Assembly: GCA_965261895.1 (NCBI GenBank)
Contig: OZ253480.1
Coordinates: 3,947,665 to 4,011,664, forward strand
Direction of reading: 5' to 3'
Length of the DNA: 64,000 nucleotides
Origin: an uncultured Candidatus Binatia bacterium
Lineage (GTDB): Bacteria; Desulfobacterota; Binatia; UBA9968; JAJDTQ01
Under the pieces are notes generated by a model. That model was not told the DNA's origin and did not search any database. It saw only the letters and a list, made by a program, of their open reading frames with translations. This document shows positions 1 to 64,000 of this stretch, one piece after another. How positions within the stretch are numbered: the first letter of the stretch is position 1; the number at the start of each line of letters is the position of its first letter. The translations under genes were made by a program, and so were the position numbers.

Positions 1-1429
1 CAGCCAGCTCTATCTTACCGCGGAGGGCGTCTACGGACTTCCGATGCGGATCTCCGCCACCCTGGTCTTCAACTTCGTTCTCTTGGGCGCGTTCTTGAAG
101 GAGACGGGCGCGGGCCAGTTCTTCATTGACCTGGCGCTTTCGCTTTTCGGCCGCGTTCGTGGAGGGCCTGCCAAGGTCGCCGTCGTGGCGAGCAGCTTCT
201 TCGGGAGCATCTCGGGCAGTGCCGTGGCCAACGTGGTCGGTACCGGCTCCTTCACAATCCCATTGATGAAGAGCATCGGCTACCGACCCATCTTCGCTGG
301 AGCCGTCGAGGCCGTGGCCTCGTCGGGTGGGCAGATCATGCCGCCCATCATGGGAGCTGCTGCTTTCCTGATGGCCGAGCTTCTCGAAATCTCTTATTTC
401 ACCGTGGTCGTCGCGGCCCTGATTCCCGCGATTCTGTACTACGTGGCGGTCTTCTGCGCGGTGGATTTCGAGGCGGGCCGCGACCACCTGCAAGGCCTGG
501 CTCCAGAGCGCATCCCCTCATTCGGCACCCTGATGCGGACCCGCTGGTATTATCTCATCCCTCCCCTCACCTTGGTCTACCTGATGGGTGTGCAGAAGTA
601 CTCACCAAGCATGTCTGCGTTCTGGACTCTCTGGACCGCGGTCGCGGTCGGAATGATTCGTCCGGAGACCCGGATGGGCCCGAAAAAATTCTGGGAGACG
701 CTTCGAGGCGGAGCCCTCGCATCGCTCCCGATCGTGGCGGCCTGCGCCACCTCGGGGATCATTCTGGGGGTCATCAACCTGACCGGAATCGGCCTGCGGC
801 TCTCTTCCATCATGGTGAAGCTCGCCGGGGGGGAGATCCTCATCCTGCTGATCCTGACGATGATCACCTGCTTGATACTGGGGATGGGCCTGCCGGTGAC
901 CGCGGCGTATTTGATCCCGGCCATCATCGTGGGTCCCGCCCTGAACGAGATGGGCGTCCTCCCAATCGCGGGTCACCTGTTCATCCTCTATTTCGGCGTC
1001 ATCTCGAACATCACCCCGCCTTTCGCGCTGGCGGCCTACGCCGGTGCCGGAATCGCGAGATCCGATCCCTTCCGTACGGGGTTCCTCGCCTTTCGGCTCG
1101 GGGTGCCCGGCTTTATCCTTCCCTTCATGTTCGTATATTCCCCGTCCCTCATCATGCAGGGTCCCTGGCCGGAGATCCTGTTTGCGGTCGCGCCGGCCGT
1201 CGTCGGGGTCGTCTTCCTTTCCGCGTCGTTGACGGGCTATTTTTTGACCCATTGCACCACGCTGGAGCGCCTCCTCCTCTTGGCGGGGGCTTTGGTGCTC
1301 ATCCAACCCGGATGGGTGACCGATCTCGCCGGACTGGCGGTCGCCGCGCCCGTCCTCCGCTCGCAGTGGACGCGGCGAAATTCGGCGTCGTCGATCGCCG
1401 GGGAGAAACAGAGTCCGTCTCTCCGATGA
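1..1429 (+). CDS. TRAP-type transporter permease (DctM-like/fused permease), 5'-partial (reading frame open to window start)
   Basis: ORF 44..1429 is open upstream to position 2 in the same frame. It is highly hydrophobic and polytopic, with motifs typical of TRAP large-permease/fused permeases (GAFLKETGAGQFFIDLA, SSFFGSISGSAVANV). Confidence 0.55.
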   Translation, partial: SQLYLTAEGVYGLPMRISATLVFNFVLLGAFLKETGAGQFFIDLALSLFGRVRGGPAKVAVVASSFFGSISGSAVANVVGTGSFTIPLMKSIGYRPIFAGAVEAVASSGGQIMPPIMGAAAFLMAELLEISYFTVVVAALIPAILYYVAVFCAVDFEAGRDHLQGLAPERIPSFGTLMRTRWYYLIPPLTLVYLMGVQKYSPSMSAFWTLWTAVAVGMIRPETRMGPKKFWETLRGGALASLPIVAACATSGIILGVINLTGIGLRLSSIMVKLAGGEILILLILTMITCLILGMGLPVTAAYLIPAIIVGPALNEMGVLPIAGHLFILYFGVISNITPPFALAAYAGAGIARSDPFRTGFLAFRLGVPGFILPFMFVYSPSLIMQGPWPEILFAVAPAVVGVVFLSASLTGYFLTHCTTLERLLLLAGALVLIQPGWVTDLAGLAVAAPVLRSQWTRRNSASSIAGEKQSPSLR

Positions 1430-1576
1430 CCCGTTGCCGCCGGCCGCTACCGACCCTTTCGCGGGAAACGCCGGTTGGGTGAAACGATGTCTCTCGAGGA
1501 GTGAAAGGCCGTGCCCGCGGCGAGAAGAGGACGATCGAGACGCCGCTCGGCTTCCAGGGAGCGCGACGGGTTGGTC

Positions 1577-1969
1577 TTACAGCAGCGTCACGCCTTCAAG
1601 CCGAGCCGCTTTCTCATCGAAGGTATAGAGGAAGTCGGCTCCGGCTCGTTCGGTTGCCGCCAGGATCATCAGGTCGGCAAAGCCCGCGCGGCCCGCGCGG
1701 TAGTGGGAGGCCGCGCGAGCCACATCATCCGCCGCTTCGATGGTTAGCCCCTCGGTCACTACCAGCTCTTCCAATACCGTCGCAATCTGGCCACGGGAAA
1801 AGCGGTAAGCACGTTCCAACACCCAGACAAGCTCAACCGCAACCTCGCGACAGATGTAGCCGGGAGCGTCCGCGGCGAGGGACTCCAGCAACGCCCGGGC
1901 GGCCTCTGCCCGCTCGACATCGTCGCGTACCAGATACCGGACGAGGACATTCGTATCGAGTGCGATCAT
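1577..1969 (-). CDS. vapC: PIN-domain toxin VapC
   Basis: 130 aa beginning MIALDTNVLVRYL, with PIN acidic residues. It overlaps the upstream antitoxin gene by 4 bp. Confidence 0.75.
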   Translation of the reverse strand: MIALDTNVLVRYLVRDDVERAEAARALLESLAADAPGYICREVAVELVWVLERAYRFSRGQIATVLEELVVTEGLTIEAADDVARAASHYRAGRAGFADLMILAATERAGADFLYTFDEKAARLEGVTLL

Positions 1970-2199
1970 CGCTCACAAGCCGCGTCGGCCACGGCCTGCT
2001 CCATTTCCTCGATGGTGACCGCAGGGCCGTCATGTCGCAGCGTTCCGAATAGTCGATTGATGGGACGCACGGGCATGATTCGCACCTCCCCCCCGGAGAT
2101 GACGTAACGTACCCGGTCCCCCGGCTGCAGACCGAGCACCTCGCGTACGGGCTTGGGCAGCGTGGTTTGGCCCTTTTTCGTGATGGAGGACTCTGTCAT
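1966..2199 (-). CDS. vapB: AbrB/SpoVT-type antitoxin VapB
   Basis: 77 aa with a SpoVT/AbrB swapped-hairpin motif (KKGQTTLPKPVREVLGL..GDRV) and a 4-bp overlap with vapC. Confidence 0.7.
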   Translation of the reverse strand: MTESSITKKGQTTLPKPVREVLGLQPGDRVRYVISGGEVRIMPVRPINRLFGTLRHDGPAVTIEEMEQAVADAACER

Positions 2200-2303
2200 G
2201 GCATAGTGTCCAATAGCCTTACTATCTACGCTTACTCCTTACATAATACAATAGGTAAGGATGTTTAGACCCTCCAGGACATTATCGTACGTCCTTGACA
2301 ATA

Positions 2304-2339
2304 CTCTATCATATGATAGAGTAAGACATATCATATAAG
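2304..2339. promoter_or_regulatory. AT-rich operator region: 18-bp perfect palindrome CTCTATCATATGATAGAG plus an ATCATAT half-site, immediately upstream of the RES/Xre operon
   Basis: The perfect inverted repeat is read directly at 2304-2321 in an AT-rich patch of a GC-rich genome. The same ATCATATGAT core recurs twice upstream of the second RES/Xre copy at 16448-16480. Confidence 0.5.
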
Positions 2340-2357
2340 ATATCGTGGTGATTATAG

Positions 2358-2774
2358 ATGGCAGATGTATTTCCATATCTTCGCGGGGCGAGCAACCCGA
2401 GGCCGCTTGGGGAACGCGGAAGGATTGCCGTTGTCGTAAAGGCCGTGGTGCGTGCAGCAGATGCCTGGGGGCTGACCAACGTCGAGGGCGCGTCGCTGTT
2501 CGACGTGCCGACAGCTACCTGGGGCCGCATGAAGGCCGGGAGCTACAGAGGAACCCTCGACCAGGACAAGGTGACACGCGCAAGTCTGATCATCGGTCTG
2601 TTCAACGGACTCGCGCTACTCTTCAACGGACCGCTGGCCTATGGCTGGCCGAAGGCTCCCAACACCGGACTAGGTTTTGACGGCAGGACACCGGTCCAGG
2701 TCATGTGCGATGGCGGCATCCCCGCCATGATGAAGGTTCGCCAGCACATCGATGCGCTGAGAGGCGGGGCATGA
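2358..2774 (+). CDS. Xre/MbcA/ParS-like antitoxin (DUF2384 toxin-binding domain) of a RES-Xre TA pair
   Basis: 138 aa. Its C-terminal region (DQDKVTRASLIIGLFNGL...GRTPVQVM..GGIPAMM) is typical of antitoxins paired with RES toxins. Its stop overlaps the toxin start (ATGA). Confidence 0.7.
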   Translation: MADVFPYLRGASNPRPLGERGRIAVVVKAVVRAADAWGLTNVEGASLFDVPTATWGRMKAGSYRGTLDQDKVTRASLIIGLFNGLALLFNGPLAYGWPKAPNTGLGFDGRTPVQVMCDGGIPAMMKVRQHIDALRGGA

Positions 2775-3484
2775 TCCGTGCGGCGGACCTTCCGGTCCGC
2801 GACGTCGTCGAGCCAGCGACCGTTCGGCTGGTCACCGCGGCCTACACGGAGAAGTCGGCAATGGCTCTACTGGCCGACGACCCGTCCGAGCTTGCCTTCC
2901 TGGAAGAGATCGAAGGCTTTACATCGGCCCTGACGCCTTCTGCGTCGGCGATCCCGGCCGGTATCCAACCCGGAGAATTGCTGACCGAGGCAGACGGCTA
3001 CGGTTGGCGCTACGTGAATGCTGCATTCTGCCACACGCGCCCCACGGGCAATCGTTTCAACGGCCCGGAACGCGGAGCCTGGTATGCGTCGTACGGGAAC
3101 CAGGCGACCGACACGGCGAAGGCCGAGGTCGCGTGGCATCTCACGCGCGAGCTTCGCGCCACCGGCATCTACGAAAACATCACGACATACAGGGAACTCC
3201 TGGCCGGCTTCATGAGCCACTTTCATGATTTCGGCGAGAGGACGGACGACGTGGTCTACAGCGGAGACCCTGAGGTGGTCTATCCCGCCGGACAGGCGCT
3301 GGCGCGGGACATCCTGGCAAGCGGCGGAAACGGGGTGCTTTACCCGTCCGCTCGGTATGAAGGTGGAAAATATCTGGCGGCGTTGCGGCCCAATCTCGTG
3401 CAGAACATCCGGGAAGGGGAGACCTGGGGGTTCAGATGGGCGGGGTCGGCGGAGGTGGAGATATTGAGGGTGGAGTCAACTTGA
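2771..3484 (+). CDS. RES-domain toxin (MbcT/ParT-like NAD+-targeting family)
   Basis: 237 aa from the internal start MIRAADLPVRD. RES-domain signature (R...E...S spacing; NRFNGPERGAWYASY...TGIYENITTYRELLAGF). It is translationally coupled to the upstream antitoxin. Confidence 0.75.
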   Translation: MIRAADLPVRDVVEPATVRLVTAAYTEKSAMALLADDPSELAFLEEIEGFTSALTPSASAIPAGIQPGELLTEADGYGWRYVNAAFCHTRPTGNRFNGPERGAWYASYGNQATDTAKAEVAWHLTRELRATGIYENITTYRELLAGFMSHFHDFGERTDDVVYSGDPEVVYPAGQALARDILASGGNGVLYPSARYEGGKYLAALRPNLVQNIREGETWGFRWAGSAEVEILRVEST

Positions 3485-3686
3485 TCCAGACTTGGAATGC
3501 GTGAGTGCCTGAGGGATTGAATCGGGCTGAATGCGGACAGCCGACCCACTTCTGCCACACAGAGGGTCAGTCGTCCTGGATTCACGGCACCGTTTTGATG
3601 TCAACAAGCGGTTGAGTCAAAGAAGGTGCACCGGTATCGTTACAATGAGTCTCACGCGCAGGCTGAGGGCCGGAGGGAGGTAGTCG

Positions 3687-4079
3687 ATGAGCGTTGAGGG
3701 GGCCAAGAAGCACATAGCACGAGCGAAAAAGCAGTTGGAAAGGGTTCAAACGGCGTGGTTCGACTCACAGGAGGCTGAGCAGGCGGTGACGTGGGGCTTC
3801 TATGCGTATGAGAACTGTGTGACCGCGCTTGCAGAGCGATACGGTTACCAGTGGACACCCAATCACCGCAAGAAGGCGGACCTCGCCCGAAGGCTCTACG
3901 ACGACGGACTGATTTCACGGGATGTCGGCGATGACCTTGAGGAATTTAACAGGCTCAGGAAGGACGTTGCGTACGGGGAGCCTGGCTACGATCTATTGGC
4001 GGTAGACCTTGAAGAACTCGTGAGTGAACTCGAAGAGTTCGTCGAAGAGGTGGAATCTCGTATTGGCTCTTCAAAATGA
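3687..4079 (+). CDS. HEPN-domain protein
   Basis: 130 aa, all-helical. Its stop overlaps the start of the following nucleotidyltransferase gene (4076/4079). HEPN plus NTase gene pairs are a recognised TA architecture. Confidence 0.55.
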   Translation: MSVEGAKKHIARAKKQLERVQTAWFDSQEAEQAVTWGFYAYENCVTALAERYGYQWTPNHRKKADLARRLYDDGLISRDVGDDLEEFNRLRKDVAYGEPGYDLLAVDLEELVSELEEFVEEVESRIGSSK

Positions 4080-4738
4080 GCGCCACGGTGGAAGACAGAA
4101 GCAGGCTGGTGCTGGCTGCCTTGGGCCACGCCGGGCTTGGGGACCGAGAGACGGTGGTTCTCGTCGGCTCCTGCGCCCGTGGCGTCACGAATTCGCGTAG
4201 TGACATAGACATCCTTGTTCTCTGTGATGATCGAAATCGTATTCGGCTGAAACGTCCGGGCGATATTCACCTGCAACAGAACAGCCGTTCACGTTTCCTC
4301 AAGCGACTAAAGGAGGGCGACGACTATCCGGCGTGGGCGTTGCGCTTTGGCATACCCATACACGATCCGGGTGGTTGGTGGGCCGAACAGGCAGCTTCGG
4401 AGGCTGCGACCCCTCATTGGCCGGATTGGCGCGCCAAGTTAGAGCACGCCAGAAAGCGTACGAGGATGGCGTCCGAGTTGCTTGAGGTTGAAGACTCGTA
4501 CGCGGCATCGGAGGAGTTATTGTTTGCAGCTAGCCACATAGCCAGAGCAACCCTCCTTAGAGCCGGCGTGTTTCCCCTCTCGCGACCAGAGTTGCCCTCG
4601 CAGTTGAAAGCTGTCGACCCGAACCTTGCCCGGTTGCTTGAATTGCTTATGACCGGCGACACGGATGCGGTTAATCTGCAGGAGGGTGAGTCGCTTGTCA
4701 TGCACCGGATCAAGGAGCTTTCCGATGAGCCTCGATAG
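4076..4738 (+). CDS. Nucleotidyltransferase (MNT-like) domain protein
   Basis: Pol-beta-type NTase motif GSCARGVTNSRSDIDILVLCDD (GS...D.D). A C-terminal helical extension follows. Confidence 0.65.
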   Translation: MSATVEDRSRLVLAALGHAGLGDRETVVLVGSCARGVTNSRSDIDILVLCDDRNRIRLKRPGDIHLQQNSRSRFLKRLKEGDDYPAWALRFGIPIHDPGGWWAEQAASEAATPHWPDWRAKLEHARKRTRMASELLEVEDSYAASEELLFAASHIARATLLRAGVFPLSRPELPSQLKAVDPNLARLLELLMTGDTDAVNLQEGESLVMHRIKELSDEPR

Positions 4739-4856
4739 CCGGACCTTCCAGCGTCTTGGCAGGTCACGCACCCCGATGCCATGACTAGGTCTCGGATGCA
4801 GACACCAGTTCTGCGTATCGGATAGGAGACTCCAGCAACGGGTTGGTTGTAGTGTC

Positions 4857-5510
4857 GTGACGAAGTCGAACGACAAATTGCGCGTTGAAATTGATCACCA
4901 ACAGTGGTCAAGCTTCTTCGATGAGTTGAAGTCGGAATCGGATCGGGGAGCGACGATTCTGGCCGGCGTGTGGATCGAGCAGTTGCTTGAACGCAAGCTC
5001 GCTACCTTGTTTACGGAAGGCAACTCGGATGCACGCAGGAGACTTTTCGACTTCAACGGGCCTTTCTCCGACTTCTCGTCCAAGATTCTTGCCGCATATT
5101 GTCTCGGCTGGATTGACTCGGACATCCACCACGATATTGATCTGGTTCGCAAGATCAGGAATCGCTTCGCCCATAGCCTCCATGGGTTGGATCTCGAAAG
5201 TCCACCGGTTCGACAGCTTATCGATGAATTTAAGGTTGCGGATCGTCACTACTACGATTGGACGGAGCTTCGAGCTGTCGCGACCGTGGATGGAAAAGGA
5301 TTCGTACTTTATACAGGCGAGCCACCGGAGGAAGCCGGAGACCCTTTGAAGATTCAGGCGTTTCGGTACAAATGGATCGTCAGCGTATTGGTCGCCGCGG
5401 TCGCGGCTAGTCTCGGCCTCGCTGTTCGGGATCAAGACCCCCAAACCGAAACCAATCCAGACCTAGGATCGGAACCGGACAGACCCGCACCGAAGACGAC
5501 GGGCGAGTGA
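4857..5510 (+). CDS. DUF4145-like (HEPN-family) protein with a C-terminal transmembrane helix, translationally coupled to hsdR
   Basis: An Rx4-6H HEPN-type motif (VRKIRNRFAHSLHG) and a hydrophobic C-terminal segment WIVSVLVAAVAASLGLAV. The stop overlaps the hsdR start (ATGA at 5507-5510). In many genomes DUF4145 is fused to the HsdR C-terminus. Confidence 0.4.
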   Translation: MTKSNDKLRVEIDHQQWSSFFDELKSESDRGATILAGVWIEQLLERKLATLFTEGNSDARRRLFDFNGPFSDFSSKILAAYCLGWIDSDIHHDIDLVRKIRNRFAHSLHGLDLESPPVRQLIDEFKVADRHYYDWTELRAVATVDGKGFVLYTGEPPEEAGDPLKIQAFRYKWIVSVLVAAVAASLGLAVRDQDPQTETNPDLGSEPDRPAPKTTGE

Positions 5511-8281
5511 GCGGAATGCTGAGCCCCAACCAGACCCCCGAACAGGCTGCCCGGGAAAGGATCGACGCGATGTTGTCCCACGCGGGCTGGGTCGTTCAGG
5601 ACAAGAAGAAGATCGACTTCAGCGTCAGCCTCGGGGTCGCCGTTCGCGAGTACCAGACTGATGTCGGTCCGGCGGACTACGTTCTCTTCGTCGACAAGAA
5701 GCCGGTTGGGGTCGTCGAGGCCAAGCCGAAGGTTTTGGGCCAGAAGATCACCACGGTCGAGGAACAATCCTCGGCCTACGCCGCCGCCAAGCTCAAGTGG
5801 GTGAACAATCGGGAGCCGCTGCCGTTCGTCTACGAGTCGACCGGCGTGTTGACCCGCTTCACCGATGGTCGCGATCCGAAGCCGCGGTCGCGTGAGGTGT
5901 TCTGCTTCCCTAGGCCGGAAATGGTTCAGGACTGGCGCGCCCAGCCGGCCTCGCTCCGTGAACGGCTCCAGGGGCTTCCGGTATTGGACCCGGCTGGCCT
6001 CCGGGCGTGCCAAATCAACGCCATCGAGAAGCTGGAGGCTTCCTTCAAGGATGATCGCCCGCGTGCCCTCATTCAGATGGCTACCGGCTCGGGCAAGACC
6101 TACACCGCCATTGGCTCCATCTACCGGCTGCTCAAGCACGCTGACGCCAAGAGGGTCCTGTTTCTCGTCGACACCAAGAATCTGGGCGAACAGGCCGAGC
6201 AGGAATTCATGGCCTATGTGCCCGGCGACGACAACCGCAAGTTCACCGAGCTTTATAACGTCCAACGCCTCAGGTCGTCCTTCGTCGCCAGGGACAGCCA
6301 TGTCTGTATCAGCACCATCCAGCGGGTGTACTCGCTCCTGAAGGGCCAGGAGTTGGACGAGTCCGCGGAGGAAACCAATCCGGAGGAGCTGGTTCAGCCC
6401 AAACAACCCATGCCGGTGGTCTACAATGAGAAGATTCCACCGGAGTTCTTCGACTTCATCATCATCGATGAGTGTCATCGGTCGATCTACAACCTCTGGC
6501 GTCAGGTCCTGGAGTATTTCGACGCCTATCTCATCGGCCTGACCGCTACACCGGACAGCCGCACCTACGGGTTCTTCAAGACCAACGTCGTCAGCGAATA
6601 CGACCACGAGCAGGCCGTCGCCGACGGCGTCAACGTGGGCAACGAGGTCTATGTCATCGATACGGAGAGGACCCGTCACGGCGGCCAGCTCAAGGCCAAC
6701 CAGCAGATTGAGAAGCGCGAGCGCCTGACTCGTCTGAGGCGCTGGCAAATACAGGAGGAGGACGCGACCTATGCCGGCAATCAGCTCGACCGCTCCGTAG
6801 TCAACCCGGATCAGATCCGCACCGTCGTCCGCACGTTCCGCGCCAAGCTGCCGGAGATATTCCCCGGCCGCAACGAAGTCCCGAAGACACTAGTCTTTGC
6901 CAAGACGGACAGCCACGCCGACGACATCATCCAGACCGTGCGCGAGGAGTTCGCCGAGGGCAACGAGTTCTGTAAGAAGATCACCTACAAGGTAGAAGAA
7001 GACCCGAAATCCGTCCTCGCGCAGTTCCGCAACGACTACTACCCGCGCATCGCCGTGACCGTGGACATGATTGCCACGGGCACGGACGTGAAGCCATTGG
7101 AATGCCTGCTCTTCATGCGCGACGTGCGGAGCCGCAACTACTTCGAACAGATGAAGGGCCGCGGCACCCGCACACTCGGCCACGATGATCTCAGGAAAGT
7201 CACCCCCTCGGCCCTCACCGCCAAGACCCACTACGTGATCGTGGACGCCGTGGGGGTCACCAAGTCGCTCAAGACCGTCAGCCAGTCGCTCATCACCAAG
7301 CCGTCCGTGCCGCTCAAGGATCTGGCCATGGGCGTGATGATGGGCGCTCGCGACGAAGACACAGTGAGCTCCCTGGCCGGCCGCCTCGCCCGGCTCAATC
7401 AACAACTCGATCCCGCGGAGCAGGAACGGATCAAGGCGAAGGCTGGGGGCACCGAGTTGACCGCTATCGTCGGCGATCTCCTGTCAGCCCTCGATCCTGA
7501 CCGCATCGACGAGAAGGCGCGCGAGATCGAGCCGGTGTTCGAAGGCGCCAGGCCCTCGCCAGTGGCTTACGACAAGGCGCGGGAACAGTTGGTCGGTGAC
7601 GCCGCGGCCGTGCTCAACGGGGAGTTGATCGAGTTGATCGACTCGATCCGCCGCGACAAGGAACAGACCATCGACCACGAGAGCCTGGACACCGTCCTGC
7701 GCGCCGAATGGGAGGGCGACGCCCAGGAGAACGCGAAGGCCATGGCCCAGGACTTCCAGACCTATCTGGAAGACCACCGCGACCGGATCGAAGCCCTGAC
7801 CATTTTCTACAGCCAGCCGCACCGCCGCCGCGACTTGACCTTCGTCATGATCCGAGAGGTCTTCGACAGGCTCAAGAGCGACCGCCCTCGATTGGCCCCA
7901 TTGCGAGTCTGGCAGGCCTACGCCCTGCTCGACGAATACAAAGGCGGTCAACCGGCCAGTGATTTGACGGCGCTGGTTGCCTTGATCCGCCGGGTCTGCG
8001 GCATTGACGCGACCTTATCGCCCTACGCGGAAACCGTGCGCCGCAATTTCCAGAACTGGATCATGACCCACCACAGCGGCGGCGGCGAGAAGTTCAACGA
8101 GGAGCAGATGGAGTGGCTCCGCATGATGCGGGACCACATCAGCCATTCCTTTCATCTGGAACGCAACGATCTCGACATGGCCCCGTTCGATGGCAAGGGC
8201 GGCATGGGCCGGATGTACAATCTGTTCGGCGACCGGATGGATGGCGTTATTGCTGAGTTGAATGAGGCGTTGGCGGGGTAA
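5507..8281 (+). CDS. hsdR: Type I restriction enzyme R subunit (HsdR)
   Basis: 924 aa. It has an N-terminal HSDR_N nuclease region (DYVLFVDKKPVGVVEAKP), helicase motif I ATGSGKTYTA, and motif II DECHRS. The hsdS start codon abuts its stop. Confidence 0.85.
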   Translation: MSGMLSPNQTPEQAARERIDAMLSHAGWVVQDKKKIDFSVSLGVAVREYQTDVGPADYVLFVDKKPVGVVEAKPKVLGQKITTVEEQSSAYAAAKLKWVNNREPLPFVYESTGVLTRFTDGRDPKPRSREVFCFPRPEMVQDWRAQPASLRERLQGLPVLDPAGLRACQINAIEKLEASFKDDRPRALIQMATGSGKTYTAIGSIYRLLKHADAKRVLFLVDTKNLGEQAEQEFMAYVPGDDNRKFTELYNVQRLRSSFVARDSHVCISTIQRVYSLLKGQELDESAEETNPEELVQPKQPMPVVYNEKIPPEFFDFIIIDECHRSIYNLWRQVLEYFDAYLIGLTATPDSRTYGFFKTNVVSEYDHEQAVADGVNVGNEVYVIDTERTRHGGQLKANQQIEKRERLTRLRRWQIQEEDATYAGNQLDRSVVNPDQIRTVVRTFRAKLPEIFPGRNEVPKTLVFAKTDSHADDIIQTVREEFAEGNEFCKKITYKVEEDPKSVLAQFRNDYYPRIAVTVDMIATGTDVKPLECLLFMRDVRSRNYFEQMKGRGTRTLGHDDLRKVTPSALTAKTHYVIVDAVGVTKSLKTVSQSLITKPSVPLKDLAMGVMMGARDEDTVSSLAGRLARLNQQLDPAEQERIKAKAGGTELTAIVGDLLSALDPDRIDEKAREIEPVFEGARPSPVAYDKAREQLVGDAAAVLNGELIELIDSIRRDKEQTIDHESLDTVLRAEWEGDAQENAKAMAQDFQTYLEDHRDRIEALTIFYSQPHRRRDLTFVMIREVFDRLKSDRPRLAPLRVWQAYALLDEYKGGQPASDLTALVALIRRVCGIDATLSPYAETVRRNFQNWIMTHHSGGGEKFNEEQMEWLRMMRDHISHSFHLERNDLDMAPFDGKGGMGRMYNLFGDRMDGVIAELNEALAG

Positions 8282-9871
8282 ATGTCACTAGGGGTTTCAC
8301 CGTTAGAAATCGTGGCGAAGGGCATTTATCATCTCCTCGCCAAAGCGGATCACTGGAAGCGTGTTTTCGTGTCCGAAGTCGCTCACGTGCAGAACGGCTT
8401 CGCGTTCAAATCCTTGTACTTTGATCCCGACCACGGGGTTCCACTCGTTCGCATCCGCGACATCTCCAAAGAAGAAACAGAACACCGGTATTTTGGGGAA
8501 TTCGATGACCAGTACTTGATAGAGAAGGGCGACATTCTTGTCGGAATGGACGGCGATTTCGCCGTGTCCCGATGGAGGGGTGGCAAGGCACTTCTAAATC
8601 AACGTGTATGCAAGGTCACAGTAACAAGTGATCGCTTTGATGAACGCTTTTTGTTCCTTTGCCTACAGCCTTTTCTGGACGCAATTAACGCCGAGACGTC
8701 GTCAGTAACCGTAAAGCATCTTTCTTCAAAGACTGTCGACGAAATTCCATTGCCCCTGCCGCCACTCGCGGAACAGCACCGCATCGTCGCCAAGATCGAA
8801 GAACTCTTCTCGGAACTCGACAAGGGCATCGAGACCCTGAAGACGGCACGCAGGCAGCTTGAAGTCTATCGACAGTCTGTCCTGAAGCACGCCTTCGAAG
8901 GGAAGCTCACGGCGCAATGGCGCGAAGAGAACAAGGACAAGCTTGAGACGCCTGAGCAATTGTTGGCTCGCATCAAGAAGGAGCGGGCGGCGCACTATGA
9001 GCGGCAACTCCAGGAGTGGAAGGCTAATGCCAACAGAGGGGAAAGGACTATCAGACGCAGTTTGGCTTCCAGGCCTGCCAAGCTGAAAGATGTTGCGCGA
9101 TTATCGCTCGAGGAGACGGAGACGCTTTCACCTCTCCCGGGTGGTTGGTCATATGTGCGGTTGGGTTTGGTGATCGACGAGCCCAAATACGGCACTTCCA
9201 AGAAATGTGACTACAATTTCGAGGGAACGGGGGTTCTAAGGATCCCTAACGTCGTCCGCGGCCTCATTGATGACGCTGATTTAAAGGGTGCTTGCTTTGA
9301 AGACGATGAGAAATGGGCCTACTCTTTGAGAAGCGGCGATATTCTGATGATCCGGTCCAACGGCAGCATTTCGATAGTTGGGAAGTGTGCGCTGGTCTCC
9401 AGTGCAGAGCAACGGTATCTGTATGCAGGATACCTAATTCGCATTCGCCCCAACCCCGCCGTGGTGCTTCCGGAATACCTTGCCGTGCTCATATCTAGTC
9501 ATCCGGTACGAGTTCAGATCGAAGGCTTTGCGAAATCGACGAGCGGCGTGAACAACATAAACTCTGGTGAAATCCAGTCATTGATCGTGCCATTGTGCCG
9601 TGTACAAGAACAACAGGAGATGGTTGCGCAGTTGTCCGCGATGATCTCGGGGATGGACGCGACTACCACCGAGATCGACGAACAGTTGCGTACAACCGAT
9701 ACGCTCCGTCAAGCGGTCCTGAAGAAAGCCTTCGCCGGTCAACTAGTCCCCCAAGACCCCGGCGATGAGCCTGCTTCTGTTCTTCTGGAGAAGATCAGGA
9801 CGGAGCGGGCGAAGGCCGGCAAGGGCGGCCCAACCGCCAGAAGAAACAAAAAGGCGAAGACTGCGGCATGA
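8282..9871 (+). CDS. hsdS: Type I RM specificity subunit (HsdS), two target-recognition domains
   Basis: 529 aa. It has a duplicated TRD architecture and conserved central and C-terminal coiled-coil repeats (LPPLAEQHRIVAKIEELF; LRQAVLKKAF). GC content is lower than the surrounding genes. Confidence 0.8.
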   Translation: MSLGVSPLEIVAKGIYHLLAKADHWKRVFVSEVAHVQNGFAFKSLYFDPDHGVPLVRIRDISKEETEHRYFGEFDDQYLIEKGDILVGMDGDFAVSRWRGGKALLNQRVCKVTVTSDRFDERFLFLCLQPFLDAINAETSSVTVKHLSSKTVDEIPLPLPPLAEQHRIVAKIEELFSELDKGIETLKTARRQLEVYRQSVLKHAFEGKLTAQWREENKDKLETPEQLLARIKKERAAHYERQLQEWKANANRGERTIRRSLASRPAKLKDVARLSLEETETLSPLPGGWSYVRLGLVIDEPKYGTSKKCDYNFEGTGVLRIPNVVRGLIDDADLKGACFEDDEKWAYSLRSGDILMIRSNGSISIVGKCALVSSAEQRYLYAGYLIRIRPNPAVVLPEYLAVLISSHPVRVQIEGFAKSTSGVNNINSGEIQSLIVPLCRVQEQQEMVAQLSAMISGMDATTTEIDEQLRTTDTLRQAVLKKAFAGQLVPQDPGDEPASVLLEKIRTERAKAGKGGPTARRNKKAKTAA

Positions 9872-9941
9872 ACACTGCCCTCATCGTGCTCCCCGCCTAT
9901 TATGCCACCCGGCCCCACGTGCACGACGCCAAGGTAACGGT

Positions 9942-11528
9942 ATGACTGGCAAGCTTCCCATCAACCTTCACGATCTGCTGCGCCAGCGGACCATCGAGGG
10001 CGAGCGCGTCGAGTACAAAGCCGGTTGGAATCCGAAGGCCGTGCTGCACGCCATCTGCGCCTTCGCCAACGACTTCCACAATCTGGGCGGCGGTTACGTG
10101 GTACTGGGAGTCGAGGAACAAAACGGCCGTCCAGTCTTGCCGCCCATGGGCATCAATCCCGATTCGGTTGACGCGATACAGAGAGAACTGCTGAATCTTG
10201 GACACTCGGCCATACAACCTCACTACCACCCGCTTACAGCCACTTATGAAGTCAATGGCCGGACAATCCTCGTATTGTGGGCGCCCGGCGGCGAAACCCG
10301 ACCCTACAAGGCCAGACTCAGCCTGACGCCGAAACGGCAAGAGTGGGGCTATTTCAACCGCAAGCACAGCAGCACCGTCCGCGCCAAGGGCCAAGACGAG
10401 CGCGAGCTGCTAAGCCTGACCGCCACCGTGCCCTTTGATGATCGATATCGCCAAACGGCTTCACTGGATGACCTGTCCCATCGGCTCATCCGGGAGTTTC
10501 TGCGGGATATTGGCAGCGACCTCGCTTCTGAAGCAGCCGATCTATCGGTGGCGGCCCTTGGTCAGCGTATGAATATCGTCGGCGGACCGCCCGAGGCAGT
10601 GTTTCCCAAGAACGTCGGCTTGCTGTTCTTCAACGACCGCCCGCACGACTTCTTCCCCGCAACCCAGATCGACGTAGTGTGGTTCCCGGACGGCCCGGGT
10701 GGGGACCAATTCGAGGAAAAGGAATTCCGCGGTCCTCTGTCGGTCATCCTCAGCGAGGCGATCAGCTACATTGAGCGGAACTACCTGAAGGAAACAATCG
10801 TCAAGCATCCTCACAAGCCGGAAGCTGAGCGATTCTGGAACTTTCCCATCGGCGCAATCGAGGAGGCGCTGGTCAATGCCGTCTACCATCGCTCTTACGA
10901 GGAGCGGGAGCCAGTGGAGGTGCGCATCACGCCTGACGAGTTGGTGGTCTTGAGCTTCCCCGGCGCCGACCGATCCATCCGCATGGAAGACTTCAAGAAA
11001 GGGTAAGCCGTCAGCCGCCGCTACCGCAATCGCCGAATTGGAGAGTTTCTCAAGGAGCTAGAACTGGCCGAAGGCAGGTCAACTGGGGTACCCAAGATTC
11101 TGCGGGCCATGCGGCAAAACGGCTCCCCGGCCCCGATCTTCGAGAGCGACGAAGATCGCACCTGGTTTCTGGTCCGTCTGCCGGTGCATGAACGGGCGCG
11201 CCCGGAGCCATCCGGGCAAGATACCCAGCAAGACACCGAACATGACACCGGGCAAGTCACCGGGCAAGATACCGGGCAAGTCACCGATCATGTCGAGCAA
11301 CTGGTGGCGGCCCTCACCGGAGAGATGAGCCGCGCTGAATTGCAGGCGGCGTTGAGCTTGACTCACCGGGACTACTTCACCGCGACGTATCTGCGACCCG
11401 CCCTCGAAGCCGGCCTGATTGAAATGACGCTCCCCGACAAACCAACCAGCCGAAACCAGCGTTATCGGCGCACCGCGGCCGGCGAAGCCCTGGCGCGACA
11501 AGCCAAGACGAAGGACTCCTCCGCATGA
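9942..11528 (+). pseudogene. AlbA_2 (Schlafen-like) + HATPase_c_4 'RecG-like' putative regulator commonly found in type I RM operons, interrupted by an in-frame TAA at 11004-11006
   Basis: The N-terminal part (9942-11006) starts MTGKLPINLHDLLRQRTIEGERVEYK. After TAA the same frame continues (AVSRRYRNRRIGEFLKELELAEGRSTGVPKILRAMRQNGSPAPIFESD...) to 11528, which is the canonical C-terminal portion of this family. A QDT/GQVT low-complexity repeat lies at ~11217-11290. Confidence 0.6.
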
Positions 11529-13018
11529 ACACCGCCCCCATCGTCTCCAAAGTCTGGAGCTTCTGTACCACCCTGCGCGACGACGGGGTGGGCTACGGCG
11601 ACTACCTGGAACAGCTTACCTATCTGATCTTCCTCAAGATGGCTGACGAGTACGGGAAGCCGCCGCGCAATCGTGATGTGGGCATCCCAGCCGAGTACAA
11701 CTGGCCGAGCCTGAGGTCGAAGCGGGGCGCGGAACTGGAAAACCACTACGTCACGCTGCTTCGTGAGCTTGGCGCCAAGAACGGCATGCTGGGCCAGATC
11801 TTCACCAAGGCCCAGAACAAGATCCAGGATCCGGCGAAGCTGTATCGCCTGATCGATATGGTGGACAATACCGAGTGGGTCACCATGGACGCCGACATCA
11901 AGGGCGACATCTATGAGGGCCTGCTGGAGAGGAATGCCGAGGACACGAAGTCGGGCGCGGGGCAGTATTTCACGCCGCGCGCCCTGATCCGCGCCATGGT
12001 GGAATGCGTTCGGCCCGAGCCAAGCAGGCTGATCGCCGACCCCGCCTGCGGCACGGGCGGGTTCTTCCTGGCGGCCTACGACTTCCTCACCAACCAGGAC
12101 AACTTCAACCTCGACCAGCGGCAGAAGGCATTTCTGAAGCACGAGGCCTTTCACGGTAACGAGATCGTGGCCAACACCCGTCGCCTCTGTCTGATGAACA
12201 TGTTCCTTCACAACATCGGCGAGATCGACGGTGGCGCGCCAATATCGCCCAATGACTCGCTCGTGGCCGATGCCGGACAGCGCTTCGACTACGTGTTCGC
12301 GAACCCTCCTTTCGGCAAGAAGAGCTCCATGAGTTTCACCAATGAGGAGGGCGGGCAGGAGACGGACGATCTGACCTACAACCGGCAGGATTTCTGGGCC
12401 ACTACCTCAAACAAGCAGCTCAATTTCGTGCAGCACATTCGGACCATGCTCAAGAGCGACGGCCGCGCCGCGGTCGTGGTGCCGGACAACGTGCTGTTCG
12501 AGGGCGGCGCCGGCGAGACCATCCGGAAGAAGCTGCTGGACAACACCGACCTCCACACCATCCTGCGCCTTCCCACCGGCGTGTTCTACGCCCAAGGGGT
12601 CAAAGCCAACGTGATCTTCTTCGACAATCGCGAAGCCAGCCCCGACCCGTGGACGAAACAGGTCTGGTACTACGACTACCGCACCAACATTCACCACACG
12701 CTCAAGAAGAAGCCCATGCGCTACGAGGACCTGCTGGATTTCGTCAAGTGCTACAACCCGCGGAACCGGCATCAGCGCAAGGCCGCCTGGGATGAGAACG
12801 ACGCCCCCGAGGGCCGTTGGCGCAGCTACAGCTATGAGGAGCTCAGGGCCCGCGACAAGACCAGCCTCGACGTCTTCTGGCTCAAAGACAAGAGTCTGAC
12901 CGACCTGGACAACCTGCCGGAACCCGACGATCTCGCCGAAGAGATCATCGAGAACCTCGAAGCGGGCCTTAACAGTTTCCGCGAGGTGCTCGCCGGCTTG
13001 CGGCAGGCAGGTAGTTGA
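11525..13018 (+). CDS. hsdM: Type I RM N6-adenine DNA methyltransferase subunit (HsdM)
   Basis: 497 aa with the SAM motif DPACGTGGF and the catalytic motif IV FANPPFG. Its start overlaps the stop of the preceding gene fragment. Confidence 0.85.
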   Translation: MNTAPIVSKVWSFCTTLRDDGVGYGDYLEQLTYLIFLKMADEYGKPPRNRDVGIPAEYNWPSLRSKRGAELENHYVTLLRELGAKNGMLGQIFTKAQNKIQDPAKLYRLIDMVDNTEWVTMDADIKGDIYEGLLERNAEDTKSGAGQYFTPRALIRAMVECVRPEPSRLIADPACGTGGFFLAAYDFLTNQDNFNLDQRQKAFLKHEAFHGNEIVANTRRLCLMNMFLHNIGEIDGGAPISPNDSLVADAGQRFDYVFANPPFGKKSSMSFTNEEGGQETDDLTYNRQDFWATTSNKQLNFVQHIRTMLKSDGRAAVVVPDNVLFEGGAGETIRKKLLDNTDLHTILRLPTGVFYAQGVKANVIFFDNREASPDPWTKQVWYYDYRTNIHHTLKKKPMRYEDLLDFVKCYNPRNRHQRKAAWDENDAPEGRWRSYSYEELRARDKTSLDVFWLKDKSLTDLDNLPEPDDLAEEIIENLEAGLNSFREVLAGLRQAGS

Positions 13019-13070
13019 GTGTGCGAACCGCCTGGTCGTGTAGACTCGGCGTCCAAAGAAAGGACTAACG

Positions 13071-14231
13071 ATGACGTGGTTCGATTGGCGAAGGCGGGCG
13101 CGGCATCCTGTGGGGCAAAAGTGGCGCATTGATGAGCAGGAGTTTGGGGTTATCGACTTGGGTCGCGATATGAGCCGTGATCTGAGGAGCCATATCGACA
13201 AGGTAGTAGGCATACGCGGCAAGCCCTTCGAGACCGGAGGTGTCTTGAGTCCGGCATTCTTCCCGATCGCAGGTGCTGGTGCGGGGATGGCATCCTCCCT
13301 TTTTGCCGGCAACGTGTTTTTGGCAACCGCCAACAATCCCGCCACCCTGATGCAAATCGGCGCGGGTGTTGGGTCTGCGGTTATGGGACCGACCGGGGTG
13401 ATTGCGCACGCCCCGTTTATTGCAGCGGGTGGCGCCATAATCCCAGTGGTTGCACCGGTTCTGCTCTTCACTGCGGTAGCGGCGATGGCGATATGTGCCC
13501 GTTTGGATCGGCTTCAAGTCTCCCTGGAGCGAATTGAAAGCTTGGTCAAGCAGTTGTTGGCACAAGAACTCGCCGAAGACAGCGCCCTCCTCGTCAGTGC
13601 GATGCAACGCCTTGAAGACATCTCCGCAGAGTTCGAAGGATGCGGACGGTTTACCGAAGAAATGAAGATTCGGTTGGCGTTGGCCGAACGGGATCTCAAC
13701 GTACTGCACCACAAATACGAAATCCTTTCGGGATTGGAAGTTGACGATCAAACTGGCGCCGAGCTTGGGGTGCTCCGCACCAAACTCTTTGCCATGTCGA
13801 GCATTGCAGATATCAGGGTGGACCGCCTCCGGTTCAAACTGGCTCTCCAGGACAATCCGGAGTATTTCGATAGACGGTTTTCCATGATGATTTCGAAGAT
13901 CGCCCTGTATGAAGCCTCATTCGGATATCTCGCGGAGACCACCCCGTTGAAACAACGCCAGGATGAGTTGCAGACAGCCGTCGACGACATGGGTTTCTTG
14001 ATGAAGAACGTCTTCGCAAGGCAAAAATTCAAGAAGACGATAGCCGAGATTGAGGCGACTGCTGAAAAGGTGAAACAAATCCAAGAGATCCTGAGTTCAC
14101 CTGTTGACCCTAAGTCAGACGACAGTTCGGAACAGCAGCATTTCGTTTACTACCGTGAGCAGAACGGCAAGGGAGACTTGAAGGCGTACTATACCGCTGA
14201 CTTGAAGCTCGTGGCGCAGGAGGCAGCCTGA
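13071..14231 (+). CDS. Uncharacterised protein: Gly/Ala-rich predicted 2-TM N-terminal region plus a long C-terminal coiled coil, encoded directly downstream of hsdM
   Basis: 386 aa. The hydrophobic glycine-zipper-like segments are AGAGAGMASSLFAGNVFLATANN and GAIIPVVAPVLLFTAVAAMAICARL, followed by heptad-rich helices. No family was recognised by eye. GC is lower than in neighbouring genes. Confidence 0.5.
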   Translation: MTWFDWRRRARHPVGQKWRIDEQEFGVIDLGRDMSRDLRSHIDKVVGIRGKPFETGGVLSPAFFPIAGAGAGMASSLFAGNVFLATANNPATLMQIGAGVGSAVMGPTGVIAHAPFIAAGGAIIPVVAPVLLFTAVAAMAICARLDRLQVSLERIESLVKQLLAQELAEDSALLVSAMQRLEDISAEFEGCGRFTEEMKIRLALAERDLNVLHHKYEILSGLEVDDQTGAELGVLRTKLFAMSSIADIRVDRLRFKLALQDNPEYFDRRFSMMISKIALYEASFGYLAETTPLKQRQDELQTAVDDMGFLMKNVFARQKFKKTIAEIEATAEKVKQIQEILSSPVDPKSDDSSEQQHFVYYREQNGKGDLKAYYTADLKLVAQEAA

Positions 14232-14266
14232 AGGGTTCGCTTAAGGCACAAGAGGAGGCAATCACC

Positions 14267-14543
14267 GTGGAGAAAACAACTGAACGCCGAAGAACGGGAG
14301 ATTCTGGAGCATTTCGAGCGGGGCGAGTTGACGGCTGCATCCCAAGCTCAGCGTGAGATGGAGACGGCACAGCATGCGGCCTGCAACACGTTCAACAAGA
14401 CCCGGAGAGTCAACCTGCGGGTCACCGAGCGCGACTTCAACCTCGCGCACGCGCGTGCGCGCTAGGAGGGTATCCCGTACCAGACGCTGTTATCGAGCGT
14501 CATTCACAAGTACCTTTCCGGACGGCTGACCGAGAACAGGTAA
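14267..14543 (+). pseudogene. BrnA/CopG-family antitoxin remnant (COG3514-like), carrying a frameshift and an in-frame amber codon
   Basis: The family signature ...NKTRRVNLRVTERDFNLAHARAR*EGIPYQTLLSSVIHKYLSGRLTE is present. A TAG at 14463-14465 replaces the usual Glu codon (GAG). The N-terminal KQLNAEEREILEHFERGEL is in frame only if one A is removed from the A4 run just after the GTG at 14267. No BrnT-like toxin gene lies upstream. Confidence 0.5.
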
Positions 14544-14644
14544 CAAGCCTCCCATCGTGCAGGATTGGCAGCAGGAAGTCGGCAGCGCGTCATCGCCGAC
14601 GCTATAACCAGCCTTTCCTCCAGAATGAACCCCCCGGCAACCAT

Positions 14645-14770
14645 TCTCGTCACCGGGCCACCGGCTACATCGGCGGCAGACTGGCTCCCCGTCCGCTCGA
14701 AGAAGGCTATCGCGTACGTGTTCTGGCCCCGCAGCGCGGCACGGGTGCGCTCACGTTCTTTTCCGGTTAA
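14645..14770 (+). repeat. Truncated, frameshifted copy A of the promoter-proximal 5' end of the SDR/epimerase gene found intact at 30650
   Basis: ctcgtcaccgg-gccaccggctacatcggcggc...gttctggccccgcagcgcggcacgggtgcgctcacgttcttttccggttaa aligns with 30701-30808 and with copy B. It would encode ILVTG(A)TGYIGG...VRVLARSAARVRSRS. Confidence 0.7.
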
Positions 14771-15035
14771 TCTAACCCTACTCCTAAACCCGTTGCAGCA
14801 CCTGTGTTATTGCCCCTCACCTTCACGCTTTGCGACCCGCGTAACTTACAAGTTTTTGGGCTCTTATGCAGGGGTATGGTAAAGATAGGCTAAGATTGCC
14901 GGCGTCTTCTCGGGCAGCGATGAATCTGGAACTCCAGCGCCTGCGGATCGGTCGCGGTGCAGCACGCGTAAGATTGTTGACCGAAAGACCTGTAAAGAAG
15001 CACACTGGATCCGGCTGAACGGAAGGAGATAGAGC

Positions 15036-15266
15036 ATGAAAAGGTTTCCTCGTATCACTCTCGATCCTGATGTCATGGCCGGCAAGGCATGCATTCGGGG
15101 ACTACGGGTAACGGTTGGAACTGTCGTGGGGCTTCTGGCAGCCGGTCGGTCAGCCGAGGAAATCCTGAGCGCCTACCCTTACCTTGAACGAGAAGATATC
15201 GACCAATCCCTGGCCTACGCCGCCTGGCGGCTGGAAGAACGCGAGGTTCCTCTTTCCGTCTCATGA
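15036..15266 (+). CDS. DUF433-family protein (antitoxin-like partner)
   Basis: 76 aa with the DUF433 signature (ITLDPDVMAGKACIRGLRVTVGTVVGLLAAGRSAEEILSAYPYLEREDI). It overlaps the downstream gene by 4 bp. Confidence 0.65.
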   Translation: MKRFPRITLDPDVMAGKACIRGLRVTVGTVVGLLAAGRSAEEILSAYPYLEREDIDQSLAYAAWRLEEREVPLSVS

Positions 15267-15631
15267 CCGTGAAGCTCCTGGTCGACATGAATCTGTCGCC
15301 TGACTGGGTGCCAGTGCTGAAGAGCCACGGATGGTCAGTAGTCCATTGGTCAACGGTAGGCGACCCACGGGCCAGTGACCGGACCATCATGGAGTGGGCT
15401 GCGAAGCACGAGTACGTTGTGTTGACCCACGATCTGGATTTCAGCGCAATGCTGGCACTGTCCCACGCGGCCGGCCCAAGTGTCCTTCAGGTCAGGGCCG
15501 GAGATATATTACCAGATCATCTCGAAGGTTCGGTCATCGCTGCCCTCCGGCAGAACGATGCCGACTTATCGTCGGGAGCGCTGGTCGTAGTGGACATAAA
15601 CAGAAGTCGGGTTCGCATACTACCGCTATGA
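15263..15631 (+). CDS. DUF5615-family (PIN-like) protein, partner of DUF433
   Basis: 122 aa beginning MTVKLLVDMNLSPDWV...VLTHDLDF. The DUF433-DUF5615 pair is a recurring predicted TA module. Confidence 0.65.
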   Translation: MTVKLLVDMNLSPDWVPVLKSHGWSVVHWSTVGDPRASDRTIMEWAAKHEYVVLTHDLDFSAMLALSHAAGPSVLQVRAGDILPDHLEGSVIAALRQNDADLSSGALVVVDINRSRVRILPL

Positions 15632-15671
15632 GCAAATCGAGGAAGAAAGAGGCCATAGGTACTGGTGTGGA

Positions 15672-15796
15672 CTCGTCACCGGCGCCACCGGCTACATCGG
15701 CGGCGGACTGGTTCCCCGCCTGCGGGAAGAAGGCCGTCGCGTGCGTGTTCTGGCCCGCAGCGCGGCGCGGGTTCGCTCACGTTCTATTCCGGTTAA
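15672..15796 (+). repeat. Truncated copy B of the SDR/epimerase 5' end (including ~25 bp of its upstream region)
   Basis: ctcgtcaccggcgccaccggctacatcggcggcggactggttccccgcctgcgggaagaaggccgtcgcgtgcgtgttctggcccgcagcgcggcgcgggttcgctcacgttctattccggttaa. Upstream similarity (aggaagaaagaggccataggta vs gaaagaaggaaaggcgataggta at ~30633) extends the homology. Confidence 0.7.
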
Positions 15797-15800
15797 AGCA

Positions 15801-15840
15801 AGACCCCGAGGGAAATCCCCCGGGGTCTTGTCGTTTCTGC
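15801..15840 (+). terminator. Intrinsic-terminator-like hairpin followed by a T-rich tract
   Basis: The sequence agaccccgagggaaatcccccggggtct forms an inverted repeat and is followed by tgtcgtttctg. Confidence 0.4.
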
Positions 15841-15861
15841 GTTGTGGAACGGGTTCCTCTT

Positions 15862-16293
15862 TTAGGATGCGTCAGGCCAAACGAAGTCGGGGCGAAGCCC
15901 TTCACAGACCGGGCGGCCGTCGTTCGGTGCCGGGGCACCGCCGGCCGGATCGTAGAAGGCATGATAGGTCGCCGGCATGCTGTCCGGGTCATGGCCCATC
16001 AGGTTCGGCACGATCGCGCGAATGCGGTGTTGTTTGTCATCGAGCATGATGGGTGTGCCACAGGTCGCGCAGGTGCAGAGTTCCAGGGGACCATCCGGGT
16101 TTTGATCGTTGAATGGCTGGCGTTTCAAGCCATCGGGGTTATCGACGGCGAGATCACCGTGAGCGAAAAACGCGACATGGGTCGTGTCTTGTCCCGTAAC
16201 GCGCTTGCAGACGGAGCAGTGACAGGTGTGGTTGTCGATCGGATCGTTGTCCGAGTGAGTGTGTATGTGGTCGCACCCTCCAGAATAAGACAT
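15862..16293 (-). CDS. GFA-family (glutathione-dependent formaldehyde-activating/CENP-V-like) Cys-rich zinc protein
   Basis: The start MSYSGGCDH is preceded by AGGAGG. Cys ligand pattern: CHCSVCKR...CTCATCGTP. Confidence 0.6.
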   Translation of the reverse strand: MSYSGGCDHIHTHSDNDPIDNHTCHCSVCKRVTGQDTTHVAFFAHGDLAVDNPDGLKRQPFNDQNPDGPLELCTCATCGTPIMLDDKQHRIRAIVPNLMGHDPDSMPATYHAFYDPAGGAPAPNDGRPVCEGLRPDFVWPDAS

Positions 16294-16447
16294 GTTTTCC
16301 TCCTTGGTTGTGCCCAACAGCCTCGCCCACGATGAGCCCCCTTGCCGTGGGCATGCTATCCGTCAAAATCGCATTCTATCCCAGGCAGTGCTTTTGATGC
16401 AATCAACCAGATGTTTGTGGCGGTCTTGCGGTCTTGAAAGCGAGAAA

Positions 16448-16480
16448 ATCATATGATAAGATTAAATAGAATCATATGAT
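16448..16480. promoter_or_regulatory. Two ATCATATGAT palindromic operator repeats upstream of and overlapping the start of the second Xre-like antitoxin
   Basis: aaATCATATGATaag at 16448-16457 and gaATCATATGATatg at 16471-16480. This is the same core as the 2304-2321 palindrome upstream of copy 1. Confidence 0.5.
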
Positions 16481-16916
16481 ATGGCGTGAGACCTGGAGAA
16501 TGGCGCGTCCATTTCGAGACAGTCGCGGCGAAAGACTTCTCAGGCCCCTCGGGGACCGCGACAGGATCGCGGTTGTCGTAAAGGCCGTGGTGCGCGCGGC
16601 TGATGCATGGGGTTTGACCAATATCGAGGGCGCGGCCCTGTTCGACGTGCCCACGGCCACCTGGAGCCGCATGAAGGCCGGCAGCTACAGGGGCACACTC
16701 GATCAGGACAAGGTGACACGGGCAAGTCTGATAATCGGGTTGTTCAACGGGCTCGCGTCACTCTTCAACGGCCCGCTGGCCCATGGCTGGCCCAACGTTC
16801 CCAACACCGGCCCCGTTTTCGACGGCAGGACGCCGGTCCAGGTCATGTGCGAAGGCGGCATCCCCGCCATGATGACGGTACGACAGCACATCGATGCGCT
16901 GAGAGGCGGGGCATGA
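16476..16916 (+). CDS. Xre/MbcA/ParS-like antitoxin (DUF2384), second diverged copy
   Basis: 146 aa, highly similar to 2358-2774 at ~85-90% nucleotide identity by eye. The ATGA overlaps the toxin start. Confidence 0.7.
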   Translation: MIWRETWRMARPFRDSRGERLLRPLGDRDRIAVVVKAVVRAADAWGLTNIEGAALFDVPTATWSRMKAGSYRGTLDQDKVTRASLIIGLFNGLASLFNGPLAHGWPNVPNTGPVFDGRTPVQVMCEGGIPAMMTVRQHIDALRGGA

Positions 16917-17626
16917 TCCGCGTCGCGGACCTCCCGGTCCGTGAAGTCGTCGAGCCGGCGGCGGTCAGGTTGGTCACAGCCGGCTACCTGGACAAGCCGG
17001 CAATGGCGCTGCTCGCGGATGACCCGTCTGAATTCGCAATTCTGGAAGAGATCGAAGGGCTCACATCGGCCCGGGCGCCTTCATCGCCCACGGTCCCGTC
17101 CGGTATCCAACCGGGGGAATTGCTGACGGAAGCGGACGGGTACGGCTGGGCCTCCGTGAACGCCGCGTTCTGCCACACGCGCCCCACGGGCAACCGGTTC
17201 AACGGCCCGGAACGCGGAGCCTGGTATGCGTCCTATGGGAACAGGGTGACCGACACGGCGAAGGCCGAGGTCGCGTGGCATCTCACGCGGGAGCTTCGCG
17301 CCACCGGAATCTACGAGAACATCACGACATACAGGGAACTCCTGGCCGGCTTCATGACCCGCTTTCATGATCTCGGCGAGAGGACGGATGACGTGGTCTA
17401 CAGCGGAGATCCTGAGGTGGCCCATCCCGCCGGACAGGCGCTGGCCCGGGACATCCTGGCAGGCGGCGGAAACGGGGTGCTTTACCCGTCCGCGCGGCAT
17501 GAAGGCGGGAGGTGTCTGGCGGCGTTACGGCCCAATCTTGTGCAGAACATCCGCGAGGGTGAGATGTGGGTGTTCAGATGGGCGGGGTCGGCGGAGGTGG
17601 AGATCTCTAGAGGAGCGGCATCGTGA
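16913..17626 (+). CDS. RES-domain toxin, second diverged copy
   Basis: 237 aa from MIRVADLPVRE, near-identical in motifs to 2771-3484. Confidence 0.75.
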   Translation: MIRVADLPVREVVEPAAVRLVTAGYLDKPAMALLADDPSEFAILEEIEGLTSARAPSSPTVPSGIQPGELLTEADGYGWASVNAAFCHTRPTGNRFNGPERGAWYASYGNRVTDTAKAEVAWHLTRELRATGIYENITTYRELLAGFMTRFHDLGERTDDVVYSGDPEVAHPAGQALARDILAGGGNGVLYPSARHEGGRCLAALRPNLVQNIREGEMWVFRWAGSAEVEISRGAAS

Positions 17627-17759
17627 CCTCGTGAGAATGGGAGTTTCAAGGAAGGCGTTCATGCGCAGTAGCAGCATTCAATCTTTTGCCCACACACAAA
17701 CAAGGGTTGTTTCTCGATGCAAGAAAACTTGTGCCACAACAAGAAGTCTTGTAACGTAG

Positions 17760-19271
17760 TTGGCGATGGCTGGCATTCTGATCAGTTGGATCGGTCAAAC
17801 TGACCTTCGGGCACCGGGGGAAGGGCCGCTCGTAGGGAAGGGTCCGATAGCCCAGGCGCTCGACACAAACTCCTATGACGCTGCCGTGCTGATTAGCGAT
17901 TACTCGAAAAGAGAGGTGACGCCGTTCCTACACTGGCTCCGACCGCAGATCGGAGCGCAAGTATCTGTCCACTACAAGCCGTTGTCCGGTCCCACAAACT
18001 TTGGCGAGATATACGAAGCTGCGGCTCAGGTTGTGACAGAGTCGCTCGCGCGACACGGCAGGGATTCTGAGCTGACCTTTCACCTGAGCCCAGGGACCCC
18101 AGCCATGGCGGCGGTCTGGATTGTTCTCGCCAAGACGCGGTTCCCCGCTGATCTGATCGAGTCTTCGCCCAAGCACGGTGTACGGACGGCCTCAGTACCC
18201 TTCGATATATCGGCAGAGTTTGTTCCCGACCTCCTCCGAGGTCCGGATGAACGCCTCGCGAAGCTCACCGCCGGGCTTCCTCCCGAGGCCCCGGAGTTCG
18301 CCGATATCATTCACCGTAGCCGCGTCATGGCTCGCGTAATCGCCAAGGCGCGTCGCGTTGCAGCCCGGTCAGTGTCTATACTTATAGAGGGTGAGACGGG
18401 TACCGGAAAGGAATTGCTGGCCCGGGCCATCCACCGTGCTAGCCTTCGGCGGGATAAGCCCTTCAAGGCCGTGAACTGCGGCGCAATACCGGCTGAACTC
18501 GCAGAATCCGAGCTCTTTGGCCATGAGAAAGGTGCCTTTACGGGTGCGGACAAAAAGAGGGTTGGCCACTTTGAGGCCGCGAGTGGCGGGACGCTCTTCC
18601 TTGACGAGGTCGGCGAGCTTTCGCTTGCCGTACAAGTAAAGCTGCTTCGTATTCTCCAGGAGGGGGAGGTGCTGCGTGTCGGTTCGACGACGCCGATCAA
18701 GGTGGACGTTCGAATCATCGCGGCAACAAACCGGGCCCTCGCCGATGAAGTCGCCGCAGGTCGCTTCAGGGAGGATCTATTCTATCGCCTTGCGGTGGCG
18801 GGTCTGAAACTGCCCCCCCTGAGAGAGAGAAGAGGCGACCTGAACCTTCTCCTGGATCAGTTGCTCGCCCAAGTCAACGAGGAACGCGCACAGCAGCCGG
18901 GCTATGAGCACAAGAAATTTTCTGTGAGCGCAAGAAATATTCTTCTCACTCATCCGTGGCCGGGTAACGTTCGAGAGTTGCTGAATACGCTTCATCGGGC
19001 GACGCTCTGGACGCCAGGACCGACAATCCAGGGTGAAGATGTGCGGGAGGCATTGCTGCCGGCGATAGACCGAAAGGCCTCGGGCATCCTCGACCGTCCG
19101 CTCGGCGATGGTCTCAACCTCCTGGATTTATTGGCTTCGGTGGCGCGGCACTATCTTGTGCGCGCCCTTGACGAGGCCCAGGGTAACAAGACACAGGCGG
19201 CCCGCTTGGTAGGGCTTTCGAGCTATCAGACGTTCACGAACTGGTTGGGTAAGTACGACGTGAAGCCGTGA
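17760..19271 (+). CDS. Sigma54-dependent transcriptional activator (bEBP) with a non-receiver, RtcR/CARF-like N-terminal sensor domain
   Basis: AAA+ sigma54-interaction domain with Walker A GETGTGKELLARAIH, the GAFTGA loop (FGHEKGAFTGADKK), Walker B LFLDEVGEL, and a C-terminal Fis-type HTH. The ~170-aa N-terminal domain lacks receiver Asp residues and recalls the RtcR CARF-like domain (..HLSPGTPAMAAVWIVLAKTRFPADLIESSP..). Confidence 0.75.
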   Translation: MAMAGILISWIGQTDLRAPGEGPLVGKGPIAQALDTNSYDAAVLISDYSKREVTPFLHWLRPQIGAQVSVHYKPLSGPTNFGEIYEAAAQVVTESLARHGRDSELTFHLSPGTPAMAAVWIVLAKTRFPADLIESSPKHGVRTASVPFDISAEFVPDLLRGPDERLAKLTAGLPPEAPEFADIIHRSRVMARVIAKARRVAARSVSILIEGETGTGKELLARAIHRASLRRDKPFKAVNCGAIPAELAESELFGHEKGAFTGADKKRVGHFEAASGGTLFLDEVGELSLAVQVKLLRILQEGEVLRVGSTTPIKVDVRIIAATNRALADEVAAGRFREDLFYRLAVAGLKLPPLRERRGDLNLLLDQLLAQVNEERAQQPGYEHKKFSVSARNILLTHPWPGNVRELLNTLHRATLWTPGPTIQGEDVREALLPAIDRKASGILDRPLGDGLNLLDLLASVARHYLVRALDEAQGNKTQAARLVGLSSYQTFTNWLGKYDVKP

Positions 19272-19287
19272 TGGCACGGACCTTGCC
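19272..19287 (+). promoter_or_regulatory. Sigma54 (RpoN) -24/-12 promoter TGGCAC-GGACC-TTGC immediately after the bEBP stop and ~50 bp upstream of the hsdR-like start
   Basis: Exact match to the TGGCAC-N5-TTGC consensus at 19272-19287: TGGCAC 19272-19277, 5-nt spacer, TTGC 19283-19286. Confidence 0.6.
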
Positions 19288-19334
19288 TGAGAGAGTACCT
19301 GTTGGAAGAAAGCCGGCCACGTACGGATGAGGCA

Positions 19335-21623
19335 ATGAGTCGAAACGAAGACAGAACATGCCGGGAACTGATCGAGCCCGCCCTGGAAGAGGCCGGGTGG
19401 GAGTGGGACCGGCAGGTCGTGATCGGCCCTGGCCGCGTCAACCTCACCGGCGAGTCTATGTACGACTCGTCTCAGCAGATCATCGCTGACTACGTGCTGC
19501 GTCTCTGGCGTATGCCGCTCGCCATTCTTGAGGCCAAGGCAGAGGTGGAATCAGCGACCGATGGGATGCAGCAGGGCTCCCGGTATGCTGACCGTCTTCG
19601 GCTTCGATTCTCGATCGCGTCGAACGGGTGCGACTACATCCTCACTGACAACGAAACCGGCGAATACGAGTCGTTCGACACCCCACCCACACCTGGGGAC
19701 ATTCTCTCCCGTCTCGGGCGCAACATCGTTTGGGAAGAGTGGCGTCCGGTTTTTGAGGCTCCGTGGCACGAGGACCAAATTACTCGCAAGAAGGTCCGCC
19801 CCTACCAGGAGATGGCCATCTTCGAGACCCTTTATCGCTTCAGTCAAGGCGAAAAGCGGGTACTCCTGCTAATGGCCACGGGTACGGGCAAAACCTTCAC
19901 GGTCTTTCAGCTCGCATGGAAGCTCATGCGCGGGGACGTTCTCCGGAACAACCGCCTCCTCTTCCTCACCGATCGCAACAGCCTCAAGGACCAAGCCTAT
20001 CGGGCCTTCGCCGGTTTCACCTTGGACGAGCGCGTTGTTATCGACAAGGATCTGGTCAGCCGAGGGGAGCATCTCGTCGGAAAGATCTTCTTCGCCAACT
20101 ACCAGAATCTTAACGAGGAACTGAGTGGGAAAAAGCTCTACGAGCACTTCGATCCGGATTTCTTCGACTTGGTCGTCGTGGACGAGTGTCACCGTTCCGG
20201 CTTCGGCGACTGGTTTGGAGTCCTCGATCGCTTCAAGTCAGCATATCAGTTAGGCTTGACCGCCACCCCGCGGGAAATCGATCAGAGCCGTCATACCCTT
20301 ACCGAACTGGAACTCCGGCGTGACACTTACGAGTACTTCGGGGAGCCGAAGTACGTTTACTCACTGAAGCAGGCCATAGAAGACGGCTACCTCGTCCCTT
20401 ATCTCCTAGAGGAGCGCATCTCGAACCTGGATGAGGATGGCTACACCGGACCGGACGGCAAGCAATACACAACAAAGAACTTCGAACGCGACATTCGTCT
20501 GCCCGAGCGGACTCGCGTTATCGCGGAGGACCTTTGGTCCATTCTCGGGAAGTACGGGCTCCGGGACGAGAAGACCATCGTCTTCTGCGTCGACGACACG
20601 CATGCAGCATTCGTGGCGGCGGAGTTGCGTCGCCTTTCAGGTGATGGCAACTACGCCGCGCGGATTACCAGATCCGAGCGTAACTCACATCAGCTTGAGC
20701 GCAACTTCGCAGAAGTCGGTCGCGCCAAGCCACGGGTGGCGGTCACGGTCGATCTGTTGACCACCGGCTTTGACGCACCCGACGTCAAAAACATCGTCTT
20801 CGCTCGGCCCGTTAAGAGCGCCATCCTCTATAAACAGATGAAAGGCAGGGGAACCCGCCTTTGCGACGACATCGACAAGCGCTACTTCACCATTTTCGAC
20901 TATGCCGGCGCGAATCTGCTGGAGGATGCTGAGTTCGATGGTCATCCTGCAAACCTGCAAACAAGCCGCAAGCCGCAACCGCAGAAAAAGGCGCCCGAGG
21001 CTGTCAAGGAGAAACCCGTCGGAGAGGGTGTTTCGGTCTACATTTCTTCCACGGAGCGTTACGTCTGCTTGGCCGATGGCCGAAAGATCCCTTTTGATGA
21101 GTACCGGGAGCAGTCACGCAACGCCATTCGGAGCATTGCGCCAACCAACGTCGACGAACTCTTGGATATTTGGATCGACAAGAACACACGCCGGGACTTA
21201 CGAGGTGAGCTTGCAGACCGGGATATTCATGTCGCGGCGTTCCGGCACTACCTTGAACTTGATGGATCGGATGATGTCGACATTCTTGCCAAGGTAGGGT
21301 TTGAACTGGTGCGGGTTCCATCGCGTCACGATCGCGTTGTTCGTTTCTGGGATGCCGAGGAGAACTGGTTGCTCGTTCAACTCGGCGAGCATGCCGTCCC
21401 CGATGACAATCGCTTCAAGACGTACTTCTGGCAGACCGGCCTCGACCACTATTCGCTCTACGGCATCGACGATCTTGAGAAGGGCGGCACCTACAGCGCA
21501 CCTCAGTTCGTGGAACAGTTCGGAAGCTTCAGCCGGTTGCTGAGTCTCTATGGAGGAGCCGACAAGCTGAGGACGGATTTGGAGGAAGTGAAGCAACACC
21601 TTTACGTGCCGATGTTGGCGTAG
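19335..21623 (+). CDS. Restriction enzyme R subunit (HsdR-like: HSDR_N nuclease + SF2 helicase)
   Basis: Start MSRNEDRTCRELIEPALEEAGWEW preceded by GAGG. Helicase motif I MATGTGKTFT and motif II DECHRS. A longer ORF beginning at 19302 is possible. Confidence 0.75.
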   Translation: MSRNEDRTCRELIEPALEEAGWEWDRQVVIGPGRVNLTGESMYDSSQQIIADYVLRLWRMPLAILEAKAEVESATDGMQQGSRYADRLRLRFSIASNGCDYILTDNETGEYESFDTPPTPGDILSRLGRNIVWEEWRPVFEAPWHEDQITRKKVRPYQEMAIFETLYRFSQGEKRVLLLMATGTGKTFTVFQLAWKLMRGDVLRNNRLLFLTDRNSLKDQAYRAFAGFTLDERVVIDKDLVSRGEHLVGKIFFANYQNLNEELSGKKLYEHFDPDFFDLVVVDECHRSGFGDWFGVLDRFKSAYQLGLTATPREIDQSRHTLTELELRRDTYEYFGEPKYVYSLKQAIEDGYLVPYLLEERISNLDEDGYTGPDGKQYTTKNFERDIRLPERTRVIAEDLWSILGKYGLRDEKTIVFCVDDTHAAFVAAELRRLSGDGNYAARITRSERNSHQLERNFAEVGRAKPRVAVTVDLLTTGFDAPDVKNIVFARPVKSAILYKQMKGRGTRLCDDIDKRYFTIFDYAGANLLEDAEFDGHPANLQTSRKPQPQKKAPEAVKEKPVGEGVSVYISSTERYVCLADGRKIPFDEYREQSRNAIRSIAPTNVDELLDIWIDKNTRRDLRGELADRDIHVAAFRHYLELDGSDDVDILAKVGFELVRVPSRHDRVVRFWDAEENWLLVQLGEHAVPDDNRFKTYFWQTGLDHYSLYGIDDLEKGGTYSAPQFVEQFGSFSRLLSLYGGADKLRTDLEEVKQHLYVPMLA

Positions 21624-21633
21624 GAGAACACCC

Positions 21634-23163
21634 ATGGCGCAAAGTGAGGCAAGGAACGAAGGCAAGCAGTTGTCCAACGGCACGACTGAGCACCGCCGCC
21701 AGGAGGTACAACAGGCCATCAAGAGTGCCTGTGACCAACTCCGAGACGACGGTGTGGAACCGCGTAACTACGTGGAGCAGCTCGCTTGGTTGTTCTTCCT
21801 CAAGGCATTTGACGAAATGGAGAGCCGCCGCGAAGAAGAGGCAGCCTTTGACGGCTCGTCGTACCGGCGAAGACTCGACGGCGAGTATAGTTGGTCGAGT
21901 TGGTCATCGATGTCCAACCGACCCGACCAGATGCTGGAATTTGTTGACGGGAAGCTCTGGTCACACCTCAAGAGCTTCGGAGAAACCGAGCATACCCGGC
22001 AATTCGCAAACGACCCGGTGGCCGAGCGATTCCGCCGCATCTTCTCGACGGTTCGCAACCATTCCCGTCGCGGCGCGAGCTTCGCGCGGGTCACTCAACA
22101 AGCCAATCGTCTCCAATTTGGTGACGAGACGGACGTTATAGTCCTTTCGGAACTCTATGAGGGGCTTCTGAAGGATGTAGCTGCCGACTCTGCCGGCTAT
22201 GCTGGCGAATTCTACACGCAGCGTCACGTCATCCGAGCCATGGTGGATGTGGTCCATCCCAAAATCGGAGACCGCATCTACGACCCGTGCTTCGGAACGG
22301 CTGGTTTTCTTGTCGAGTCGGCGGAGTACATCCGGAAGACGGCGGGCACCCTTAGTGGCTCGAATCTCGACCGCCTCCAGGAAAAGACCTTCTACGGGAT
22401 TGAACAAAAGCCGTTGACCTATCTCTTGGGCACGATGAATATGCTGCTGCATCGTATCGAGGGTGCGAACCTCGAACTCGGGAACACGCTAGAGCTGCAT
22501 GCGACCAACGTCTCGGAGAAAGACCGCTACGATGTTATCCTCTCGAATCCACCCTACGGCGGAAAGATGGCCCGCGAGCTTCAGACCAATTTCACAATCC
22601 AATCGGGCTCCACCGAGATACTCTTCCTGCAGCACATCATGACGCACTTGGCCAAGGGTGGCCGTGCCGCAGCGATCATCCCCGAGGGAGTCCTGTTTCG
22701 TGGCGGTCCCGACGCCAGGGTCCGTGAACGACTCCTCCGCGAATTCGACGTTCACACGATCCTCTCGCTGCCGGCAGGATGTTTCCTGCCGTACACGGGC
22801 GTGAAAACGAATGTGCTCTTCTTCACCCGCCGCAAGGATGACCGAGGCACTGGGGACGTTTGGTACTATGAGCTCACCAACGACGGGTTTGACCTTAAGT
22901 CGACGCGGCGGCCGATCCAGGGAAACCAAATTCCAGACTTCCTCACTAAGTGGGAGAAGCGAGCGAAAGGAGAGAACTCCTGGTCGGTCTCCGCGAAGGA
23001 GATCGCCGAGCAGAACTGGGACCTATCTGCCCGTAATCCTCAACAAGGAGGAAATATCGGACACAAGCCCGCGCTGGAGTTGGTTCAGTCCATCAAGGCG
23101 AAGGAAGAGAGAGTGGTCGAGCTTCTTGACGAACTGCAGGAGTTGCTGGAGGGTACCCGATGA
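21634..23163 (+). CDS. N6-adenine DNA methyltransferase subunit (HsdM-like)
   Basis: 509 aa with the SAM motif DPCFGTAGFL and the catalytic motif LSNPPYGG. Confidence 0.8.
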   Translation: MAQSEARNEGKQLSNGTTEHRRQEVQQAIKSACDQLRDDGVEPRNYVEQLAWLFFLKAFDEMESRREEEAAFDGSSYRRRLDGEYSWSSWSSMSNRPDQMLEFVDGKLWSHLKSFGETEHTRQFANDPVAERFRRIFSTVRNHSRRGASFARVTQQANRLQFGDETDVIVLSELYEGLLKDVAADSAGYAGEFYTQRHVIRAMVDVVHPKIGDRIYDPCFGTAGFLVESAEYIRKTAGTLSGSNLDRLQEKTFYGIEQKPLTYLLGTMNMLLHRIEGANLELGNTLELHATNVSEKDRYDVILSNPPYGGKMARELQTNFTIQSGSTEILFLQHIMTHLAKGGRAAAIIPEGVLFRGGPDARVRERLLREFDVHTILSLPAGCFLPYTGVKTNVLFFTRRKDDRGTGDVWYYELTNDGFDLKSTRRPIQGNQIPDFLTKWEKRAKGENSWSVSAKEIAEQNWDLSARNPQQGGNIGHKPALELVQSIKAKEERVVELLDELQELLEGTR

Positions 23164-24371
23164 GTTGGCCCGTGGCCCGCTTGGGGGATGTAGCCCAAGT
23201 GAATCCAAGACGTCACAGCGGTCTACGGTCGCTAGCTGGAAATGTGGAGGTGACGTTTGTTCCGATGGCTGCTGTGGACGAGGAAACCGGCACGATCTCT
23301 TGTCGAGAGGTGAAGCCACTTGGCGACGTTCGGAGGGGGTTGACCGCCTTTGCAGAAGGCGATGTGATTTTCGCCAAAATTACACCTTGCATGCAAAACG
23401 GGAAGTCGGCCATTGCTCATGGGCTTGTCAATGGCCTTGGCTTCGGCTCCACGGAGTTTCATGTACTCCGCCCGGGTCCAGATGTTCTTCCGGAGTGGCT
23501 GTGGTACGTCGTTCGACAACGCTCCTTCCGCGAGGAGGCCCGACGACACTTCCGCGGCTCTGCTGGTCAGCAGCGCGTCCCAGCGAGCTTTATCGAGCAA
23601 CACATGATTCCCCTGCCTTCCATTGGGTTGCAGAGACGAATCGTTGGGCAGGTTCGGTGGGCATTGGTACGAGTGAGTGAGATCCAAGATCTCCGTCGGA
23701 AGTCGCTGGCAGAGGCAACTGCACTAGAGGAAGCTGTTTTCTCGGATTTTATTGTGGATTTCATGAAGAACGCCTACGTCTCTATCGTTTCCCTTGGCGG
23801 CATCCTGGTCCGTGCACAGTATGGGTCATCCTCGAAGGCCAATACTGATGGAGAGGGTATACCTATTCTGCGGATGGGAAACATCCAGAATGGACACTTG
23901 GATGTGAGCGACCTCAAGCACATCAGTCTTTCCGCGAAGGAACTGACCAAGTACCGACTCAGCGAAGGAGACATACTTTTCAATCGGACCAACTCACTCG
24001 AGCTAGTCGGAAAGTCAGCAACCTTCACCGCATTGAAGGGAGACTGGGTGTTCGCGTCGTACCTGATCCGCCTTGATGTCGACCGTCGCAAGGCCCTCCC
24101 GGAGTACGTGACGGCGGTCATCAACAATCGGATAGGGCGAGACTACGTCTATCGCACAGCGCGGCGTGCCATTGGAATGGTGAACATCAACGCCAAGCAG
24201 ATTCAACGGCTGGAATTGCCGCTTCCCCCGTTGGCGGATCAGGAGTGGCTGGTCGGGCAAATGCGACGGGCTAAGACCGCAAGTGACAACATCCGAAGGG
24301 ATCTTGGCATGGAGGCTATAGAGGCCCTTCCTGATGCTATTCTCCACAAGGCCTTTGCGGGGGAGCTCTAA
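23160..24371 (+). CDS. Specificity subunit (HsdS-like), two TRDs
   Basis: 403 aa with ATGA overlap to hsdM. Conserved S-subunit repeats are present (LPLPSIGLQRRIV; LPLPPLADQEWLVGQM). Confidence 0.75.
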   Translation: MSWPVARLGDVAQVNPRRHSGLRSLAGNVEVTFVPMAAVDEETGTISCREVKPLGDVRRGLTAFAEGDVIFAKITPCMQNGKSAIAHGLVNGLGFGSTEFHVLRPGPDVLPEWLWYVVRQRSFREEARRHFRGSAGQQRVPASFIEQHMIPLPSIGLQRRIVGQVRWALVRVSEIQDLRRKSLAEATALEEAVFSDFIVDFMKNAYVSIVSLGGILVRAQYGSSSKANTDGEGIPILRMGNIQNGHLDVSDLKHISLSAKELTKYRLSEGDILFNRTNSLELVGKSATFTALKGDWVFASYLIRLDVDRRKALPEYVTAVINNRIGRDYVYRTARRAIGMVNINAKQIQRLELPLPPLADQEWLVGQMRRAKTASDNIRRDLGMEAIEALPDAILHKAFAGEL

Positions 24372-24403
24372 ACGGTGCGGCTTGCAATAGAAGTCGTCTA
24401 CAC

Positions 24404-27400
24404 ATGAGCCAGCTTGAACTTACGTCTCAAGTGTCCGAGCTATGGGACCGTCTCAGTGAGATGCGCGGCCAAGGGATTCGCAACCGCCCGTTCGAGTCTG
24501 TCATCGCTCCCCTTGCGGCCCTACTCTTGCTTTGTTGGGCTGAGCACCTGGACACCGAACAGGAAGCCGAGGCTGCCTTCGACGGTCGCGACCACCTGTC
24601 TGCTCTGCCTCGGGATCAGCACTGGTCCGCGTGGTGCGAGCTTCGCGGTGAGAGGCTTGTTGGCGCCCTTCAGAGAGGGGTTTTCCCCGCCCTGCGTCAT
24701 GCATCCAGTGGCACCCTCGGCCAGTCCTTGCAGCGGCTTGCGACCGTCTTTGAGGGCCTCACCCGCGAACCTCCCGAGGTGGTCGAGATGCTCGTGCAAT
24801 GGGGCCAGTTATTCGATCTAGAGACTGCCTGTGGCAAGCAGGCAGCGGCAGACGCCCTGGCGGCTCTTTTGGACCAGGCTACCGAGAAGTCCGCGAAATT
24901 CGGAGGGGAGTTTACAACGCCCCGATCTGTGGTCCAGATGATGGTTGACCTTCTCGCTCCCAATCCAGGTGAACGCATCTACGATCCATGTTTCGGTACC
25001 GGAGGTTTGCTCGCCACCGCGGCAAAGAGACTCCGTGAGAAGGCGTTGAAGATGCCCCCGAAGGTATGGACAGATGTCCGGGAGCGAAGCGTGTTCGGGG
25101 TAGAACTCAACCCGTTCGCCTACAGCATCGGGCTTGCACGAGTGGTTTTGGAAGGTATAGAGCAACCCGGACTCGAACTTGGGGACGTTTTGGAACGCCC
25201 TTTGGTCAAAGACCGGTACTCCGAGGGATTCGATTGCATTTTGGCCGTACCTCCTTGGGGCCGCCGCGTGCGCCAGAAGGTGGCAGCCCAGTTTCAAGTA
25301 TCGTCAACTTACGTTGAGACGCTCTTTCTCCAACACGTGATGGCTTCTCTTCGGCCGGGTGGCCGCGCCGTCATTGCCCTTCCGGAAGGTGTCCTCTTCC
25401 GGGCCGGCGCCGACCGGATGGTTCGCAAGGAGTTGCTCTCGGACTTCTGCGTCGAGGGGGTAGTGTCGCTGCCGGCTGGGGCTTTCCATCCGTACACAGG
25501 GATCAAGACGAGTTTGGTCCTCTTCCGACGTGAACAAGTCAAGGATGCTGTTCGGTTCATGCAGGTTGAGGAGTGGCCCTCTGTCCGACCGGGAGATGGG
25601 CTCAGCCGTGAGAAGGCGATTTCAGTGGCGCGCAGCATCGCTGAGGAATTCAAGAACGGCACACCAAACGGTAGCCTCTGGGAAAGCCCGATCAAGGAGC
25701 TTGCGACCAGGGACTGGGAGTTGGTCGCCAAACGGACAGGTGAGGAAACCCTATCGCGCTCGCTGCAGGTTCTGAAGGAGGCGGATGCCGAGGTCCCGGT
25801 ATGGCGGCTCAACGAGGTGGCGGAGATATTCCCCGGTGTTTCGTACGGGAAGTCGGTGACCACACAGTGCGCGGACGACCCAGCGGTGTTCGCCGGGCTC
25901 GTCCGTGTTGCAGATGTGAAAGGCACCGGTCCACAAGACCCCTCCCTCTTCCTGATCGCAGAGGGTAGCGAACGAGTGCAGTCGAAGCACTGGTTACGCG
26001 GGGGAGACATCCTCCTCACTGTCTCCGGAACCATCGGAAAGTTAGGGGTTGTGTCCGAGTCGGCGGGTACGGTCGGCTCGGTGGCCGCCAAGAGTATGGC
26101 TGTAATACGTCCCAGGAAACAGGTCTCTCCACAGTTTTTGGCGAGCCTCCTAGCCTCCCCTGTATACCAGGAGTGGATCCGCGGTCATGCGCACGGGGCG
26201 ACCATTCAGCATCTCTCCGTTCGAACGCTAGCGCATCTTCGCATTCCGGTGCCCGAAGTTCCGATCCAAGAACGCGTCGTCCAACAGGTGGGCGTCGAGC
26301 GAGACGGGCCCCTCGCTGTCCTCGCGCGGATCCTGACAGGTGAAAGCGAGGATCCAGTTGTCAATTGGCTCGAAACCTCTTCCGATGTGCGCAAGCTGCG
26401 GCAATCGGGTCACACAGTCGATCCTATTGTGGTTCTGGAGCGAATCGCCCATTCGGTTGGGAACCTACGAGATCAGGTGGCGCAAGCTCAGGTCCACGGT
26501 GTGCCCGACCTTGCTTACTGGTTGTTGGAGTTCGCAGAGGCGGTGAACCCGCTAAAGGGTTTGAAGCACGTGCCTTGGGGTGCCGGGCGCATGGCGATAC
26601 TGGACAGTGCACAACTTCGCCTAGGACGGTGGTTGTCGATTCTCGAAAAGTCATCGCTGCCCGTGCTTGACGCTGCGAGGGATCTGACGGGAGGGATTTC
26701 CCGGATCGTCCGGGCCGAATTGGATTCGATCATGGAAGATGTGAAGCTGGTGCCCGGCGTTGAACCGAGCGCGGTAGTAGCGGGGACGGAAAACGAGGTC
26801 CAAGTACGTGTGACGAATCAGTCGCCTCTTGCGCTCCGCAATGTCTCGGTCTCAACTGTACCCGACATCGGTGGGCGCCGCTTCGATTACCTCGCTGAGG
26901 GTGAGACGCTCAGTTTCACGGCGAAGATTCCCGCACTCGGAAAGACAAGCCCTTTTCCTTTCGAGCTTCGATGGCGAGCGGACCGCCTTGACGGACGGCC
27001 AGTATCCGGTGAATTGCCGCTGGCCGTAGATGTTCGCTCGACGCGCGAAGCCGTCCACCTCTCGGAGCTCGGGGCCAGCCCGTACATCGTCGGAAACCCG
27101 ATCGATCGAGAGGAGATGTTCTTTGGCCGTCGAGATCTCATCGACAAGATTAGGCGACAGCTCTCCACAAGTCACAGTGCCAACGTCATTCTTCTGGAAG
27201 GCAATCGTAGAACGGGCAAGACCTCCATTCTCAAGCGCCTACAGGCTCCCCACGTGCTCCCAGGTTGGATTGTCGTAAACTGCTCTTTCCAAGGTGGCGA
27301 GGGCCACGAAAGCAAGGCTGGTTTGCCCACCAACGAGGTTTTCAGACTCATGGCGCGCGACATCGGCCAGGCGGTGGATGACGCCGGGCACCAAGTATCG

Positions 27401-28330
27401 CTTCCGGACATGGTTCTCCCAGATTTGAAGAGGCGGTTCAAGGTAGCGTTTGTGAAGGCTCTAGCGACGGCATTCTCCGGTCCGCAACCCTTCCAGGTGT
27501 TCGAGCTTTACATACAGGCTGTCTTGGAGGCTGCCAGTCCGCGACGCCTCCTGCTCATGCTTGACGAATTTGACAAGCTCCAGGAGGGCATCGACACCGG
27601 CGTCACGAGCCCGCAAGTTCCGGAAAACCTCCGCTACCTGCTTCACAACTACCAAGGGCTGTCAGCCATACTCACTGGCTCTCGCCGTCTCAAGCGACTT
27701 CGGGAGGAGTACTGGTCGGCGCTCTTCGGGTTTGGGCACAGAGTCTCCGTGAGTGAACTCCCGTTGGGGGATGCGCGACTCCTTGTGAAGCAGCCGGTCG
27801 AGGGGCGGCTTACGTACGTGCCCGAGGCGACAGACCGCGTGGTCGAACTGTGTTCGCGACAACCCTTCCTGATCCAGTCATTGTGCAACCAGATCTTCGA
27901 GCGAACTGCCCTCTCGGACGAGCGAACGGTGACGGTGGGCGCGGTAGACGCCGCTGCCACGGAGATGGTTCAGGACAACGAGCACTTCCGTACGCTTTGG
28001 GGTTACGCCGGGACCGAACGCAAACGTTTCGTTCTGTCGTTGTGTCAGCGGCTAAAGGAGGGACCAGATCCCATCACACTAAGTTTGTTGGAGGCGAAGC
28101 TTGAGGAGTGTGGCATTGCCCTCCCTTATGGCGAACGTTTGGGAGATGATCTGGAGTATCTCCGTGAACTCGAACTTATCGAACTTGAGGAGACTACGCG
28201 GGGCCCGGCATATACGCTCGCTGTTCCGTTGATGGCCGACTGGATACGGCGGAACATCGACTTCGAGGATCAGCGCCAGCAGGTCGTTCGGGAAATTGAA
28301 GAAAAGGTGACCACGGAGGAAGAACAGTGA
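24404..28330 (+). CDS. Multidomain fusion protein: HsdM-like MTase (non-canonical motif IV AVPPW) + single S-type TRD + ORC/Arch-type AAA+ ATPase with a winged-helix C-terminus
   Basis: 1308 aa. Residues 1-390 have the MTase motif I IYDPCFGTGGL, but the motif IV position reads ILAVPPWGRR (gta = Val) where N/D/S is expected. Residues ~400-640 are TRD-like (LRGGDILLTVSGTIGKLG...IQHLSVRTLAHLRIPVPEVPIQERV). Residues ~870-1308 carry FFGRRDLIDKIRRQL, Walker A GNRRTGKTS and Walker B LLLMLDEFD. Confidence 0.65.
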   Translation: MSQLELTSQVSELWDRLSEMRGQGIRNRPFESVIAPLAALLLLCWAEHLDTEQEAEAAFDGRDHLSALPRDQHWSAWCELRGERLVGALQRGVFPALRHASSGTLGQSLQRLATVFEGLTREPPEVVEMLVQWGQLFDLETACGKQAAADALAALLDQATEKSAKFGGEFTTPRSVVQMMVDLLAPNPGERIYDPCFGTGGLLATAAKRLREKALKMPPKVWTDVRERSVFGVELNPFAYSIGLARVVLEGIEQPGLELGDVLERPLVKDRYSEGFDCILAVPPWGRRVRQKVAAQFQVSSTYVETLFLQHVMASLRPGGRAVIALPEGVLFRAGADRMVRKELLSDFCVEGVVSLPAGAFHPYTGIKTSLVLFRREQVKDAVRFMQVEEWPSVRPGDGLSREKAISVARSIAEEFKNGTPNGSLWESPIKELATRDWELVAKRTGEETLSRSLQVLKEADAEVPVWRLNEVAEIFPGVSYGKSVTTQCADDPAVFAGLVRVADVKGTGPQDPSLFLIAEGSERVQSKHWLRGGDILLTVSGTIGKLGVVSESAGTVGSVAAKSMAVIRPRKQVSPQFLASLLASPVYQEWIRGHAHGATIQHLSVRTLAHLRIPVPEVPIQERVVQQVGVERDGPLAVLARILTGESEDPVVNWLETSSDVRKLRQSGHTVDPIVVLERIAHSVGNLRDQVAQAQVHGVPDLAYWLLEFAEAVNPLKGLKHVPWGAGRMAILDSAQLRLGRWLSILEKSSLPVLDAARDLTGGISRIVRAELDSIMEDVKLVPGVEPSAVVAGTENEVQVRVTNQSPLALRNVSVSTVPDIGGRRFDYLAEGETLSFTAKIPALGKTSPFPFELRWRADRLDGRPVSGELPLAVDVRSTREAVHLSELGASPYIVGNPIDREEMFFGRRDLIDKIRRQLSTSHSANVILLEGNRRTGKTSILKRLQAPHVLPGWIVVNCSFQGGEGHESKAGLPTNEVFRLMARDIGQAVDDAGHQVSLPDMVLPDLKRRFKVAFVKALATAFSGPQPFQVFELYIQAVLEAASPRRLLLMLDEFDKLQEGIDTGVTSPQVPENLRYLLHNYQGLSAILTGSRRLKRLREEYWSALFGFGHRVSVSELPLGDARLLVKQPVEGRLTYVPEATDRVVELCSRQPFLIQSLCNQIFERTALSDERTVTVGAVDAAATEMVQDNEHFRTLWGYAGTERKRFVLSLCQRLKEGPDPITLSLLEAKLEECGIALPYGERLGDDLEYLRELELIELEETTRGPAYTLAVPLMADWIRRNIDFEDQRQQVVREIEEKVTTEEEQ

Positions 28331-29916
28331 GCGAAAGTCCCTACCAAGTCCTTGGCCTAGGAGTCCCGGCAATGCTCGGGCGCGAGCGGCTTCTCGAACG
28401 GCTACTTCGCCACCTGACCAAGCCAACGCCAGACCACATGTGCGTCGTAGGCCCTCCGCTGTTCGGGAAATCGGTCTTCCTCAATCACGCTGCTGCCTAC
28501 TTCAAGGAGGCAGGTGATCACTACGTCACCTCCCTCTACTGGGACCTCCGGCATAGCACTCCAGGAACCGACGACCAGTTCCGCCGGCGTTTCGCGGAGC
28601 GAGTCAGGGATGCCCTCCAACCGGTAGAACCTGGCCTTGCCAAGGACCTTGACCCGGAGGACGAAGCGCTTGCCGATCTTCTTCCTCTCGTCTTCGATGA
28701 GTTGGATCGAAAGGGAATCCGCTTCCTCGCCGTGCTCGACGGGTTCGATCACGTTCTTGAAGGGAGTGGCATTACGAGAAATCTGTGGGATTACATGAGG
28801 ACGCTTTGCGAGAAAACCAGCCTTCGACTCGCAACTGGAAGCCGGAGCAGACTCCGTGAGCTTTGTAAGAGCGAGGACTCCCGGACATCAGATTTCTGGG
28901 AGATCTTCTACCACACCCCGTTGGAGGTCGGGTGTTTTGAAGAGCACGACTGGAACGGTTTCCTCGATCCCTTCAAATCGCGGGGGATCACGTTCGACGG
29001 ATCCGCTCTCAAAGAGATTGCCAACTGGACTGGCGGTGTCCCGGTTCTGGCAGCGGCTTTGGCCGAGCGGCTACTGGACGGGGTTCTCGACGGCGCATCG
29101 CTCTCCAAATCCCACGTGGACAGGATCGCACGGGACGTGGCTGAGGAACGACGAGATCTACTCGCGGCGCTTTGGGATCATTGTCAAATCGACCTGCAGT
29201 CTGATCTGGTCGCCCTCGCCCACAGCGATCTCCGATCGTCCGAGGTGTCCGATGAACGGAAGCGCCGGCTCGAACTGCGGGGGTTCGCCCGCTCGTCCGG
29301 AACTCGGCTCCGAGGTTCGTGTCGTTTGATGGTCCAATATGCCCAGCAGCGAGGGGGCGAGGTGGAGAATCTGCGGCGGCTATTCGGCGACGCGGAGCTT
29401 TTCGAGAGCAATATTCGAAGTCTCCTTGAGATCCGTTTGGCGCAGATACCCATCGTCGATTCGGAGCTGGTGGGATATGTCCAATACGCGATCCGGGATC
29501 TGCAGCCGAACCCCACCAACACCGTGGTTTGGGCCCGAAGCATCGCTGAAAGAGGTCTGGATCTGATCTGGAAGGCCGAGCTTCCGGTGAGCAGGTCTCT
29601 GCCGGACGCCTGGAAATTTGTCGGAGTGAAGTTTGACGAACGGGGCCAGTTTCCTACGAGACGTGGTCCGCAGTGTGGAATCCTCCGTCTCATCACGGGT
29701 ACGGAAGACCACGACCCGGTCGCGAAGTTCGTAACTAGGCCGACGTACTTGCTTGTAAACCACATTCACTCTGTCGGTGACTTCGGACAGCACAAGGGAG
29801 ACACCGCCGTGTCAGTGTCGTTCGCCGCTGCGTTTTGTCTGTCAGCAATTGGCCTCTGCGAAAGCCTTGCCAGGGAACTGACTACGTCAGCGAGCACGCT
29901 GATCCCGGATGGCTGA
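28327..29916 (+). CDS. Second ORC/Arch-type AAA+ ATPase with an uncharacterised C-terminal domain
   Basis: The GTG start overlaps the upstream TGA. N-terminal LGRERLLERLLRHL, Walker A GPPLFGKS, Walker B FLAVLDGFD. The ~200-aa C-terminal region was not recognised. Confidence 0.55.
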   Translation: MSESPYQVLGLGVPAMLGRERLLERLLRHLTKPTPDHMCVVGPPLFGKSVFLNHAAAYFKEAGDHYVTSLYWDLRHSTPGTDDQFRRRFAERVRDALQPVEPGLAKDLDPEDEALADLLPLVFDELDRKGIRFLAVLDGFDHVLEGSGITRNLWDYMRTLCEKTSLRLATGSRSRLRELCKSEDSRTSDFWEIFYHTPLEVGCFEEHDWNGFLDPFKSRGITFDGSALKEIANWTGGVPVLAAALAERLLDGVLDGASLSKSHVDRIARDVAEERRDLLAALWDHCQIDLQSDLVALAHSDLRSSEVSDERKRRLELRGFARSSGTRLRGSCRLMVQYAQQRGGEVENLRRLFGDAELFESNIRSLLEIRLAQIPIVDSELVGYVQYAIRDLQPNPTNTVVWARSIAERGLDLIWKAELPVSRSLPDAWKFVGVKFDERGQFPTRRGPQCGILRLITGTEDHDPVAKFVTRPTYLLVNHIHSVGDFGQHKGDTAVSVSFAAAFCLSAIGLCESLARELTTSASTLIPDG

Positions 29917-30008
29917 TAGCCGCACCGACGATGACGCGCACCATTGTCGAGAGTAACTGATGAGCCTCTACACTAGGTACATCTTTAAGCGGTGCCCAAA
30001 CGGGGCAC

Positions 30009-30647
30009 ATGCTGTATTGGGAGGAAGGTAACTCCGCCGAGGATGACACTTTTTGCTGGAAATGCGGGGAGTCCTATCTGCTGAACTGCCCCTCGTGTAA
30101 CCACCAACTCGGAAATGCGTTTGATACCATGAAGTCGGCGTTTGATGGGAAGCCGCGGAAGGTGCCTAACAAACCGGCATTCTGTGGCAAGTGCGGCAAG
30201 CCCTATCCCTGGACGTTAGCTGAGCATCAGAGAATTGAGGACGCTGGATTTTGGTCGCTGGTGCATCCCATGGTCATCAAGCTGGCAAGGCCTCGGTTTG
30301 AGACAGGTCACTATGCGGATGCGGTGGAAGCCGCGTTCAAGGGACTGAACAGCAACGTAAAAGAACTTTTTCTGACCGCGAAAGGGCGAGAACTCGACGG
30401 CCCGGACCTTATGAGGAAGGCGTTACGGACCGATGACGCCGTGCTCGTCTTAGGTGACCTTACAACAGAGTCTGGCCGCAACATTCAAGATGGTTACTCT
30501 CATATTTTTGCGGGTGCCATGCAGGCAATCCGCAATCCCAGTGCCCATGCAAACACGGAGATTGGTTCGAATCGAGCATGCCACCAATTGATGCTTGCAA
30601 GCCTTCTTTTCCGTCAAATTGATGAAAGAAGGAAAGGCGATAGGTAG
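30009..30647 (+). CDS. Double zinc-ribbon + TIGR02391 (Hypoth_Ymh) HEPN-family Abi-like protein
   Basis: N-terminal Cys pairs CWKCG...CPSCNH...CGKCGKPYPW. The C-terminal Ymh domain carries the HEPN Rx4-6H motif (IRNPSAHANTEI). A GTGCCCaaacGGGCAC hairpin sits just upstream of the ATG. Confidence 0.55.
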   Translation: MLYWEEGNSAEDDTFCWKCGESYLLNCPSCNHQLGNAFDTMKSAFDGKPRKVPNKPAFCGKCGKPYPWTLAEHQRIEDAGFWSLVHPMVIKLARPRFETGHYADAVEAAFKGLNSNVKELFLTAKGRELDGPDLMRKALRTDDAVLVLGDLTTESGRNIQDGYSHIFAGAMQAIRNPSAHANTEIGSNRACHQLMLASLLFRQIDERRKGDR

Positions 30648-30649
30648 AT

Positions 30650-32047
30650 ATGCTCCCGGCCTCGTCGAGACCGGCAGGGTTCGTTCATCTGATCAAAGTC
30701 CTCGTCACCGGCGCCACCGGCTACATCGGCGGCAGGTTGGCTCCGCGCCTCCTTGCCGACGGCCATCGCATACGCGTGCTGGCACGTAGCGCGGCGCGGG
30801 TGCGCTCGCGGTCCTGGGCGGAGCGGGTGGATGTCGTCGAGGGCGACGCGCTGGAACGCGAAACGTTGGCGCAAGCCCTGGCCGGGGTGGACTGCGCCTA
30901 CTACCTGATCCACAGCATGGGCAGCGGCGCGAGGTTCCACGAGCTGGACTTGGAGGCGGCGCGGCTTTTCGGGCGGGTGGCCAGGGAAGCCGGCGTCCGC
31001 CGGATCGTTTATCTGGGAGGGCTGGGAGACCCGAAGGCCGACCTGTCGCAGCACTTGCGCTCCAGGCAGGAGACGGGGCGGGCGCTTCGCGACGGCGGGG
31101 TGCCGGTAACGGAGTTCAGGGCGGCGGTGATCGTGGGGTCCGGCAGCATCTCTTTCGAGATGATCCGCTATCTGGTGGAGCGGCTCCCGGTGATGGTCTG
31201 TCCCCGGTGGGTGTATTCGCGGGTCCAGCCCATCGCGGTGAACGACGTGCTGGACTATCTGGCGGCGGTCCTGACCAACGCCGCCTGCGGCGACAAGGTC
31301 ATCGAGATCGGCGGGCAGGGGGTCACCACCTACAGGGGGATGATGCTGGACTATGCCAGGGCCAGGGGGTTGAAGCGCTGGCTGGTGCCGGTGCCGGTGC
31401 TCACGCCGCGCCTGTCGTCGTATTGGGTGCACTGGATTACGCCGATCCCTTCCAGGGTGAGCGGACCGCTGATCGACGGGCTTCGGAACGAAGTGGTGGT
31501 GACCGACAATCTGGCCCTGGAGCTGTTCCCGGGGATCGAGTCCCGGGCCTACACCGCGGCCATCGCAGAGGTGATCGAGGACCTGGAGCAGGGCCGTGTC
31601 GAGACCGCCTGGAGCGACGCCCACGGCGGGTCCGACACGCCGGACTCCCTCTCCCGCGTGGAGTCCCACGAAGGGATGATCTTCGAGCGTCGCACACGAC
31701 AGGTGGCCGCGCCTGCCCGGGAGGTGTACCGGGTGTTCACCGGCATCGGCGGCGAGCGGGGATGGTTTTATGGCGACTGGATGTGGCGGGTCCGGGGCAT
31801 GGTCGACCGCCTGCTGGGGGGCGCGGGGCTGCGCCGGGGACGCCGGCATCCCGACGAGTTGCGCGTCGGCGACGCGCTGGATTTCTGGCGGGTGGAGGCC
31901 CTGGAGCCGGACCGGCTGGTCCGGCTCAGGGCGGAGATGAAGCTGCCGGGCCGCGCCTGGCTCCAGTTCCGGGTATGTCAACGGACTCTTTCGCCTTCGG
32001 CGGCTGTAAGAGCAACTTCGCCAGTTCTTCTGGCGCGATGTTCATAG
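30650..32047 (+). CDS. SDR-family NAD(P)-binding epimerase/dehydratase-like oxidoreductase with a DUF2867-like C-terminal domain
   Basis: Rossmann motif VLVTGATGYIGGRL; 465 aa. Its 5' end is the sequence duplicated at 14645-14770 and 15672-15796. Confidence 0.75.
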   Translation: MLPASSRPAGFVHLIKVLVTGATGYIGGRLAPRLLADGHRIRVLARSAARVRSRSWAERVDVVEGDALERETLAQALAGVDCAYYLIHSMGSGARFHELDLEAARLFGRVAREAGVRRIVYLGGLGDPKADLSQHLRSRQETGRALRDGGVPVTEFRAAVIVGSGSISFEMIRYLVERLPVMVCPRWVYSRVQPIAVNDVLDYLAAVLTNAACGDKVIEIGGQGVTTYRGMMLDYARARGLKRWLVPVPVLTPRLSSYWVHWITPIPSRVSGPLIDGLRNEVVVTDNLALELFPGIESRAYTAAIAEVIEDLEQGRVETAWSDAHGGSDTPDSLSRVESHEGMIFERRTRQVAAPAREVYRVFTGIGGERGWFYGDWMWRVRGMVDRLLGGAGLRRGRRHPDELRVGDALDFWRVEALEPDRLVRLRAEMKLPGRAWLQFRVCQRTLSPSAAVRATSPVLLARCS

Positions 32048-32083
32048 GCGGGATGATGGGATCTTGTGCCATGGCGGACAACC

Positions 32084-32338
32084 TCACTTGATGAGCTTCA
32101 AACTCTTTAGGTCATCTAACGTCCAGCCTATTTCTTCAATCAGCGCCTTCAGAAGCCTAGCTCCGTACGTTTTTCCCGGATGGTAGTGGATCACAACACG
32201 GCGGCCGGGGCCTTTTCGAAACGCCCGCTTAGCCCCGATCTTGACATCTTCTTCCCACCCGTCCGCCTTGAGAGCCTTGATTAGGTCGCCGGCTGTAAGG
32301 TTCTTGATTTGATTCCAGATGGACTTAGGGAGCGCCAT
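32084..32338 (-). CDS. hicA: HicA-like (YcfA family) mRNA-interferase toxin
   Basis: 84 aa: GDLIKALKADGW...VVIHYHPGKTYGARLLKALIEEIGW. Confidence 0.55.
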   Translation of the reverse strand: MALPKSIWNQIKNLTAGDLIKALKADGWEEDVKIGAKRAFRKGPGRRVVIHYHPGKTYGARLLKALIEEIGWTLDDLKSLKLIK

Positions 32339-32607
32339 GGCATCGTGATGTGTTGCAGTGATACGGTGTTTTTGGGCGTGTCCCTGTGGACAATTAAGCC
32401 AGGCCCCTCGGGCAATGGCTCATTGTGTTTTCTGAGTGATTTGAGATAGACGTCAACCGCCTCCTGTGCACTCTGAAAGGCCTCCTGCTCTGTCGCGCCA
32501 TCAACGTGTAGTCCTTTCAGTGCTGGAGCATAAGCATGGAACCCATCCCCGTCCTCCTCCACCACTACGGTAACGGAAATGAGGACCTTCTGTTGGCTCA
32601 TCGGCAT
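32281..32607 (-). CDS. hicB: HicB-like (UPF0150) antitoxin
   Basis: The start MPMSQQKVLISVTVVVEEDGDGFHAYAPALKGLHVDGATEQEAFQSAQEAV is typical of a HicB RNase-H-like fold. Its 3' end overlaps hicA by ~58 nt. Confidence 0.5.
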   Translation of the reverse strand: MPMSQQKVLISVTVVVEEDGDGFHAYAPALKGLHVDGATEQEAFQSAQEAVDVYLKSLRKHNEPLPEGPGLIVHRDTPKNTVSLQHITMPWRSLSPSGIKSRTLQPAT

Positions 32608-32720
32608 GTCTCCCTTCAACGTGAATTCCGGTTGGAAAGACCTCCCTTTATGGTAGTTTTGCATTCAAAGTTACCACAAAAAGAGTGCAAGTACCAGAAA
32701 ACAGCTATCGGAGATGCGAT

Positions 32721-33485
32721 ATGGCGGAAACAACACTATTCGAACCCGGCGGGTATCGGTACGTGCGGGGGCGGTTCCAGTACTCGGGGGGCGTCTCGGC
32801 GGAGCCGGGATTTGTCATCGAACGCGCCCGGTTCGCACGACCCGTGCCGCTTGACGAGGGGTTCCGCCGGATCGAGACGTATCTTGACGCTCTCGGACGG
32901 CCGCCCACCGCGTTCTGCGCTTGTGAGCTGCGCTCGCCAGGGCAGTTCACGGAAGAAGGCTTCGTTGCCTTCAATCGGGTCTATGTGGGCACGCTCGAAC
33001 GGTGGGGCATCTTCAAGGACGAGGACAATCCCGTCGCGCGGTCAAACGTATGTCCCGAGGTGCATCCTCCGATCGAACCCTGCTTCCATGCATTTTCGTA
33101 CACGGTACCGGCCGAGGCGAGCGATGCGGCGGGGCTGAAGAGCTTCGTAATCGCGGGCTCCGGCGAAGCGCCCGAAGGACCGGGAGGGTACGGGGACCGG
33201 ATCATCCGTCTCGGGGACACCTCGCCCGATGCAATGCGCGAAAAGGCGCAGTATGTCCTCGGAGCAATGGAGCTTCGGATGGCGGCGTTGGGCATGACGT
33301 GGGCGAACGCCACCACGAGCCAAGTCTACACGGTCCACGAAATCCATGGGTTTCTCGCCGACGAGGTCGTCCGCCGGGGTGCGGCACCGGACGGTGTCAC
33401 ATGGACCTACGCCCGACCGCCGGTCCAAGGATTGGCTTTTGAAATGGACGTCCGGCGTGTGCCGGTGGAGCGGGTAATCGGCTGA
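32721..33485 (+). CDS. Hypothetical protein, possibly RidA/YjgF-fold (FkbO/Hyg5 chorismatase-like)
   Basis: The segment NPVARSNVCPEVHPP resembles the RidA-family core. The assignment is weak. Confidence 0.3.
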   Translation: MAETTLFEPGGYRYVRGRFQYSGGVSAEPGFVIERARFARPVPLDEGFRRIETYLDALGRPPTAFCACELRSPGQFTEEGFVAFNRVYVGTLERWGIFKDEDNPVARSNVCPEVHPPIEPCFHAFSYTVPAEASDAAGLKSFVIAGSGEAPEGPGGYGDRIIRLGDTSPDAMREKAQYVLGAMELRMAALGMTWANATTSQVYTVHEIHGFLADEVVRRGAAPDGVTWTYARPPVQGLAFEMDVRRVPVERVIG

Positions 33486-33580
33486 ATCCGAGGTCCAAAC
33501 GCCCCGGTCCTATGCCTGTAGCGGCGGATCGCCCAACCGGCCGTCCGGGAAGAGCGGCAGGCCGGCTGATGGGTGGGCGC

Positions 33581-33985
33581 TTATCCTTCGCCTACGCGAT
33601 CCCTTATAGTTTTCGGGGTGAGGATCGGAACGGGAAACGCCGGTGCCAGGACAAGCAGGTCGTGGTCGCCGGTGACCAGCGCGTCGGCTTTGCCCACCAG
33701 CGCCAGTTCGAGGAAAGGCCGGTCGAAGGGATCGCGGCAGTCGGGAACGACCGGAGGCCTGGAGACGTCCACCGTCTCGCACCAAGGCAGGTAATCCGCC
33801 AGGAGATCTTCTCGCTCATCCCGGGTCAGGCGAAACTTCGGATAGGACAGCACCCGGATCAATTCCTCGGTCGTAGCAAGGCTTGCCAGTGGGCGGACGG
33901 TTTCCGACTGCCACGCATGGCGTAGCCAGGATAGCGATCCGGCAGGAAAGAGCAGGGCTGACAGCAGTACGTTGGTGTCAAGCAT
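33581..33985 (-). CDS. PIN-domain protein (putative TA toxin)
   Basis: 134 aa beginning MLDTNVLLSALLFP, ending ...DALVTGDHDLL. Confidence 0.65.
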   Translation of the reverse strand: MLDTNVLLSALLFPAGSLSWLRHAWQSETVRPLASLATTEELIRVLSYPKFRLTRDEREDLLADYLPWCETVDVSRPPVVPDCRDPFDRPFLELALVGKADALVTGDHDLLVLAPAFPVPILTPKTIRDRVGEG

Positions 33986-34241
33986 GGCCTACAACGGCCC
34001 AAGGCCGCCGGAGGCGCGCAGGTCACGCAGAGGTGCGATGAATAACGTTATCTCAATAGGGTGCATTTGAATCTGTTGCCTTCTCAGGTCTTTGCATTGT
34101 CGCCTTCCGTGCGCTTGAAGGTCCTCTGGTTTTCAGTTCACTCGCTTTCGATACGTTTACGGTCCGCTCTCAGTCTCCGGCCGTTAGTCTTCCGGACCAG
34201 GGAGGGTTTCCACCGGGCCGCACTGCCGCTCTCGTCCGCGT

Positions 34242-34559
34242 TCATACGATCCCCGGAGCGGCGCCCTTCCCCAATACACCCGGCCTAGTCGGCAGATGGC
34301 GGATCTGGGCGCCCGTTTCCCTGTCGGCCTGAACGAGGTCGTACTGTGCCTGAAGGTTAAGCCAGAATTGAGGATCGACACCGAACCAGTGGCCCAAGCG
34401 TAGCGCGGTGTCGCCGGTAACCGAACGCTTGCCGGAGATGATCTGGCTCACCCGGTTAGCGGGCACCTCGATCTGTCGCGCCAACTCCGTCGGGGTGATA
34501 CCCAGTTCTTCCAGCTCGCCCTTCAGGATCTCACCGGGATGGACAGCTCTCATGAACAT
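34242..34559 (-). CDS. higA: HigA antitoxin (Xre-family HTH)
   Basis: The start MFMRAVHPGEILKGELEELGITPTELARQIEVPANRVSQIISGKRSVTGDTALRLGHWFGVDPQFWLNLQ is the classic HigA signature. Confidence 0.7.
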   Translation of the reverse strand: MFMRAVHPGEILKGELEELGITPTELARQIEVPANRVSQIISGKRSVTGDTALRLGHWFGVDPQFWLNLQAQYDLVQADRETGAQIRHLPTRPGVLGKGAAPGIV

Positions 34560-34572
34560 GCCGACCTCCTTC

Positions 34573-34860
34573 TCATCCGTGGTAGTCGACGATCTCAACG
34601 TTGTCCGGTCCTGCCTGCCCGTCCGGCCACTCGAAACACAGTCTCCACTGCCGATTGATGCGAATGGAGTACTGGTCCTTCCTGTCACTCCTGAGGGCTT
34701 CGAGGTGGTTTCCCGGCAAGGACCGCAGGGTATCGAGCGAAGGCGCGGCGTTCAGGATGGCCAGCCGTCTTGTTGCTTGGTTTTCAAAGCTCCGGAACGC
34801 CCTGACTGACCGCCCTTCGGCAAACACCCGCGTGTTTCTGTCTCGATAGCCGAGGATCAT
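34573..34860 (-). CDS. higB: HigB toxin (RelE/ParE superfamily)
   Basis: ..LSGNRKDQYSIRINRQWRLCFEWPDGQAGPDNVEIVDYH. It lies upstream of and adjacent to higA. Confidence 0.7.
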   Translation of the reverse strand: MILGYRDRNTRVFAEGRSVRAFRSFENQATRRLAILNAAPSLDTLRSLPGNHLEALRSDRKDQYSIRINRQWRLCFEWPDGQAGPDNVEIVDYHG

Positions 34861-35307
34861 CTCCTGCCAAGATGACAAACTAGACGAGGTACGTCAAGGG
34901 TACACGATTCGACGCCGGAGTGCAGGTTGGTTTCTCCGGCGAGTCAGGTTCTACACAGTGCGGGCGGGCGATGCTGCTCGGTTCCGCCCACACGAAGTCT
35001 CGACGCGACATTGCCCAACTGAGGTGGTCCTGGTTTGTAGGACAGGATGGCGGTAGAAAAGGTGTATTCCGCGGTAATCGATCATGCCGCCAAGGTCGTG
35101 TTTAACCCGTCTCGCTGTTTCGGTTGAGCCGGCAGACGAGCAGGCAAGGGCGGCGCTTGGTCTGCATCTCCCGAAGCATTCCCTCTTACACGGCCCCGAC
35201 AATGGAAGAAGGCCAGCCGTGCGGCGAGCTGGATGGTCGCTGACCGGGAGAACGTTGCGCTCTTTACCCGCGCGGCGTAACGGCGCCCCGTCCCGCTGTC
35301 GGCGAGC

Positions 35308-35649
35308 CTATTCCGCCATACGCTTCAGCCCGCTCAGCGGTCGAACCTTGACGGCCCGCGAAGCGGGCTTCGCGGCCACCGTGATTTCCTGGCCGGTGAA
35401 GGGTGAGATCATCTTGCGCGACTTTGTTGCCGGCTTGCGCACCGCCTTGATTTCCAGCAGGCCCGGAAGCGTGAACGTTCCCACTGCACGTCTCTTGATG
35501 TGACGCTCGATGAGCACTCCGAGTTCGTCGAGTACCAGGGCCACATCCTTCTTCTGAAGCCCCGTCGATTCGGATAGTGCGTTCAAGAGCTGGGTCTTGG
35601 TCATCGCCTCCTTGAGCGCCTTGTTGCTGCGGTTCCCGGTTGTCGCCAT
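35308..35649 (-). CDS. HU/IHF-family nucleoid DNA-binding protein
   Basis: TKTQLLNALSE..KKDV..VLDEL...GTFTLPGLLEIKAVRKPA..RKM..PFTGQEI...AKP...VKVRPLSGLK. Confidence 0.75.
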   Translation of the reverse strand: MATTGNRSNKALKEAMTKTQLLNALSESTGLQKKDVALVLDELGVLIERHIKRRAVGTFTLPGLLEIKAVRKPATKSRKMISPFTGQEITVAAKPASRAVKVRPLSGLKRMAE

Positions 35650-35970
35650 CTCATATCTCCTTGCGTGGCTTGCGGCCGCTGTGGAAAGCGGTGTCTGGGG
35701 GTAGTCGAAGGACCGTCAAAAAGCGAATCGTGTCGATCCGCATCCAAGCCCCCGTTCCGGTAGCCGCGATTACAGGTGTGCAAAGGGGTTCAGGGCGCCG
35801 ACAGAGCGGGAAGCGGTGTGCGGACACACGGATGGGAGACCACGATGTTGTGGAAGCACGATTTGGACCAGGGCGTCTAGAAGACGGAGCTGTCGACGCG
35901 GTTCGGTATCTAGCACGTGCGCGACCTCGACGCGTGGATCGAGGCGCGCAGGAAAATGTGGCGGGGGCCG

Positions 35971-36065
35971 CAAAAGATCGCCAAATCTCCCCAATATTGG
36001 GGTGGCTAGCCAGCTCGCGACGCGTTTAAACTACCATGGCGCGTGAGCGCCGCCGGGAGGAGACC
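35971..36065 (+). promoter_or_regulatory. Conserved ~100-bp upstream element, copy a (palindrome TCCCCAATATTGGGG + box GCGCGTGAGCGCCGCCGGGAG), upstream of giant adhesin 1
   Basis: It shares GTCAAA..CGCCAAATCTCCCCAATATTGGGGA...(35-37 nt)...TCAGCGCCGCCGGGAG with the copies at 45586, 46595, 52741 and 54131. Confidence 0.6.
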
Positions 36066-36449
36066 CGGCGAGAACCGTTGCGCGGTCTGTTCGACCCCAC
36101 GGGGCATCGGCTTTCATTCGGATTATTGCAGCTACGGGAGGCTAGGGATGACCCTTTTTCGCTTACCTCGGACAACACGTTTTCTGCGCCGGATACCTGT
36201 GTCAAAGGCAACGGATCCAAGCTGGCGGGAGACCGGATCTCATTCGTGAAGCCAAGGCGACCCCAAGATCCTACAGCGTCAGGCGACGGGCGTTGTCGAC
36301 CGCTTGCCAACGTGTCTGTGGGCTCGTCGGATCGCGTTCCAATTTCCTTCCTCCCCAGGCGCCATCCCGTTTTCAGACCAGCGATGCCCTGCCGACGCAT
36401 GTGCATCGTTCTCATCTCTCTTACGCGAATTCACCGGGACCCTTCGACC

Positions 36450-39400
36450 ATGCATCATCTCGTTGTGCCTTGCACCGTACGCTGTCTCGCAATCATGCTG
36501 TTCTCCGCGTTCGTCGCGTTGCTTGCCACGCCCGCCTACGCGCAGACCGAGGTTCCGAGCAACTGGCCCCTGAAACCTCCGGGACTGAATGTGGGCGACG
36601 AATTTCGCCTGGTGTTCATGGGGAAAGTTTCGCGGAATGCAGATTCGACGGACGTCGCGGTCTATGACGCGCATGTGCAAGGCCGTATCGCCGGCATCGG
36701 CCACGCGGAAATCAAGGCGTATTCGAGCCATTTCAAGGTTCTGGGTTCCACCTCCACGGTGAATGCGCGAATGCACACCGGAACGACCGGAACCGGCGGC
36801 GTGCCGATCTATTGGCTGAACGGCCCGAAAGTCGCGGACAACTACGCCGACTTCTACGACGGCACTTGGGACGACAAGGACGGTGCGACACTGGAGGATG
36901 GCACGTCGCTTAGCTCCGGTCGCAAGGACCAATTCATTTGCACCGGCACCAACGATGACGGGACGACGGCGTCACAGCCTCTCGGCGCAGCCACATGTGC
37001 CGGAACGAAGATCAATATCTCGGGGAACACCCTGAGCGGGGCGACGGGTGCGAGCAGCGCAGCATCGCGCTACCTGGTGCTCTCCGGCGTCTTCCGGGTC
37101 GGCAACTTCACCGCCACCATCCCGACGGTCGAGAGCGTGCGCGTCACCTCGGATCCCGGCAGCGACGGCGAATATGTCAAGGACGACGCGATCAAGGTCA
37201 CGGTGACGTTTTCGGAAGCGGTCGCCGTTACTGGAACGCCCAAAATCAAACTGAGACTCTCCGAAGAGGCGACGCCGAAGAGACCCGGTTACGTCGCTGC
37301 CGAAAGCACGGCGACGGCGCTGGTGTTCTCCTACACGGTGAAGGCGACCGACTATTCCCATGACGGGGTCATCATCCCCAGGAACGGGATCGTCCTCAGC
37401 GGCGGCGCGACGATCAAGAACCAGGCCGGCACCGTGGACGCGGACCTGGATCACGCCAAGAAAGATTCGCTGAGCGCCCACAAGGTGCACGTCCGGCCAT
37501 TGGTCACCGGCGTAACCGTGGCTTCGACGCCGGCGGCCAACGGCATCTACCGGACCGGCGAGACCATCCAGATCGACCTGACCTTCGACAAGGCGGTGGC
37601 TGTCTTCACCGACTTCGGCACGCCCGAAGTCTGGTTCGTCATGGATGGCTCGAATCCGGCGCGCCGCGAGGCTGCCTACACGACGACCGTCGGAGACCAT
37701 GTCGTGCGCTTCGATTATGCGGTCCAGGCCGCGGACCTGGACGACGACGGCATATTGTTCATGAACAACGCGATTGTCTGGAACGACGGGGCGATTATCA
37801 GAAAGGCGCATGGTGACGTTGACGACCTCGATGAATTGAAGACCCTGAGGGTGGACGAAAACGGTGGGAGTACCTCCACGTACCCCCAGACCGGCCACAG
37901 GGTGAATGCGGCGGTGTCGACGGACGCGACGCTGAGCGACCTGGATCTGGAGGACAGCAACGGCGCCGCGATCGAGCTGACCCCGTCGACGTTCGCGTCG
38001 ACGACGACGTCCTACACGGCGTCGGTGGCCTACGCGGTGGACGAGATCACCATCGTCCCGACGGTGATCGAGATCTATGCGACGGTGGCGTATTTGGACG
38101 CGAGCGACACGGCGCTCACGGACGCGGACGCGAACAAGAACGGCTTCCAGACGCCGCTCGCGGCGGGCGCGAACACGATCAAGGTGAAGGTGACGGCGGA
38201 CGACGACTTCACCACCCTGACCTACACGATCACGGTAACGCGGGGCGCCGCCTCCACCGACGCGACGCTGAGTTCCCTGGCGTTCACGGACGCGGCCAAC
38301 GGCAACACCATTTCTCTGACTCCGGGCGGGAACCGCACCTACACGACGTCTGTGATCAGCAGCGTGGACGAAATCACCGTCCTCCCGACGGTGAACGAGA
38401 GCAACGCGACGGTCGCGTACCTGAACGCGTCGGACACGGCGCTCACGGACGCGGACGTGGCGAAGGACGATTTCCAGGTGGTGCTCGCGGTCGGCGCGAA
38501 CACGATCAAGGTGAAGGTGACGGCCGAGGACGGGGATACCATCGAGACCTACACGGTGGTGGTGACCCGGGCTGCTTTGGTGCCGGGCCAGGTGACGGGG
38601 GTCGAGGTAACGCCGGGCACTGGCCGGTTGAAGGTCGACTGGAACGCCGTGACCAACGCCGACGGCTACAAAGTGCAGTGGAAATCGGGTACCGAGACGT
38701 TCACCAACGCGGCTGCGAACAGCCGGGAGGCGACGGTCACGTCGGGTTCGACGACGAGCCATACGATCACGGGCCTGACCAACGGCACCGCCTACGACGT
38801 ACAGGTGATCGCGACGCGGACCAACGCCGCCGACGAGACGCCCTCGGCGCCGGCATCGGGCACGCCGGGCGCGGCGCCGGGCCAGGTGACGGGGGTCGAG
38901 GTAACGCCGGGCACCGGCCGGTTGAAGGTCGACTGGGACGCCGTGACCAACGCCGATGGTTACAAGGTGCAGTGGAAATCGGGCGCGGAGACCTTCGCCG
39001 ATGCGGCTGCGAACAGCCGGGAGGCGACGGTCACGTCGGGCTCGACGACGCGCCACACGATCACGGGCCTGACCAACGGTACCGCCTATGACGTGCAGGT
39101 CATCGCCACCCGGACCAACGCGGACGACGGGACGCCCTCGGCGCCGGCGACGGACACGCCGTCGCAGACGGTGCGAATCACGGGCGTGGCGTTCACGAAC
39201 GTCCCTTCGAACAACGTCTATAACCTCGGCGACACGATCGAGGTGAGCATCACGTTCAATGCGGCGGTTGAGGTAACCGGAACCCCGAAGGTGCAAATGT
39301 ATTTCGTCGACAAGCATAAATTCTACGAATACGCCAACTACGACGCTGCCTTCAGCACGGATACGGTGCTCGTCTTCAAGCGCCTCGTGACCGGCGACGA

Positions 39401-42400
39401 CGACAACGAGTCGACCGTTCGAGTCATTCCTGACGGTCTCAAATTGAACGGCGGGACAATTCGGATCAAGGGGACCACGGTAAATGCCGACATCGCCCAC
39501 GCCGGCACGCAGACGGACCCGGACATCAACACGCGGTGGCTCGAGGGCATCGCGGTGACCTCGGCACCCGCCGTGCCAGAGACCGTGACCGGGAACCCTG
39601 TCTACGGCCCGGGCGAGAAGATTCAATTCAAGGTGACTTTCAAGAATGCAGTCGATGTCGATCAGACGGACGGCGCACTGAAGCTGAAATTTCGCTCGGG
39701 CAGCGCCACGGCAACCTACGCGGCGGACTATGAAAGCGGCACCGGCACGAAAGATCTGGTGTTCGCCTGGACCGTGCCGGCCAACATGCCGGATGACGGC
39801 GCCGGCCTCGTTGTTCCGACGAACGTTCACGGGCACGGGCACGGGTTCGATACCAGTCATGGACTGGTGCTGAACGGCGGGACGATCAAGAGCAGCGGCG
39901 GGATCGCGGTGAATATCCGCCACGGGCAGCACGATACGGATTCGCGGGTGGATACGACCGCGCCGGTTCTTGCGGCCGGCGCCGACGGTGCGACGGTGGA
40001 CGGCACGGCGCTTGTGCTCACATTCCAGAACCCGGATGACGGCAATTCGGCGGACCACCTCGACGAGGCCTCGGCGCCGGCGGACTTTGCCGTCACGGTC
40101 GCGGGATCGGCGCGGACCGTGTCGAGCGTGAATGTGAACGGCGCCACCGTCACCCTCACCCTCGCTTCGCCCGCGGGCCATGCCCAGGCGGTCACGCTGG
40201 GCTACACGCCGGGAACGAGCAGGATTCGGGACCGGTGGGGCAACGAGGCGGTCCAGATCGCCGGCCGGTCGGTGCGCAACGACAGCCCCGAGCCGTCGCT
40301 GTCGATCGAACCGGTGACGGTGCACGAAAGCGACGGCACGGCCACCTTCACGGTGACGCTGAGCGTCCCGAGCGCAGAGCAGGTTACGGTCGACTACGCG
40401 ACCGGGGACGGCACTGCGACGGCGGGGGCGGATTACACAGCGGCGAACGGCACCCTCACCTTTGCGCCGGGAGAAACGACCAAGCCCATCAGCGTCACGA
40501 TCGCCGATGACACTGTCGACGAGGATGGCGAGACCTTTTCGGTAACGCTCAGCAACGCGGTGAACGCGTCCATCGGTCAAGCGGCGGCGGCGGGAACCAT
40601 CACGGACGATGACCAGACGGCGTTATTTCTGTCGGGCCAAGTGACGGAGTTGATGGCCACGGCGACGGTGAACAAGGTCACGCTGACCTGGACGGCACCG
40701 TCCGGCACGATCCTCGGCTACCGGATCGAGGCGTCCTACGACGGCGGCACGGTCTGGGCCGAGGTAGAAGACAATACGAACGGGACCAGCACCGCCTACG
40801 CGCACGGTTCGGGGCTGATGGCCGGCGAGACCCGCGACTACCGGGTATCGGCAATCACCGGTGATGGCGCCGGCCCGCCGTCCGTCGCGGCCGCAGCCAA
40901 CGCTTCGGACACCGTCAACGGGCTGACGGCCACCGGTGTGTCTATCCAGGACACGCCGGACGGGATGGCAACGATCGATCTCTGTTGGAAACCGTCCGGT
41001 GTAGCGGTGAGCGAATTGAAGGATTTCGCGATCAGGGAGAGAAACGTCCATCCCTCATATCCCGCGGAGTGGAGCGATCAACACTGGTCTCCGTCGGGCA
41101 AGTCGAGGGCTGCCGATTGCGAGGCGGGAAGCATCGGCTTCCGGGTCTCCGGGAGGATTGCCCCGAATATCCGCTACGCCTTTCAGATCCGGGCCAGATA
41201 CGGGATGCGCTGGGCGCTCTCGAACGACGCCGACGCGGTATCGGTCGATGCGGCCCTGGATCTTCGCGCCGACGTGTTGACGGGCAATTCCAGCCTGTCG
41301 GGGGATACCGACGTGCCCGCCACCGTTTGCCCCGCCTATGACGACCCGGCGACGCCTGAGGCCGACGCCGGTTCATTCATCGTCAATATCGGGTTTTCCA
41401 CGCGGCCCGCGGTCATGCTCAATTACGAAGCGGTGACCGGATTCGTTCTGGACAATGACGTGACGCTCGAGAACGCCACCGCGGAGCTCATCGACCGGCC
41501 GTATGGCGCGCAGCTGGGCTATCGGGTCCGGATCACCCCTACTACCTGGGGGCAACCCGTGGCGGTGAGCGTGCCGGCGGGCGTCGTGACCCACCCTGCT
41601 TCGTCGGTCAGGAACCAGGCTTCCAACGTGTTCCGCCGCAACACCTCCGCCTCGACCGATTGCGACACGGGCAGCGATATAACGGTCTACCCGCCGGCCG
41701 TTAGGCGCACCGCAATTCTCGACGATGACGACCGCAGCGGCATGTGGTCGACAGGCGAGCGTGTCCGCGCGACGCTGGAATTCACCGAATCGGTGACGGT
41801 GACGACGGACAACGGTATCCCGACCGTTTCCCTGAGCATCGACGGCAAGACGGTGCAAGCCTCCTACGCAGAGGGGACAGGTGGCGACACGCTTGCGTTC
41901 GAACATGTCGTGACGGCCGAGCAGAGCCCGTTCAACAGTGCCAGTCTTGTGGCAAACAGCCTGTCGTTGAACGGCGGCGCGATCGCGAGCCTCGACGGAC
42001 CGGCGGCCACGCTGGCGCATCCGGGGGCTGTGAAACAGAAGAAACTGGGCACCGGGCCGAAGAAACCGGCTACCGAGCCCAAATTGACGGCCAATTGGGT
42101 GAAATTTCCGCCCGGCCATTCTGGAGACGGCAGGAAGTTCACGGTCCGCGTGAAATTCAGCGATCCCGTGACTATCAACGTGAGGTACTTCCGCGACTAC
42201 GCTCTTTCGGTGACCGGCGGTGTTGTCGACAAACTGTGGCGTGTCAAGGGAAGCGACGGCGAACCACGCAAGGACCTGTGGGCGATCAGGGTGATGCCGG
42301 CATCGCAGCAGCCGCTGTCATTGTCACTGGCGGCCATACAGGACTGCAGCCAGCATGGTGCGATCTGCACGGCGGATGGCACGCCGCTCTCCAACGCGGC

Positions 42401-44240
42401 ATCCATTACCGTGCCGGGGCCGAATCACGACCTCACGGTGGCGGACGCCGAGGTCGAGGAAGCCCCGGGCGCCGAGTTGGCGTTTGTCGTGACGCTGAGC
42501 GGGACAGCGCCCTACCGGGTCAAGGTGGATTACAGGACGGCGGACGGCACGGCGACGGCCGGCGAGGACTATACGGCGGTGGAAGGTACGCTCATCTTCG
42601 AGCGCGGCGAGACGTCGAAGACCGTTTCGGTGCTGGTGCTCGACGACGCTCATGACGACGACGGCGAAACCCTGACGCTCTCCTTGAGCAATCCGCTGCG
42701 CGCGATGATCGTCGACGGCGAGGCCGTGGGAACGATCCGCAACAACGATCCGATGCCTCGGGCCTGGCTGGCGCGCTTCGGGCGCACGGTCGCCGACCAG
42801 GTTCTGGCGGCGGTGGAGGGCCGGCTGAAGGCCGCGCGGGTGCCCGGCGTCGAGGCACAGCTTGCCGGGCAGCGGATCGCCGGCCCCGCGGCGCCGGACA
42901 CCGAGAAGGCCCATGAGGCGGAAGCCGAGGCCCGTCTCCTGGCGCTGTCGGACTGGCTGCGTGGCGCTGCCTGCCCCGACGAGTCTGAGCGCCAGGGTGA
43001 ATGCGCATTGGGCGGACAAGCGCGTTTCGACTCGCGGAAGCTGACGGGGCGGGACTTCCTGACGGGCTCTTCCTTCACACTGACGGGCGGAACGCGAGAG
43101 GGCGGTGTCGGTGCGTTGTGGGCCCAGGGAACGGTCGGACGATTCGAAGGGCGCGAGGGCGCCCTCTCTCTGGACGGCGAGGTGTTGAGCGGCATGCTGG
43201 GCGCGGACTGGACGCGCGGGCGTGGGACCGCGGGGTTCGTGCTTGCTCATTCCCGCGGCGACGGCGACTACCGCTCTGAATCGGGCGGGGGCGAGGTTTC
43301 CTCGACGCTGACCGGGATCTATCCTTACGGGCGCTACGCGGTGAACGAGCGCCTGTCCATGTGGGGCATCGTCGGCTACGGCGCTGGCGAGCTTGGGCTC
43401 ACGCCGGAGGGGAGCTCGCGGCTCGAGGCCGATATCGATCTCGCGATGGCGGCCGCGGGCGCCAGGAGTACCGTTCTCGATGGCGGCGACAACGGTCCGA
43501 CGGCGGCGTTGACGGCGGACGCGCTGATCGTGCGCACGAAGGCCGACGGGGCTCCGGGTCCGGCGGCCTCGAAGGCCGAGGTGACGCGTCTGCGTTTGGG
43601 GCTTGAAGGATCGTGGCCGTTTCCGCTGGAGGGCGGGGCACTGGTGACGCCAAGCGTCGAGATCGGGCTGCGCCAGGACGGCGGCGATGCCGAAGCCGGC
43701 TTCGGTGCCGACATCGGCGCCGACATCGGCGCCGGACTCGCTTGGGAGGACCCGCAGCGTGGCCTCAAGGCGGAGGTCCGGGGTCGTGGCTTGCTGACCC
43801 ATGAGGACGCGAATTTCCGGGAGCGCGGCTTCGCGGCCTCGTTCGCCTGGAACCCGACACCGGGCTCCAAGCTAGGCCCGTCCCTCACCCTGCGCCAGAG
43901 CGTGGGCGCTTCAGCGACCGGCGGTATGGACGCACTGCTCTCCCGCGGGACGATGGCGGGCGTCGCTACGAATGACAATCGCGAGAATGTTGCTCGCCGT
44001 CTCGAGGTGAAGCTGGGCTACGGGCTGCCAGTGGCCGGAGACCGGTTCATCGGCACGCCGGAGATCGGGGTCGGGTTCTCCGACACGGGCCGCGAATACA
44101 GCCTGGGCTGGGGCCTCGGACTTGCGCGGCGCGACCGGGGTTCCCTCGATCTCTCGCTTGAAGGGACGCGGCACGAGAGCGCGAACGGTGATCGCGGGCC
44201 GGAACACGGAATCGGTCTCAGGCTAAGGGCGCGCTGGTAA
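36450..44240 (+). CDS. Giant secreted/surface adhesin (~2600 aa): signal peptide, cadherin-like beta-sandwich repeats, FN3, Calx-beta domains, C-terminal autotransporter-like beta-barrel
   Basis: Signal peptide MHHLVVPCTVRCLAIMLFSAFVALLATPAYAQ. Repeats of TDATLS.L...TYTITVTR type (cadherin-like). Two near-identical FN3 units. Calx-beta (VTVDYATGDGTATAGADYTAANGTLTFAPGETTK). A ~480-aa C-terminal domain is shared with the 54588-59642 paralogue and ends ...LRLRARW. Confidence 0.7.
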   Translation: MHHLVVPCTVRCLAIMLFSAFVALLATPAYAQTEVPSNWPLKPPGLNVGDEFRLVFMGKVSRNADSTDVAVYDAHVQGRIAGIGHAEIKAYSSHFKVLGSTSTVNARMHTGTTGTGGVPIYWLNGPKVADNYADFYDGTWDDKDGATLEDGTSLSSGRKDQFICTGTNDDGTTASQPLGAATCAGTKINISGNTLSGATGASSAASRYLVLSGVFRVGNFTATIPTVESVRVTSDPGSDGEYVKDDAIKVTVTFSEAVAVTGTPKIKLRLSEEATPKRPGYVAAESTATALVFSYTVKATDYSHDGVIIPRNGIVLSGGATIKNQAGTVDADLDHAKKDSLSAHKVHVRPLVTGVTVASTPAANGIYRTGETIQIDLTFDKAVAVFTDFGTPEVWFVMDGSNPARREAAYTTTVGDHVVRFDYAVQAADLDDDGILFMNNAIVWNDGAIIRKAHGDVDDLDELKTLRVDENGGSTSTYPQTGHRVNAAVSTDATLSDLDLEDSNGAAIELTPSTFASTTTSYTASVAYAVDEITIVPTVIEIYATVAYLDASDTALTDADANKNGFQTPLAAGANTIKVKVTADDDFTTLTYTITVTRGAASTDATLSSLAFTDAANGNTISLTPGGNRTYTTSVISSVDEITVLPTVNESNATVAYLNASDTALTDADVAKDDFQVVLAVGANTIKVKVTAEDGDTIETYTVVVTRAALVPGQVTGVEVTPGTGRLKVDWNAVTNADGYKVQWKSGTETFTNAAANSREATVTSGSTTSHTITGLTNGTAYDVQVIATRTNAADETPSAPASGTPGAAPGQVTGVEVTPGTGRLKVDWDAVTNADGYKVQWKSGAETFADAAANSREATVTSGSTTRHTITGLTNGTAYDVQVIATRTNADDGTPSAPATDTPSQTVRITGVAFTNVPSNNVYNLGDTIEVSITFNAAVEVTGTPKVQMYFVDKHKFYEYANYDAAFSTDTVLVFKRLVTGDDDNESTVRVIPDGLKLNGGTIRIKGTTVNADIAHAGTQTDPDINTRWLEGIAVTSAPAVPETVTGNPVYGPGEKIQFKVTFKNAVDVDQTDGALKLKFRSGSATATYAADYESGTGTKDLVFAWTVPANMPDDGAGLVVPTNVHGHGHGFDTSHGLVLNGGTIKSSGGIAVNIRHGQHDTDSRVDTTAPVLAAGADGATVDGTALVLTFQNPDDGNSADHLDEASAPADFAVTVAGSARTVSSVNVNGATVTLTLASPAGHAQAVTLGYTPGTSRIRDRWGNEAVQIAGRSVRNDSPEPSLSIEPVTVHESDGTATFTVTLSVPSAEQVTVDYATGDGTATAGADYTAANGTLTFAPGETTKPISVTIADDTVDEDGETFSVTLSNAVNASIGQAAAAGTITDDDQTALFLSGQVTELMATATVNKVTLTWTAPSGTILGYRIEASYDGGTVWAEVEDNTNGTSTAYAHGSGLMAGETRDYRVSAITGDGAGPPSVAAAANASDTVNGLTATGVSIQDTPDGMATIDLCWKPSGVAVSELKDFAIRERNVHPSYPAEWSDQHWSPSGKSRAADCEAGSIGFRVSGRIAPNIRYAFQIRARYGMRWALSNDADAVSVDAALDLRADVLTGNSSLSGDTDVPATVCPAYDDPATPEADAGSFIVNIGFSTRPAVMLNYEAVTGFVLDNDVTLENATAELIDRPYGAQLGYRVRITPTTWGQPVAVSVPAGVVTHPASSVRNQASNVFRRNTSASTDCDTGSDITVYPPAVRRTAILDDDDRSGMWSTGERVRATLEFTESVTVTTDNGIPTVSLSIDGKTVQASYAEGTGGDTLAFEHVVTAEQSPFNSASLVANSLSLNGGAIASLDGPAATLAHPGAVKQKKLGTGPKKPATEPKLTANWVKFPPGHSGDGRKFTVRVKFSDPVTINVRYFRDYALSVTGGVVDKLWRVKGSDGEPRKDLWAIRVMPASQQPLSLSLAAIQDCSQHGAICTADGTPLSNAASITVPGPNHDLTVADAEVEEAPGAELAFVVTLSGTAPYRVKVDYRTADGTATAGEDYTAVEGTLIFERGETSKTVSVLVLDDAHDDDGETLTLSLSNPLRAMIVDGEAVGTIRNNDPMPRAWLARFGRTVADQVLAAVEGRLKAARVPGVEAQLAGQRIAGPAAPDTEKAHEAEAEARLLALSDWLRGAACPDESERQGECALGGQARFDSRKLTGRDFLTGSSFTLTGGTREGGVGALWAQGTVGRFEGREGALSLDGEVLSGMLGADWTRGRGTAGFVLAHSRGDGDYRSESGGGEVSSTLTGIYPYGRYAVNERLSMWGIVGYGAGELGLTPEGSSRLEADIDLAMAAAGARSTVLDGGDNGPTAALTADALIVRTKADGAPGPAASKAEVTRLRLGLEGSWPFPLEGGALVTPSVEIGLRQDGGDAEAGFGADIGADIGAGLAWEDPQRGLKAEVRGRGLLTHEDANFRERGFAASFAWNPTPGSKLGPSLTLRQSVGASATGGMDALLSRGTMAGVATNDNRENVARRLEVKLGYGLPVAGDRFIGTPEIGVGFSDTGREYSLGWGLGLARRDRGSLDLSLEGTRHESANGDRGPEHGIGLRLRARW
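38585..39177 (+). repeat. Two near-identical tandem ~297-bp units (FN3 domains) inside adhesin 1
   Basis: GQVTGVEVTPGTGRLKVDW(N/D)AVTNADGYKVQWKSG(T/A)ETF...GLTNGTAYDVQVIATRTNA is repeated in direct succession. Confidence 0.7.
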
Positions 44241-44296
44241 CCGCATGTCGCCGGCCGTCTTTTGCTGACCAGGAGGGGTTCGGAAACCATTCGAGT

Positions 44297-45580
44297 GTGT
44301 TCAAGGTATTGGGGATGATGTCGTTTGGCGAGGCGATGCGGTTTGCGGGCGCGGGCGCGCTCCTGCTGCGCGAGCGGTTGCAGAGCGGAGTGAGCTACAA
44401 CCCGCTGTCGTCCCGCACGGCCCAGGATCCCTATCCCGTCTATGCGGCCCTGCGTAACCGGGATCCGGTTCATCGCAGCCGCTTACTTGGGGCTTGGCTG
44501 TTCACCCGCCACGCCGATGTCGATGCCATCCTGCGCGACCACCGGCACTTCAGCAACGATCCGCGCACGGGCACGCTGTCGTCCCGGCAGCACGCCATGC
44601 TGTCCCCGCCGGACGAGTTCACCATGCTGTTTCTCGACCCGCCGGACCACACGCGGCTCAGATCGCTGGTGACCAAGGCGTTTACCCAGAAGGCGGTCAA
44701 CGACCTGGAACCGCGCATCCGCAGCATTCTCGGATCGTTGCTGGACGACATCGAGGACCCGGCCGAATTCGATCTGATGCAGGCGGTGGCCCGGCCCTTG
44801 CCGGTCATCGTGATCGCCGAAATGCTGGGCGTGCCGCCGGAGGACAGGGACGTGTTCAGGATCTGGTCGGCCCAGCGCGCGCGTATGCTGGAGCCGACCA
44901 TCGGCCCGGACGAGCGCGAGGCTGGCGAGGCGGCCTCCAGGGCGTTCGACGCCTATTTCCGGCCAATCATTGCGGTGCGGCGGGCGGAGCCGAGGGACGA
45001 TATCGTCAGCGCGCTGGCGCGGGTGGAGGACGACGGCGGCCACCTGACCGAACGTGAGACACTGAACATGCTGCGCCTGCTCCTGATCGCCGGCAACGAG
45101 ACCACCGTCAACCTCATCGGCAACGGCATGCTGGCTTTGCTTCGGCATCCCGAACAGCTTCAGCGGCTGAGGAACGACCCGAGCCTGATCCCGGCGGCGG
45201 TGGAGGAACTGCTGCGTTTCGACTCTCCGATACAGGCGGATTTCCGGCGCGTGCTCGCGGATTGCGAGGTGAACGGGCTTGCACTGCGCAAACGCGACAA
45301 CGTCGTCCTGTTTCTCGGGGCGGCCAACCGGGATCCGGACGTCTTCGAGGATCCCGACCGCCTCGATGTGGAACGCAGCCAGGGCTCCCACCTGTCGTTC
45401 GGACGCGGCATCCACTATTGTCTCGGCGCTCCGCTTGCGCGCCTGGAAGGCCGGATCGTTCTCGATATGTTGCTTGAGCGGTTCTCGCAGATAGACTTGC
45501 TCGCGGAGCGTCCGAGGTTCCGCAAGGGTATCGTGCTCCGGGGCCTTGAATCGCTGACGGTGCGGTGCGTCAGGGCCTGA
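44297..45580 (+). CDS. Cytochrome P450
   Basis: Heme-binding loop FGRGIHYCLGAPLARLE. The ExxR motif is ELLRFDS. Confidence 0.8.
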   Translation: MFKVLGMMSFGEAMRFAGAGALLLRERLQSGVSYNPLSSRTAQDPYPVYAALRNRDPVHRSRLLGAWLFTRHADVDAILRDHRHFSNDPRTGTLSSRQHAMLSPPDEFTMLFLDPPDHTRLRSLVTKAFTQKAVNDLEPRIRSILGSLLDDIEDPAEFDLMQAVARPLPVIVIAEMLGVPPEDRDVFRIWSAQRARMLEPTIGPDEREAGEAASRAFDAYFRPIIAVRRAEPRDDIVSALARVEDDGGHLTERETLNMLRLLLIAGNETTVNLIGNGMLALLRHPEQLQRLRNDPSLIPAAVEELLRFDSPIQADFRRVLADCEVNGLALRKRDNVVLFLGAANRDPDVFEDPDRLDVERSQGSHLSFGRGIHYCLGAPLARLEGRIVLDMLLERFSQIDLLAERPRFRKGIVLRGLESLTVRCVRA

Positions 45581-45585
45581 GATAC

Positions 45586-45700
45586 TGTCAAAAAACCGCC
45601 AGATTTCCCCAATGTTGGGGACGCGCTCTACGCGTAACTCGCATAAACTTCCATTCATCGCGCATCAGCGCCGCCGGGAGCAGGCTTTGACGTCTGTTCC
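45586..45700 (+). promoter_or_regulatory. Conserved upstream element, copy b
   Basis: GTCAAAAAACCGCCAGATTTCCCCAATGTTGGGGACGCGC...CGCGCATCAGCGCCGCCGGGAGCAGGC. Confidence 0.6.
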
Positions 45701-45774
45701 GTAACGAAGTGAGCAACGAGATGCGAGAAACATCGGCCGGCCTGCGGGCCTTTTGAAAAAGGGAGGGTCGAACA

Positions 45775-46302
45775 ATGAGGAGCGCCTTAACGAGATGGGC
45801 TTTCGCTGCAGCCTTCGGTCTCATCGTGAGCGCCGTTGGAATTTCGATCACGACCGAACAAGCCTGGGCCGACTCGTGCTCGGGGACGACTATCGGTCAC
45901 GGGAGCGCCGACTGCCTGACTGTGGTCTTCCAAAGGGGCAGGCAGGGTGTGGCGCTGACCAATGAGTGTTCGGGCCTGGGTGTCGTCACGGCGGAACTCA
46001 AGGTCATCAACTATGGCTCCGAGGGTACAGTCACCAGCCTTCAGGCACTGAGCAGTTCCGAAACTCTAGTAGAAATAATCGCGAATGACGAGGACGCGCG
46101 CTATACGAACGCACGCTGCTGCACGACCTCCGGTATTTGCGACAACACCGACTGCGACACGACCAACGGCGTGATTGACGATGATAGCCACAAGACGCAT
46201 TGCCGCCATATCGATGACACGACCGGCGCGGTAATCAGGGCGGGCACCGAGATAACGGACGGGGTGGTGACCTACACACCGCCATCTAACACCGGGTTCT
46301 AA
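45775..46302 (+). CDS. Small Cys-rich secreted protein (signal peptide), paralogue 1
   Basis: 175 aa. Signal peptide MRSALTRWAFAAAFGLIVSAVGISITTEQAWA. Ten Cys. RBS GGGAGGG. Confidence 0.6.
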   Translation: MRSALTRWAFAAAFGLIVSAVGISITTEQAWADSCSGTTIGHGSADCLTVVFQRGRQGVALTNECSGLGVVTAELKVINYGSEGTVTSLQALSSSETLVEIIANDEDARYTNARCCTTSGICDNTDCDTTNGVIDDDSHKTHCRHIDDTTGAVIRAGTEITDGVVTYTPPSNTGF

Positions 46303-46594
46303 TCCGCAGGCGAATGGAAGCCATCGGCAAAGCATTGCGGCTGTTCAGCGTGTGAACGGCGGCGCAGAGGAGCCGCGGCAATTGACGTCATGGAGCGCCT
46401 CCTCTCGGGCGTGACCCAGGGCGGGATTTGTATGGTCCGGTTCCGTACGGCGATACGTTGGGCGTCGGCCAGTTCTTGGTCATCACGCCTGACGCCTCGC
46501 TCTCAAGGTCACCCGCGCCGAGCAACTGATCGAGCGGATGGAATCTCAACCGGCGCGGCCCTCGTCTGCCCTGCATGCAGTCCCTGAGACACGG

Positions 46595-46700
46595 TCAAAG
46601 AAAAACGCCAGATCTCCCCAATGTTGGGGACGCGCTCTACGCGCGACTCGCCTAATCTATCAACCATCGCGCATCAGCGTCGCCGGGAGCAGGCTTTGAC
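46595..46700 (+). promoter_or_regulatory. Conserved upstream element, copy c
   Basis: GTCAAAGAAAAACGCCAGATCTCCCCAATGTTGGGGACGCGC...CGCGCATCAGCGTCGCCGGGAGCAGGC. Confidence 0.6.
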
Positions 46701-46784
46701 GTCTGTTCCGTAACGAAGCGCGCAACGGGTATGCGAGGAACATCGGCCGGCCTGCGGGCCTTTGGAAAAACGGAGGGTCGAACA

Positions 46785-47318
46785 ATGAAGAGCGCGTTAA
46801 CGAGATGGGCTTTCGGTGCAGCCTTCGGTTTCATCGTGAGCGCCGTTGGAATTTCGATTACGACCGAACAAGCCTGGGCCGACTCGTGCACGGGGACGAC
46901 TATCCGTCATGGGAGCGCCGACTGCCTGACCGCGGCCTTCTCAAACAACAGGCAGACTTTGTCGCTGACGAGTGAATGTTCGGGCCTGGGTGTCGTCACA
47001 GCCGAAGTCAAAGTAATCGACCTTGGCACCGAGGGACCAGTCATCTATCTTTGGACGCTGAACAACTCCACGCCTTTCGTAACCCATATCTCGAATAATA
47101 GCGACGCGACCTATACGAACGCACGCTGCTGCCCGACCTCCGGCATCTGTGACATCACGGACTGCGACACGACCAACGGCGTGATTAACGATTCGAGCCA
47201 CAAGACGCATTGCAGCTATATCGACAATACGACCGGTGTAATCACGTCAGGTAACGAGATAACGAACGGACAGGTGATCCATACACCGCCCACACCGCCA
47301 TCTGACACCGGGTCCTAA
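46785..47318 (+). CDS. Small Cys-rich secreted protein, paralogue 2 (tandem duplicate)
   Basis: 177 aa, ~65% identical to paralogue 1 with the same signal peptide and Cys spacing. The 3' flank is also duplicated (46303-46420 vs 47319-47430). Confidence 0.6.
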   Translation: MKSALTRWAFGAAFGFIVSAVGISITTEQAWADSCTGTTIRHGSADCLTAAFSNNRQTLSLTSECSGLGVVTAEVKVIDLGTEGPVIYLWTLNNSTPFVTHISNNSDATYTNARCCPTSGICDITDCDTTNGVINDSSHKTHCSYIDNTTGVITSGNEITNGQVIHTPPTPPSDTGS

Positions 47319-47433
47319 TCCGCAGGCGAATGGAAGCCATCGATAAAGCATTGCGGCTGTTTGGCGTGCGAGAGGGACGCCGGCAATTGACGCCACGGAG
47401 CGCTCCCTCTCGGGTGTGACCTAGAGGCGGAAT

Positions 47434-48930
47434 ATGCATGATCCGGAGTGCCGTGCGGAGATCCGGTCGGCGTCGGCCGGTGCATGTCCAAGTGGCCGCG
47501 AGGCGGTGCGGCGGGGGTTGTGGCGCGTCGTCCTCATCCCCTTGCTGCTTGCGATGCCGCTGCTCCTGGCGCCTTGCCCGTCGACGTTCGGGCAGGCAAG
47601 GGACGCCACCGGGGACCAGCACCTGGTGTTGACGGTGGATGCTGCGATCCGGCTGGCGCTACGGAACAACCGAGGCCTGATCGACGCCCGGCTCGCCCGA
47701 ACGTTGCAGGAGTTCGCGCTCGACGTGGCCGGGGACCGCTACCGGCCCACGGTGACGATCGGACCGTCCACGCAGGCGCAAAAGGCGCAGGACTGGAAGG
47801 CGGACGTCGACGCCGAGACCGGGCTCAGGATTCGCACCGGCGGCCGGATCACGTTGCGATGGTCGAAACCCATCGCAGGGCAGGACGACACTTCGGGCAC
47901 CGTCACCCTGGGCTTTTCACAGCCGTTGCTGAAGGGCTTCGGGGCTTCGGTGGATACGGCGCCGGTCCGGTCGGCTCGGCTGACCGACGAGGTCAACATG
48001 CTCGCGTTCCGCGAGGCGATCGCCGGTGTGGTGACCTCGACGATCCGCGCTTGGCGGGACCTCGTCCGGGCTCGGCGGCAGCTCGATATAGGCGAGTCCT
48101 CGCTGGAGCGGGCGCGTAAGCAACTCGAGATCAACCGGACGCTGATCGAGGCGGGCCAGATGGCGGCGCGGGAGATTCTGCAGAGCGAGGCCAACGTCGC
48201 CGACCGGGAGCTTACCCTGGTTCAGTCGCGCAACCGCGTGACCGTAGCCAATTTCCAATTGATCGACATTCTGGACGTCGACAGCGCCACGGAGGTCCGT
48301 CCGCTGGCGATGCCGGTCGCCCGGCAGCCGGATCTTTCGCTGGAAGAGGCCATCGCCGTGGCTCTGCGCCACGCGCCCGCCCATGCGCTGGCTCTGCTCG
48401 ACGTGGAGATCGCCGCGATCGATCTGGAGGTGGCGGAGAACAAGACGCTCTGGGACCTCACCCTGGATGCCGAGGCGTCGCGCGGCACCGGCGGGGGCGG
48501 TGAGGCGACCGACTATGCGGCGGGCCTGCGGCTGACCATTCCGCTGTGGGACCGCTTGCCCGAGCTCGGGCTCATGAGCGCCAGAGCCGGTGTCCAGCGG
48601 GCGGAGCGCGGCCTTGCCGAGGTCCGTCAGGCGACGGACATCGCGGTGCGCCGGGCGGTCCACGACGTGGAGGTGGGTTTGCGACGGATCGCGCTCGCCC
48701 GTGACGCGCGCGCGCTTGCCGAAGAGAAGCTCGAGATCGAGCGGAGCAAGCTGCAGCAGGGTCTGTCGTCCACCTTCCAGCTCAGCCGCTTCGAAGAGGA
48801 TCTGGTGCGCGCACAGAACGCCGAGGTGGATGCGCTCATCGACCATGAGAACGCGTTGACGACACTCGACCGGACGCTCGGCACGACGCTGGAGACCTGG
48901 GATATCGGTGTCGAAGAGGTCGGGCGATGA
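47434..48930 (+). CDS. TolC-family outer membrane efflux/secretion protein
   Basis: 498 aa with an N-terminal hydrophobic signal. OMF repeat helices LALRNNRGLIDARLARTLQEF and LE(I/V)NR. The true start may be internal. Confidence 0.7.
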   Translation: MHDPECRAEIRSASAGACPSGREAVRRGLWRVVLIPLLLAMPLLLAPCPSTFGQARDATGDQHLVLTVDAAIRLALRNNRGLIDARLARTLQEFALDVAGDRYRPTVTIGPSTQAQKAQDWKADVDAETGLRIRTGGRITLRWSKPIAGQDDTSGTVTLGFSQPLLKGFGASVDTAPVRSARLTDEVNMLAFREAIAGVVTSTIRAWRDLVRARRQLDIGESSLERARKQLEINRTLIEAGQMAAREILQSEANVADRELTLVQSRNRVTVANFQLIDILDVDSATEVRPLAMPVARQPDLSLEEAIAVALRHAPAHALALLDVEIAAIDLEVAENKTLWDLTLDAEASRGTGGGGEATDYAAGLRLTIPLWDRLPELGLMSARAGVQRAERGLAEVRQATDIAVRRAVHDVEVGLRRIALARDARALAEEKLEIERSKLQQGLSSTFQLSRFEEDLVRAQNAEVDALIDHENALTTLDRTLGTTLETWDIGVEEVGR

Positions 48931-50696
48931 CGGAAGAGCGCGCGGACATCCACGGGCGCGTACTCGACCATCTGCTGGACGGGGTGATGGTGGTCGAGCG
49001 GGGCGGCACGATCACGGTGTTCAACCCGGCGGCGGCGCGCATCCTCGGTGTCTCGCCCGAGGAGGTGGCAGGCAGGACCTTCACCGAGCTCTTCATCGCG
49101 CGAGAGGGGTTCGAGGAGTTCTCGGACCTCCTCCTGGACGCCGTCCAGGGCGAGGGCGAGGGCGGCCGGCAGGTGGTGACGCTGCATACCGGCGATGCGG
49201 CGCGGACGCTTTCGGTGGCGATCTCCTACATCGGATCGAGCGGGGACGACGCCGGCGAGAGGGTGGCGCTGATCGCCGTGTTCAGCGACATCACCGAGTT
49301 GCGCGAGCTGCGCGAGACCGAGCTTCGCATGGCGAAGGCGGTGGAGGCGCAGCATGCAGAGCTTCAAACCGCGTACCGGCAGATCGAGCAGCGGAACGAT
49401 TCGCTGGCCGCGATGCTGAAGAAGGTCCAGGTGGCGCGGGTGCTGGCGACGGTGGTGGTGATCGGGGTTTTCCTGGGGGCAGGCGTCTATGTCTGGCGGC
49501 CCCTCGACCTGTTTGGCCCCGTCTTTGGGCCCTCGGTGGTGTCTCACGCCGATGCCGCGAAGGGGTTGCGGACGATCGTGGTGGAGCCGCGGCAGACGCG
49601 GGAGACGATTGCGCTGGTGGGCAAGATCACGCCGTGGCGGACGGTGACGGTGACCAGCCCCATCGAGAGCCGCGTCTCGGCAGTGCACTTCCAGTATGGC
49701 CAGAAGGTGGGAAAGGGCGATCTTCTGGTGGAATTGGATACCTCCGAGTTGGTGCGGAAGCACCGTCGGGCGCAGGTGGCGTATATCAATGCGTTGGAGG
49801 CTTTCGAGACCGTCAGGGACTGGAAGAACGGCCCCGAAATGATAGTCGCGCGGCGGGCGTTCGCGCGGGCTCGGATTGCACTTGAGAGCCAGGAGACCCG
49901 GCTGAAGCGGACCACTTTCCTGCTGGAGCAGGGCCTCGTTCCCGCATCCCAGCATGAGGAAGCGGAGCGTCAGCACCGGCGCCAGCTTCTGGATTTCGAG
50001 GCCGCCCGCCAGGACCTTGAAGCAGCCCGGGCCAGGGGTGGCGAGGAGGCGGTGGACAAGGCGGCGCTGGAGTTGAGCAGTGCCAAGGAAGAGATGCAGG
50101 AGCTTGCGAAGAGCGCGGGCCAGGGCCGTGTTCTCGCGCCGGTGTCGGGGGTGGTGCTGGCGTCCTCCGGGGCCGGCGCAAAGGTTCTCGCGCCGGGACG
50201 GTCAGTGGAAAAGGGCGAGGCGATACTGAAGATTGGGGACTTCAGCCGCATTGCCGCCACCGCGATGGTCGACGAGGTCGACGTGGTGCGGCTCGCGGTC
50301 GGCCAGACGGTGTCGGTGACCGGCAACGCGTTCCGCGATCTGCGGATGCGGGGGACCGTGACCCACGTTTCGTCGCAGCCCCTCCCGAGGGCGCGGGGCG
50401 CGGCCCGGTTCGAGGTCAAAGTGACGCTGGACCCGCTGGACGCGCATCAGAAAAGGCGGTTGCGGACGGGAATGTCGTGCGTGCTGGAGATCGTCATCTA
50501 CAACAAGGACGCGGCGCTGATGGTCCCCATCGAAGCGGTGGAGCGAAGCGGCCGGTCTCACCGTTTGCGTGTGATCCATGGCGAGACCCGCATCGTTCAG
50601 CACCGCGAGGTGGAGGTCGGCCCCACCACCCTGGATTCGGTCGAGATCACGTCCGGGCTGAAGCCGGGTGACGAGATCGTCGTCCCGACGGAATGA
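48927..50696 (+). CDS. Membrane fusion protein (HlyD/MacA-like periplasmic adaptor) with an N-terminal cytoplasmic PAS domain
   Basis: Residues 1-120 are PAS-like (LLDGVMVVERGGTITVFNPAAARILGVSPEEVAGRTFTELF). A TM helix follows (VARVLATVVVIGVFLGAGVYVW), then biotinyl-lipoyl, beta-barrel and MP domains of an MFP. Confidence 0.7.
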   Translation: MTEERADIHGRVLDHLLDGVMVVERGGTITVFNPAAARILGVSPEEVAGRTFTELFIAREGFEEFSDLLLDAVQGEGEGGRQVVTLHTGDAARTLSVAISYIGSSGDDAGERVALIAVFSDITELRELRETELRMAKAVEAQHAELQTAYRQIEQRNDSLAAMLKKVQVARVLATVVVIGVFLGAGVYVWRPLDLFGPVFGPSVVSHADAAKGLRTIVVEPRQTRETIALVGKITPWRTVTVTSPIESRVSAVHFQYGQKVGKGDLLVELDTSELVRKHRRAQVAYINALEAFETVRDWKNGPEMIVARRAFARARIALESQETRLKRTTFLLEQGLVPASQHEEAERQHRRQLLDFEAARQDLEAARARGGEEAVDKAALELSSAKEEMQELAKSAGQGRVLAPVSGVVLASSGAGAKVLAPGRSVEKGEAILKIGDFSRIAATAMVDEVDVVRLAVGQTVSVTGNAFRDLRMRGTVTHVSSQPLPRARGAARFEVKVTLDPLDAHQKRRLRTGMSCVLEIVIYNKDAALMVPIEAVERSGRSHRLRVIHGETRIVQHREVEVGPTTLDSVEITSGLKPGDEIVVPTE

Positions 50697-50708
50697 GCGG
50701 CCGGGGTC

Positions 50709-51389
<681 letters not shown>

Positions 51390-51403
51390 CGCGGGCAGGT
51401 GCG

Positions 51404-52618
51404 ATGAGGGGCCTACGCCCGATTCTGGCAGCCAACCTTCGCGAGGCTGTACGCAGTCTCCACGGGGCTCGGTTGCGGACAGTGCTGGGGCTGATCGGCG
51501 TCATGCTGGGCATCTCGTCGGTGATCGCCATGATCTCGTTGGGGGAGATCGCGAAGGCCGAGTCGCGAAAACGGTTCGAGGCCCTCGGCACCGACATTCT
51601 TGCCATCACCAAGTCCGACACCTCGGCCGCCGCCCGTAGGCGGGGAGCGGTCATTGGCCTCGAGGATGCGCTTGCGCTGGCAGACGCGGTCCCGACCGTG
51701 TCGGAAACCGGGCCCCAGACCGAGGCGCAGGGTTCTTTTGCGTATGGCGGGAAATCCATGGGTCGGGGATTGACGCAGGGCGTATCGGCCGCGTTCGCGC
51801 GCGTGAACAGGTTACAGGTCGCCGAAGGGCGGTTCCTGTCCGACATGGACGCGGAACGCTATTTTGCGGTGGTGGGCGCCGACCTGGCCTCGGCCATGCG
51901 CCGCGGCGGGGCGCGAGAAGTCGTAGGCGAGGTCCTGGAGATCGACGAGCGGCTGTTCACCGTCGTGGGCGTGCTGGCGGATACGCCCGAGACCTACGCG
52001 TTGCCCTTCCAGTTGCAAGCGAACCATTCGGTGTTCGTGCCGATTACCACCGTGCGGCGCATCGACCCGAGCACCGAGATTGGACTGATCGTCGCACGCG
52101 CGACAGCCGGTGTTCACCACGCGGATGCGGCACGCGATGTCCAAGCCTATTTCAGCGGTCGCACAAGGGGCCTCGCTCTCAGGGTCACCAGCGCCGAGCA
52201 ACTGATCGAGCGGATGGAGTCTCAACTGGGACTGATGACGCTTCTTCTGGGTGCCGTCGGCAGTATCAGCCTTATCGTCGGCGGCATCGGAGTGATGAAC
52301 ATCATGCTGATTTCGGTGGCCGAGCGGCGGCGCGAGATCGGCATCCGCCGGGCGCTCGGCGCGACGCGCGGGGACATCCAAGGTCAGTTCTTGATCGAGG
52401 CTGTGATCCTGACGCTCTGTGGGGGGCTGGCGGGCATCGTGGTCGGCTGCGGGGCCACCTACGGTGTCTGCCGGTTCACCGGGTGGGAGTTCTTTCTATT
52501 GCCGAGTTCTATCGCAATAGGTGTCGCCGTCTCGTCCGTGGTCGGGGTCTTCTTTGGCTTCCAGCCCGCCTATCAAGCGTCCCGTCTAGACCCCATCGTC
52601 GCCCTGCAAGGGCAATAG
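51404..52618 (+). CDS. ABC transporter permease (MacB/FtsX-type, with periplasmic domain)
   Basis: 404 aa. An N-terminal TM is followed by a ~200-aa periplasmic domain, then three C-terminal TMs characteristic of FtsX-like permeases. Confidence 0.8.
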   Translation: MRGLRPILAANLREAVRSLHGARLRTVLGLIGVMLGISSVIAMISLGEIAKAESRKRFEALGTDILAITKSDTSAAARRRGAVIGLEDALALADAVPTVSETGPQTEAQGSFAYGGKSMGRGLTQGVSAAFARVNRLQVAEGRFLSDMDAERYFAVVGADLASAMRRGGAREVVGEVLEIDERLFTVVGVLADTPETYALPFQLQANHSVFVPITTVRRIDPSTEIGLIVARATAGVHHADAARDVQAYFSGRTRGLALRVTSAEQLIERMESQLGLMTLLLGAVGSISLIVGGIGVMNIMLISVAERRREIGIRRALGATRGDIQGQFLIEAVILTLCGGLAGIVVGCGATYGVCRFTGWEFFLLPSSIAIGVAVSSVVGVFFGFQPAYQASRLDPIVALQGQ

Positions 52619-52740
52619 CGTGGATGCGGCGGACGATCCGGAGCAAAGTCTCCATCGTTCAGTGTCGATCATGCGATTCGCGATGGACCCTCACACCCAG
52701 TTCACGCATCGTCGATGGTACATGATATCGTTTGAGACCT

Positions 52741-52830
52741 GTCAAACCGTCAAATCTCCCCAATATTGGGGAGGCATGGAAGCGCCTGAGCGTTTACACT
52801 TCAAACATGCGTCAGCGCCGCCGGGAGTGG
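52741..52830 (+). promoter_or_regulatory. Conserved upstream element, copy d (perfect 18-bp palindrome CTCCCCAATATTGGGGAG at 52756-52773) upstream of the LuxR-family regulator
   Basis: GTCAAACCGTCAAATCTCCCCAATATTGGGGAGGC...GCGTCAGCGCCGCCGGGAG. Confidence 0.6.
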
Positions 52831-52948
52831 GTGCCGGCGACATCGGTGTGTAAGGTTGCAGCGGAGAATATGCGGAACAAAGAAGGGTTCTTGCCACCCA
52901 GCGGCTGGGAATTGCGCCGGCCGAGCGTCCGCAAACGAAGGCGCGGTC

Positions 52949-54100
52949 ATGAGTGAACGGGAGGCGTTCGACCGCATTCTGGCTTCGTTGCACGAGGTGG
53001 CGCTCGACCCTGGCCACTGGTCGACCGCCACCGCGCTGATCGACCAAGCCCTCCGCACGCACGGCAGCAGCATGGTGTTCGGCGACGGGCACTCCGAAGA
53101 GGACATCCGAATCTACTTTACGTGGGCCTTTTTCCGTGGGCAACGGCACCGGGAATTGGAGCGCGAGTACTACGAGGTCTACTACCCCCTGGACGAACGG
53201 GCCCCCCGCATACGGTATGCCCCCGACAGCCGGTTGTACCACGTTACCGACCTCTACACCGAGAAGGAGCTGAAGACCTCCACGACATACAACGAGCTGT
53301 TGGCCCGCGCCCACGCCCAGAACGGCATCCATGTGCGCCTGGACGGGCCCAATGGCTCGCGCATCGTCTGGGTCGTCAACGACCCGGTCGACGGGGACGG
53401 CTGGTCGTCCGCCCAGCTCGGCTCGATCCGGCGTCTCCTGCCCCATATCCGTCAGACCGTGCGCGTCCAGCAGGCGCTGGCCGGGACCGGTGCTCTGCGC
53501 GCGTCCCTCGCGAAGCTGCTTGACGCCACCGGGTTGGGCATCGTCCATCTCGACGGGCGTGGGCGGATCGTGGCGGCGAACGACCGCGCCCGGGATTTGC
53601 TGCGGACCGGCGACGGTCTGTTCGACGAGGACGGTTTCCTCTACGCCCGCACGCGGGAGGACAATGCCGAACTCCAAGAACTGTTGACGCGAGCGCTGCC
53701 GCCGTTCGGGGCACAGGGCGCGGGCGGCTCGACGATGGTGAGGCGCTCGTCCGGCCGGTCGCCGCTGGTGCTGCACGTCAACCCGGTGGGCCGGCAGGAG
53801 ACGGTCTGGCCGGTCTGGCCGGTCGCGGCGCTCGTGCTGGTCGTCGACCCGGCAAACCAAACCCGCATCGATCCGGCCGTGGCTGCGGCGGCTCTCGGCC
53901 TCACGGGGATGGAGAGCCGGGTGGCGGTGCTGTTGGCCGACGGCATGAACGTCCGCGAGGTCGCCGCGGCAACGGGCCGCGGGGAAAGCACGATCCGCTC
54001 GCATGTGAAGCACATGTTCGACAAGCACGGTCTGTCGCGGCAGGCGGAGCTGGTGCGGCTTGTGCAGTCGTTGGCCGGCGCTCCGGAGTCCCGACGCTAA
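52949..54100 (+). CDS. LuxR/GerE-family transcriptional regulator (C-terminal HTH; ~300-aa N-terminal domain uncharacterised)
   Basis: C-terminal GerE HTH (LTGMESRVAVLLADGMNVREVAAATGRGESTIRSHVKHMFDKHGLSRQAELV). The N-terminal start is MSEREAFDRIL. Confidence 0.7.
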   Translation: MSEREAFDRILASLHEVALDPGHWSTATALIDQALRTHGSSMVFGDGHSEEDIRIYFTWAFFRGQRHRELEREYYEVYYPLDERAPRIRYAPDSRLYHVTDLYTEKELKTSTTYNELLARAHAQNGIHVRLDGPNGSRIVWVVNDPVDGDGWSSAQLGSIRRLLPHIRQTVRVQQALAGTGALRASLAKLLDATGLGIVHLDGRGRIVAANDRARDLLRTGDGLFDEDGFLYARTREDNAELQELLTRALPPFGAQGAGGSTMVRRSSGRSPLVLHVNPVGRQETVWPVWPVAALVLVVDPANQTRIDPAVAAAALGLTGMESRVAVLLADGMNVREVAAATGRGESTIRSHVKHMFDKHGLSRQAELVRLVQSLAGAPESRR

Positions 54101-54130
54101 AGCCGGAAGCAGCCGCTGGCCGGCGCTGAC

Positions 54131-54262
54131 CTCGTCTGCCTTGCCTTCATTCCTGAGACACAGTCAAAAACCGCCAAATCTCCCCAATCTCGGGGACGCG
54201 CGCCACGCGCGACTCGCGTAATCTTTCATCCATCGCGCATCAGCGCCGCCCGGAGCAGACCC
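54131..54262 (+). promoter_or_regulatory. Conserved upstream element, copy e (imperfect palindrome TCCCCAATCTCGGGGA) upstream of giant adhesin 2
   Basis: CAGTCAAAAACCGCCAAATCTCCCCAATCTCGGGGACGCGC...CGCGCATCAGCGCCGCCCGGAGCAGACCCGGCGAG. This is also similar to copy a. Confidence 0.6.
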
Positions 54263-54362
54263 GGCGAGGTCTGTGAGGGAGGGTGTGTGGCGATGGGATC
54301 GGGTCGTGACTGAAGAAGGTTTTCTGCACCGGATAGCGGGTCCACCGAATTGGAAAACATCG

Positions 54363-57300
54363 ATGAGCACCTTGAGCACCTTCGACGCCTGGCACCGCTG
54401 GCTGACCGGCCTCCTTCTCGTGGCGGGTCTCGCCGTCCTCGCCGCGACGCCCTCCCATGCCGATCCCGCGGATGGCGACCTGCGCCTCAGAGGAGGTGCC
54501 ACGCACAACGAAGGACGGTTGGAGATCTTCTAAGACAACGAGTGGGGGACCGTCTGCGACGACTTCTTCGGGAGAAGGGACGCGAAGGTGGCCTGCAAGC
54601 AGATGGGCTATACGGGAGCGGAAGCGTACCTCACGGACGTCGCGGTAGCACCGGGCAGGCGGTTTTGGCTCGACGACGTCAATTGCGTGGGGAACGAAGC
54701 CAAACTGACCGAGTGCTTCTACAACAGCAACGTCAGAAACATCAGCAGCAGAACCAGCCCCCAATGGGGAATCGCCAACTGCATACCGTCGGAACAGGTG
54801 GGCGTGCGCTGCACGGCCTCGACCTCGGACGAGAGCGTGGAGCTCAACGAGAGCCACCTCACGGTGCAGGAGCAGGGCGGCGGGTCGAGATACACGGTCC
54901 GTCTGGGCAAGGCGCCGACCGGGAACGTGACGGTGGCAATCTCCGGGCAGAGCTCGACGGTGACGGTCGACTCCACGCCCCTGACCTTCACGACGGGAAA
55001 CTGGAGCACGCCGCAGAGGGTGACCCTGACCGCCTTCGACGACTCGAACCGGACCGACGACTCGTTCACCCTCACCCACACCGCGTCCGGGGGCGGGTAC
55101 GGCAGTGTGACCGAGAGCCTCAGCGTGACGGTTGAGGACGACGACGGTCCGGTGCAGGCCCATATCGATTACGGTGGCATTGTCAGTCTGACCGAGGGCG
55201 GTAGCCGCACCTACAGCATCTGGCTGGATAGCGCTCCGACCGAACAGGTGACGGTGGCGGTGACCGCGCCGTCGAAGGTGAGCGCGACCCCGGCGAGCCT
55301 GACCTTCACGACGGGGAACTGGAGCACGCCGCAGACGGTCACGCTCGAAGCGCAGGACGACAACGACACCTCCGACGAGACGCAGTATGTGACGCACAGG
55401 GCCACCAAAGGCGACTACACCACGACCTTGAGCAGAGTTCAGGTGGAGATTACGGACGACGACGACGGTGAGGACCAGATCGGCTCGCGGCCGTCCGGGG
55501 CGTTGTGGTGGGCGGCGCTGACGGCGCGGCGGGAGACCGGCGGGGCGACCGGGCACATCGACTACACGAGCCCGCATGCGGACACCGGCAAGCTCTCGAA
55601 CGACAGCTTCACCTACGGCGGGGTGACGCGCGCGATCGACGGGCTGTTCGTCGACCGCAACGGGCACTTCCAGATCTGGGTGGATTCGGGGAACGGCTCG
55701 GTGCTGCCGAACGGTTCCGTGCTGCATGTAGGGAGCGAGTCGCTGACGCTCGGCAGCGCGACGCGGCAGTCGTTCAGGACCATGTACAACGACGGCAGGA
55801 CGCCGATCATGCGCGAGCACGCCTACTGGTGGCAGTCGGGCTCGCACGGTGTGAGCCTGTCGGACCGGCAGGTGGTGGCGGTGTGGCTGGAGGTGCCCGC
55901 CGGGAGTGAGCTGCCCGGGGTGCCGAGGAGTGTCAACGCGCAGGCGCGGGACGGCAAGGCGAGCCTGGAGTGGGGTGCGCCGCCGGAGGTCCCGTCGAAA
56001 CCTGTCACGTCCTACGAGTACCAGCAGGAAGGCACGGAGACGTGGAACTCCACGGGCGGGACGGCGACGACGAAGGAGGTGACGGGCCTCGCCAACGGCG
56101 CGAGCTACACCTTCCGGGTGCGTGCCGTGAACGCGGCGGGCAAGGGCGCGGCGTCGGCGCCGACGCCGGCGGTGACGCCGGCGGCACCAGGGCTGACGGC
56201 GTCGTTCGTGTCGGTTCCGGAGGCGCACGACGGGAGCAGTGCGTTCACGCTGCGGCTTGAGTTCAGCGAGGATGTGGCCGGGCGTTTTCGGCGGATGCGG
56301 AGCGACGTGTTCGAGGTGACGGGGGGCGCGGTGACGGACCTGCGGCGTGTGGACCGGCGCCGGGACTTGTGGACGGTCACGGTGACGCCGTCGTCGGAGG
56401 ACGAGGTGACGGTGGCGGTGCCGGCGGGCCGGGCGTGCGATGTTTCGGGGGCGGTGTGTACGGCCGACGGCGAGCAGTTGTCGAGCCGTGTGGAGGCGAC
56501 GGTTCCCGGCCCTCTGCCGACGGTGTCGGTGAGCGCGGGAACGAGCCCGGTGACGGAGGGCACGGCGGCAGCCTACACGCTCACGCGCACGGGCGACACG
56601 GCGGCAGCGCTGACGGTGACGGTGAGCGTGAGCGAGGACGGCGCGGTACTCTTGGGGACGGCGCCGACGGAGGCGATCTTTGCCGCGGGCTCGGCGACGG
56701 TCGAACTCACGGTCGCAACGGAGGACGACGCGGTTGCCGGGGACGGGAGCGTGGTGACGGTCGCGCTTGTGGCCGGCACGGGCTACGCGCTCGATGCGGA
56801 CGCCTCCGCGGCAACGGTGACGGTGGCGGACGACGACGCGGTGACGGAGAACACGGCGCCGACGGGCCTGCCGACGATTGCGGGTACGGTGCGGGCCGGT
56901 GAGACGCTGACGGCGTCGGCCACGGGCATTGCGGATGCGGACGGGGTCGCCGATGCGGTTTTCGCCTGGCAATGGATCGCGAACGACGGGACGGCGGACG
57001 CCGATATCGCGGATGCGACGGGGACGAGCTACACGCTGACGGCGGCCGAGGTTGGCAAGACGGTCAAGGTGCGCGTCACCTTCACCGACGACGGCGGGAC
57101 GGCGGAGACGTTGGTCGGCGCGGCGACGGCGGCCGTGGCGGCGCTTCCGGCGATCTCGGTGGCGGCGGTTGCGTCGCCGGTGACGGAGGGGGCCGCGGCG
57201 GCGTTCACGCTCACCCGCACGGGCGACACGGCGGCGGCGCTGACGGTGTCGGTGTCGGTCACGCAGGCGGGCGCGGTGCTGTCGGGCACGCCGGGCTCGA

Positions 57301-59642
57301 CGGTGACGTTCGGGGCGGGGAGCGCCGAGGCGACTTTCAGCGTGGCAACGGAGGACGACAGTGTGGCCGAGGCGGACGGGCGGGTGACGGTGACGGTCTC
57401 CGCGGGGTCGGGCTACACCGTGGATGCCGATGCGGCCTCGGCCGGGGTCGACGTGTATGACAACGACGGGGCGGCAACGACGCCGACAACGGCGGCGGAG
57501 ACGCTGTGGACCTCGACCCTGACGCCGGAGAGCATCGGCGGCGCCCTTTTCGGCTATTTGGGCTCCGGCAACGCTCTGTCTCCCAACGGATGGTCGGAGG
57601 ACGGGACGTCGTTCCAGGTCGATCAGTTGTACTACTTCCCGGAGTACGCGGAACTGGTGTTCAAGGTCTCGGCTGCGCCTCCCGAGTTGGGACAGTTGAC
57701 GCTTCATCTGGACAATGTGCAGGTGCAACTGAGGGGCGTGTCGAGCCAGCGATACTTCTACTGGACGGTGGCGGACCTCGGCTGGCAGGCGGGGCAGGCC
57801 GTGGCGGTGAAGCTGACGCGGACGGACCCGGACGCGGTGGCGGTCGCCGGGCCCGGCCTCTCGGTGGCGGATGCGCAGGTCCGTGAAGCCGATGGGGCGG
57901 TGCTCGCCTTCCGGGTGAGTCTGGATGGAGCGCAGAGCTCTGCGGTCTCGGTGCGTTATGCGACATCGGACGGCACGGCGGCGGCGGGTTCGGATTACCT
58001 CGCCCGTTCCGGGACGCTGCGGTTCGCACCGGGCGAGACCGCGAAGACGGTCTCGGTGGCGGTGCTGAACGACGCGCATGACGAGGGCTCGGAGACGATG
58101 ACGGTCACCCTCTCGCAGCCGTTCGGGGCCGAGCTTTCAGATGGCGCGGCGACGGGGACGATTGCGAACACCGACCCGATCCCGCAGGCGTGGAGTGCCA
58201 GGTTCGGGCGCACGGTGGCGGAACAGGTTCTGGAAGCGGTCGAGAGCCGGATGAGGGCGTCGCGGACGCCGGGGGTCGAGGTCCGTCTTGCCGGCCAGCG
58301 GGTCGGCGGCGGGGCGGCCCAGCACGGGGCCGACTCGGAGGACGATGCCGCGCTGGCGGCGGCCGAGCGAGGCCAGGCTCACTGGCTTTGGCAAGAGAAC
58401 GATCCGGAACGGCAGCGCGGCTTCGGCGCGCGGTCGGTGACGGAGTTCGACCTGCTGACCGGTTCGTCCTTTTCGCTCACGGGCGGGACGCAGGGGAGCG
58501 GTTTCTACGCGCTGTGGGGCCGCGGGGCGGTAACGCGGTTCGACGGGCGGGAGGAAGAGCTTGCCCTCGACGACGAGGTGGCCAGCGGTATGCTGGGCGC
58601 GGACTGGGCGCGGGGCGCCATCACGGCGGGTCTGGTGGTCGCGCATAGCCGTGGCAAGGGCAGCTACCGCGGAGAGGGCGACGGCGGGGTGACCTCGTCG
58701 CTGACCGGGCTCTATCCCTGGGGCCGCTATGTGCTGAGCGAGCGGCTCTCGGTCTGGGGTGTCGCGGGGTACGGCGCGGGCACGTTCACGCTGACGCAGA
58801 AAGGCCCGCAGGGTGAGGCCGGGGCGCCGATCCAAACCGACCTCGACCTGATGATGGCGGCGGCCGGCCTGCGCGGGGTTGTGGTGCAGGCGCCGGCGAC
58901 GGGCGGGTTCGAGCTTGCGGTGAAGACCGACGCGTTGGGCGTGCGTACGAGCACGGCGAAGGCGCGTGGGCTGGAATCCTCGGATGCGGACGTGACGCGC
59001 CTGCGTGTGGGGCTGGAAGGCTCCCGGCCTTCGCCGTTGTCGGGAGGCGGGAAGCTTGTGCCGAGCGTCGAGATCGGGGTTCGGCATGACGGCGGCGATG
59101 CCGAGACGGGCTTCGGCGTCGACATCGGCGGCGGTCTCGCCTGGTCCGACCCGAAACGCGGCCTCTCCGCCGAGTTGCGGGGGCGCGGCCTGCTGAGCCA
59201 CGAGGCGAGGGGATTCGAGGAGCACGGCTTCTCCGGCGCGCTCGGCTTCGATCCGACGCCGGACACCGAGCGTGGTCTCAATCTCACCATGAGCCAGACC
59301 GTAGGCGTGCAGGCGGCGGGCGGCATGGACGCGCTGATGTCGCGCGACACGCTCGCGGGGCTGGCGGCCGACGACCCCGGCGGCGAGCCGGCGCGGCGCC
59401 GCTTAGAGATGCGGCTGGGCTACGGTCTGGCGGCCTTCGGCGACCGTTTCACCGGGACGCCGGAGATCGGCTTCGGCTTCTCGGGCACCCAGCGCGACTA
59501 CAGCCTGGGCTGGCGGCTGACGCCTGCAGACCGTTACCGGGAATCGTTCGAGCTGTCGCTGGAGGCGCGGCGGCACGAGATCGCGAACGACGATGTCGCG
59601 CCAGAGCACACGATCGGGTTCAATCTGACCGCGCGCTTCTAG
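54363..59642 (+). pseudogene. Giant adhesin 2 (~1760 aa), paralogue of adhesin 1: signal peptide + SRCR-like domain interrupted by in-frame TAA (54531-54533), then Ig/cadherin-like and Calx-beta repeats and the shared C-terminal beta-barrel-like domain
   Basis: MSTLSTFDAWHRWLTGLLLVAGLAVLAATPSHA...[47 protein letters not shown] matches the SRCR pattern (RLVGG..CEGRVEVY.NGQWGTVCDD.W...A.VVCRQLGC). The same frame (mod 3 = 0) runs from 54363 to 59642 except for the single TAA. The downstream ORF 54588-59642 encodes Calx-beta (VRYATSDGTAAAGSDYLARSGTLRFAPGETAKT) and a C-terminus ending NLTARF. Confidence 0.55.
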
Positions 59643-59866
59643 AGATGAAGGCTATCGACGTGGGCCAGACCGCGCGCTTACAGTATGCTTACGGTAAGAC
59701 GAAGCGCTTTCACGAGTACCGAGTCCTTTGTCCTATAAAAAGCGTAGATATCAGGTAGTTATGAGTGATCCCCAAGGTCCATACATGGTGGGTGTGGACG
59801 TCGGCGGCACTTTCGTGACGTCGACCTCCAAACGCCCGAAGGAGAAGACAACCGCAGGAGGCAACG

Positions 59867-60811
59867 ATGTGGACGGGAAGAAACCGGCTCGCACTTCTTG
59901 CGGTTTTCGTGTCATTCGCGGTGACGTTGTCCGGTTGCGGCGGTAGCGGTCGGGGCATGTGGGCCACGACCGGTCCGGCGCCCATGCGGCCGACGGACAA
60001 CGGCGCCGCCATGGCGCTGGCCGGGGTGCTGAAGGATTCCAACTCCCCCGCGATAGCTCGATATGGCGCCAGGCTTCCTCCTCGTGGTGCAGTAACGTGC
60101 AAGGCATTGACGATCGGATGCGAGGGAGGGCTCGGGCCGATTCACTACGGATCGGTTCGCAAGTATGATTTTTTCGACTTCGATTACCGCGAACGTCGTC
60201 GCGGAGTATCCTTGGCGGAGAGGACAGGGATCTCAAGTGAGGGAGACGAGATGACCGACCACCGCGCCTTGGCTGGTTGGATCAACCATAGTCTGTTCGT
60301 CATCGAGACGCAGCCGTCTGGAGAAGGTCAACATGGCAAGTTCTACGGCGCTTTTTCGATGGGAAACACGATAGATTCGAATCCCGATGTTTTGGTCGAC
60401 AGCAGCGCAACATGGTCTGGGGTCATGTTCGGTTTGCGGATTTCTGACCCGGATGTGTTCGTCCATGGCGATGCCCTCGTAACGGTTTCCAATCCGGATG
60501 GTGATGCGGATCTCGTGGTCGACGTCGAGTTCACGAATATCAAGGATGAAGACACGGGTGCTGGACTCGACAACGTGTCTTGGAACGGGCTTGAATTGAA
60601 AGACGGATCTTTCGGAGTTGTTCCTGTCGCGGACGATGAGTCGCATCTCAGCCGGCATCCTGCGAGGAGAGGAATCTCCGGCCGGTTCTACGGCTCGAAC
60701 CACGAGGAAGTGGGCGGACTTTTCGGTTTCACGAAGTCCGTGGCGGGAGGCGGCCGGGTGGGTGGAGACGGGTACGGTGTTTCAGGCGTATTTGGAGCTA
60801 GGCGTGACTAG
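59867..60811 (+). CDS. Lipoprotein with a TbpB/fHbp-like C-terminal beta-barrel (surface lipoprotein family)
   Basis: Lipobox VTLSGC. The C-terminal GRFYGSNHEEVGGLFGF motif is characteristic of TbpB/HpuA/fHbp handle-barrel lipoproteins. RBS AGGAGG. Confidence 0.5.
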   Translation: MWTGRNRLALLAVFVSFAVTLSGCGGSGRGMWATTGPAPMRPTDNGAAMALAGVLKDSNSPAIARYGARLPPRGAVTCKALTIGCEGGLGPIHYGSVRKYDFFDFDYRERRRGVSLAERTGISSEGDEMTDHRALAGWINHSLFVIETQPSGEGQHGKFYGAFSMGNTIDSNPDVLVDSSATWSGVMFGLRISDPDVFVHGDALVTVSNPDGDADLVVDVEFTNIKDEDTGAGLDNVSWNGLELKDGSFGVVPVADDESHLSRHPARRGISGRFYGSNHEEVGGLFGFTKSVAGGGRVGGDGYGVSGVFGARRD

Positions 60812-61217
60812 TGAGGTGGTCCCGAGAAATCGGACAGGATGCTAAGGTGTATTCCGTCTAGAAGGGGAGGGATGCGCGATGACGACGAGACGGCGATTCA
60901 GCGTGGAATTCAGTATGGGGACGAGGCGAGTTTCTCAAACTGCAATGCAGATTAAGTCGGCAGTATGGTGATCCATCCCGGGAATCCCGACGAAGTGTAC
61001 CCGCTGGTTGGGCAAGGCGACCGAGGCACGTCTGAGGACTGAGAAACGGACGAGCACGCGCTGATCGACGCAGTTGTTGTGCTCAAACCGCTTACGATTT
61101 GCTTACGGAGCTAGACGGTTACTGAAAGACTGCAAGAAAAAATTTAGAGAAGTCACAAGGTTGAGTGTATCGTGATAGACGAGATCCCATTTGTGTCAAG
61201 CACCAGGCGCGGCCCGG

Positions 61218-61442
61218 TCATTTACGCTGGCGAGCCCATGCCACGGCATCGGCCACATCGGTTTCGGACATGCCGAGCTCGGCCAGCTTGGCCCGCACCG
61301 CATCGGCGCGGTTAACGCGCACGGGCGTCAGCACGATGCGCCCGTTCTCCTTGGTCACATCGAAATACTCCAAGCCTTGGAAGTCGGCGATTACGGCCTT
61401 TGGCAGCGTAAGCTGATTCTTGGACGTCAATTTGGCGAGCAT
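61218..61442 (-). CDS. AbrB/MazE/SpoVT-family DNA-binding protein (orphan antitoxin-like)
   Basis: MLAKLTSKNQLTLPKAVIADFQGLEYFDVTKENGRIVLTPVRVNRADAVRAKL. Divergent from the oxidoreductase gene. Confidence 0.5.
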   Translation of the reverse strand: MLAKLTSKNQLTLPKAVIADFQGLEYFDVTKENGRIVLTPVRVNRADAVRAKLAELGMSETDVADAVAWARQRK

Positions 61443-61631
61443 GCTTATTCCTTGAAACAAGGAAACAAGGAATACATACCGCTTCAATGGCTCAATGACA
61501 ACCCCGTCCCGTGCCCCGGACCCTGTCGCTGTCGCTGCTGGCGTAACAGTTTCTGGATACCGCTCGATGCTCTTGAGCTGGCGTTGCGGGGTCAAGTCGG
61601 GTATCCCCCAACACCATCGGAGGTTCTCTCA

Positions 61632-62645
61632 ATGCGTTTTGGTATCGCGTTCGGCAGCTATGCGTCGACCCAGAATCCGGCGGACGTCTGCCGCGACTAC
61701 ACGGAACGGGCGCGGATCGCCCAGGCCAGCAACTACGAGGCCCTCTTTGTCGCTCATCACTACTCCGCGGGACCCGACGCGGCGATGCTGCAGTCCCTGC
61801 CGCTGCTGTCCTATTTCGCCGGCGTGGCACCGGGCATGTACCTCGGCACCGCGATATTCCTGTTGCCCATGCACGAACCCCTGATGGTGGCGGAGTACAC
61901 CGCCACCATCGACAACCTGTGCGGCGGCAAGTTCCTTTTCGGCATCGGTCAGGGTTATCGCGACATCGAGTTCAACTCCATGAGCGTGCCCAAGCGCGAG
62001 AAGCGGCCGCGGCTGGAGGAGGGCATCGAGGTGGTGAAGCGGCTGTGGACGGAGAACGAGGTGCACCACGAAGGCCGCTTCTACCGCATCGACGGCGTCA
62101 CCATCGAGCCGAAGCCGGTGCAGAAGCCCCGGCCGCCGGTCCTGCTCGGCGCCGATACGGTGGCGACGGTGGCCCGGGTGCCCGAGATCGCCGACCATTG
62201 GATCGCCAGCCGGCGGCATACCAAGACGTTCCTGCGGGAAGCCATGCCGGTGTACAAGCGCGCGCTGGAGGAGCACGACCGGCCCTTCAAGGGCCTCTAC
62301 ATCTTCCGCGACCTCTGCATCGCCGACAGCCGCCAGGAAGCGGAGAGCCGCATCCGCGAGGGCTACGAGCGGCGCTACGAACGCTACAAGCGCTGGGGCC
62401 AGCCGGGCGAGCGTTACGACCTGCCGTTCGAGCAGTTGCAGCAGGACCGTCTCGTCCTCGGCAGCCCGGCGGAGGTGACCGAGCAGGTCCTGTCCTACCA
62501 CGAGGAGTTCGGCGCCGAGATGATGTGGTTCATGGTCGACTGGCCGGGCATGGATCCCCGCTTCACCCTCGAAAGCGTCCAGCGCTTCGGCGAAGAGGTG
62601 ATCCCCGAGTTGAAGCGGCTGACGCCGGAGTGTCCGCTGCCGTAG
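61632..62645 (+). CDS. LLM-class (luciferase-like) flavin-dependent oxidoreductase
   Basis: MRFGIAFGSY...LLPMHEPLMVAEYTATIDNLCGGKFLFGIGQGY, a typical bacterial luciferase-like TIM barrel. Confidence 0.8.
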   Translation: MRFGIAFGSYASTQNPADVCRDYTERARIAQASNYEALFVAHHYSAGPDAAMLQSLPLLSYFAGVAPGMYLGTAIFLLPMHEPLMVAEYTATIDNLCGGKFLFGIGQGYRDIEFNSMSVPKREKRPRLEEGIEVVKRLWTENEVHHEGRFYRIDGVTIEPKPVQKPRPPVLLGADTVATVARVPEIADHWIASRRHTKTFLREAMPVYKRALEEHDRPFKGLYIFRDLCIADSRQEAESRIREGYERRYERYKRWGQPGERYDLPFEQLQQDRLVLGSPAEVTEQVLSYHEEFGAEMMWFMVDWPGMDPRFTLESVQRFGEEVIPELKRLTPECPLP

Positions 62646-63172
62646 GAGCTTGGCCTCTGGCGCTACGACACCGTTCGTCCTGAAGCGGCTGACGCCGGAG
62701 TGTCCGCTGCCGTAGGAGCCTGGCCTCTGGCGCTACGACACCGTTCGTCCTGAAGCGGCTGACGCCGGAGTGTCCGCTGCCGTAGGAGCCTGGCCTCTGG
62801 CGCTACGACACCGTTCGTCCTGAAGCGGCTGACGCCGGAGTGTCCGCTGCCGTAGGAGCTTGGCCTCTGGCGCTACGACACTGTTCGTCCTGAAGCGGCT
62901 GACGCCGGAGTGTCCGTTGCCGTAGGAGCTTGGCCTCTGGCGCTACGACACCGTTCGTCCTGAAGCGGCTGACGCCGGAGTGTCCGCTGCCGTAGGAGCT
63001 TGGCCTCTGGCGCTACGACACTGTTCGTCCTGAAGCGGCTGACGCCGGAGTGTCCGTTGCCGTAGGAGCTTGGCCTCTGGCGCTACGACACTGTTCGTCC
63101 TGAAGCGGCTGACACCGGAGTGTCCGTTGCCGTAGGAGCTTGGCCTCTGGCGCTACGACACCGTTCGTCCTG
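62611..63172 (+). repeat. Tandem array of 8 x 70-bp direct repeats beginning inside the 3' end of the LLM oxidoreductase gene (each unit carries the last ~35 nt of the gene including the TAG stop)
   Basis: The unit tgaagcggctgacgccggagtgtccg(c/t)tgccgtaggagc(t/c)tggcctctggcgctacgacac(c/t)gttcgtcc recurs with start positions 62611, 62681, 62751, 62821, 62891, 62961, 63031 and 63101. A few polymorphic positions distinguish units. Confidence 0.9.
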
Positions 63173-63225
63173 AGCGTAGCGAAGCGAAGTCGAAGGACGC
63201 CATCCACGGCTCCAAGCTTCCCCGG

Positions 63226-63948
63226 CTACAGTTCCGCCACGACATCGGCATATTCCTCCAGCGCGGCGCGGCCCTTCGGGGTCAGGCCGTAGACCCCGCG
63301 GGGCGTGCCGGCGGGCCGTTCGAACCAACCGTAGTGGTCGGTGCGCATGATGACGCCGGCCCTCACCACCCCGACCGCATGGGCGACCATCGCGGCTTTG
63401 GTCGGGCCGTTTCGGTCAAGGTGCGACGCGCAGCGAAGCGCGTCCTGCCGGTAGGCCGTCACAATCTTGCGCCGACTCGAGCCGCCCTGGTTCGGATCCC
63501 CGACCCGGTGCTGGAACTCCCGCAGCAACCGCACGAGCCTTTGCGGGCGCTTGCGCGGCCGGTACGGGGCCGGGTCGAGCAGCGCCTCCACGAACGGCGC
63601 CGGCTTGAGCCGGACAGCCAGGAGCCCCAACCCGAGACGCCGGCAAAGCGTCAGCGCGTCCCGCCGGCGAGTCGTACGGCCGGAGAACGGCGGCACCGCA
63701 AGATACACGTTGTCGGTGAGGCCCTGCCGCGCAATCCCCTGGAACACCAGCGGCAGCGAGAAGCCGGCCTTCAACTCGACGATGACCGGCGGCTCGTCGC
63801 CGCGAACGGCCACCAGGTCGCAGCCGTCCATCTCGCCCTTCACGGCATAGCCCTGCGCTTCCAGGAAAGCCTTGACCGGAGGGTAGAGATCGGTTTCACG
63901 CATGGGATGGAATCTGCCACGGGCGAGCCGGGCGTGAAAGGGAGGCAT
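63226..63948 (-). CDS. Hypothetical protein with a possible PD-(D/E)xK-like motif
   Basis: 240-aa ORF. An internal Met gives MRETDLYPPVKAFLEAQGYAVKGEMDGCDLVAVRGDEPPVIVELKAGF (D...ExK pattern). No confident family assignment. Confidence 0.35.
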   Translation of the reverse strand: MPPFHARLARGRFHPMRETDLYPPVKAFLEAQGYAVKGEMDGCDLVAVRGDEPPVIVELKAGFSLPLVFQGIARQGLTDNVYLAVPPFSGRTTRRRDALTLCRRLGLGLLAVRLKPAPFVEALLDPAPYRPRKRPQRLVRLLREFQHRVGDPNQGGSSRRKIVTAYRQDALRCASHLDRNGPTKAAMVAHAVGVVRAGVIMRTDHYGWFERPAGTPRGVYGLTPKGRAALEEYADVVAEL

Positions 63949-64000
63949 TCAACACCCCATCCAGTTTGCCGGTCAACTCACTTGCAGAGGCAGCCTGGTT

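What the first reader, a model, noticed from the sequence alone, without database searches (positions are those of the whole stretch)
4857..14231. Type I RM with unusual gene order and three non-canonical passengers
The order is DUF4145/HEPN-like (coupled by ATGA to hsdR), hsdR, hsdS (abutting), an AlbA_2/HATPase_c_4 regulator, hsdM (ATGA-coupled), then a 386-aa 2TM coiled-coil protein. Placing hsdM last, separated from hsdS by a regulator gene, is atypical. The upstream HEPN-like protein carries a C-terminal TM helix. The downstream membrane/coiled-coil protein has no recognisable family. The locus looks like an RM system with embedded abortive-infection-type partners.
Basis: partly seen in the sequence, partly recalled or inferred. 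Interest (0 to 1): 0.55.

Follow-up and report, generated by a model that had tools for sequence, protein, structure and literature searches.

The report
Type I restriction system with passenger genes
This is an ordinary type I restriction-modification locus of a clade that normally has the order hsdR-hsdS-(passenger)-hsdM; it sits in a decaying toxin-antitoxin/defence island, next to a stand-alone HEPN RNase gene, with a broken Schlafen-ATPase passenger inside it and an uncharacterised membrane protein downstream that is not a conserved partner.

Summary
The genes are at the stated coordinates, but several details were wrong. The order hsdR-hsdS-X-hsdM is the norm for this HsdM clade. Six of seven annotated plasmid loci that I opened, from four phyla, have hsdS before hsdM, with DUF262, GIY-YIG, an AAA ATPase or hypothetical genes in the S-M slot.

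The "regulator" is a Schlafen(AlbA_2)-GHKL ATPase-wHTH protein, a kind already reported as linked to RM systems. Here an in-frame TAA at 11004-11006 cuts it; five related loci have CAA at that codon.

The 217-aa protein is a HEPN protein of the MtlR-like family, not DUF4145. It keeps an RNxxxH motif, and after MtlR and YggD its next structural match is the Abi tRNase HepS. Its "TM helix" is the last helix of the fold. It lies next to hsdR only in close relatives. Distant homologues stand alone among transposases.

The 386-aa protein belongs to an uncharacterised family of 386 representative clusters. It has a Gly/Ala-rich hydrophobic region and a helical bundle, and no family or fold match. 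No neighbour is conserved across 80 loci.

The verdict is a known theme (genes embedded in or beside type I RM), partly decayed, with low-to-moderate interest.

The parts
3687..4079 (+). 130-aa HEPN-like protein, first gene of a HEPN/MNT pair (context, upstream of the finding)
   Evidence: Pfam HEPN E 4e-4. In L004 a 70%-identical homologue, together with its MNT partner, lies directly upstream of a p386 paralogue.
4076..4738 (+). 220-aa minimal nucleotidyltransferase (MNT), which overlaps the HEPN gene by 4 nt
   Evidence: Pfam NTP_transf_2 E 4.6e-7. Weak matches to NCBIfam MntA and HalB.
4857..5510 (+). p217: stand-alone MtlR-like HEPN protein with the motif R101-N102-x3-H106; a putative RNase (toxin or Abi type)
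   Evidence: - Pfam MtlR in 22 of 24 family members.
- AlphaFold2 model with pLDDT 79.
- Foldseek: MtlR 3brj E 9e-6, YggD, then HepS 9oij with probability 0.98.
- RNxFAH conserved in 22 of 24.
- phrog_22031 E 1e-9.
5507..8281 (+). hsdR (924 aa from GTG 5507; alternative ATG at 5516)
   Evidence: - ResIII E 3e-41, EcoEI_R_C E 1e-36, HSDR_N and Helicase_C.
- PADLOC REase_I.
- PD..ExK (PADYV..VEAKP), GSGKT and DECH motifs read directly in the translation.
- 89-90% identical to HsdR of L012-L015.
8282..9871 (+). hsdS (529 aa, two target-recognition domains)
   Evidence: Methylase_S in two stretches, and PADLOC Specificity_I E 5e-112. Only residues 142-517 align to L013 (85%), and L014/L015 align at 40%, which indicates swapped recognition domains.
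9942..11006 (+). N-terminal fragment (354 aa) of a Schlafen(AlbA_2)-GHKL ATPase-wHTH gene, ending at a premature TAA
   Evidence: SLFN_AlbA_2 E 3.5e-10. Matches to the PADLOC SLFN-pAgo N-terminal region. Intact orthologues of 520-547 aa carry AlbA_2, HATPase_c_4 and Fic-like_C.
11004..11006 (+). In-frame TAA nonsense codon (CAA in relatives), inside the GHKL/HATPase_c_4 domain
   Evidence: Sequence read directly. Alignment A2 shows CAA in L009, L013, L014, L015 and L018. Most members of the same 90% cluster are 520-532 aa.
11007..11528 (+). C-terminal remainder of the Schlafen-GHKL gene in the same frame (rest of GHKL, linker, wHTH). An ORF can restart at ATG 11109. Its stop overlaps the hsdM start (ATGA).
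   Evidence: Fic-like_C E 5.8e-25. Same frame as 9942. 79-92% identical to orthologues.
11212..11292 (+). 12-nt tandem repeat that encodes a (G/Q/D/T)-rich linker of the Schlafen-GHKL protein
   Evidence: the repeat finder family D2. The translation reads GQDTQQDTEHDTGQVTGQDTGQVT.
11525..13018 (+). hsdM (497 aa)
   Evidence: N6_Mtase E 7e-71 and HsdM_N. PADLOC MTase_I E 1e-197. Motifs DPACGTGGF and NPPF read in the translation. 93-94% identical to orthologues.
13071..14231 (+). p386: uncharacterised membrane/coiled-coil protein. Layout: N-terminal beta-hairpin, Gly/Ala/Pro-rich hydrophobic region 54-146, helical bundle 147-342, C-terminal beta-hairpin. It is a neighbour, not a demonstrated partner.
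   Evidence: - No Pfam, NCBIfam, PADLOC or PHROG family.
- No PDB or BFVD fold match.
- 386 representative clusters.
- No conserved neighbour in 80 loci.
14268..14540 (+). Pseudogene of a 91-aa ribbon-helix-helix (CopG/BrnA-like by eye) protein, with the start codon lost and an internal stop
   Evidence: tblastn with the intact 91-aa genes of L001 and L089 gives 89% identity, with W in place of M/V at residue 1 and a stop in place of E.

Best explanation
The core is a complete type I restriction-modification system. HsdM and HsdS methylate a bipartite target, and HsdR translocates and cuts unmethylated DNA. It belongs to a clade whose standard layout is hsdR-hsdS-(variable slot)-hsdM.

The slot between hsdS and hsdM holds a Schlafen(AlbA_2)-GHKL ATPase-wHTH gene. 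By analogy with characterised prokaryotic Schlafen proteins, this is a candidate ATP-switched tRNA/RNA nuclease. In this genome a C>T nonsense mutation inside the GHKL domain has cut it, so it is most likely inactive.

Directly upstream, with its stop overlapping the hsdR start, lies a stand-alone MtlR-like HEPN protein with an intact RNxxxH active site. I infer that it is an autonomous, HepS-like latent RNase (toxin or abortive-infection type) that a recent rearrangement placed beside hsdR. I do not think it is an RM-dependent subunit.

The 386-aa membrane/coiled-coil gene downstream of hsdM is an independent gene of unknown function that shares this variable island.

The whole region (Xre-RES twice, HEPN-MNT, DUF433-DUF5615, RM) is a plastic toxin-antitoxin/defence island in an uncultured, probably sponge-associated bacterium. 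It is decaying in different ways in sister genomes.

Shown: domain content, motifs, the nonsense codon, clade-wide gene order, and lack of conserved linkage. Inferred: activity of the RM system, RNase activity and the Abi role of p217, and inactivity of the truncated Schlafen protein.
For: RM core:
- Domains and motifs are intact.
- The order hsdS-before-hsdM, with or without passengers, is seen in six of seven annotated loci of the same HsdM clade:
  - Gemmobacter: R-S-DUF262-M.
  - Vibrio: S-M.
  - Pusillibacter: R-x-x-S-x-x-M.
  - Pantoea: S-AAA-hyp-M.
  - Polymorphobacter: R-S-M.
  - Streptomyces: R-S-GIY-YIG-M.

Passenger:
- Intact orthologues have AlbA_2, HATPase_c_4 and Fic-like_C.
- TAA versus CAA in five loci.
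- The literature reports that ATPase-containing Schlafen homologues are tightly associated with RM systems and that prokaryotic Schlafens cleave tRNA (PMC13462974). It also reports that the SLFN+GHKL "Schlatpase" module occurs stand-alone or fused to HsdS in type I RM operons of Poribacteria, and that GHKL-driven tetramerisation is needed for activity (bioRxiv 10.64898/2026.05.29.728809).

p217:
- HEPN fold and motif.
- HepS is a single-domain HEPN Abi tRNase of about 190 aa with R100/N101/H105 (PMC13043305).
- Some MtlR-family members are predicted to be active RNases, and HEPN-RM combinations are common (PMC3710099).
- Distant homologues stand alone among transposases, integrases and resolvases.
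- The orthologous RM loci L012-L015 lack p217.

p386:
- The window's RM cassette adjoins the p386 homologue only in the window's own lineage among 80 loci, plus weak (24-28%) HsdM/HsdS-like hits elsewhere in a few 21-kb loci.
- No recurrent neighbour cluster.
- Neighbours in other phyla are metabolic genes.

Decay:
- L089, L001, L018 and L096 have lost or fragmented hsdR and/or hsdS.
- There is a pseudogene at 14268-14540.
Against: - The tight spacing, the common strand and the absence of terminator-like sites between genes are compatible with one transcript, so functional coupling cannot be excluded.
- The frame MNT-p217-hsdR...hsdM-p386 is kept in relatives at 82-92% identity.
- A different p386 paralogue (51% identity) abuts hsdR in the sister genomes L012-L015. 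This is an unexpected second juxtaposition of this family with the same RM locus.
- The TAA could be an assembly error. The exact 354-aa product was found on only two contigs, which may come from one sample.
- No experiment bears on any activity.
- The similarity to HepS is structural only and weak (TM 0.42-0.47, E 0.05). There is no sequence-level match.
Confidence: 0.7

Rival explanations
1. Integrated multi-layer system. On this view p217 and/or p386 are functional partners of the RM complex. One version has p217 as a PrrC-like latent RNase held in check by HsdR/HsdM and released when a phage anti-restriction protein attacks the enzyme. Another has p386 as a membrane-disrupting effector triggered by the same event.
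For: - The p217 stop overlaps the hsdR GTG start. p386 follows hsdM by 52 nt here and overlaps it by 4 nt in L089. All genes are co-directional, with no terminator-like site between them.
- The frame is conserved in L089 and L096.
- A p386 paralogue abuts hsdR in L012-L015.
- The PrrC precedent and HEPN-RM combinations are described in PMC3710099.
Against: - p217 homologues at 55-70% identity are stand-alone genes in regions rich in mobile elements, with no type I RM beside them.
- p217 lacks the ATPase domain of PrrC.
- Sister genomes run the same RM system without p217.
- Only the window's lineage among 80 p386 loci has this RM system beside it, and no neighbour family recurs.
- p386 and hsdM persist where hsdR and hsdS are lost.
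- There are no PADLOC, SLATT or Zorya-type matches for p386.
Confidence: 0.12
2. HEPN-MNT-p386 is an ancestral three-gene module, a toxin-antitoxin-like pair plus a membrane protein. In the window's lineage an insertion of the p217+RM cassette split it, so p386 belongs functionally with the HEPN/MNT pair at 3687-4738 and not with the RM system.
For: - In L004 (same genome as L001), homologues of the window's HEPN (70%) and MNT (78%) lie directly upstream of a p386 paralogue (55%).
- That trio sits between two CoA-transferase genes, like an inserted block.
- In the window the same pair and p386 bracket exactly the p217-RM segment.
Against: - There is only one such locus (in three assemblies) among 88. 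No other p386 locus has HEPN/MNT homologues at E < 1e-5.
- In L012-L015 a p386 paralogue sits after Xre-RES instead.
- The three paralogues are only 51-56% identical, so no recent common arrangement can be traced.
- No flanking direct repeats of the trio were found in L004.
Confidence: 0.1
3. The locus is a non-functional remnant. The RM system and its neighbours are pseudogenising, and none of the accessory genes does anything now.
For: - Nonsense codon in the Schlafen-GHKL gene.
- Dead 91-aa gene at 14268-14540.
- Independent deletions of hsdR and hsdS in L001, L018, L089 and L096, and fused or frameshifted gene calls P0152 and P0163 in other assemblies.
Against: - hsdR, hsdS, hsdM, p217 and p386 are all full length in the window with their catalytic motifs intact.
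- They are 82-94% identical to intact relatives.
Confidence: 0.08

Closest known systems
Type I RM operons with embedded defence genes (V. cholerae VPI-2 T1RM with TgvAB; C. jejuni RloF; the "guilt-by-embedding" survey of Payne et al. 2024)
   Same: A complete hsdR/hsdS/hsdM set is interrupted by an unrelated nuclease-type gene. The slot content varies between relatives: DUF262, GIY-YIG, AAA ATPase or Schlafen-GHKL.
   Different: The embedded gene here is a Schlafen-GHKL protein and it is truncated. No activity has been tested. The order is R-S-X-M.
Prokaryotic Schlafen-GHKL ("Schlatpase") proteins linked to RM systems; SLFN-pAgo; Cash
   Same: AlbA_2 (PF04326) plus HATPase_c_4 (PF13749) architecture in the intact orthologues. 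Position inside a type I RM operon, as reported for Poribacteria. Matches to the PADLOC SLFN-pAgo N-terminal models.
   Different: It has no Argonaute or CARF-like sensor, and it has a C-terminal Fic-like_C wHTH. The window copy carries a premature stop in the GHKL domain.
HepS (Gifsy-1 prophage single-domain HEPN abortive-infection tRNase)
   Same: Single HEPN domain of about 190-217 aa. R-N-x3-H at residues 101-106, against 100-105 in HepS. Stand-alone gene in mobile regions. Foldseek probability 0.94-0.98.
   Different: No sequence-level similarity. TM-score is only 0.42-0.47. The closest fold is MtlR/YggD. It is not in a recognisable prophage. Trigger and substrate are unknown.
MtlR/YggD family (mannitol operon repressor; HEPN fold)
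   Same: Best sequence match (profile E 4.7e-7 to 3brj) and best structural match (E 9e-6), covering helices up to the C-terminal one.
   Different: In the alignment, V. parahaemolyticus MtlR has K and S at the R and H positions of the motif. p217 keeps RNxFAH. It has no mannitol-operon context.
PrrC/EcoprrI (anticodon nuclease guarded by a type I RM enzyme)
   Same: A HEPN-type RNase gene is physically joined to a type I RM operon (PMC3710099).
   Different: PrrC has an N-terminal ABC-type ATPase and is found almost only embedded in type I RM systems. p217 has no ATPase domain, lies upstream of hsdR, and its homologues mostly stand alone.

Membership tests
Type I restriction-modification system | HsdR with an SF2 helicase/translocase core (Walker A, DEAD/DEAH box) and a PD-(D/E)xK nuclease motif | tested here: met
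   ResIII E 3e-41, Helicase_C and HSDR_N. GSGKT, DECH and PADYV...VEAKP read in the translation.
Type I restriction-modification system | HsdM gamma-class N6-adenine methyltransferase with an AdoMet motif and NPPF | tested here: met
   N6_Mtase E 7e-71 and HsdM_N. DPACGTGGF and NPPFG in the translation.
Type I restriction-modification system | HsdS with two target-recognition domains separated by conserved helical regions | tested here: met
   Two Methylase_S stretches, and PADLOC Specificity_I E 5e-112 over residues 21-521.
Type I restriction-modification system | Sequence-specific methylation and ATP-dependent restriction | not testable with these tools
   This needs methylome data or an enzyme assay.
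Classical type IA/IB/IC operon layout (hsdM immediately upstream of hsdS) | hsdM-hsdS adjacent and in that order | tested here: not met
   The order is hsdR-hsdS-X-hsdM. The same order is seen throughout the HsdM clade.
HEPN superfamily (p217) | Rx4-6H motif on the fourth core helix | tested here: met
   R101-N-R-F-A-H106, conserved as RNxFAH in 22 of 24 family members.
HEPN superfamily (p217) | All-alpha up-down helical bundle similar to solved HEPN structures | tested here: met
   AlphaFold2 model pLDDT 79. Foldseek matches MtlR, YggD and HepS with probability 0.94-1.0.
DUF4145 (PF13643) (p217) | Significant match to the Pfam model | tested here: not met
   No hit for the window protein. Only 4 of 24 family members match, at E >= 0.041, against 22 of 24 for MtlR.
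HepS-like single-protein Abi | Phage-triggered tRNA anticodon cleavage; tetramer; prophage-borne | not testable with these tools
   Only fold and motif resemblance is available. No prophage genes were seen around it.
PrrC-type RM-guarded anticodon nuclease | N-terminal ABC-type ATPase fused to the HEPN nuclease, embedded in type I RM operons | tested here: not met
   No ATPase domain in p217. Homologues are mostly not next to RM systems.
Schlafen-GHKL ("Schlatpase") proteins | SLFN_AlbA_2 domain followed by a complete HATPase_c_4 (GHKL) domain in one polypeptide | tested here: not met
   This is met in the orthologues L013 and L096. In the window the reading frame stops at TAA 11004-11006 inside the GHKL domain, and only AlbA_2 is detected in the 354-aa fragment.
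Known 2TM or membrane defence effectors (SLATT, Zorya ZorA/B and others in PADLOC) for p386 | Match to a family model | tested here: not met
   No Pfam, NCBIfam, PADLOC or PHROG hit at E <= 0.01 apart from a sub-threshold coiled-coil match. No PDB or BFVD fold match at E < 0.09.
Defence-system component by genomic association (p386) | Conserved linkage to defence genes across lineages | tested here: inconclusive
   No neighbour cluster occurs in more than 7 of 80 loci. About 10% of immediate neighbours are of RM, mobile-element or TA type, but control ORFs 7.5 kb away look similar. The ORF sets are crude and were not matched.

The most novel reading that the evidence does not exclude
The 386-aa protein may represent a new family of membrane-inserted, coiled-coil effectors or sensors that travels with toxin-antitoxin and restriction modules. 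Three observations leave this open:
- A HEPN-MNT-p386 trio appears to be inserted between CoA-transferase genes in L004.
- Two different paralogues sit at opposite ends of the same RM locus in sister genomes.
- Distant members carry N-terminal RRM or GYF fusions.

On this reading it would act as an abortive-infection or addiction effector.
Probability: 0.12. Interest if true: 0.6.

Novelty: new member of a known kind. Interest (0 to 1): 0.3.

Why it matters
This mainly serves as a corrective. The "unusual" order is the rule for a widespread type I clade whose hsdS-hsdM junction acts as a docking slot for diverse nuclease-type passengers. That makes the clade a useful place to harvest candidate defence genes.

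The locus adds one more natural example of a Schlafen-GHKL gene inside a type I operon, caught in the act of being lost. It also adds an MtlR-like HEPN protein that kept its catalytic motif, which supports the idea that this "repressor" family includes active toxins.

The 386-aa family is truly uncharacterised. It is widespread in uncultured, largely sponge-associated bacteria of many phyla and often has several copies per genome. Nothing here ties its function to restriction.

Tried and rejected
- DUF4145 assignment for p217: rejected by Pfam on 24 family members.
- TM anchor for p217: rejected by family conservation and by homology of that helix to soluble MtlR.
- Cross-phylum horizontal transfer of the RM cassette. 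I considered this, because about 90% identical genes appeared in MAGs labelled Binatia, Thermodesulfobacteriota and Deltaproteobacteria. I rejected it because blastn shows 82-91% identity over many other genes too, so these are related genomes despite their labels.
- Context of the Schlafen-GHKL protein on annotated plasmids: the three best hits were not in type I operons and were uninformative.
- Fold searches of p386 against PDB and BFVD gave only generic helical-bundle noise.
- PHROGs, PADLOC and NCBIfam gave nothing for p386.
- Flanking repeats of the HEPN-MNT-p386 trio in L004: none convincing, only a 42-nt inverted repeat on one side.
- Promoter and terminator scans matched the shuffled expectation and are uninformative.
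- tRNA and Rfam scans of the whole window found nothing.
- Defence enrichment test for p386 neighbours against controls at 7.5 kb: no clear difference, and the ORF sets were not well matched.
Full report
**1. What is in the sequence**

Six co-directional ORFs occupy 4857-14231 on the + strand.

The three core genes are a complete type I RM set:
- hsdR (5507-8281) has ResIII, Helicase_C, HSDR_N and EcoEI_R_C. The translation shows PD..ExK, GSGKT and DECH.
- hsdS (8282-9871) has two Methylase_S stretches.
- hsdM (11525-13018) has HsdM_N and N6_Mtase, with DPACGTGGF and NPPF.

The junctions were read directly:
- The stop of the 217-aa ORF overlaps a GTG start of hsdR (GTGA, not ATGA). An ATG nine bases downstream is the start used in the source assembly.
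- hsdS begins on the base after the hsdR stop.
- hsdM overlaps the preceding ORF by ATGA.
- The 386-aa ORF follows hsdM after 52 nt and has its own Shine-Dalgarno sequence.

Consensus promoter and terminator scans are at the shuffled expectation and say nothing either way. The window has no tRNA gene and no Rfam match.

**2. The gene between hsdS and hsdM is broken**

In five homologous loci the codon is CAA (alignment A2).

The orthologues are single genes of 520-547 aa with SLFN_AlbA_2, HATPase_c_4 and a Fic-like_C winged helix. The stop falls inside the GHKL/HATPase_c_4 domain. The exact 354-aa product is on record from only two contigs, while most members of its 90% cluster are 520-532 aa. 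The change is therefore a lineage-specific nonsense mutation or an assembly error.

This architecture is the "Schlatpase" supradomain. Two 2026 papers bear on it:
- ATPase-containing Schlafen homologues are tightly associated with RM systems, and prokaryotic Schlafens cleave tRNA (PMC13462974).
- The SLFN+GHKL module occurs stand-alone or fused to HsdS in type I RM operons of Poribacteria, with GHKL-driven tetramerisation needed for nuclease activation (bioRxiv 10.64898/2026.05.29.728809).

A nuclease-type passenger of a known kind is thus a better description than "regulator". The truncated copy here is probably inactive (inference).

**3. The gene order is typical of the clade**

I used tblastn with HsdM against annotated plasmids and inspected seven loci.

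| Organism | HsdM identity | Order |
|---|---|---|
| Gemmobacter | 76% | R-S-DUF262-M |
| Vibrio | 75% | S-M |
| Pusillibacter | 62% | R-x-x-S-x-x-M |
| Streptomyces | 50% | R-S-GIY-YIG-M |
| Pantoea | 47% | S-AAA ATPase-hyp-M |
| Polymorphobacter | 47% | R-S-M |
| Methylomonas | 80% | lone hsdM |

hsdS before hsdM is therefore the norm in this clade across four phyla, and the S-M junction is a variable slot. Genes embedded in type I RM operons are an established theme: TgvAB in V. cholerae (PMC11411939), and 17,432 genes embedded in BREX, DISARM or type I RM systems in Payne et al..

**4. The 217-aa protein**

Pfam gives only a sub-threshold MtlR hit for the window protein. Across 24 family members, 22 match MtlR (best E 8.8e-8), while DUF4145 appears in 4 at E >= 0.04.

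A profile of the family matches MtlR 3brj at E 4.7e-7. The AlphaFold2 model (pLDDT 79) matches MtlR, YggD and then HepS, the Gifsy-1 single-domain HEPN abortive-infection tRNase (probability 0.94-0.98, TM 0.42-0.47).

The motif R101-N-x3-H106 is conserved as RNxFAH in 22 of 24 members. HepS has R100/N101/H105 (PMC13043305). In the alignment, V. parahaemolyticus MtlR has K and S at the R and H positions. Anantharaman et al. noted that some MtlR-family members are predicted to be active RNases and that HEPN-RM combinations are common (PMC3710099).

The supposed C-terminal TM helix (166-185) is modelled at about pLDDT 85 as the last long helix. It aligns to the C-terminal helix of soluble E. coli MtlR and contains a central Glu/Asp in 19 of the 21 full-length homologues. 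The window protein and its nearest relative have Ala there. I therefore do not accept a membrane anchor.

Context:
- Relatives at 82% identity keep MNT-p217-hsdR (L096/L097).
- Homologues at 55-70% identity are stand-alone genes among transposases, integrases and resolvases. One lies next to a type ISP enzyme.
- The orthologous RM loci L012-L015 have no p217 at all.
- The protein matches a phage-protein family of unknown function, phrog_22031, at E 1e-9.

The best reading is an autonomous, mobile HEPN toxin or Abi gene recently placed beside hsdR.

**5. The 386-aa protein**

It has no Pfam, NCBIfam, PADLOC or PHROG family. The family is real and well conserved: 211 proteins in the word-indexed search, and 386 representative clusters at E <= 1e-3 among 1.84 billion.

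The most conserved part is a Gly/Ala/Pro-rich hydrophobic region (residues about 52-146), followed by an invariant Arg144.

| Region | Residues | AlphaFold2 result |
|---|---|---|
| N-terminal beta-hairpin and helix | 14-49 | low to moderate confidence (pLDDT about 54-61) |
| Gly/Ala/Pro-rich region | 54-123 | not modelled (pLDDT 24-36) |
| Very long helix | starts at 124 | modelled; contains the only strongly hydrophobic stretch |
| Helical bundle | to 342 | pLDDT 80-93 |
| C-terminal beta-hairpin | 357-375 | low confidence (pLDDT about 46-59) |

Foldseek against PDB and BFVD returns nothing below E 0.09. Some distant members carry N-terminal GYF_2 or RRM_1 domains. These fusions suggest a cytoplasmic N-terminus but give no function.

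Context:
- In 80 loci from genome assemblies (all MAGs, many phyla, many with sponge-type bin names), the window's RM cassette adjoins the p386 homologue only in the window's own lineage. A few other loci carry weak (24-28%) HsdM/HsdS-like hits somewhere within their 21 kb.
- The largest neighbour cluster covers 7 loci of one order. It is a sacsin/NOV_C-like giant protein of about 1,950 aa.
- No Pfam family occurs in more than 2 of 109 immediate neighbours.
- About a tenth of immediate neighbours are of RM, mobile-element or TA type, but ORFs 7.5 kb away look similar (BrxL twice, CRISPR-associated, transposases). The two sets were not well matched, so this is inconclusive.
- In Gammaproteobacteria and Acidobacteriota the gene sits among metabolic genes.

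**6. The island and its relatives**

blastn shows that L001/L009, L012-L015, L018, L089 and L096 share 82-91% nucleotide identity with the window over many segments. These include non-defence genes now tens of kilobases away in the window. They are related genomes despite different taxon labels, so the 90% identity of the RM genes is not evidence of cross-phylum transfer.

| Source | Arrangement |
|---|---|
| Window | Xre RES, HEPN MNT, p217, R S X* M, p386A, dead 91-aa gene, DUF433-DUF5615, GFA(-), Xre RES |
| L096 | Xre RES, MNT, p217, R, S fragments, intact Schlafen-GHKL, M, p386A |
| L089 | MNT, 265-aa R fragment, Schlafen-GHKL, M, p386A |
| L001 | transposase, truncated Schlafen-GHKL, M, p386A |
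| L013 | GFA(-), Xre RES, p386C, R S X M, NYN |
| L004 | HEPN MNT p386B, between two CoA-transferase genes |

Here R, S and M stand for hsdR, hsdS and hsdM, X for the Schlafen-GHKL gene, and X* for the truncated copy. The three p386 paralogues are 51-56% identical to each other.

Two things remain unexplained by pure chance. Different p386 paralogues sit at either end of the same RM locus in sister genomes, and a HEPN-MNT pair precedes a paralogue in L004. I keep these as low-probability rival readings. The simpler explanation is that all of these genes accumulate in one variable hotspot. Two features mark that hotspot: duplicated Xre-RES pairs, and 114-nt direct repeats of the 5' end of a displaced epimerase gene flanking the DUF433-DUF5615 pair.

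**7. Verdict**

The locus is a new member of a known kind: a clade-typical R-S-X-M type I RM system with an RM-linked Schlafen-GHKL passenger (here truncated), a juxtaposed stand-alone HEPN RNase candidate, and an unrelated uncharacterised membrane protein. Interest is low to moderate.

Noticed in passing
window 14268-14540 (+): Pseudogene of a 91-aa ribbon-helix-helix (CopG/BrnA-like by eye) protein that is intact after p386 or hsdM in L001, L089 and L015. In the window the start codon is replaced by TGG and there is an internal stop.
   Followed up: partly
window 14657-14770 and 15684-15796 (also 30694 onwards): Two 114-nt direct repeats (88-93% identical) are copies of the 5' end of the epimerase/NmrA-like gene that now lies at 30694-31973. 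They flank the DUF433-DUF5615 (PIN-like) toxin-antitoxin pair at 15036-15631, as if cassettes were inserted repeatedly at that gene's start.
   Followed up: partly
window 2358-3477 and 16500-17627: The Xre-like HTH / RES toxin-antitoxin pair is present twice as direct repeats (about 81% identical) that bracket the whole HEPN-MNT / p217 / RM / p386 segment. In L096 the blocks are in a different order, which suggests recombination between the copies.
   Followed up: partly
L004 8791-11191 (MAG OZ220712.1): Homologues of the window's HEPN (70%) and MNT (78%) lie directly upstream of a p386 paralogue (55%). The three genes sit between two CoA-transferase genes like an inserted block. A 42-nt inverted repeat (8471-8512 / 8604-8645) lies at its left edge.
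   Followed up: partly
L009-L088 (genome-contig hits of the p386 family): The family was found only in MAGs, across many phyla (Binatia, Vicinamibacterales, Longimicrobiales/Gemmatimonadota, Nitrospirales, Gammaproteobacteria, Spirochaetia, Latescibacterota). Many have sponge-type bin names (RHO, COS, APA, Palauibacter), and there are often two copies per genome. This could be habitat-linked or a sampling bias.
   Followed up: no
P0193, P0201, P0188 (GYF_2) and P0261, P0270, P0293 (RRM_1): Distant p386-family members carry N-terminal GYF_2 or RNA-recognition-motif domains in front of the hydrophobic/coiled-coil module.
   Followed up: partly
L044 11113-16890, L051, L053, L055, L068 4042-9921: In Longimicrobiales the p386 homologue lies within about 15 nt of a giant protein of about 1,950 aa with sacsin-like (SACS) and NOV_C domains. 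This is the only neighbour recurring in several loci (7, one lineage).
   Followed up: partly
window 8282-8700 versus L013-L015 hsdS: The first target-recognition domain of HsdS differs between the window and L013 (alignment starts at residue 142). L014 and L015 HsdS are only about 40% identical although HsdR and HsdM are about 90%. This is the pattern of recognition-domain swapping between close relatives.
   Followed up: no
window 11212-11292: A 12-nt tandem repeat encodes a Gly/Gln/Asp/Thr-rich linker between the GHKL and wHTH parts of the Schlafen-GHKL protein. Its length differs among relatives.
   Followed up: no
L013 18857-19711: In the sister genome the slot downstream of hsdM holds a NYN-domain (RNase-type) gene instead of p386. 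NYN proteins were among the embedded defence candidates (HEC-09) validated by Payne et al.
   Followed up: no
L001, L018, L089, L096; proteins P0152, P0163: The same RM locus is decaying independently in relatives. hsdR and/or hsdS are deleted or fragmented, one case has a Transposase_31 gene, and there are fused p217-HsdS and p217-HsdR gene calls. hsdM and p386 stay intact.
   Followed up: partly

What the first reader, a model, noticed from the sequence alone, without database searches (positions are those of the whole stretch)
13071..14231. Uncharacterised 386-aa Gly/Ala-zipper membrane + coiled-coil protein directly downstream of hsdM
Two glycine-zipper-like hydrophobic segments (AGAGAGMASSLFAGNVFLATANN; GAIIPVVAPVLLFTAVAAMAICARL) are followed by ~230 aa of predicted coiled coil. 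Its GC content is lower than that of its neighbours. Its position, 52 bp after hsdM and immediately before a decayed BrnA antitoxin gene, suggests an accessory defence or abortive-infection effector rather than a housekeeping protein. I could not assign it to a family.
Basis: seen in the sequence. Interest (0 to 1): 0.6.

Follow-up and report, generated by a model that had tools for sequence, protein, structure and literature searches.

The report
Uncharacterised membrane-associated defence-island protein family
The gene after hsdM is real and belongs to a widespread, unnamed protein family with no detectable relative of known structure. The family repeatedly sits beside anti-phage systems and on mobile DNA, so it is a good but untested candidate for a new membrane-acting defence protein.

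Summary
The ORF at 13071-14231 (+, 386 aa) is a real gene under purifying selection (dN/dS 0.20-0.27). It has a ribosome-binding site and hundreds of homologues. It matches no family in Pfam, NCBIfam, PADLOC or PHROGs, and no structure in PDB or BFVD.

Its anatomy has three parts:
- A small N-terminal alpha/beta unit. Its sheet pairing with the C-terminal hairpin is an inference.
- An 85-residue Gly/Ala-rich stretch with almost no charge. This is the best-conserved part of the family, and only its last segment scores as a classical transmembrane helix.
- A helical bundle of about 200 residues.

No partner gene is conserved across 83 loci. However, the gene recurrently abuts defence genes on the same strand. 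It lies next to type I R-M in two gene orders. In seven Gemmatimonadota loci it lies next to the Tiamat gene TmtA, with 0-1 nt spacing in the three downstream cases where it was measured. It also occurs on the lactococcal phage-resistance plasmid pNP40, between R-M genes, an OLD-family gene and a resolvase in Sedimentibacter, and flanked by IS elements in Enterococcus. A paralogous locus kept the gene after its R-M system was deleted. No homologue was found in phages.

Best reading: an autonomous or add-on defence effector acting at the inner face of the membrane. The function is inferred from context, not shown. The downstream brnA is a pseudogene, which argues against a toxin-antitoxin pairing.

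The parts
13071..14231 (+). Complete ORF (386 aa) of the uncharacterised family, called 'X' here.
   Evidence: ORF. Homologues. dN/dS 0.20-0.27. No hit in Pfam, NCBIfam, PADLOC or PHROGs.
13057..13064 (+). Shine-Dalgarno-like GAAAGGA, 6 nt before the ATG.
   Evidence: Read directly from the sequence. The N-terminus aligns with orthologue starts.
13071..13250 (+). N-terminal unit (residues 1-60): beta-hairpin 14-29, helix 31-49 and strand 57-59. Conserved D29, G31, S35, P52, F53 and G56.
   Evidence: AF2 models (pLDDT 71-87 for residues 11-60 in the second model). Invariant columns.
13251..13505 (+). Gly/Ala-rich stretch almost free of charge (residues 61-145). It has three segments: S1 62-88 (small residues every fourth position, G68/G72/S76/G80), S2 89-115 (GAGVGSAVMG...APF) and S3 116-144 (the only clearly hydrophobic helix, with conserved P125 and P129).
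   Evidence: Composition and hydropathy. It is the most conserved part of the superfamily (L93, G99 and F116 invariant; F83, A85-A87, P90, M94, V100-V104, I110, P125 and P129 at least 90% conserved). AF2 confidence is below 50 for residues 82-123.
13506..14096 (+). Helical bundle (residues 146-342). Helix 124-191 continues out of S3, followed by helices 196-219, 227-261, 263-289, 292-305, 309-315 and 317-342.
   Evidence: AF2 gives pLDDT of about 84-97 across most of the bundle (residues 151-340). No significant Foldseek match.
14139..14195 (+). C-terminal beta-hairpin (residues 357-375) with the conserved motif VYYRE..G.G.LKAYYT.DL. It probably joins the N-terminal strands in one sheet.
11525..13018 (+). 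hsdM (type I methyltransferase), probably co-transcribed with X.
   Evidence: ORF. The orthologue carries HsdM_N and N6_Mtase. No promoter or convincing terminator lies in the gap.
5507..9871 (+). hsdR (5507-8281, EcoEI_R_C type) and hsdS (8282-9871) of the same type I system.
9942..11528 (+). Schlafen/AlbA_2-HATPase_c_4-Fic-like_C accessory gene between hsdS and hsdM. In this window it is split into two ORFs (to 11006 and 11109-11528).
   Evidence: The intact orthologue in L091 is 524 aa.
14268..14543 (+). brnA-like (CopG antitoxin) pseudogene. It has a 1-nt insertion after the start codon and an in-frame TAG at 14463-14465.
   Evidence: The orthologue matches CopG_antitoxin.
3687..4738 (+). 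HEPN (3687-4079) and nucleotidyltransferase (4076-4738) pair. The same pair directly precedes the X paralogue in locus L004.
   Evidence: 70-73% identity to the L004 pair.

Best explanation
X is a member of an undescribed family of defence-island and mobile-element proteins. It most likely works at the cytoplasmic face of the membrane as an anti-phage effector. It may act alone or as an add-on to DNA-targeting systems, here the type I R-M system.

Proposed mechanism (inferred):
- The N-terminal strands and the C-terminal hairpin form one small cytosolic domain on top of a helical bundle.
- The Gly/Ala-rich stretch S2-S3 forms a hydrophobic hairpin, which is either docked or shallowly inserted in the membrane.
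- On a trigger, such as phage infection or failure of the neighbouring system, the bundle rearranges or oligomerises. The glycine-rich hairpin then inserts and perturbs the membrane, stopping the infection by abortive infection or by blocking DNA entry.

Shown here: the gene is real and conserved, the anatomy is as described, and the gene repeatedly neighbours defence genes. Inferred: membrane location, the trigger, and any toxicity.
For: Recurrent same-strand adjacency to unrelated defence genes:
- hsdR-hsdS-(AlbA_2)-hsdM-X in the window, L001 and L091.
- X-hsdR-hsdS-hsdM with 0-15 nt gaps in L092, L093 and L015-L017, including a context with integrases and TrwC.
- Adjacent to TmtA of Tiamat (PADLOC E=9e-212) in 7 Gemmatimonadota loci. 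TmtA lies downstream in five and upstream in two. In the three downstream cases where spacing was measured (L046, L053, L055) the gap was 0 to -1 nt. The upstream flanks of those three differ.
- Other immediate neighbours include PglZ, mad2, Mrr, DUF499, AAA_21, transposases, an integrase and a resolvase.

Distant homologues also sit in defence or mobile contexts:
- On the phage-resistance plasmid pNP40, a clear homologue (hhalign probability 99.6%) lies between LlaJI and a DUF2130 plus TrlF-ATPase pair.
- In Sedimentibacter, a homologue lies between Eco57I-type R-M genes plus an OLD-family gene and a resolvase.
- In E. faecium, a homologue is a single gene between IS elements.

Independence from R-M. 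The paralogous locus L004 retains X plus a remnant of about 50 nt of the hsdM 3' end, while the R-M genes are gone.

Membrane link. S3 scores as a transmembrane helix in all members. Many homologues add one or two bona fide N-terminal TM helices ahead of the module.

Modularity. The whole module is fused C-terminally to RRM, GYF_2 or a dynamin-like GTPase in distant members.

Evolution. X evolves faster than hsdM (dN/dS 0.20-0.27 against 0.05-0.08) and has lower GC. No homologues were found in phages or IMG/VR.
Against: - No experiment bears on the function, and no match exists to any known effector family or fold.
- Most loci have no recognised defence gene as an immediate neighbour, and some neighbours are plainly housekeeping genes.
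- Sponge-symbiont and lactococcal-plasmid genomes are defence-rich anyway, which inflates chance adjacency. Several R-M-linked loci are syntenic relatives, so they are not independent.
- S1 and S2 are below the transmembrane threshold. AF2 does not model residues 82-123 with confidence. The very high conservation of that stretch suggests a specific interaction or ligand site rather than simple lipid insertion.
- The lactococcal plasmidome screen selected candidates 'preferably with no transmembrane domains'. The pNP40 homologue does not appear in the text of the papers read.
Confidence: 0.4

Rival explanations
1. X is a membrane tether or scaffold rather than a killer. It would sit at the inner membrane and recruit or position large ATP-dependent DNA-targeting enzymes (type I R-M, TmtA) at the site of phage DNA entry. 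Alternatively it would itself hinder DNA entry, like a superinfection-exclusion protein.
For: - X is tightly coupled on the same strand to two unrelated large DNA-targeting enzymes, at either end of the operon.
- The cytosolic bundle and the highly conserved Gly-rich patch could be an interaction surface.
- Extra TM anchors in many homologues show that membrane location is what is selected.
- From my own knowledge, not checked here: pNP40 is reported to carry an unassigned mechanism that affects phage DNA penetration. The title of that report is cited by papers found.
Against: - X occurs alone between IS elements, and it persists after R-M deletion. An obligate partnership is therefore unlikely.
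- The partners differ completely between lineages.
- Nothing links the pNP40 homologue to the penetration phenotype.
Confidence: 0.2
2. X is the toxin of a toxin-antitoxin or addiction module of mobile DNA, with the downstream BrnA-like protein as its antitoxin or regulator.
For: - An intact 91-aa CopG/BrnA-like gene follows X, 35-120 nt downstream, in L091 and L001.
- The window is packed with TA pairs: Xre/RES twice, DUF433/DUF5615, HEPN/MNT and PIN.
- X travels on plasmids and between IS elements.
Against: - brnA is a pseudogene in this window while X is intact and under purifying selection.
- brnA follows X only in the closest clade, and no small partner is conserved over 83 loci.
- BrnA's usual partner, BrnT, is a ribonuclease of about 90 aa that is unrelated to X (established knowledge).
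Confidence: 0.08
3. X is a membrane-remodelling or membrane-maintenance protein with no direct role in defence. One possibility is a stand-alone version of a module used by dynamin-like GTPases. A related possibility is a niche factor of marine or sponge-associated bacteria. Under either reading, it only hitch-hikes in variable genome regions.
For: - One distant member carries the whole module at the C-terminus of a 1200-aa Dynamin_N protein.
- Many neighbours are ordinary metabolic genes.
- The window's own subfamily is found almost only in uncultured MAGs of lineages typical of sponges and marine habitats.
Against: - The gene is patchy, multi-copy and found across phyla. It lies on plasmids, next to IS elements and next to integrases.
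- It has no stable housekeeping neighbourhood.
- It lacks a GTPase domain.
- The superfamily is not restricted to sponge lineages. It occurs in Lactococcus, Enterococcus, Vagococcus, Sedimentibacter, Fibrobacter and Lentisphaeria.
Confidence: 0.17

Closest known systems
Accessory effectors embedded in type I R-M loci (PrrC and RloC anticodon nucleases guarded by the R-M complex)
   Same: X is an extra same-strand gene at the edge of a type I hsd operon. The linkage is conserved in two gene orders. A backup role if restriction is disabled is conceivable.
   Different: X has no ABC-ATPase or nuclease domain. It is hydrophobic and helical. It is also found without any R-M system and next to other systems.
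Membrane-acting defence effectors (2TM/SLATT effectors of CBASS-like systems, Cap15, RexB and similar)
   Same: X is a small protein with a hydrophobic segment or segments, located in defence islands. Its architecture is modular, with variable N-terminal domains fused to a constant module.
   Different: X matches no Pfam or PADLOC model of any of these families. It has only one clear hydrophobic helix. The bulk of the protein is a cytosolic helical bundle with a fold unmatched in PDB.
JukB, effector of the Juk anti-jumbo-phage system (PDB 9jht)
   Same: The size is similar. It has the motif GAGSIVKHLPF (compare GPTGVIAHAPF in X), followed by a hydrophobic helix and then a helix reading KL.KIQ.S... 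JukB was the best non-family hit among about 7,500 decoy ORFs. It is a defence effector that acts at the infection site.
   Different: The similarity is not significant. The profile search against PDB gave E=0.044, hhalign gave 18% probability and the family HMM gave 7-9 bits. JukB did not appear among the listed Foldseek PDB hits. JukB needs the sensor JukA, and no JukA-like gene was noticed next to X.
Helical pore formers with a buried hydrophobic hairpin (ClyA/AhlC-type alpha-toxins, colicin pore domains)
   Same: An Ala/Gly-rich hydrophobic element is combined with an amphipathic helical bundle. This suggests a soluble-to-membrane switch.
   Different: The best structural match to this class is AhlC at Foldseek E=0.66 and TM-score 0.16, which is chance level. 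X is cytosolic, with no secretion signal noted. The resemblance is by analogy only.
Lactococcal plasmid Abi and other antiphage genes (pNP40: AbiE, AbiF, LlaJI)
   Same: A full-length homologue (377 aa) lies in the defence region of pNP40 and on ten related lactococcal plasmids.
   Different: That homologue is annotated 'hypothetical protein'. It is not among the systems named in the papers read.

Membership tests
Any curated protein family (Pfam-A, NCBIfam, PADLOC-DB 2.0, PHROGs) | A score above the family's threshold. | tested here: not met
   The best Pfam hit was NPV_P10 at 18.7 bits against a cut-off of 29.8. NCBIfam and PADLOC gave no hits. PHROGs gave E>=0.24.
PrrC/RloC-type R-M-guarded effectors | Gene located inside or beside a type I hsd operon. 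| tested here: met
   X starts 52 nt after hsdM. The linkage is conserved in two gene orders.
PrrC/RloC-type R-M-guarded effectors | An N-terminal ABC-type ATPase and a C-terminal anticodon nuclease domain. | tested here: not met
   No ATPase or nuclease signature was found in any library. The predicted fold is a helical bundle.
BrnT/BrnA toxin-antitoxin | A BrnT (DUF497) toxin of about 90 aa encoded next to an intact BrnA. | tested here: not met
   X is 386 aa with no DUF497 hit. brnA in the window is a pseudogene.
Two-TM / glycine-zipper membrane effectors (SLATT, Gly-zipper Pfam families) | Two hydrophobic helices that pass transmembrane criteria, and a match to the family profile. | tested here: not met
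   Only S3 exceeds Kyte-Doolittle 1.6; S1 reaches 1.4 and S2 1.3. There is no profile match. TMHMM and DeepTMHMM were not available.
Coiled-coil protein | Long heptad-repeat helices that form a supercoil. | tested here: inconclusive
   AF2 gives seven helices of 7-68 residues packed as a bundle. Only sub-threshold hits to coiled-coil Pfam families were found. No coiled-coil predictor was run.
JukB | Significant sequence or structural similarity to JukB (PDB 9jht). | tested here: inconclusive
   Profile against PDB gave E=0.044. hhalign gave 18% probability. The family HMM gave 7-9 bits, though JukB was the top decoy. JukB was absent from the listed Foldseek hits.
JukB | Operon with the sensor JukA. 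| not tested
   No partner is conserved next to X in 83 loci. JukA was not searched for explicitly.
ClyA-type alpha-pore-forming toxins | Structural match to the ClyA, Hbl or AhlC bundle with a hydrophobic head. | tested here: not met
Bacterial dynamin-like proteins | A Dynamin_N GTPase domain. | tested here: not met
   X has no such domain. One distant 1200-aa member has Dynamin_N upstream of the X module.
Defence-island gene (operational definition: enriched next to known defence genes) | Known defence genes among close neighbours more often than the genome background. | tested here: inconclusive
   By my rough count, about one locus in five has a recognised defence gene as an immediate neighbour: type I R-M, TmtA, PglZ, Mrr and others. 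No genome-wide background was computed, and the loci are not phylogenetically independent.

The most novel reading that the evidence does not exclude
The X module is a previously unrecognised, phylum-spanning anti-phage effector with a new fold. It would work at the membrane on its own, which would explain why it can sit alone between IS elements and survive loss of its R-M neighbour. Type I R-M, Tiamat and other systems would recruit it as a plug-in second layer. The conserved G-x-G-V-G-S-A-V-M-G...A-P-F patch would be its active or gating element. The homologue on pNP40 would then be an additional, so far unassigned, resistance determinant of that classic plasmid.
Probability: 0.3. Interest if true: 0.72.

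Novelty: new variant of a known kind. Interest (0 to 1): 0.55.

Why it matters
If the family is a defence effector, it adds a new and structurally unmatched building block to bacterial immunity. It has about 400 clusters at 50% identity. It spans Binatia, Acidobacteriota, Gemmatimonadota, Firmicutes and other phyla.

It would also show that systems treated as single-gene or self-contained, such as Tiamat and type I R-M, carry a shared optional partner.

There is a practical angle. A homologue sits on lactococcal dairy plasmids, where phage resistance has industrial value. That homologue is easy to test.

If the gene turns out not to be defensive, the finding is still a well-delimited orphan family with a strikingly conserved glycine-rich motif that deserves a name.

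Tried and rejected
- Family libraries. Pfam, NCBIfam, PADLOC and PHROGs scans of X and of distant members gave nothing above threshold.
- Sequence searches of PDB. Two full-length profiles, one core profile and one fragment were used. Only chance-level coiled-coil hits appeared, apart from a weak JukB lead.
- Structure. Two AF2 models were made (pLDDT 70 and 76). Foldseek against PDB (twice) and against BFVD gave no hit below E=0.05.
- JukB lead. I recovered JukB-like genes from metagenome contigs and compared them with the family. hhalign gave 18% probability and the HMM gave 7-9 bits, so the link is not established.
- Conserved partner gene. All-against-all clustering of ORFs from 83 loci found none.
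- Phage-borne homologues. None were found in INPHARED or IMG/VR.
- Source contig. The exact protein is not on record.
- Literature on the pNP40 homologue. It was not mentioned in the papers read. The 2006 pNP40 sequence paper is not held.
- Promoter and terminator scan around the gene. It was uninformative.
- Rejected idea: X as BrnT-like toxin, for the reasons given under the rival explanations.
- Rejected idea: X as an obligate type I R-M subunit. It is absent from most type I systems and present without them.
Full report
**1. The observation**

The ORF at 13071-14231 on the + strand encodes 386 aa. It begins 52 nt after the hsdM stop. A GAAAGGA ribosome-binding site ends 6 nt before the ATG.

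They lie in an 85-residue stretch (residues 61-145) made of 26% Ala and 13% Gly, with a single charged residue.

On the Kyte-Doolittle scale only the last segment (S3, residues 116-144) is a classical transmembrane candidate, with a best 19-mer of 2.5. S1 (62-88) reaches 1.4 and S2 (89-115) reaches 1.3. The same pattern holds across 93 family members.

GC content is 55.0% for the ORF and 52% in its 3' two-thirds. hsdM and hsdR have about 61-62%, and the whole window has 62.2%.

The downstream brnA-like gene is a pseudogene. Relative to intact 91-aa orthologues, it has a 1-nt insertion right after the start codon and a GAG-to-TAG change.

The ORF is a real gene. Homologues number 211 in the word-indexed search and 409 clusters at 50% identity in the exhaustive search. 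dN/dS against three orthologues or paralogues is 0.20-0.27.

**2. Anatomy**

Two AlphaFold2 runs were made, with alignments of 50 and 93 sequences. They gave mean pLDDT of 70 and 76 and pTM of 0.53 and 0.62. They agree on the following elements:
- An N-terminal beta-hairpin (residues 14-29), a helix (31-49) and a short strand (57-59).
- A poorly modelled Gly/Ala-rich region. In the better model it contains a strand at 83-87, and pLDDT is below 50 for residues 82-123.
- One very long helix (124-191) that starts as the hydrophobic S3 and continues into a confidently predicted bundle of five or six further helices, ending at residue 342.
- A C-terminal beta-hairpin (357-375) carrying the conserved motif VYYRE..G.G.LKAYYT.DL.

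The N- and C-terminal strands probably form one sheet. If it is right, both ends lie on the same side of the membrane. The hydrophobic part would then be a hairpin or re-entrant element rather than a single span.

The 'coiled coil' is therefore better described as a helical bundle.

The Gly/Ala-rich stretch is the best-conserved part of the whole superfamily. F83, A85-A87, P90, L93, M94, G99-V104, I110, F116, P125 and P129 are invariant or nearly so at 23-30% overall identity. That is unusual for a mere lipid anchor.

In distant members the stretch is somewhat less hydrophobic and carries more charged or polar residues. This suggests a conditional rather than constitutive membrane element.

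Many homologues of 470-507 aa add one or two unmistakable TM helices ahead of the module. In these, positive charges flank the cytoplasmic side. The module is therefore kept at the inner face of the membrane.

**3. Homology**

- Pfam, NCBIfam, PADLOC and PHROGs gave nothing above threshold.
- Profile searches of PDB sequences gave nothing significant.
- Foldseek against PDB (both models) and against BFVD gave best E-values of 0.056, 0.12 and 0.11, with TM-scores of at most about 0.27 on the query.

One lead came from a core profile covering residues 95-235. It hit JukB (PDB 9jht), the effector of the Juk anti-jumbo-phage system, at E=0.044. The match comprises a shared G.G.IV.h.PF motif, a hydrophobic helix, and a helix reading KL..IQ.S.

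I recovered JukB-like genes from metagenome contigs to test this. hhalign gave only 18% probability. A 260-sequence family HMM gave 7-9 bits, although JukB was the best non-family hit among about 7,500 decoy ORFs. I regard the link as unproven.

**4. Distribution**

The window's subfamily was found in 80 loci of species-representative genomes. All are MAGs: Binatia, Thermodesulfobacteriota, Vicinamibacterales, Longimicrobiales and other Gemmatimonadota, Ca. Palauibacter, Ca. Multivorans, Nitrospirales, Latescibacterota, Spirochaetia and others. Several genomes hold two copies.

Many bin names are those used for sponge metagenomes. This rests on my own knowledge. Palauibacterales are marine and also sponge-associated according to PMC10469786.

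The superfamily is wider. It includes Lactococcus, Enterococcus, Vagococcus, Sedimentibacter, Fibrobacter, Lentisphaeria, an actinobacterium and Flavobacterium, and every member is annotated 'hypothetical'.

Distant members fuse the complete module to N-terminal RRM, GYF_2 or a full dynamin-like GTPase. No homologue was found in 50,697 phage records or in IMG/VR.

**5. Genomic company**

I clustered all ORFs of 83 loci and found no universally conserved neighbour. Several recurrent neighbours are informative.

*Type I R-M of the EcoEI_R_C type.*
- The order hsdR-hsdS-(AlbA_2)-hsdM-X occurs in the window, L001 and L091.
- The opposite order, X-hsdR-hsdS-hsdM with 0-15 nt gaps, occurs in L092, L093 and L015-L017. 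In L093 it lies beside two integrases and a TrwC fragment.

*A paralogous locus in the L001 genome.* In L004 the order is HEPN-MNT-X. The same HEPN-MNT pair lies upstream of hsdR in the window and is 70-73% identical. The MNT-X spacer in L004 still contains about 50 nt homologous to the 3' end of hsdM. The R-M genes were therefore deleted and X was kept. The hsdM-X linkage predates the split between the two paralogues, which are 55% identical.

*Tiamat.* In seven Gemmatimonadota loci, X abuts a protein of about 1,900 aa on the same strand.
- This neighbour matches TmtA of Tiamat over its full length (PADLOC E=9e-212; Pfam Sacsin plus NOV_C).
- TmtA lies downstream of X in five loci and upstream in two.
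- In the three downstream cases where spacing was measured (L046, L053, L055) the gap was 0 to -1 nt, and the upstream flanks of those three differ.

*Other immediate neighbours.* They include PglZ, mad2, Mrr, DUF499, AAA_21, DUF4143, transposases, an integrase and a resolvase. They also include ordinary metabolic genes.

*Lactococcal plasmids.* A full-length homologue (hhalign probability 99.6%) lies on pNP40, between the LlaJI R-M genes and a DUF2130 plus TrlF-like ATPase pair. It is also found on ten related plasmids. pNP40 is known for AbiE, AbiF and LlaJI (PMC8194271). The homologue is not mentioned in the papers I could read.

*Sedimentibacter and Enterococcus.* In Sedimentibacter, the gene lies between an OLD-family gene with two Eco57I-type R-M genes on one side and a resolvase and RadC on the other. 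In E. faecium, it is a lone gene between IS elements.

*The window itself.* It is a dense defence and TA island. It holds two type I systems, Xre/RES twice, DUF433/DUF5615, HEPN/MNT and PIN.

**6. Interpretation**

The evidence fits a mobile, self-sufficient module that is often bolted onto DNA-targeting defence operons and acts at the cytoplasmic membrane face.

I favour an effector role, with a confidence of 0.4. In this model a trigger makes the bundle rearrange or oligomerise, and the glycine-rich hairpin then disturbs the membrane.

The rivals are:
- A tether or DNA-entry blocker (0.2).
- A non-defence membrane-remodelling or niche protein that hitch-hikes in variable regions (0.17).
- A toxin paired with BrnA (0.08). 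This is weakened because brnA is dead here while X is intact.

What is shown is the gene, its conservation, its anatomy and its neighbours. Location, trigger and toxicity are all inferred.

Three cautions apply. The adjacency statistics lack a genome background. The R-M-linked loci are partly syntenic relatives. The host genomes are rich in defence genes anyway.

**7. Novelty and score**

The family is unnamed and unmatched in sequence and fold. The kind of thing proposed, a membrane-associated defence-island effector, is familiar.

I rate it a new variant of a known kind, with interest 0.55. The cheapest decisive test is to clone or delete the pNP40 homologue in Lactococcus.

Noticed in passing
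window 9942-11528: The Schlafen/AlbA_2-HATPase_c_4-Fic-like_C gene between hsdS and hsdM is split here into two ORFs of 354 aa and 139 aa. The orthologue in L091 is a single 524-aa protein. This is probably a frameshift or pseudogene, or an assembly error.
   Followed up: partly
window 14268-14543: The brnA-like CopG antitoxin gene has two lesions: a 1-nt insertion after the GTG start and an in-frame TAG at 14463-14465. No brnT gene was seen next to it.
   Followed up: yes
window 2308-3484 and 16448-17626: There are two copies of an Xre-like antitoxin plus RES toxin pair. They are 84% identical at the DNA level and lie in direct orientation about 14 kb apart. They bracket the first type I R-M system and X, so they could be a substrate for recombination or deletion.
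   Followed up: partly
window 3687-4738; L004 8791-9845: A HEPN-like (130 aa) plus nucleotidyltransferase (220 aa) pair precedes the R-M/X block in the window. The same pair directly precedes the X paralogue in L004, where only about 50 nt of hsdM remain. This is a clean example of an R-M system being deleted from an island.
   Followed up: yes
window 4857-5510: A 217-aa ORF overlaps the hsdR start by 4 nt. It has a weak MtlR-like match (E=3e-4, below threshold) and a C-terminal hydrophobic helix. It may be another accessory gene of the operon.
   Followed up: no
window 17760-19271; L098 4320-5864: A sigma-54-type AAA+ regulator with an N-terminal '(I/V)SWIG..DL' domain sits just upstream of the window's second type I R-M system (hsdR at 19302, hsdM at 21634). 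By eye, its N-terminus resembles that of a 514-aa regulator-like ORF lying downstream of the JukB-like gene in the metagenome contig L098. No alignment or domain scan of the L098 protein was made.
   Followed up: no
L046, L053, L055, L068, L074 (X then TmtA); L057, L070 (TmtA then X): The Tiamat gene TmtA, described as a single-gene system (from my own knowledge), has X as a tightly linked same-strand neighbour in seven Gemmatimonadota species. The pair occurs in both gene orders.
   Followed up: partly
L094 (pNP40) 1534-5404; L095; L006 11944-13131: A DUF2130 protein, paired on the lactococcal plasmids with a large AAA or TrlF-like ATPase, lies next to the X homologue. A DUF2130 gene also lies about 2.7 kb from X in a Binatia genome. 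The ATPase has weak PADLOC hits (Ppl, mad3, GajA-like).
   Followed up: partly
L092 10001-11380: In this Binatia genome X is called as two pieces of 362 aa and 77 aa. The 77-aa piece is the X C-terminus. This is either a frameshifted copy or a long-read indel error.
   Followed up: partly
L096 6377-8919: In Sedimentibacter, X is preceded on the same strand by three genes: one with a faint Amidoligase_2 hit, one with glutamine amidotransferase (GATase_6/7) domains, and a 160-aa unknown. They may form an operon with X.
   Followed up: no

Follow-up and report, generated by a model that had tools for sequence, protein, structure and literature searches.

A seven-gene locus joining an RtcR-like regulator, a type I restriction-modification system and a conserved pair of ATPases in a Candidatus Binatia bacterium

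Layout of the locus

Do the restriction-modification (RM), ATPase and HEPN genes clustered in the genome of an uncultured Candidatus Binatia bacterium constitute a single defence system under the control of a sigma54 enhancer-binding protein (bEBP), and which of them belong to its core? The window (the whole 64-kb stretch of DNA that was analysed) is a defence island, which also contains a second type I RM system, RES toxins and an MNT pair. The seven open reading frames described in an initial annotation match ours exactly in position and domain content, and are listed here together with their putative regulatory elements:

17760..19271, + strand: CARF-AAA+-HTH bEBP of the RtcR_PspF2 family (PADLOC, Pfam, NCBIfam)
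18913-18923 and 18933-18943, no strand: two AGAA-N3-TTCT dyads, candidate enhancer (UAS), inside the bEBP coding region
19272..19287, + strand: putative sigma54 (RpoN) -24/-12 promoter TGGCACggaccTTGCc, starting at the first base past the bEBP stop codon
19302..21623, + strand: HsdR, EcoAI/type IB restriction subunit (NCBIfam, Pfam)
21634..23163, + strand: HsdM, active-looking N6-adenine methyltransferase (Pfam, PADLOC, motifs)
23160..24371, + strand: HsdS with two target recognition domains (TRDs) (PADLOC Specificity_I matches)
24404..28330, + strand: 1308-aa fusion of HsdM-like, TRD and ATPase regions (Pfam, motifs)
28327..29916, + strand: 529-aa partner ATPase, Arch/ORC/STAND P-loop, winged helix and C-terminal four-helix bundle
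30009..30647, + strand: 212-aa zinc-ribbon (DUF2321) and Ymh-family HEPN protein (Pfam, PADLOC)

The bEBP probably starts at the ATG at 17766, and HsdR most likely at an in-frame ATG at 19335 (with a GAGG Shine-Dalgarno sequence), giving a protein of 762 aa, exactly as long as the orthologues from the related loci L002 and L083. Genes are tightly coupled from HsdR through the second ATPase, as originally described, with a 10-nt gap between HsdR and HsdM, a 4-nt overlap of the HsdM and HsdS reading frames, a 32-nt gap before the fusion, and a 4-nt overlap (GTGA) of the fusion stop with the start of the second ATPase; the Ymh gene follows after 92 nt. Our best explanation as a whole, to which we attach an even chance, includes the proposal that the locus is a sigma54-dependent defence operon, gated by the CARF-domain bEBP.

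The regulator, its promoter and candidate enhancer sites

The suggestion that the N-terminus of the bEBP resembles the CARF domain of RtcR is borne out by profile searches. The PADLOC model PDLC01995 RtcR_PspF2 (CARF-AAA-HTH) matches the full length of the protein (residues 6-501, E=3e-199), the N-terminus weakly matches the CARF domain of Can1 (PDB 6sce), and CARF profiles are also matched (CARF4, 4e-12; CARF1, 4e-5). Pfam identifies Sigma54_activat, AAA_lid_14 and HTH_8 domains but no receiver domain, and a GAFTGA motif is present. Scores against the RtcR models themselves lie below their cut-offs in both Pfam (19.3 bits, cut-off 23.1) and NCBIfam (348.7 bits, cut-off 650). By these matches the bEBP is assigned to an already classified family, RtcR_PspF2 of PADLOC.

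A link between such regulators and restriction has already been predicted. RtcR-like CARF-NtrC-HTH proteins "are often associated with R-M systems", with sigma54 activation predicted (Makarova 2014), and Supplementary File 4 of the same study includes a bEBP-HsdR-HsdM-HsdS-fusion locus in Desulfococcus oleovorans, while RtcR-headed superoperons with type I RM, and an RNA-cleavage feedback loop, have also been proposed (Bell 2024). Consequently, the claim that no RM system had been described under sigma54/bEBP control fails for in-silico descriptions; an experimental test of RM under bEBP control was not found in the literature.

The perfect sigma54 promoter reported directly 3' of the bEBP gene is present, and its placement at the end of the bEBP gene is conserved in related loci across phyla. 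TGGCACggaccTTGCc is the sole perfect TGGCAC-N5-TTGC in the window, and the strict motif recurs in 21 of 42 related loci, 16 times with an offset of 0 from the stop codon of the bEBP (the expectation for strict matches, by our own estimate, is about 0.08). If loose matches are included, 32 of the 42 carry a -24/-12 element no more than 20 nt from that stop codon. In this comparative sense the predicted promoter is real. A constitutive hsdMS promoter was not detected, sigma70-like matches being no commoner than chance, and this raises a self-methylation problem for a fully inducible type I RM system.

The two dyads inside the bEBP gene are 20 bp apart, and some 335-355 nt separate them from the -24 element downstream. 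Only four AGAA-N3-TTCT dyads occur in the window (0.36 expected), and the intragenic pair is conserved across phyla: 38 dyads occur over 1.5 Mb of related loci, and one 70-nt stretch of 35 bEBP genes accounts for at least 23 of them, where about 0.06 would be expected. Moreover, the Arg codon inside this stretch is AGA in 28 of the 35 genes, against an AGA usage of 5.7% across those genes. This enrichment, together with the codon anomaly, argues that the dyads are kept in place by selection on the DNA itself; their repeat period of 20 nt is no multiple of 3. We regard them as a candidate enhancer for the bEBP. Their distance from the promoter exceeds that of most known enhancer sites, and counts against this part of the best explanation.

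The ATPase pair and its neighbours

The unit conserved among 81 related loci, drawn from more than 10 phyla, consists of a bEBP, a sigma54 promoter abutting the bEBP stop, an optional EcoAI-type HsdRMS, the fusion and the second ATPase. Architecture classes were counted on the 65 loci whose 10-kb upstream flank is complete: bEBP, RM and pair (21 loci), bEBP and pair (19), RM and pair (11), and the pair alone (14). The fusion itself is conserved in at least 328 proteins and 79 genome loci, and the partner follows it in 80 of 81 loci. The partner shows weak AAA_16/ATPase_2 matches in Pfam and has no model in PADLOC v2 or NCBIfam. It is distantly paralogous to the ATPase of the fusion, and the identities of the two co-vary (rho=0.83). 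A fixed architecture of about 525 aa is common to approximately 254 clusters at 50% identity. On this comparative evidence, the two form an obligate, translationally coupled paralogous pair. Their ATPase fold is of the STAND/ORC type, matching PAB2304, CED-4, plant NLRs, MalT and Avs3, and no nuclease domain was found in either core protein, where only a HEPN-like four-helix bundle was seen.

Within the fusion, Pfam places N6_Mtase at residues 150-389, a Methylase_S TRD at 526-626 and AAA_16 at 906-1100, while PADLOC MTase_I spans residues 6-447, the HsdM-like N-terminal and catalytic-fold regions both being complete. The Walker A (GNRRTGKTS) and Walker B (LLMLDEFD) motifs hardly vary. The HsdM-like module had been called probably dead, with which its motifs agree: motif I (YDPCFGTGG) is retained, but motif IV reads VPPW, compared with NPPY in the HsdM of the operon, and begins with V or A throughout the clade of the window. 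Because about 30% of the fusion family carry a canonical motif IV (NPPW or DPPW), some clades may have an active methyltransferase module. In 32 of 32 loci the fused TRD is an orthologue; it co-varies with the ATPase (rho=0.75), neither resembles nor tracks the neighbouring HsdS TRDs, and never shuffles, which makes its earlier description as a dedicated DNA-recognition module doubtful. As far as sequence can tell, one ATPase of the pair thus carries a dead copy of the RM system's own DNA-recognition module.

HsdR matches restrict_EcoAI of NCBIfam (E=1e-150, residues 15-768) and the Pfam domains ResIII, Helicase_C, EcoEI_R_C and HSDR_N, and HsdM matches N6_Mtase (1e-65) and HsdM_N in Pfam and MTase_I in PADLOC (1e-139), with motif I FGTAG and motif IV NPPY. 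Among 32 loci, TRD1 of HsdS is undetectable in 20, and TRD2 varies between no detectable match and 84% identity regardless of HsdM identity; in L083, an otherwise almost identical operon, HsdS shares only 28% identity but HsdR 98%. With catalytic motifs intact and HsdS TRDs shuffling, the set looks like a working RM system.

It is conceivable, though unlikely, that the pair is a type I accessory, in which the fusion would dimerise into an M2S-like core and recruit HsdR, either for methylation-independent restriction gated by the ATPases or as an HsdR loader or regulator. The complete HsdM-like regions of the fusion would suit such a role, as would the orthologous EcoAI-type HsdRMS found directly upstream of the pair in the same operon in 32 of the 65 full-flank loci, the co-variation of HsdM and HsdR identities with the fusion (rho=0.6 and 0.49, respectively), and the Acinetobacter ursingii plasmid pRIVM0002, on which HsdR, fusion and partner ATPase follow one another with overlapping genes and without HsdM or HsdS. 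However, in 33 of the 65 loci the pair has no HsdR within 10 kb, so HsdR is not an obligatory effector, and, short of very tight gating, a methylation-blind HsdR complex whose TRD is invariant would turn on the host's own chromosome.

The 3' end of the operon was the basis of the original comparison with PrrC and RloC, under which the ATPases would monitor the RM enzyme and, depending on its state, turn on their dedicated effector, the Ymh HEPN RNase. The protein is a clear family member (Hypoth_Ymh, 100 bits, cut-off 25; DUF2321, 43.6 bits), carries an RNPSAH (Rx4H) motif and matches the defence protein PD-Lambda-3_B in PADLOC (6e-16). That Ymh proteins occur in RM operons is already published, as is the comparison with PrrC, proposed for Ymh-paraMORC fusions (Anantharaman 2013). 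Yet the gene follows the partner ATPase only in the window and its close relatives L083 and L084, and 81 other loci contain no Ymh or zinc-ribbon match on either strand, their corresponding slot holding unrelated defence genes (SAVED-HNH, SMODS, OLD-like ATPase or AAA-PDDEXK) or nothing. Consequently, a PrrC/RloC-like layout is no core feature. The Ymh-HEPN gene is lineage-specific 3' cargo outside the conserved core, at most an add-on, set apart by its 92-nt gap from the tightly coupled core genes. Given also that the ATPases are of the ORC/STAND type, unlike the ABC type of PrrC and RloC, we consider this split arrangement rather improbable.

Possible modes of action

Since neither core protein has a nuclease domain, exclusion without cleavage may be envisaged, whereby the HsdM-like/TRD region reads DNA and the ATPases polymerise on it, blocking phage replication or transcription. 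ORC, MuB and TnsC are ATPases that polymerise on DNA, and the combination of methyltransferase-like module and ORC-like ATPase is reminiscent of PglX and BrxC of BREX. We find this quite improbable: BREX and MADS models of PADLOC and NCBIfam score far below their cut-offs on the locus, PglZ and BrxL equivalents are absent, and no partner methyltransferase with the same TRD is present to mark host DNA, motif IV being dead in the window's clade and the TRD invariant.

Very improbable, in our estimation, is that the pair is a non-immune epigenetic or regulatory device, or a mobile-island maintenance factor, merely travelling with RM genes. An immune role is a reading of sequences, and the lack of models for the partner and the loci with the pair alone would fit this alternative. 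Against it, the pair lies consistently in defence islands with defence cargo in the same operon, and is patchily spread across phyla and also found on a plasmid, which is the usual pattern of defence genes; a STAND/NLR-like fold is likewise typical of immune sensors. The CARF regulator family, too, is otherwise linked to defence and RNA repair (Makarova 2014, Bell 2024).

The explanation we prefer, which may equally prove right or wrong, is a sensor/effector model in which an RtcR-like switch controls type I RM and the ORC/STAND ATPase pair. The CARF domain would hold the bEBP inactive until an infection or damage signal binds; bEBP on the intragenic dyads would then activate the sigma54 promoter, raising the amounts of HsdR and the downstream gene products. 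The fused HsdM-like/TRD module, having lost methyl transfer while keeping its SAM-binding motif and an invariant TRD, would act as a sensor rather than an enzyme. Its likeliest ligand would be an agent directed at the face with which type I methyltransferases bind DNA, for example a DNA-mimic anti-restriction protein, or alternatively DNA itself. Assembly of the ATPases upon ligand binding would activate an effector, namely the partner's conserved helical bundle, plus the Ymh RNase in this lineage, and the CARF sensor would in turn respond to RNA cleavage. Several observations count against this model: a module guarding RM sits uneasily with the absence of nearby RM from about half of the loci; the fusions with NPPW or DPPW speak against a sensor-only reading; and the basic residue conserved in nucleotide-binding CARFs is missing from most of the RtcR family (Makarova 2014).

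What is new here is the obligate paralogous fusion/partner pair, the non-shuffling fused TRD, and the dyads under apparent DNA-level selection; neither the ATPase pair, which is widespread and still unnamed, nor the conserved promoter/enhancer layout has been described before. The pair would resemble NLR and Avs proteins in that ligand binding is proposed to drive oligomerisation, in this case hetero-oligomerisation of the two ATPases.

The operon and its relatives

We recovered all seven open reading frames (ORFs) of the operon at the same coordinates as the initial annotation, and with matching domain content, in Pfam, PADLOC and NCBIfam profile searches. The elements on which the argument turns lie on one strand, in this order:

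17760-19271, enhancer-binding protein (bEBP) gene
19272-19287, sigma54 promoter element
19335, probable HsdR start, followed by HsdR and HsdM
23160-24371, HsdS
24404-28330, 1308-aa fusion of an HsdM-like module, a TRD and an ATPase (the fusion)
28327-29916, second ATPase, 529 aa (the partner)
30009-30647, Ymh gene (zinc ribbon and HEPN domain)

The RM genes constitute a type I system with the full domain set, namely an HsdR with nuclease, SF2 helicase and C-terminal domains, an HsdM with motif I and motif IV (NPPY), and an HsdS with two TRDs, visible as two Methylase_S stretches. HsdR belongs to the EcoAI/type IB family (restrict_EcoAI, E=1e-150, 503 bits, slightly under the cut-off of 550), and its likely start codon is an in-frame ATG (19335), which has a GAGG Shine-Dalgarno sequence and gives a protein of 762 aa as in orthologues. 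The fusion carries N6_Mtase (residues 150-389), a single Methylase_S TRD (526-626) and AAA_16 (906-1100), and its middle or linker region gave only sub-threshold hints of a beta-sandwich in Pfam (NPCBM_assoc, Qn_am_d_aIII). The partner shows weak AAA_16/ATPase_2 matches. The last, 212-aa protein combines a DUF2321 zinc ribbon with a HEPN domain of the Ymh family (PF09509; 100.2 bits against a cut-off of 25), in which RNPSAH fits the Rx4-6H motif.

Both ATPases possess the P-loop NTPase fold, Walker A/B motifs, helical lid and winged helix of STAND, ORC/Cdc6 and archaeal PF01637 ATPases. Profile-profile comparison aligned the partner with the ATPase of the fusion at 97.4% probability (E=9e-12, 274 columns), and the two share SPY-V, Walker A/B and TGSR...LRE motifs. 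The partner is thus a distant paralogue of the fusion's ATPase and, given this paralogy and the common motifs, we suggest that the two proteins form a hetero-oligomer. The C-terminal domain of the partner matched nothing in Pfam at E<=10, and a fold search with this helical bundle did not discriminate between HEPN and generic four-helix bundles. In an exhaustive search with the partner (E<=1e-30), the homologues fell into about 254 clusters at 50% identity, nearly all of 520-540 aa and aligning from end to end. In PADLOC v2 and NCBIfam release 20 the partner has no match and the fusion hits type I methyltransferase/specificity models only, and in Pfam both ATPases match just the generic AAA_16/AAA_22. 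The literature searched contained nothing relevant on a named system with an inactive methyltransferase and a STAND ATPase, or with N6_Mtase and AAA_16.

Homologues of the ATPase half of the fusion number at least 328 proteins, many of which unite N6_Mtase, Methylase_S and AAA_16, and which bear generic names only (e.g. 'type I restriction enzyme M protein', 'ATP-binding protein'). A scan of species-representative genomes by alignment of the fusion ATPase region yielded 79 loci, from Planctomycetota, Gemmatimonadota, Acidobacteriota, Latescibacterota, Spirochaetia, Cyanobacteria, Chloroflexota, Myxococcota and Nitrospirales, as well as beta-, gamma- and delta-proteobacteria, and the fusion/partner pair is spread over more than 10 phyla. 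Cultured carriers include Pseudomonas sp. KNUC1026, Variovorax paradoxus NBRC 15149, Cupriavidus lacunae, Shewanella, Marinomonas, Geomonas diazotrophica and Minicystis rosea, together with a plasmid of Acinetobacter ursingii; no homologue of the fusion ATPase was found in phage genomes.

When every protein of the window was searched against the related loci with tblastn, the 529-aa ATPase was found immediately 3' of the fusion in 80 of 81 non-redundant loci, and the one exception is truncated by the end of its contig. Of the 65 loci whose upstream flank reaches the full 10 kb, 21 combine a CARF-bEBP (a bEBP with a CARF domain), HsdRMS and the pair, 19 have the CARF-bEBP and the pair without RM, 11 have RM and the pair (in several of these the bEBP is cut off at the flank edge), and in 14 the pair stands alone. 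The Ymh protein, which the initial annotation had placed in the system, is not among the shared genes: neither a Ymh nor a zinc-ribbon homologue was detected by tblastn on either strand of the 81 other loci. The gene occurs in close relatives of the window only, L083 (second ATPase 80% identical) and L084 (96%), and in both is followed by the same DUF2867 gene as in the window. Elsewhere, the slot after the partner is empty or holds defence genes unrelated to it, namely SAVED-HNH, SMODS/CD-NTase, an OLD-like AAA_15 ATPase or AAA-PDDEXK. A conserved third gene in this slot was considered and rejected, the candidates being lineage-specific clusters only, with several 'ORFs' that are antisense artefacts typical of GC-rich DNA. 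Judged by gene content across loci, what is conserved is the bEBP with its promoter and the two ATPases, with HsdRMS a frequent insert and Ymh-HEPN a lineage-specific 3' cargo.

Two variants deserve mention. Four loci from gammaproteobacterial MAGs (L025-L027 and L029) carry HsdRMS and the pair with no CARF-bEBP in the 10-kb flank and only small ORFs upstream, and this clade may use a different regulator; HsdR is longer in these loci, reaching 896 aa in L025. On the Acinetobacter ursingii plasmid pRIVM0002 (NZ_MH220285.1, 194747-202512), which also bears aac(3)-IId, HsdR is followed by the fusion (annotated 'N-6 DNA methylase', motif IV HPPV) and then by the partner (annotated 'ATP-binding protein'), with a WYL-domain gene upstream and without HsdM, HsdS or bEBP. 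This arrangement may mean that HsdR and the fusion are functionally connected, as would be expected if the pair formed an accessory complex dependent on HsdR; however, half of the loci have no HsdR nearby, and we regard such dependence as unlikely.

Regulator, promoter and intragenic dyads

The bEBP (503 aa) consists of a sigma54-interaction AAA+ domain bearing the GAFTGA sigma54-contact motif, an AAA lid and a Fis-type HTH, preceded by an N-terminal domain in which the initial annotation saw a non-receiver sensor resembling the CARF domain of RtcR. Profile evidence favours that assignment: the protein matches PADLOC RtcR_PspF2--CARF_AAA_HTH (PDLC01995), a family defined by a CARF domain, a sigma54 AAA+ domain and an HTH, over residues 6-501 (E=3e-199), residues 58-127 match CARF4 (4e-12) and CARF1 (4e-5), and a profile search found no receiver domain in the bEBP. 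The isolated N-terminal domain reached 19.3 bits against Pfam RtcR, below the cut-off of 23.1, and its best match among PDB sequences was the CARF domain of Can1 (6sce), at a marginal E=0.13. The bEBP is not RtcR itself, since the NCBIfam equivalog NF038308 scores 348.7 bits (residues 67-491) against a cut-off of 650, and since its gene is followed by hsdRMS, the ATPase pair and the Ymh gene in place of rtcBA; no RtcA or RtcB family was present among the window ORFs scanned.

A sigma54 -24/-12 element, TGGCACggaccTTGCc, occupies 19272-19287, its first base directly following the bEBP stop codon. The perfect form TGGCAC-N5-TTGC occurs once in the 64 kb, at this position, with the -24 GG, the -12 GC and canonical spacing in place and kept in relatives, so that the promoter predicted by the initial annotation is well supported at the level of sequence. 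A strict TGG[CT]A[CT]-N5-T[TC]GC[ATC] adjoins the bEBP stop codon in 21 of 42 loci (at offset 0 in 16), against a chance expectation that we estimate at about 0.08 strict matches in the roughly 13,000 positions searched, and 32 of the 42 have an element no more than 20 nt from that codon once loose matches (at least 9 of 11 consensus positions, with GG and GC kept) are counted. Sites with one mismatch are as numerous in the window as chance predicts; one such motif, GGGCACTGGGATTGC, lies in the Ymh gene (30532-30546, minus strand). Scans of the operon for sigma70 promoters and terminators gave matches no commoner than in shuffled sequence.

Within the bEBP gene lies a 20-nt tandem repeat, each copy of which contains an AGAA-N3-TTCT dyad:

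18913-18923, first AGAA-N3-TTCT dyad
18933-18943, second AGAA-N3-TTCT dyad

As its period is not a multiple of three, this is not a protein repeat. The dyad-bearing stretch is conserved across phyla, and at least 23 of the 38 dyads in 1.5 Mb of locus DNA fall within this 70-nt stretch of 35 bEBP genes, where about 0.06 are expected. Moreover, the arginine codon inside the dyad is AGA in 28 of the 35 genes, compared with an AGA usage of 5.7% in those genes. The window as a whole has four such dyads against 0.36 expected. Cross-phylum conservation, concentration of the dyads and AGA codon bias together argue for selection on the DNA itself, and we consider the dyads, which precede the -24 element by about 335-355 nt, a candidate enhancer for the bEBP HTH.

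The fused module, its surroundings and a proposed mechanism

The methyltransferase module of the fusion is 30% identical to the operon HsdM and keeps motif I (YDPCFGTGG), but has VPPW where HsdM has NPPY, and so lacks the polar first residue of the motif IV consensus (D/N/S)PP(Y/F/W). The description 'probably dead' in the initial annotation accordingly agrees with the sequence. Of 76 loci, 19 begin motif IV with V, 25 with A, 9 with H, T, Q or C and 23 with N, D or S; the residue is V or A throughout the clade of the window, and motif I and the ATPase Walker motifs of the fusion are nearly invariant. Because the canonical N/D/S form persists mostly in a more distant proteobacterial clade, the module was probably active ancestrally and inactivated in the clade of the window.

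Recognition domains of the two proteins also differ in how they evolve. In 20 of 32 loci no TRD1 of HsdS can be detected, and the identity of TRD2 runs from below detection up to 84%, whatever the identity of HsdM, whereas the fused TRD is detectable in all 32 at 31-71% identity, following overall divergence (Spearman 0.75 for fused TRD versus fusion ATPase, 0.25 for HsdS versus HsdM). In the near-identical pair formed by L083 (927-5998) and the window (19302-24371), HsdR is 98% identical, bEBP 97%, HsdM 90% and the fused TRD 84%, but HsdS only 28% because its TRDs were swapped; this comparison points to a recent swap in the RM system that left the fused TRD in place. The fused TRD resembles neither of the neighbouring HsdS TRDs beyond a generic stretch of 64 residues. 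Overall, the RM system looks intact, diversifying and functional, and the fused methyltransferase/TRD module is predicted to be enzymatically defective and does not shuffle, unlike an RM part in its behaviour.

The operon closes a region of about 28 kb (~2000-30650) that looks like a defence island, with a G+C content (0.56-0.60) lower than that of its flanks (0.62-0.71). Other features of this region, its borders and the remainder of the window are:

44-1429, TRAP transporter DctM gene, border
2705-3484, RES-domain protein of toxin type, 259 aa
4076-4738, MNT nucleotidyltransferase
4857-5510, protein with a weak MtlR/HEPN-like match
5507-13018, second type I RM system, same strand as the operon
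5507-8281, its HsdR, with EcoEI_R_C
8282-9871, its HsdS
9765-11006, Schlafen/AlbA_2-domain gene, inserted between hsdS and hsdM of this system
11525-13018, its HsdM
13071-14231, ORF of 386 aa, between the upstream RM system and the following RES gene
15394-16335, ORF of 313 aa, in the same interval
16607-17626, RES-domain protein of toxin type, 339 aa
30650-32047, NmrA/DUF2867 gene, border, starting 2 nt after the Ymh stop
36036-44240, ORF of 2734 aa with Calx-beta, fibronectin type III, cadherin-like and SWM repeats
47434-52618, OEP / HlyD-PAS / MacB-FtsX export set, beside the large ORFs in a region of 65-71% G+C
54588-59642, ORF of 1684 aa, repeats as in the ORF of 2734 aa

The toxin-type genes (RES and MNT) flank the RM systems, and the MNT gene and its MtlR/HEPN-like neighbour suggest a HEPN/MNT pair. 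As the ORFs of 386 and 313 aa have no Pfam match, they may be uncharacterised defence genes. Neither tRNA genes nor Rfam matches are present in the window, and no integrase was noticed. Outside the island, the two very large ORFs probably encode secreted adhesins, with the adjacent export set as their exporter. For the pair, a role outside defence is in our view very improbable.

We propose the following chain of events. The CARF domain would restrain the bEBP as long as no signal of damage or infection is bound; on the model of RtcR, this signal would be a cyclic-phosphate RNA. Upon binding, the bEBP would switch on the sigma54 promoter and raise expression of HsdR and all downstream genes. 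The RM-derived surface of the fusion would act as a sensor: in our preferred version it baits anti-restriction factors directed at the DNA-binding face of methyltransferase/specificity proteins, and in the alternative the fusion reads DNA directly. ATP-dependent assembly of the fusion with its paralogue, in the manner of NLR/Avs proteins, could trigger an effector, which would be the helical bundle of the partner, joined in this lineage by the Ymh RNase, and RNA cleavage could reinforce induction through the CARF domain. Our confidence in the architectural and regulatory description of the locus is high, the sensor-effector chain is offered tentatively, and for the two combined we see an even chance. 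Bolder still, and improbable in our judgement, is the proposal that the pair constitutes a widespread unnamed anti-phage system, in which an NLR-like ATPase carries a catalytically dead type I methyltransferase/specificity surface as an integrated decoy. By catching anti-restriction proteins, or by reading DNA, this decoy would launch an abortive response, and the whole operon with its working type I enzyme would be switched on by the CARF sensor via sigma54 upon RNA damage.

Restriction systems are usually regarded as constitutive. The precise cis-architecture described here, common to loci from several phyla (CARF-bEBP, intragenic dyads and a sigma54 promoter abutting the stop codon) would place a type I restriction subunit under an infection- or damage-sensing switch, and the existence of cultured hosts makes infection-induced restriction directly testable. 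If the decoy and feedback reading were true, the locus would offer experimenters their first tractable example of restriction that is induced by infection and subject to feedback from RNA cleavage. A dead, non-shuffling, RM-derived recognition module on an NLR-like ATPase would parallel the integrated decoys of plant NLRs, and could also represent a novel means by which the cell protects restriction from anti-restriction proteins. Furthermore, the pair, with its breadth of clusters and phyla and no model for the partner, would be a defence module missing from PADLOC v2 and NCBIfam. Given cultured carriers and sharp predictions, the locus is well worth an experiment.

Comparison with known systems

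The closest published relatives are RtcR-like ('PspF-like') CARF-AAA-HTH proteins beside RM genes, which Makarova et al. 2014 (PMC4012209) predict to be sigma54-dependent activators sensing infection-derived ligands. The window bEBP shares their CARF domain, sigma54 AAA+ domain with GAFTGA and Fis-type HTH and, like theirs, its gene immediately precedes type I RM genes of the same orientation. In its Supplementary File 4, the study lists for Desulfococcus oleovorans Hxd3 a bEBP, HsdR, HsdM, HsdS and then a 1362-aa protein with pfam02384, pfam01420 and pfam13191, the same order as in the window; judged by its domains, this protein is the same fusion. Main-text passages of the paper discuss neither the fusion nor the fusion/partner pair, the stop-codon-abutting promoter and the intragenic dyads seen in the window, and no description of these last three, the pair being taken as a conserved module, was found in the literature searched. 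Bell et al. 2024 (PMC11090510) report RtcR homologues at the head of 'superoperons' that, like the window operon, continue with type I RM and defence genes in one orientation, and propose a feedback via HEPN-generated cyclic-phosphate RNA. Their CoCoNuT superoperons end in McrBC-like CnuB/CnuC and the CnuH helicase, whereas the window operon ends at the Ymh gene, and the conserved cargo of window-type loci is the fusion/ATPase pair. CoCoNuT membership was rejected, the Ymh gene being followed only by the NmrA/DUF2867 gene and unannotated ORFs.

Both the CARF-bEBP/RM link and the feedback idea are thus already in the literature as predictions, as is the link between Ymh and RM (Anantharaman et al. 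2013, PMC3710099). Since Makarova et al. and Bell et al. describe such loci, the statement in the initial annotation that no RM system had been described under sigma54/bEBP control does not hold for in-silico work; an experimental test of sigma54 control over any RM system was not found in the literature searched. The RNA-cleavage feedback loop that it thought conceivable is the same idea as that of Bell et al.

BREX (PglX and BrxC) and MADS resemble the window in joining an N6-adenine methyltransferase-like protein with a specificity domain to an ORC-like P-loop ATPase, as would suit exclusion without cleavage in the manner of BREX. They differ in that the window has no PglZ or BrxL and a defective motif IV. 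Against MAD2 the fusion reaches 84.5 of the 720 bits required, and against MAD5 38 of 400, reflecting the shared methyltransferase fold only, PglX does not match the fusion and gives 24 bits on the operon HsdM (cut-off 500), and models of PglZ, BrxL and BrxC had no matches. BREX/MADS membership was rejected on these scores and on gene content, and BREX-like exclusion seems to us highly improbable. Type ISP/IIG single-chain enzymes, like the fusion, have an HsdM-like module followed by one TRD on the same chain; the fusion differs in having no nuclease or helicase module, a lost catalytic residue and a STAND-type ATPase fused instead.

PrrC/RloC and Ymh-paraMORC fusions (PMC3710099) likewise place an NTPase and a HEPN RNase beside type I RM, and the logic of PrrC/RloC, a second, abortive defence when restriction is subverted, is a further likeness. 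The initial annotation had seen this parallel in the layout, which as a full reading would make the operon a split PrrC-like system with Ymh as its dedicated effector. The parallel fails in the ATPase type and in obligate pairing with HEPN: PrrC/RloC are single polypeptides with ABC-type ATPases, whereas those of the window are of ORC/STAND type on separate proteins, and none of the 81 other loci has the HEPN gene beside them. Membership of the PrrC/RloC type was rejected on this fold and on the separate, non-conserved HEPN gene. A dedicated HEPN arm is not the core of the system, the Ymh gene being lineage-specific, and the split PrrC-like reading, at best confined to this lineage, is in our view quite unlikely. 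With the STAND/NLR-like antiviral ATPases (Avs, bacterial NACHT) and archaeal PF01637 ATPases, the fusion shares the union of sensor and NTPase in one protein; it departs from them in that the system is an obligate pair of paralogues with no recognisable effector domain, and in that the putative sensor is an RM-derived methyltransferase/TRD module in place of TPR or other repeats.
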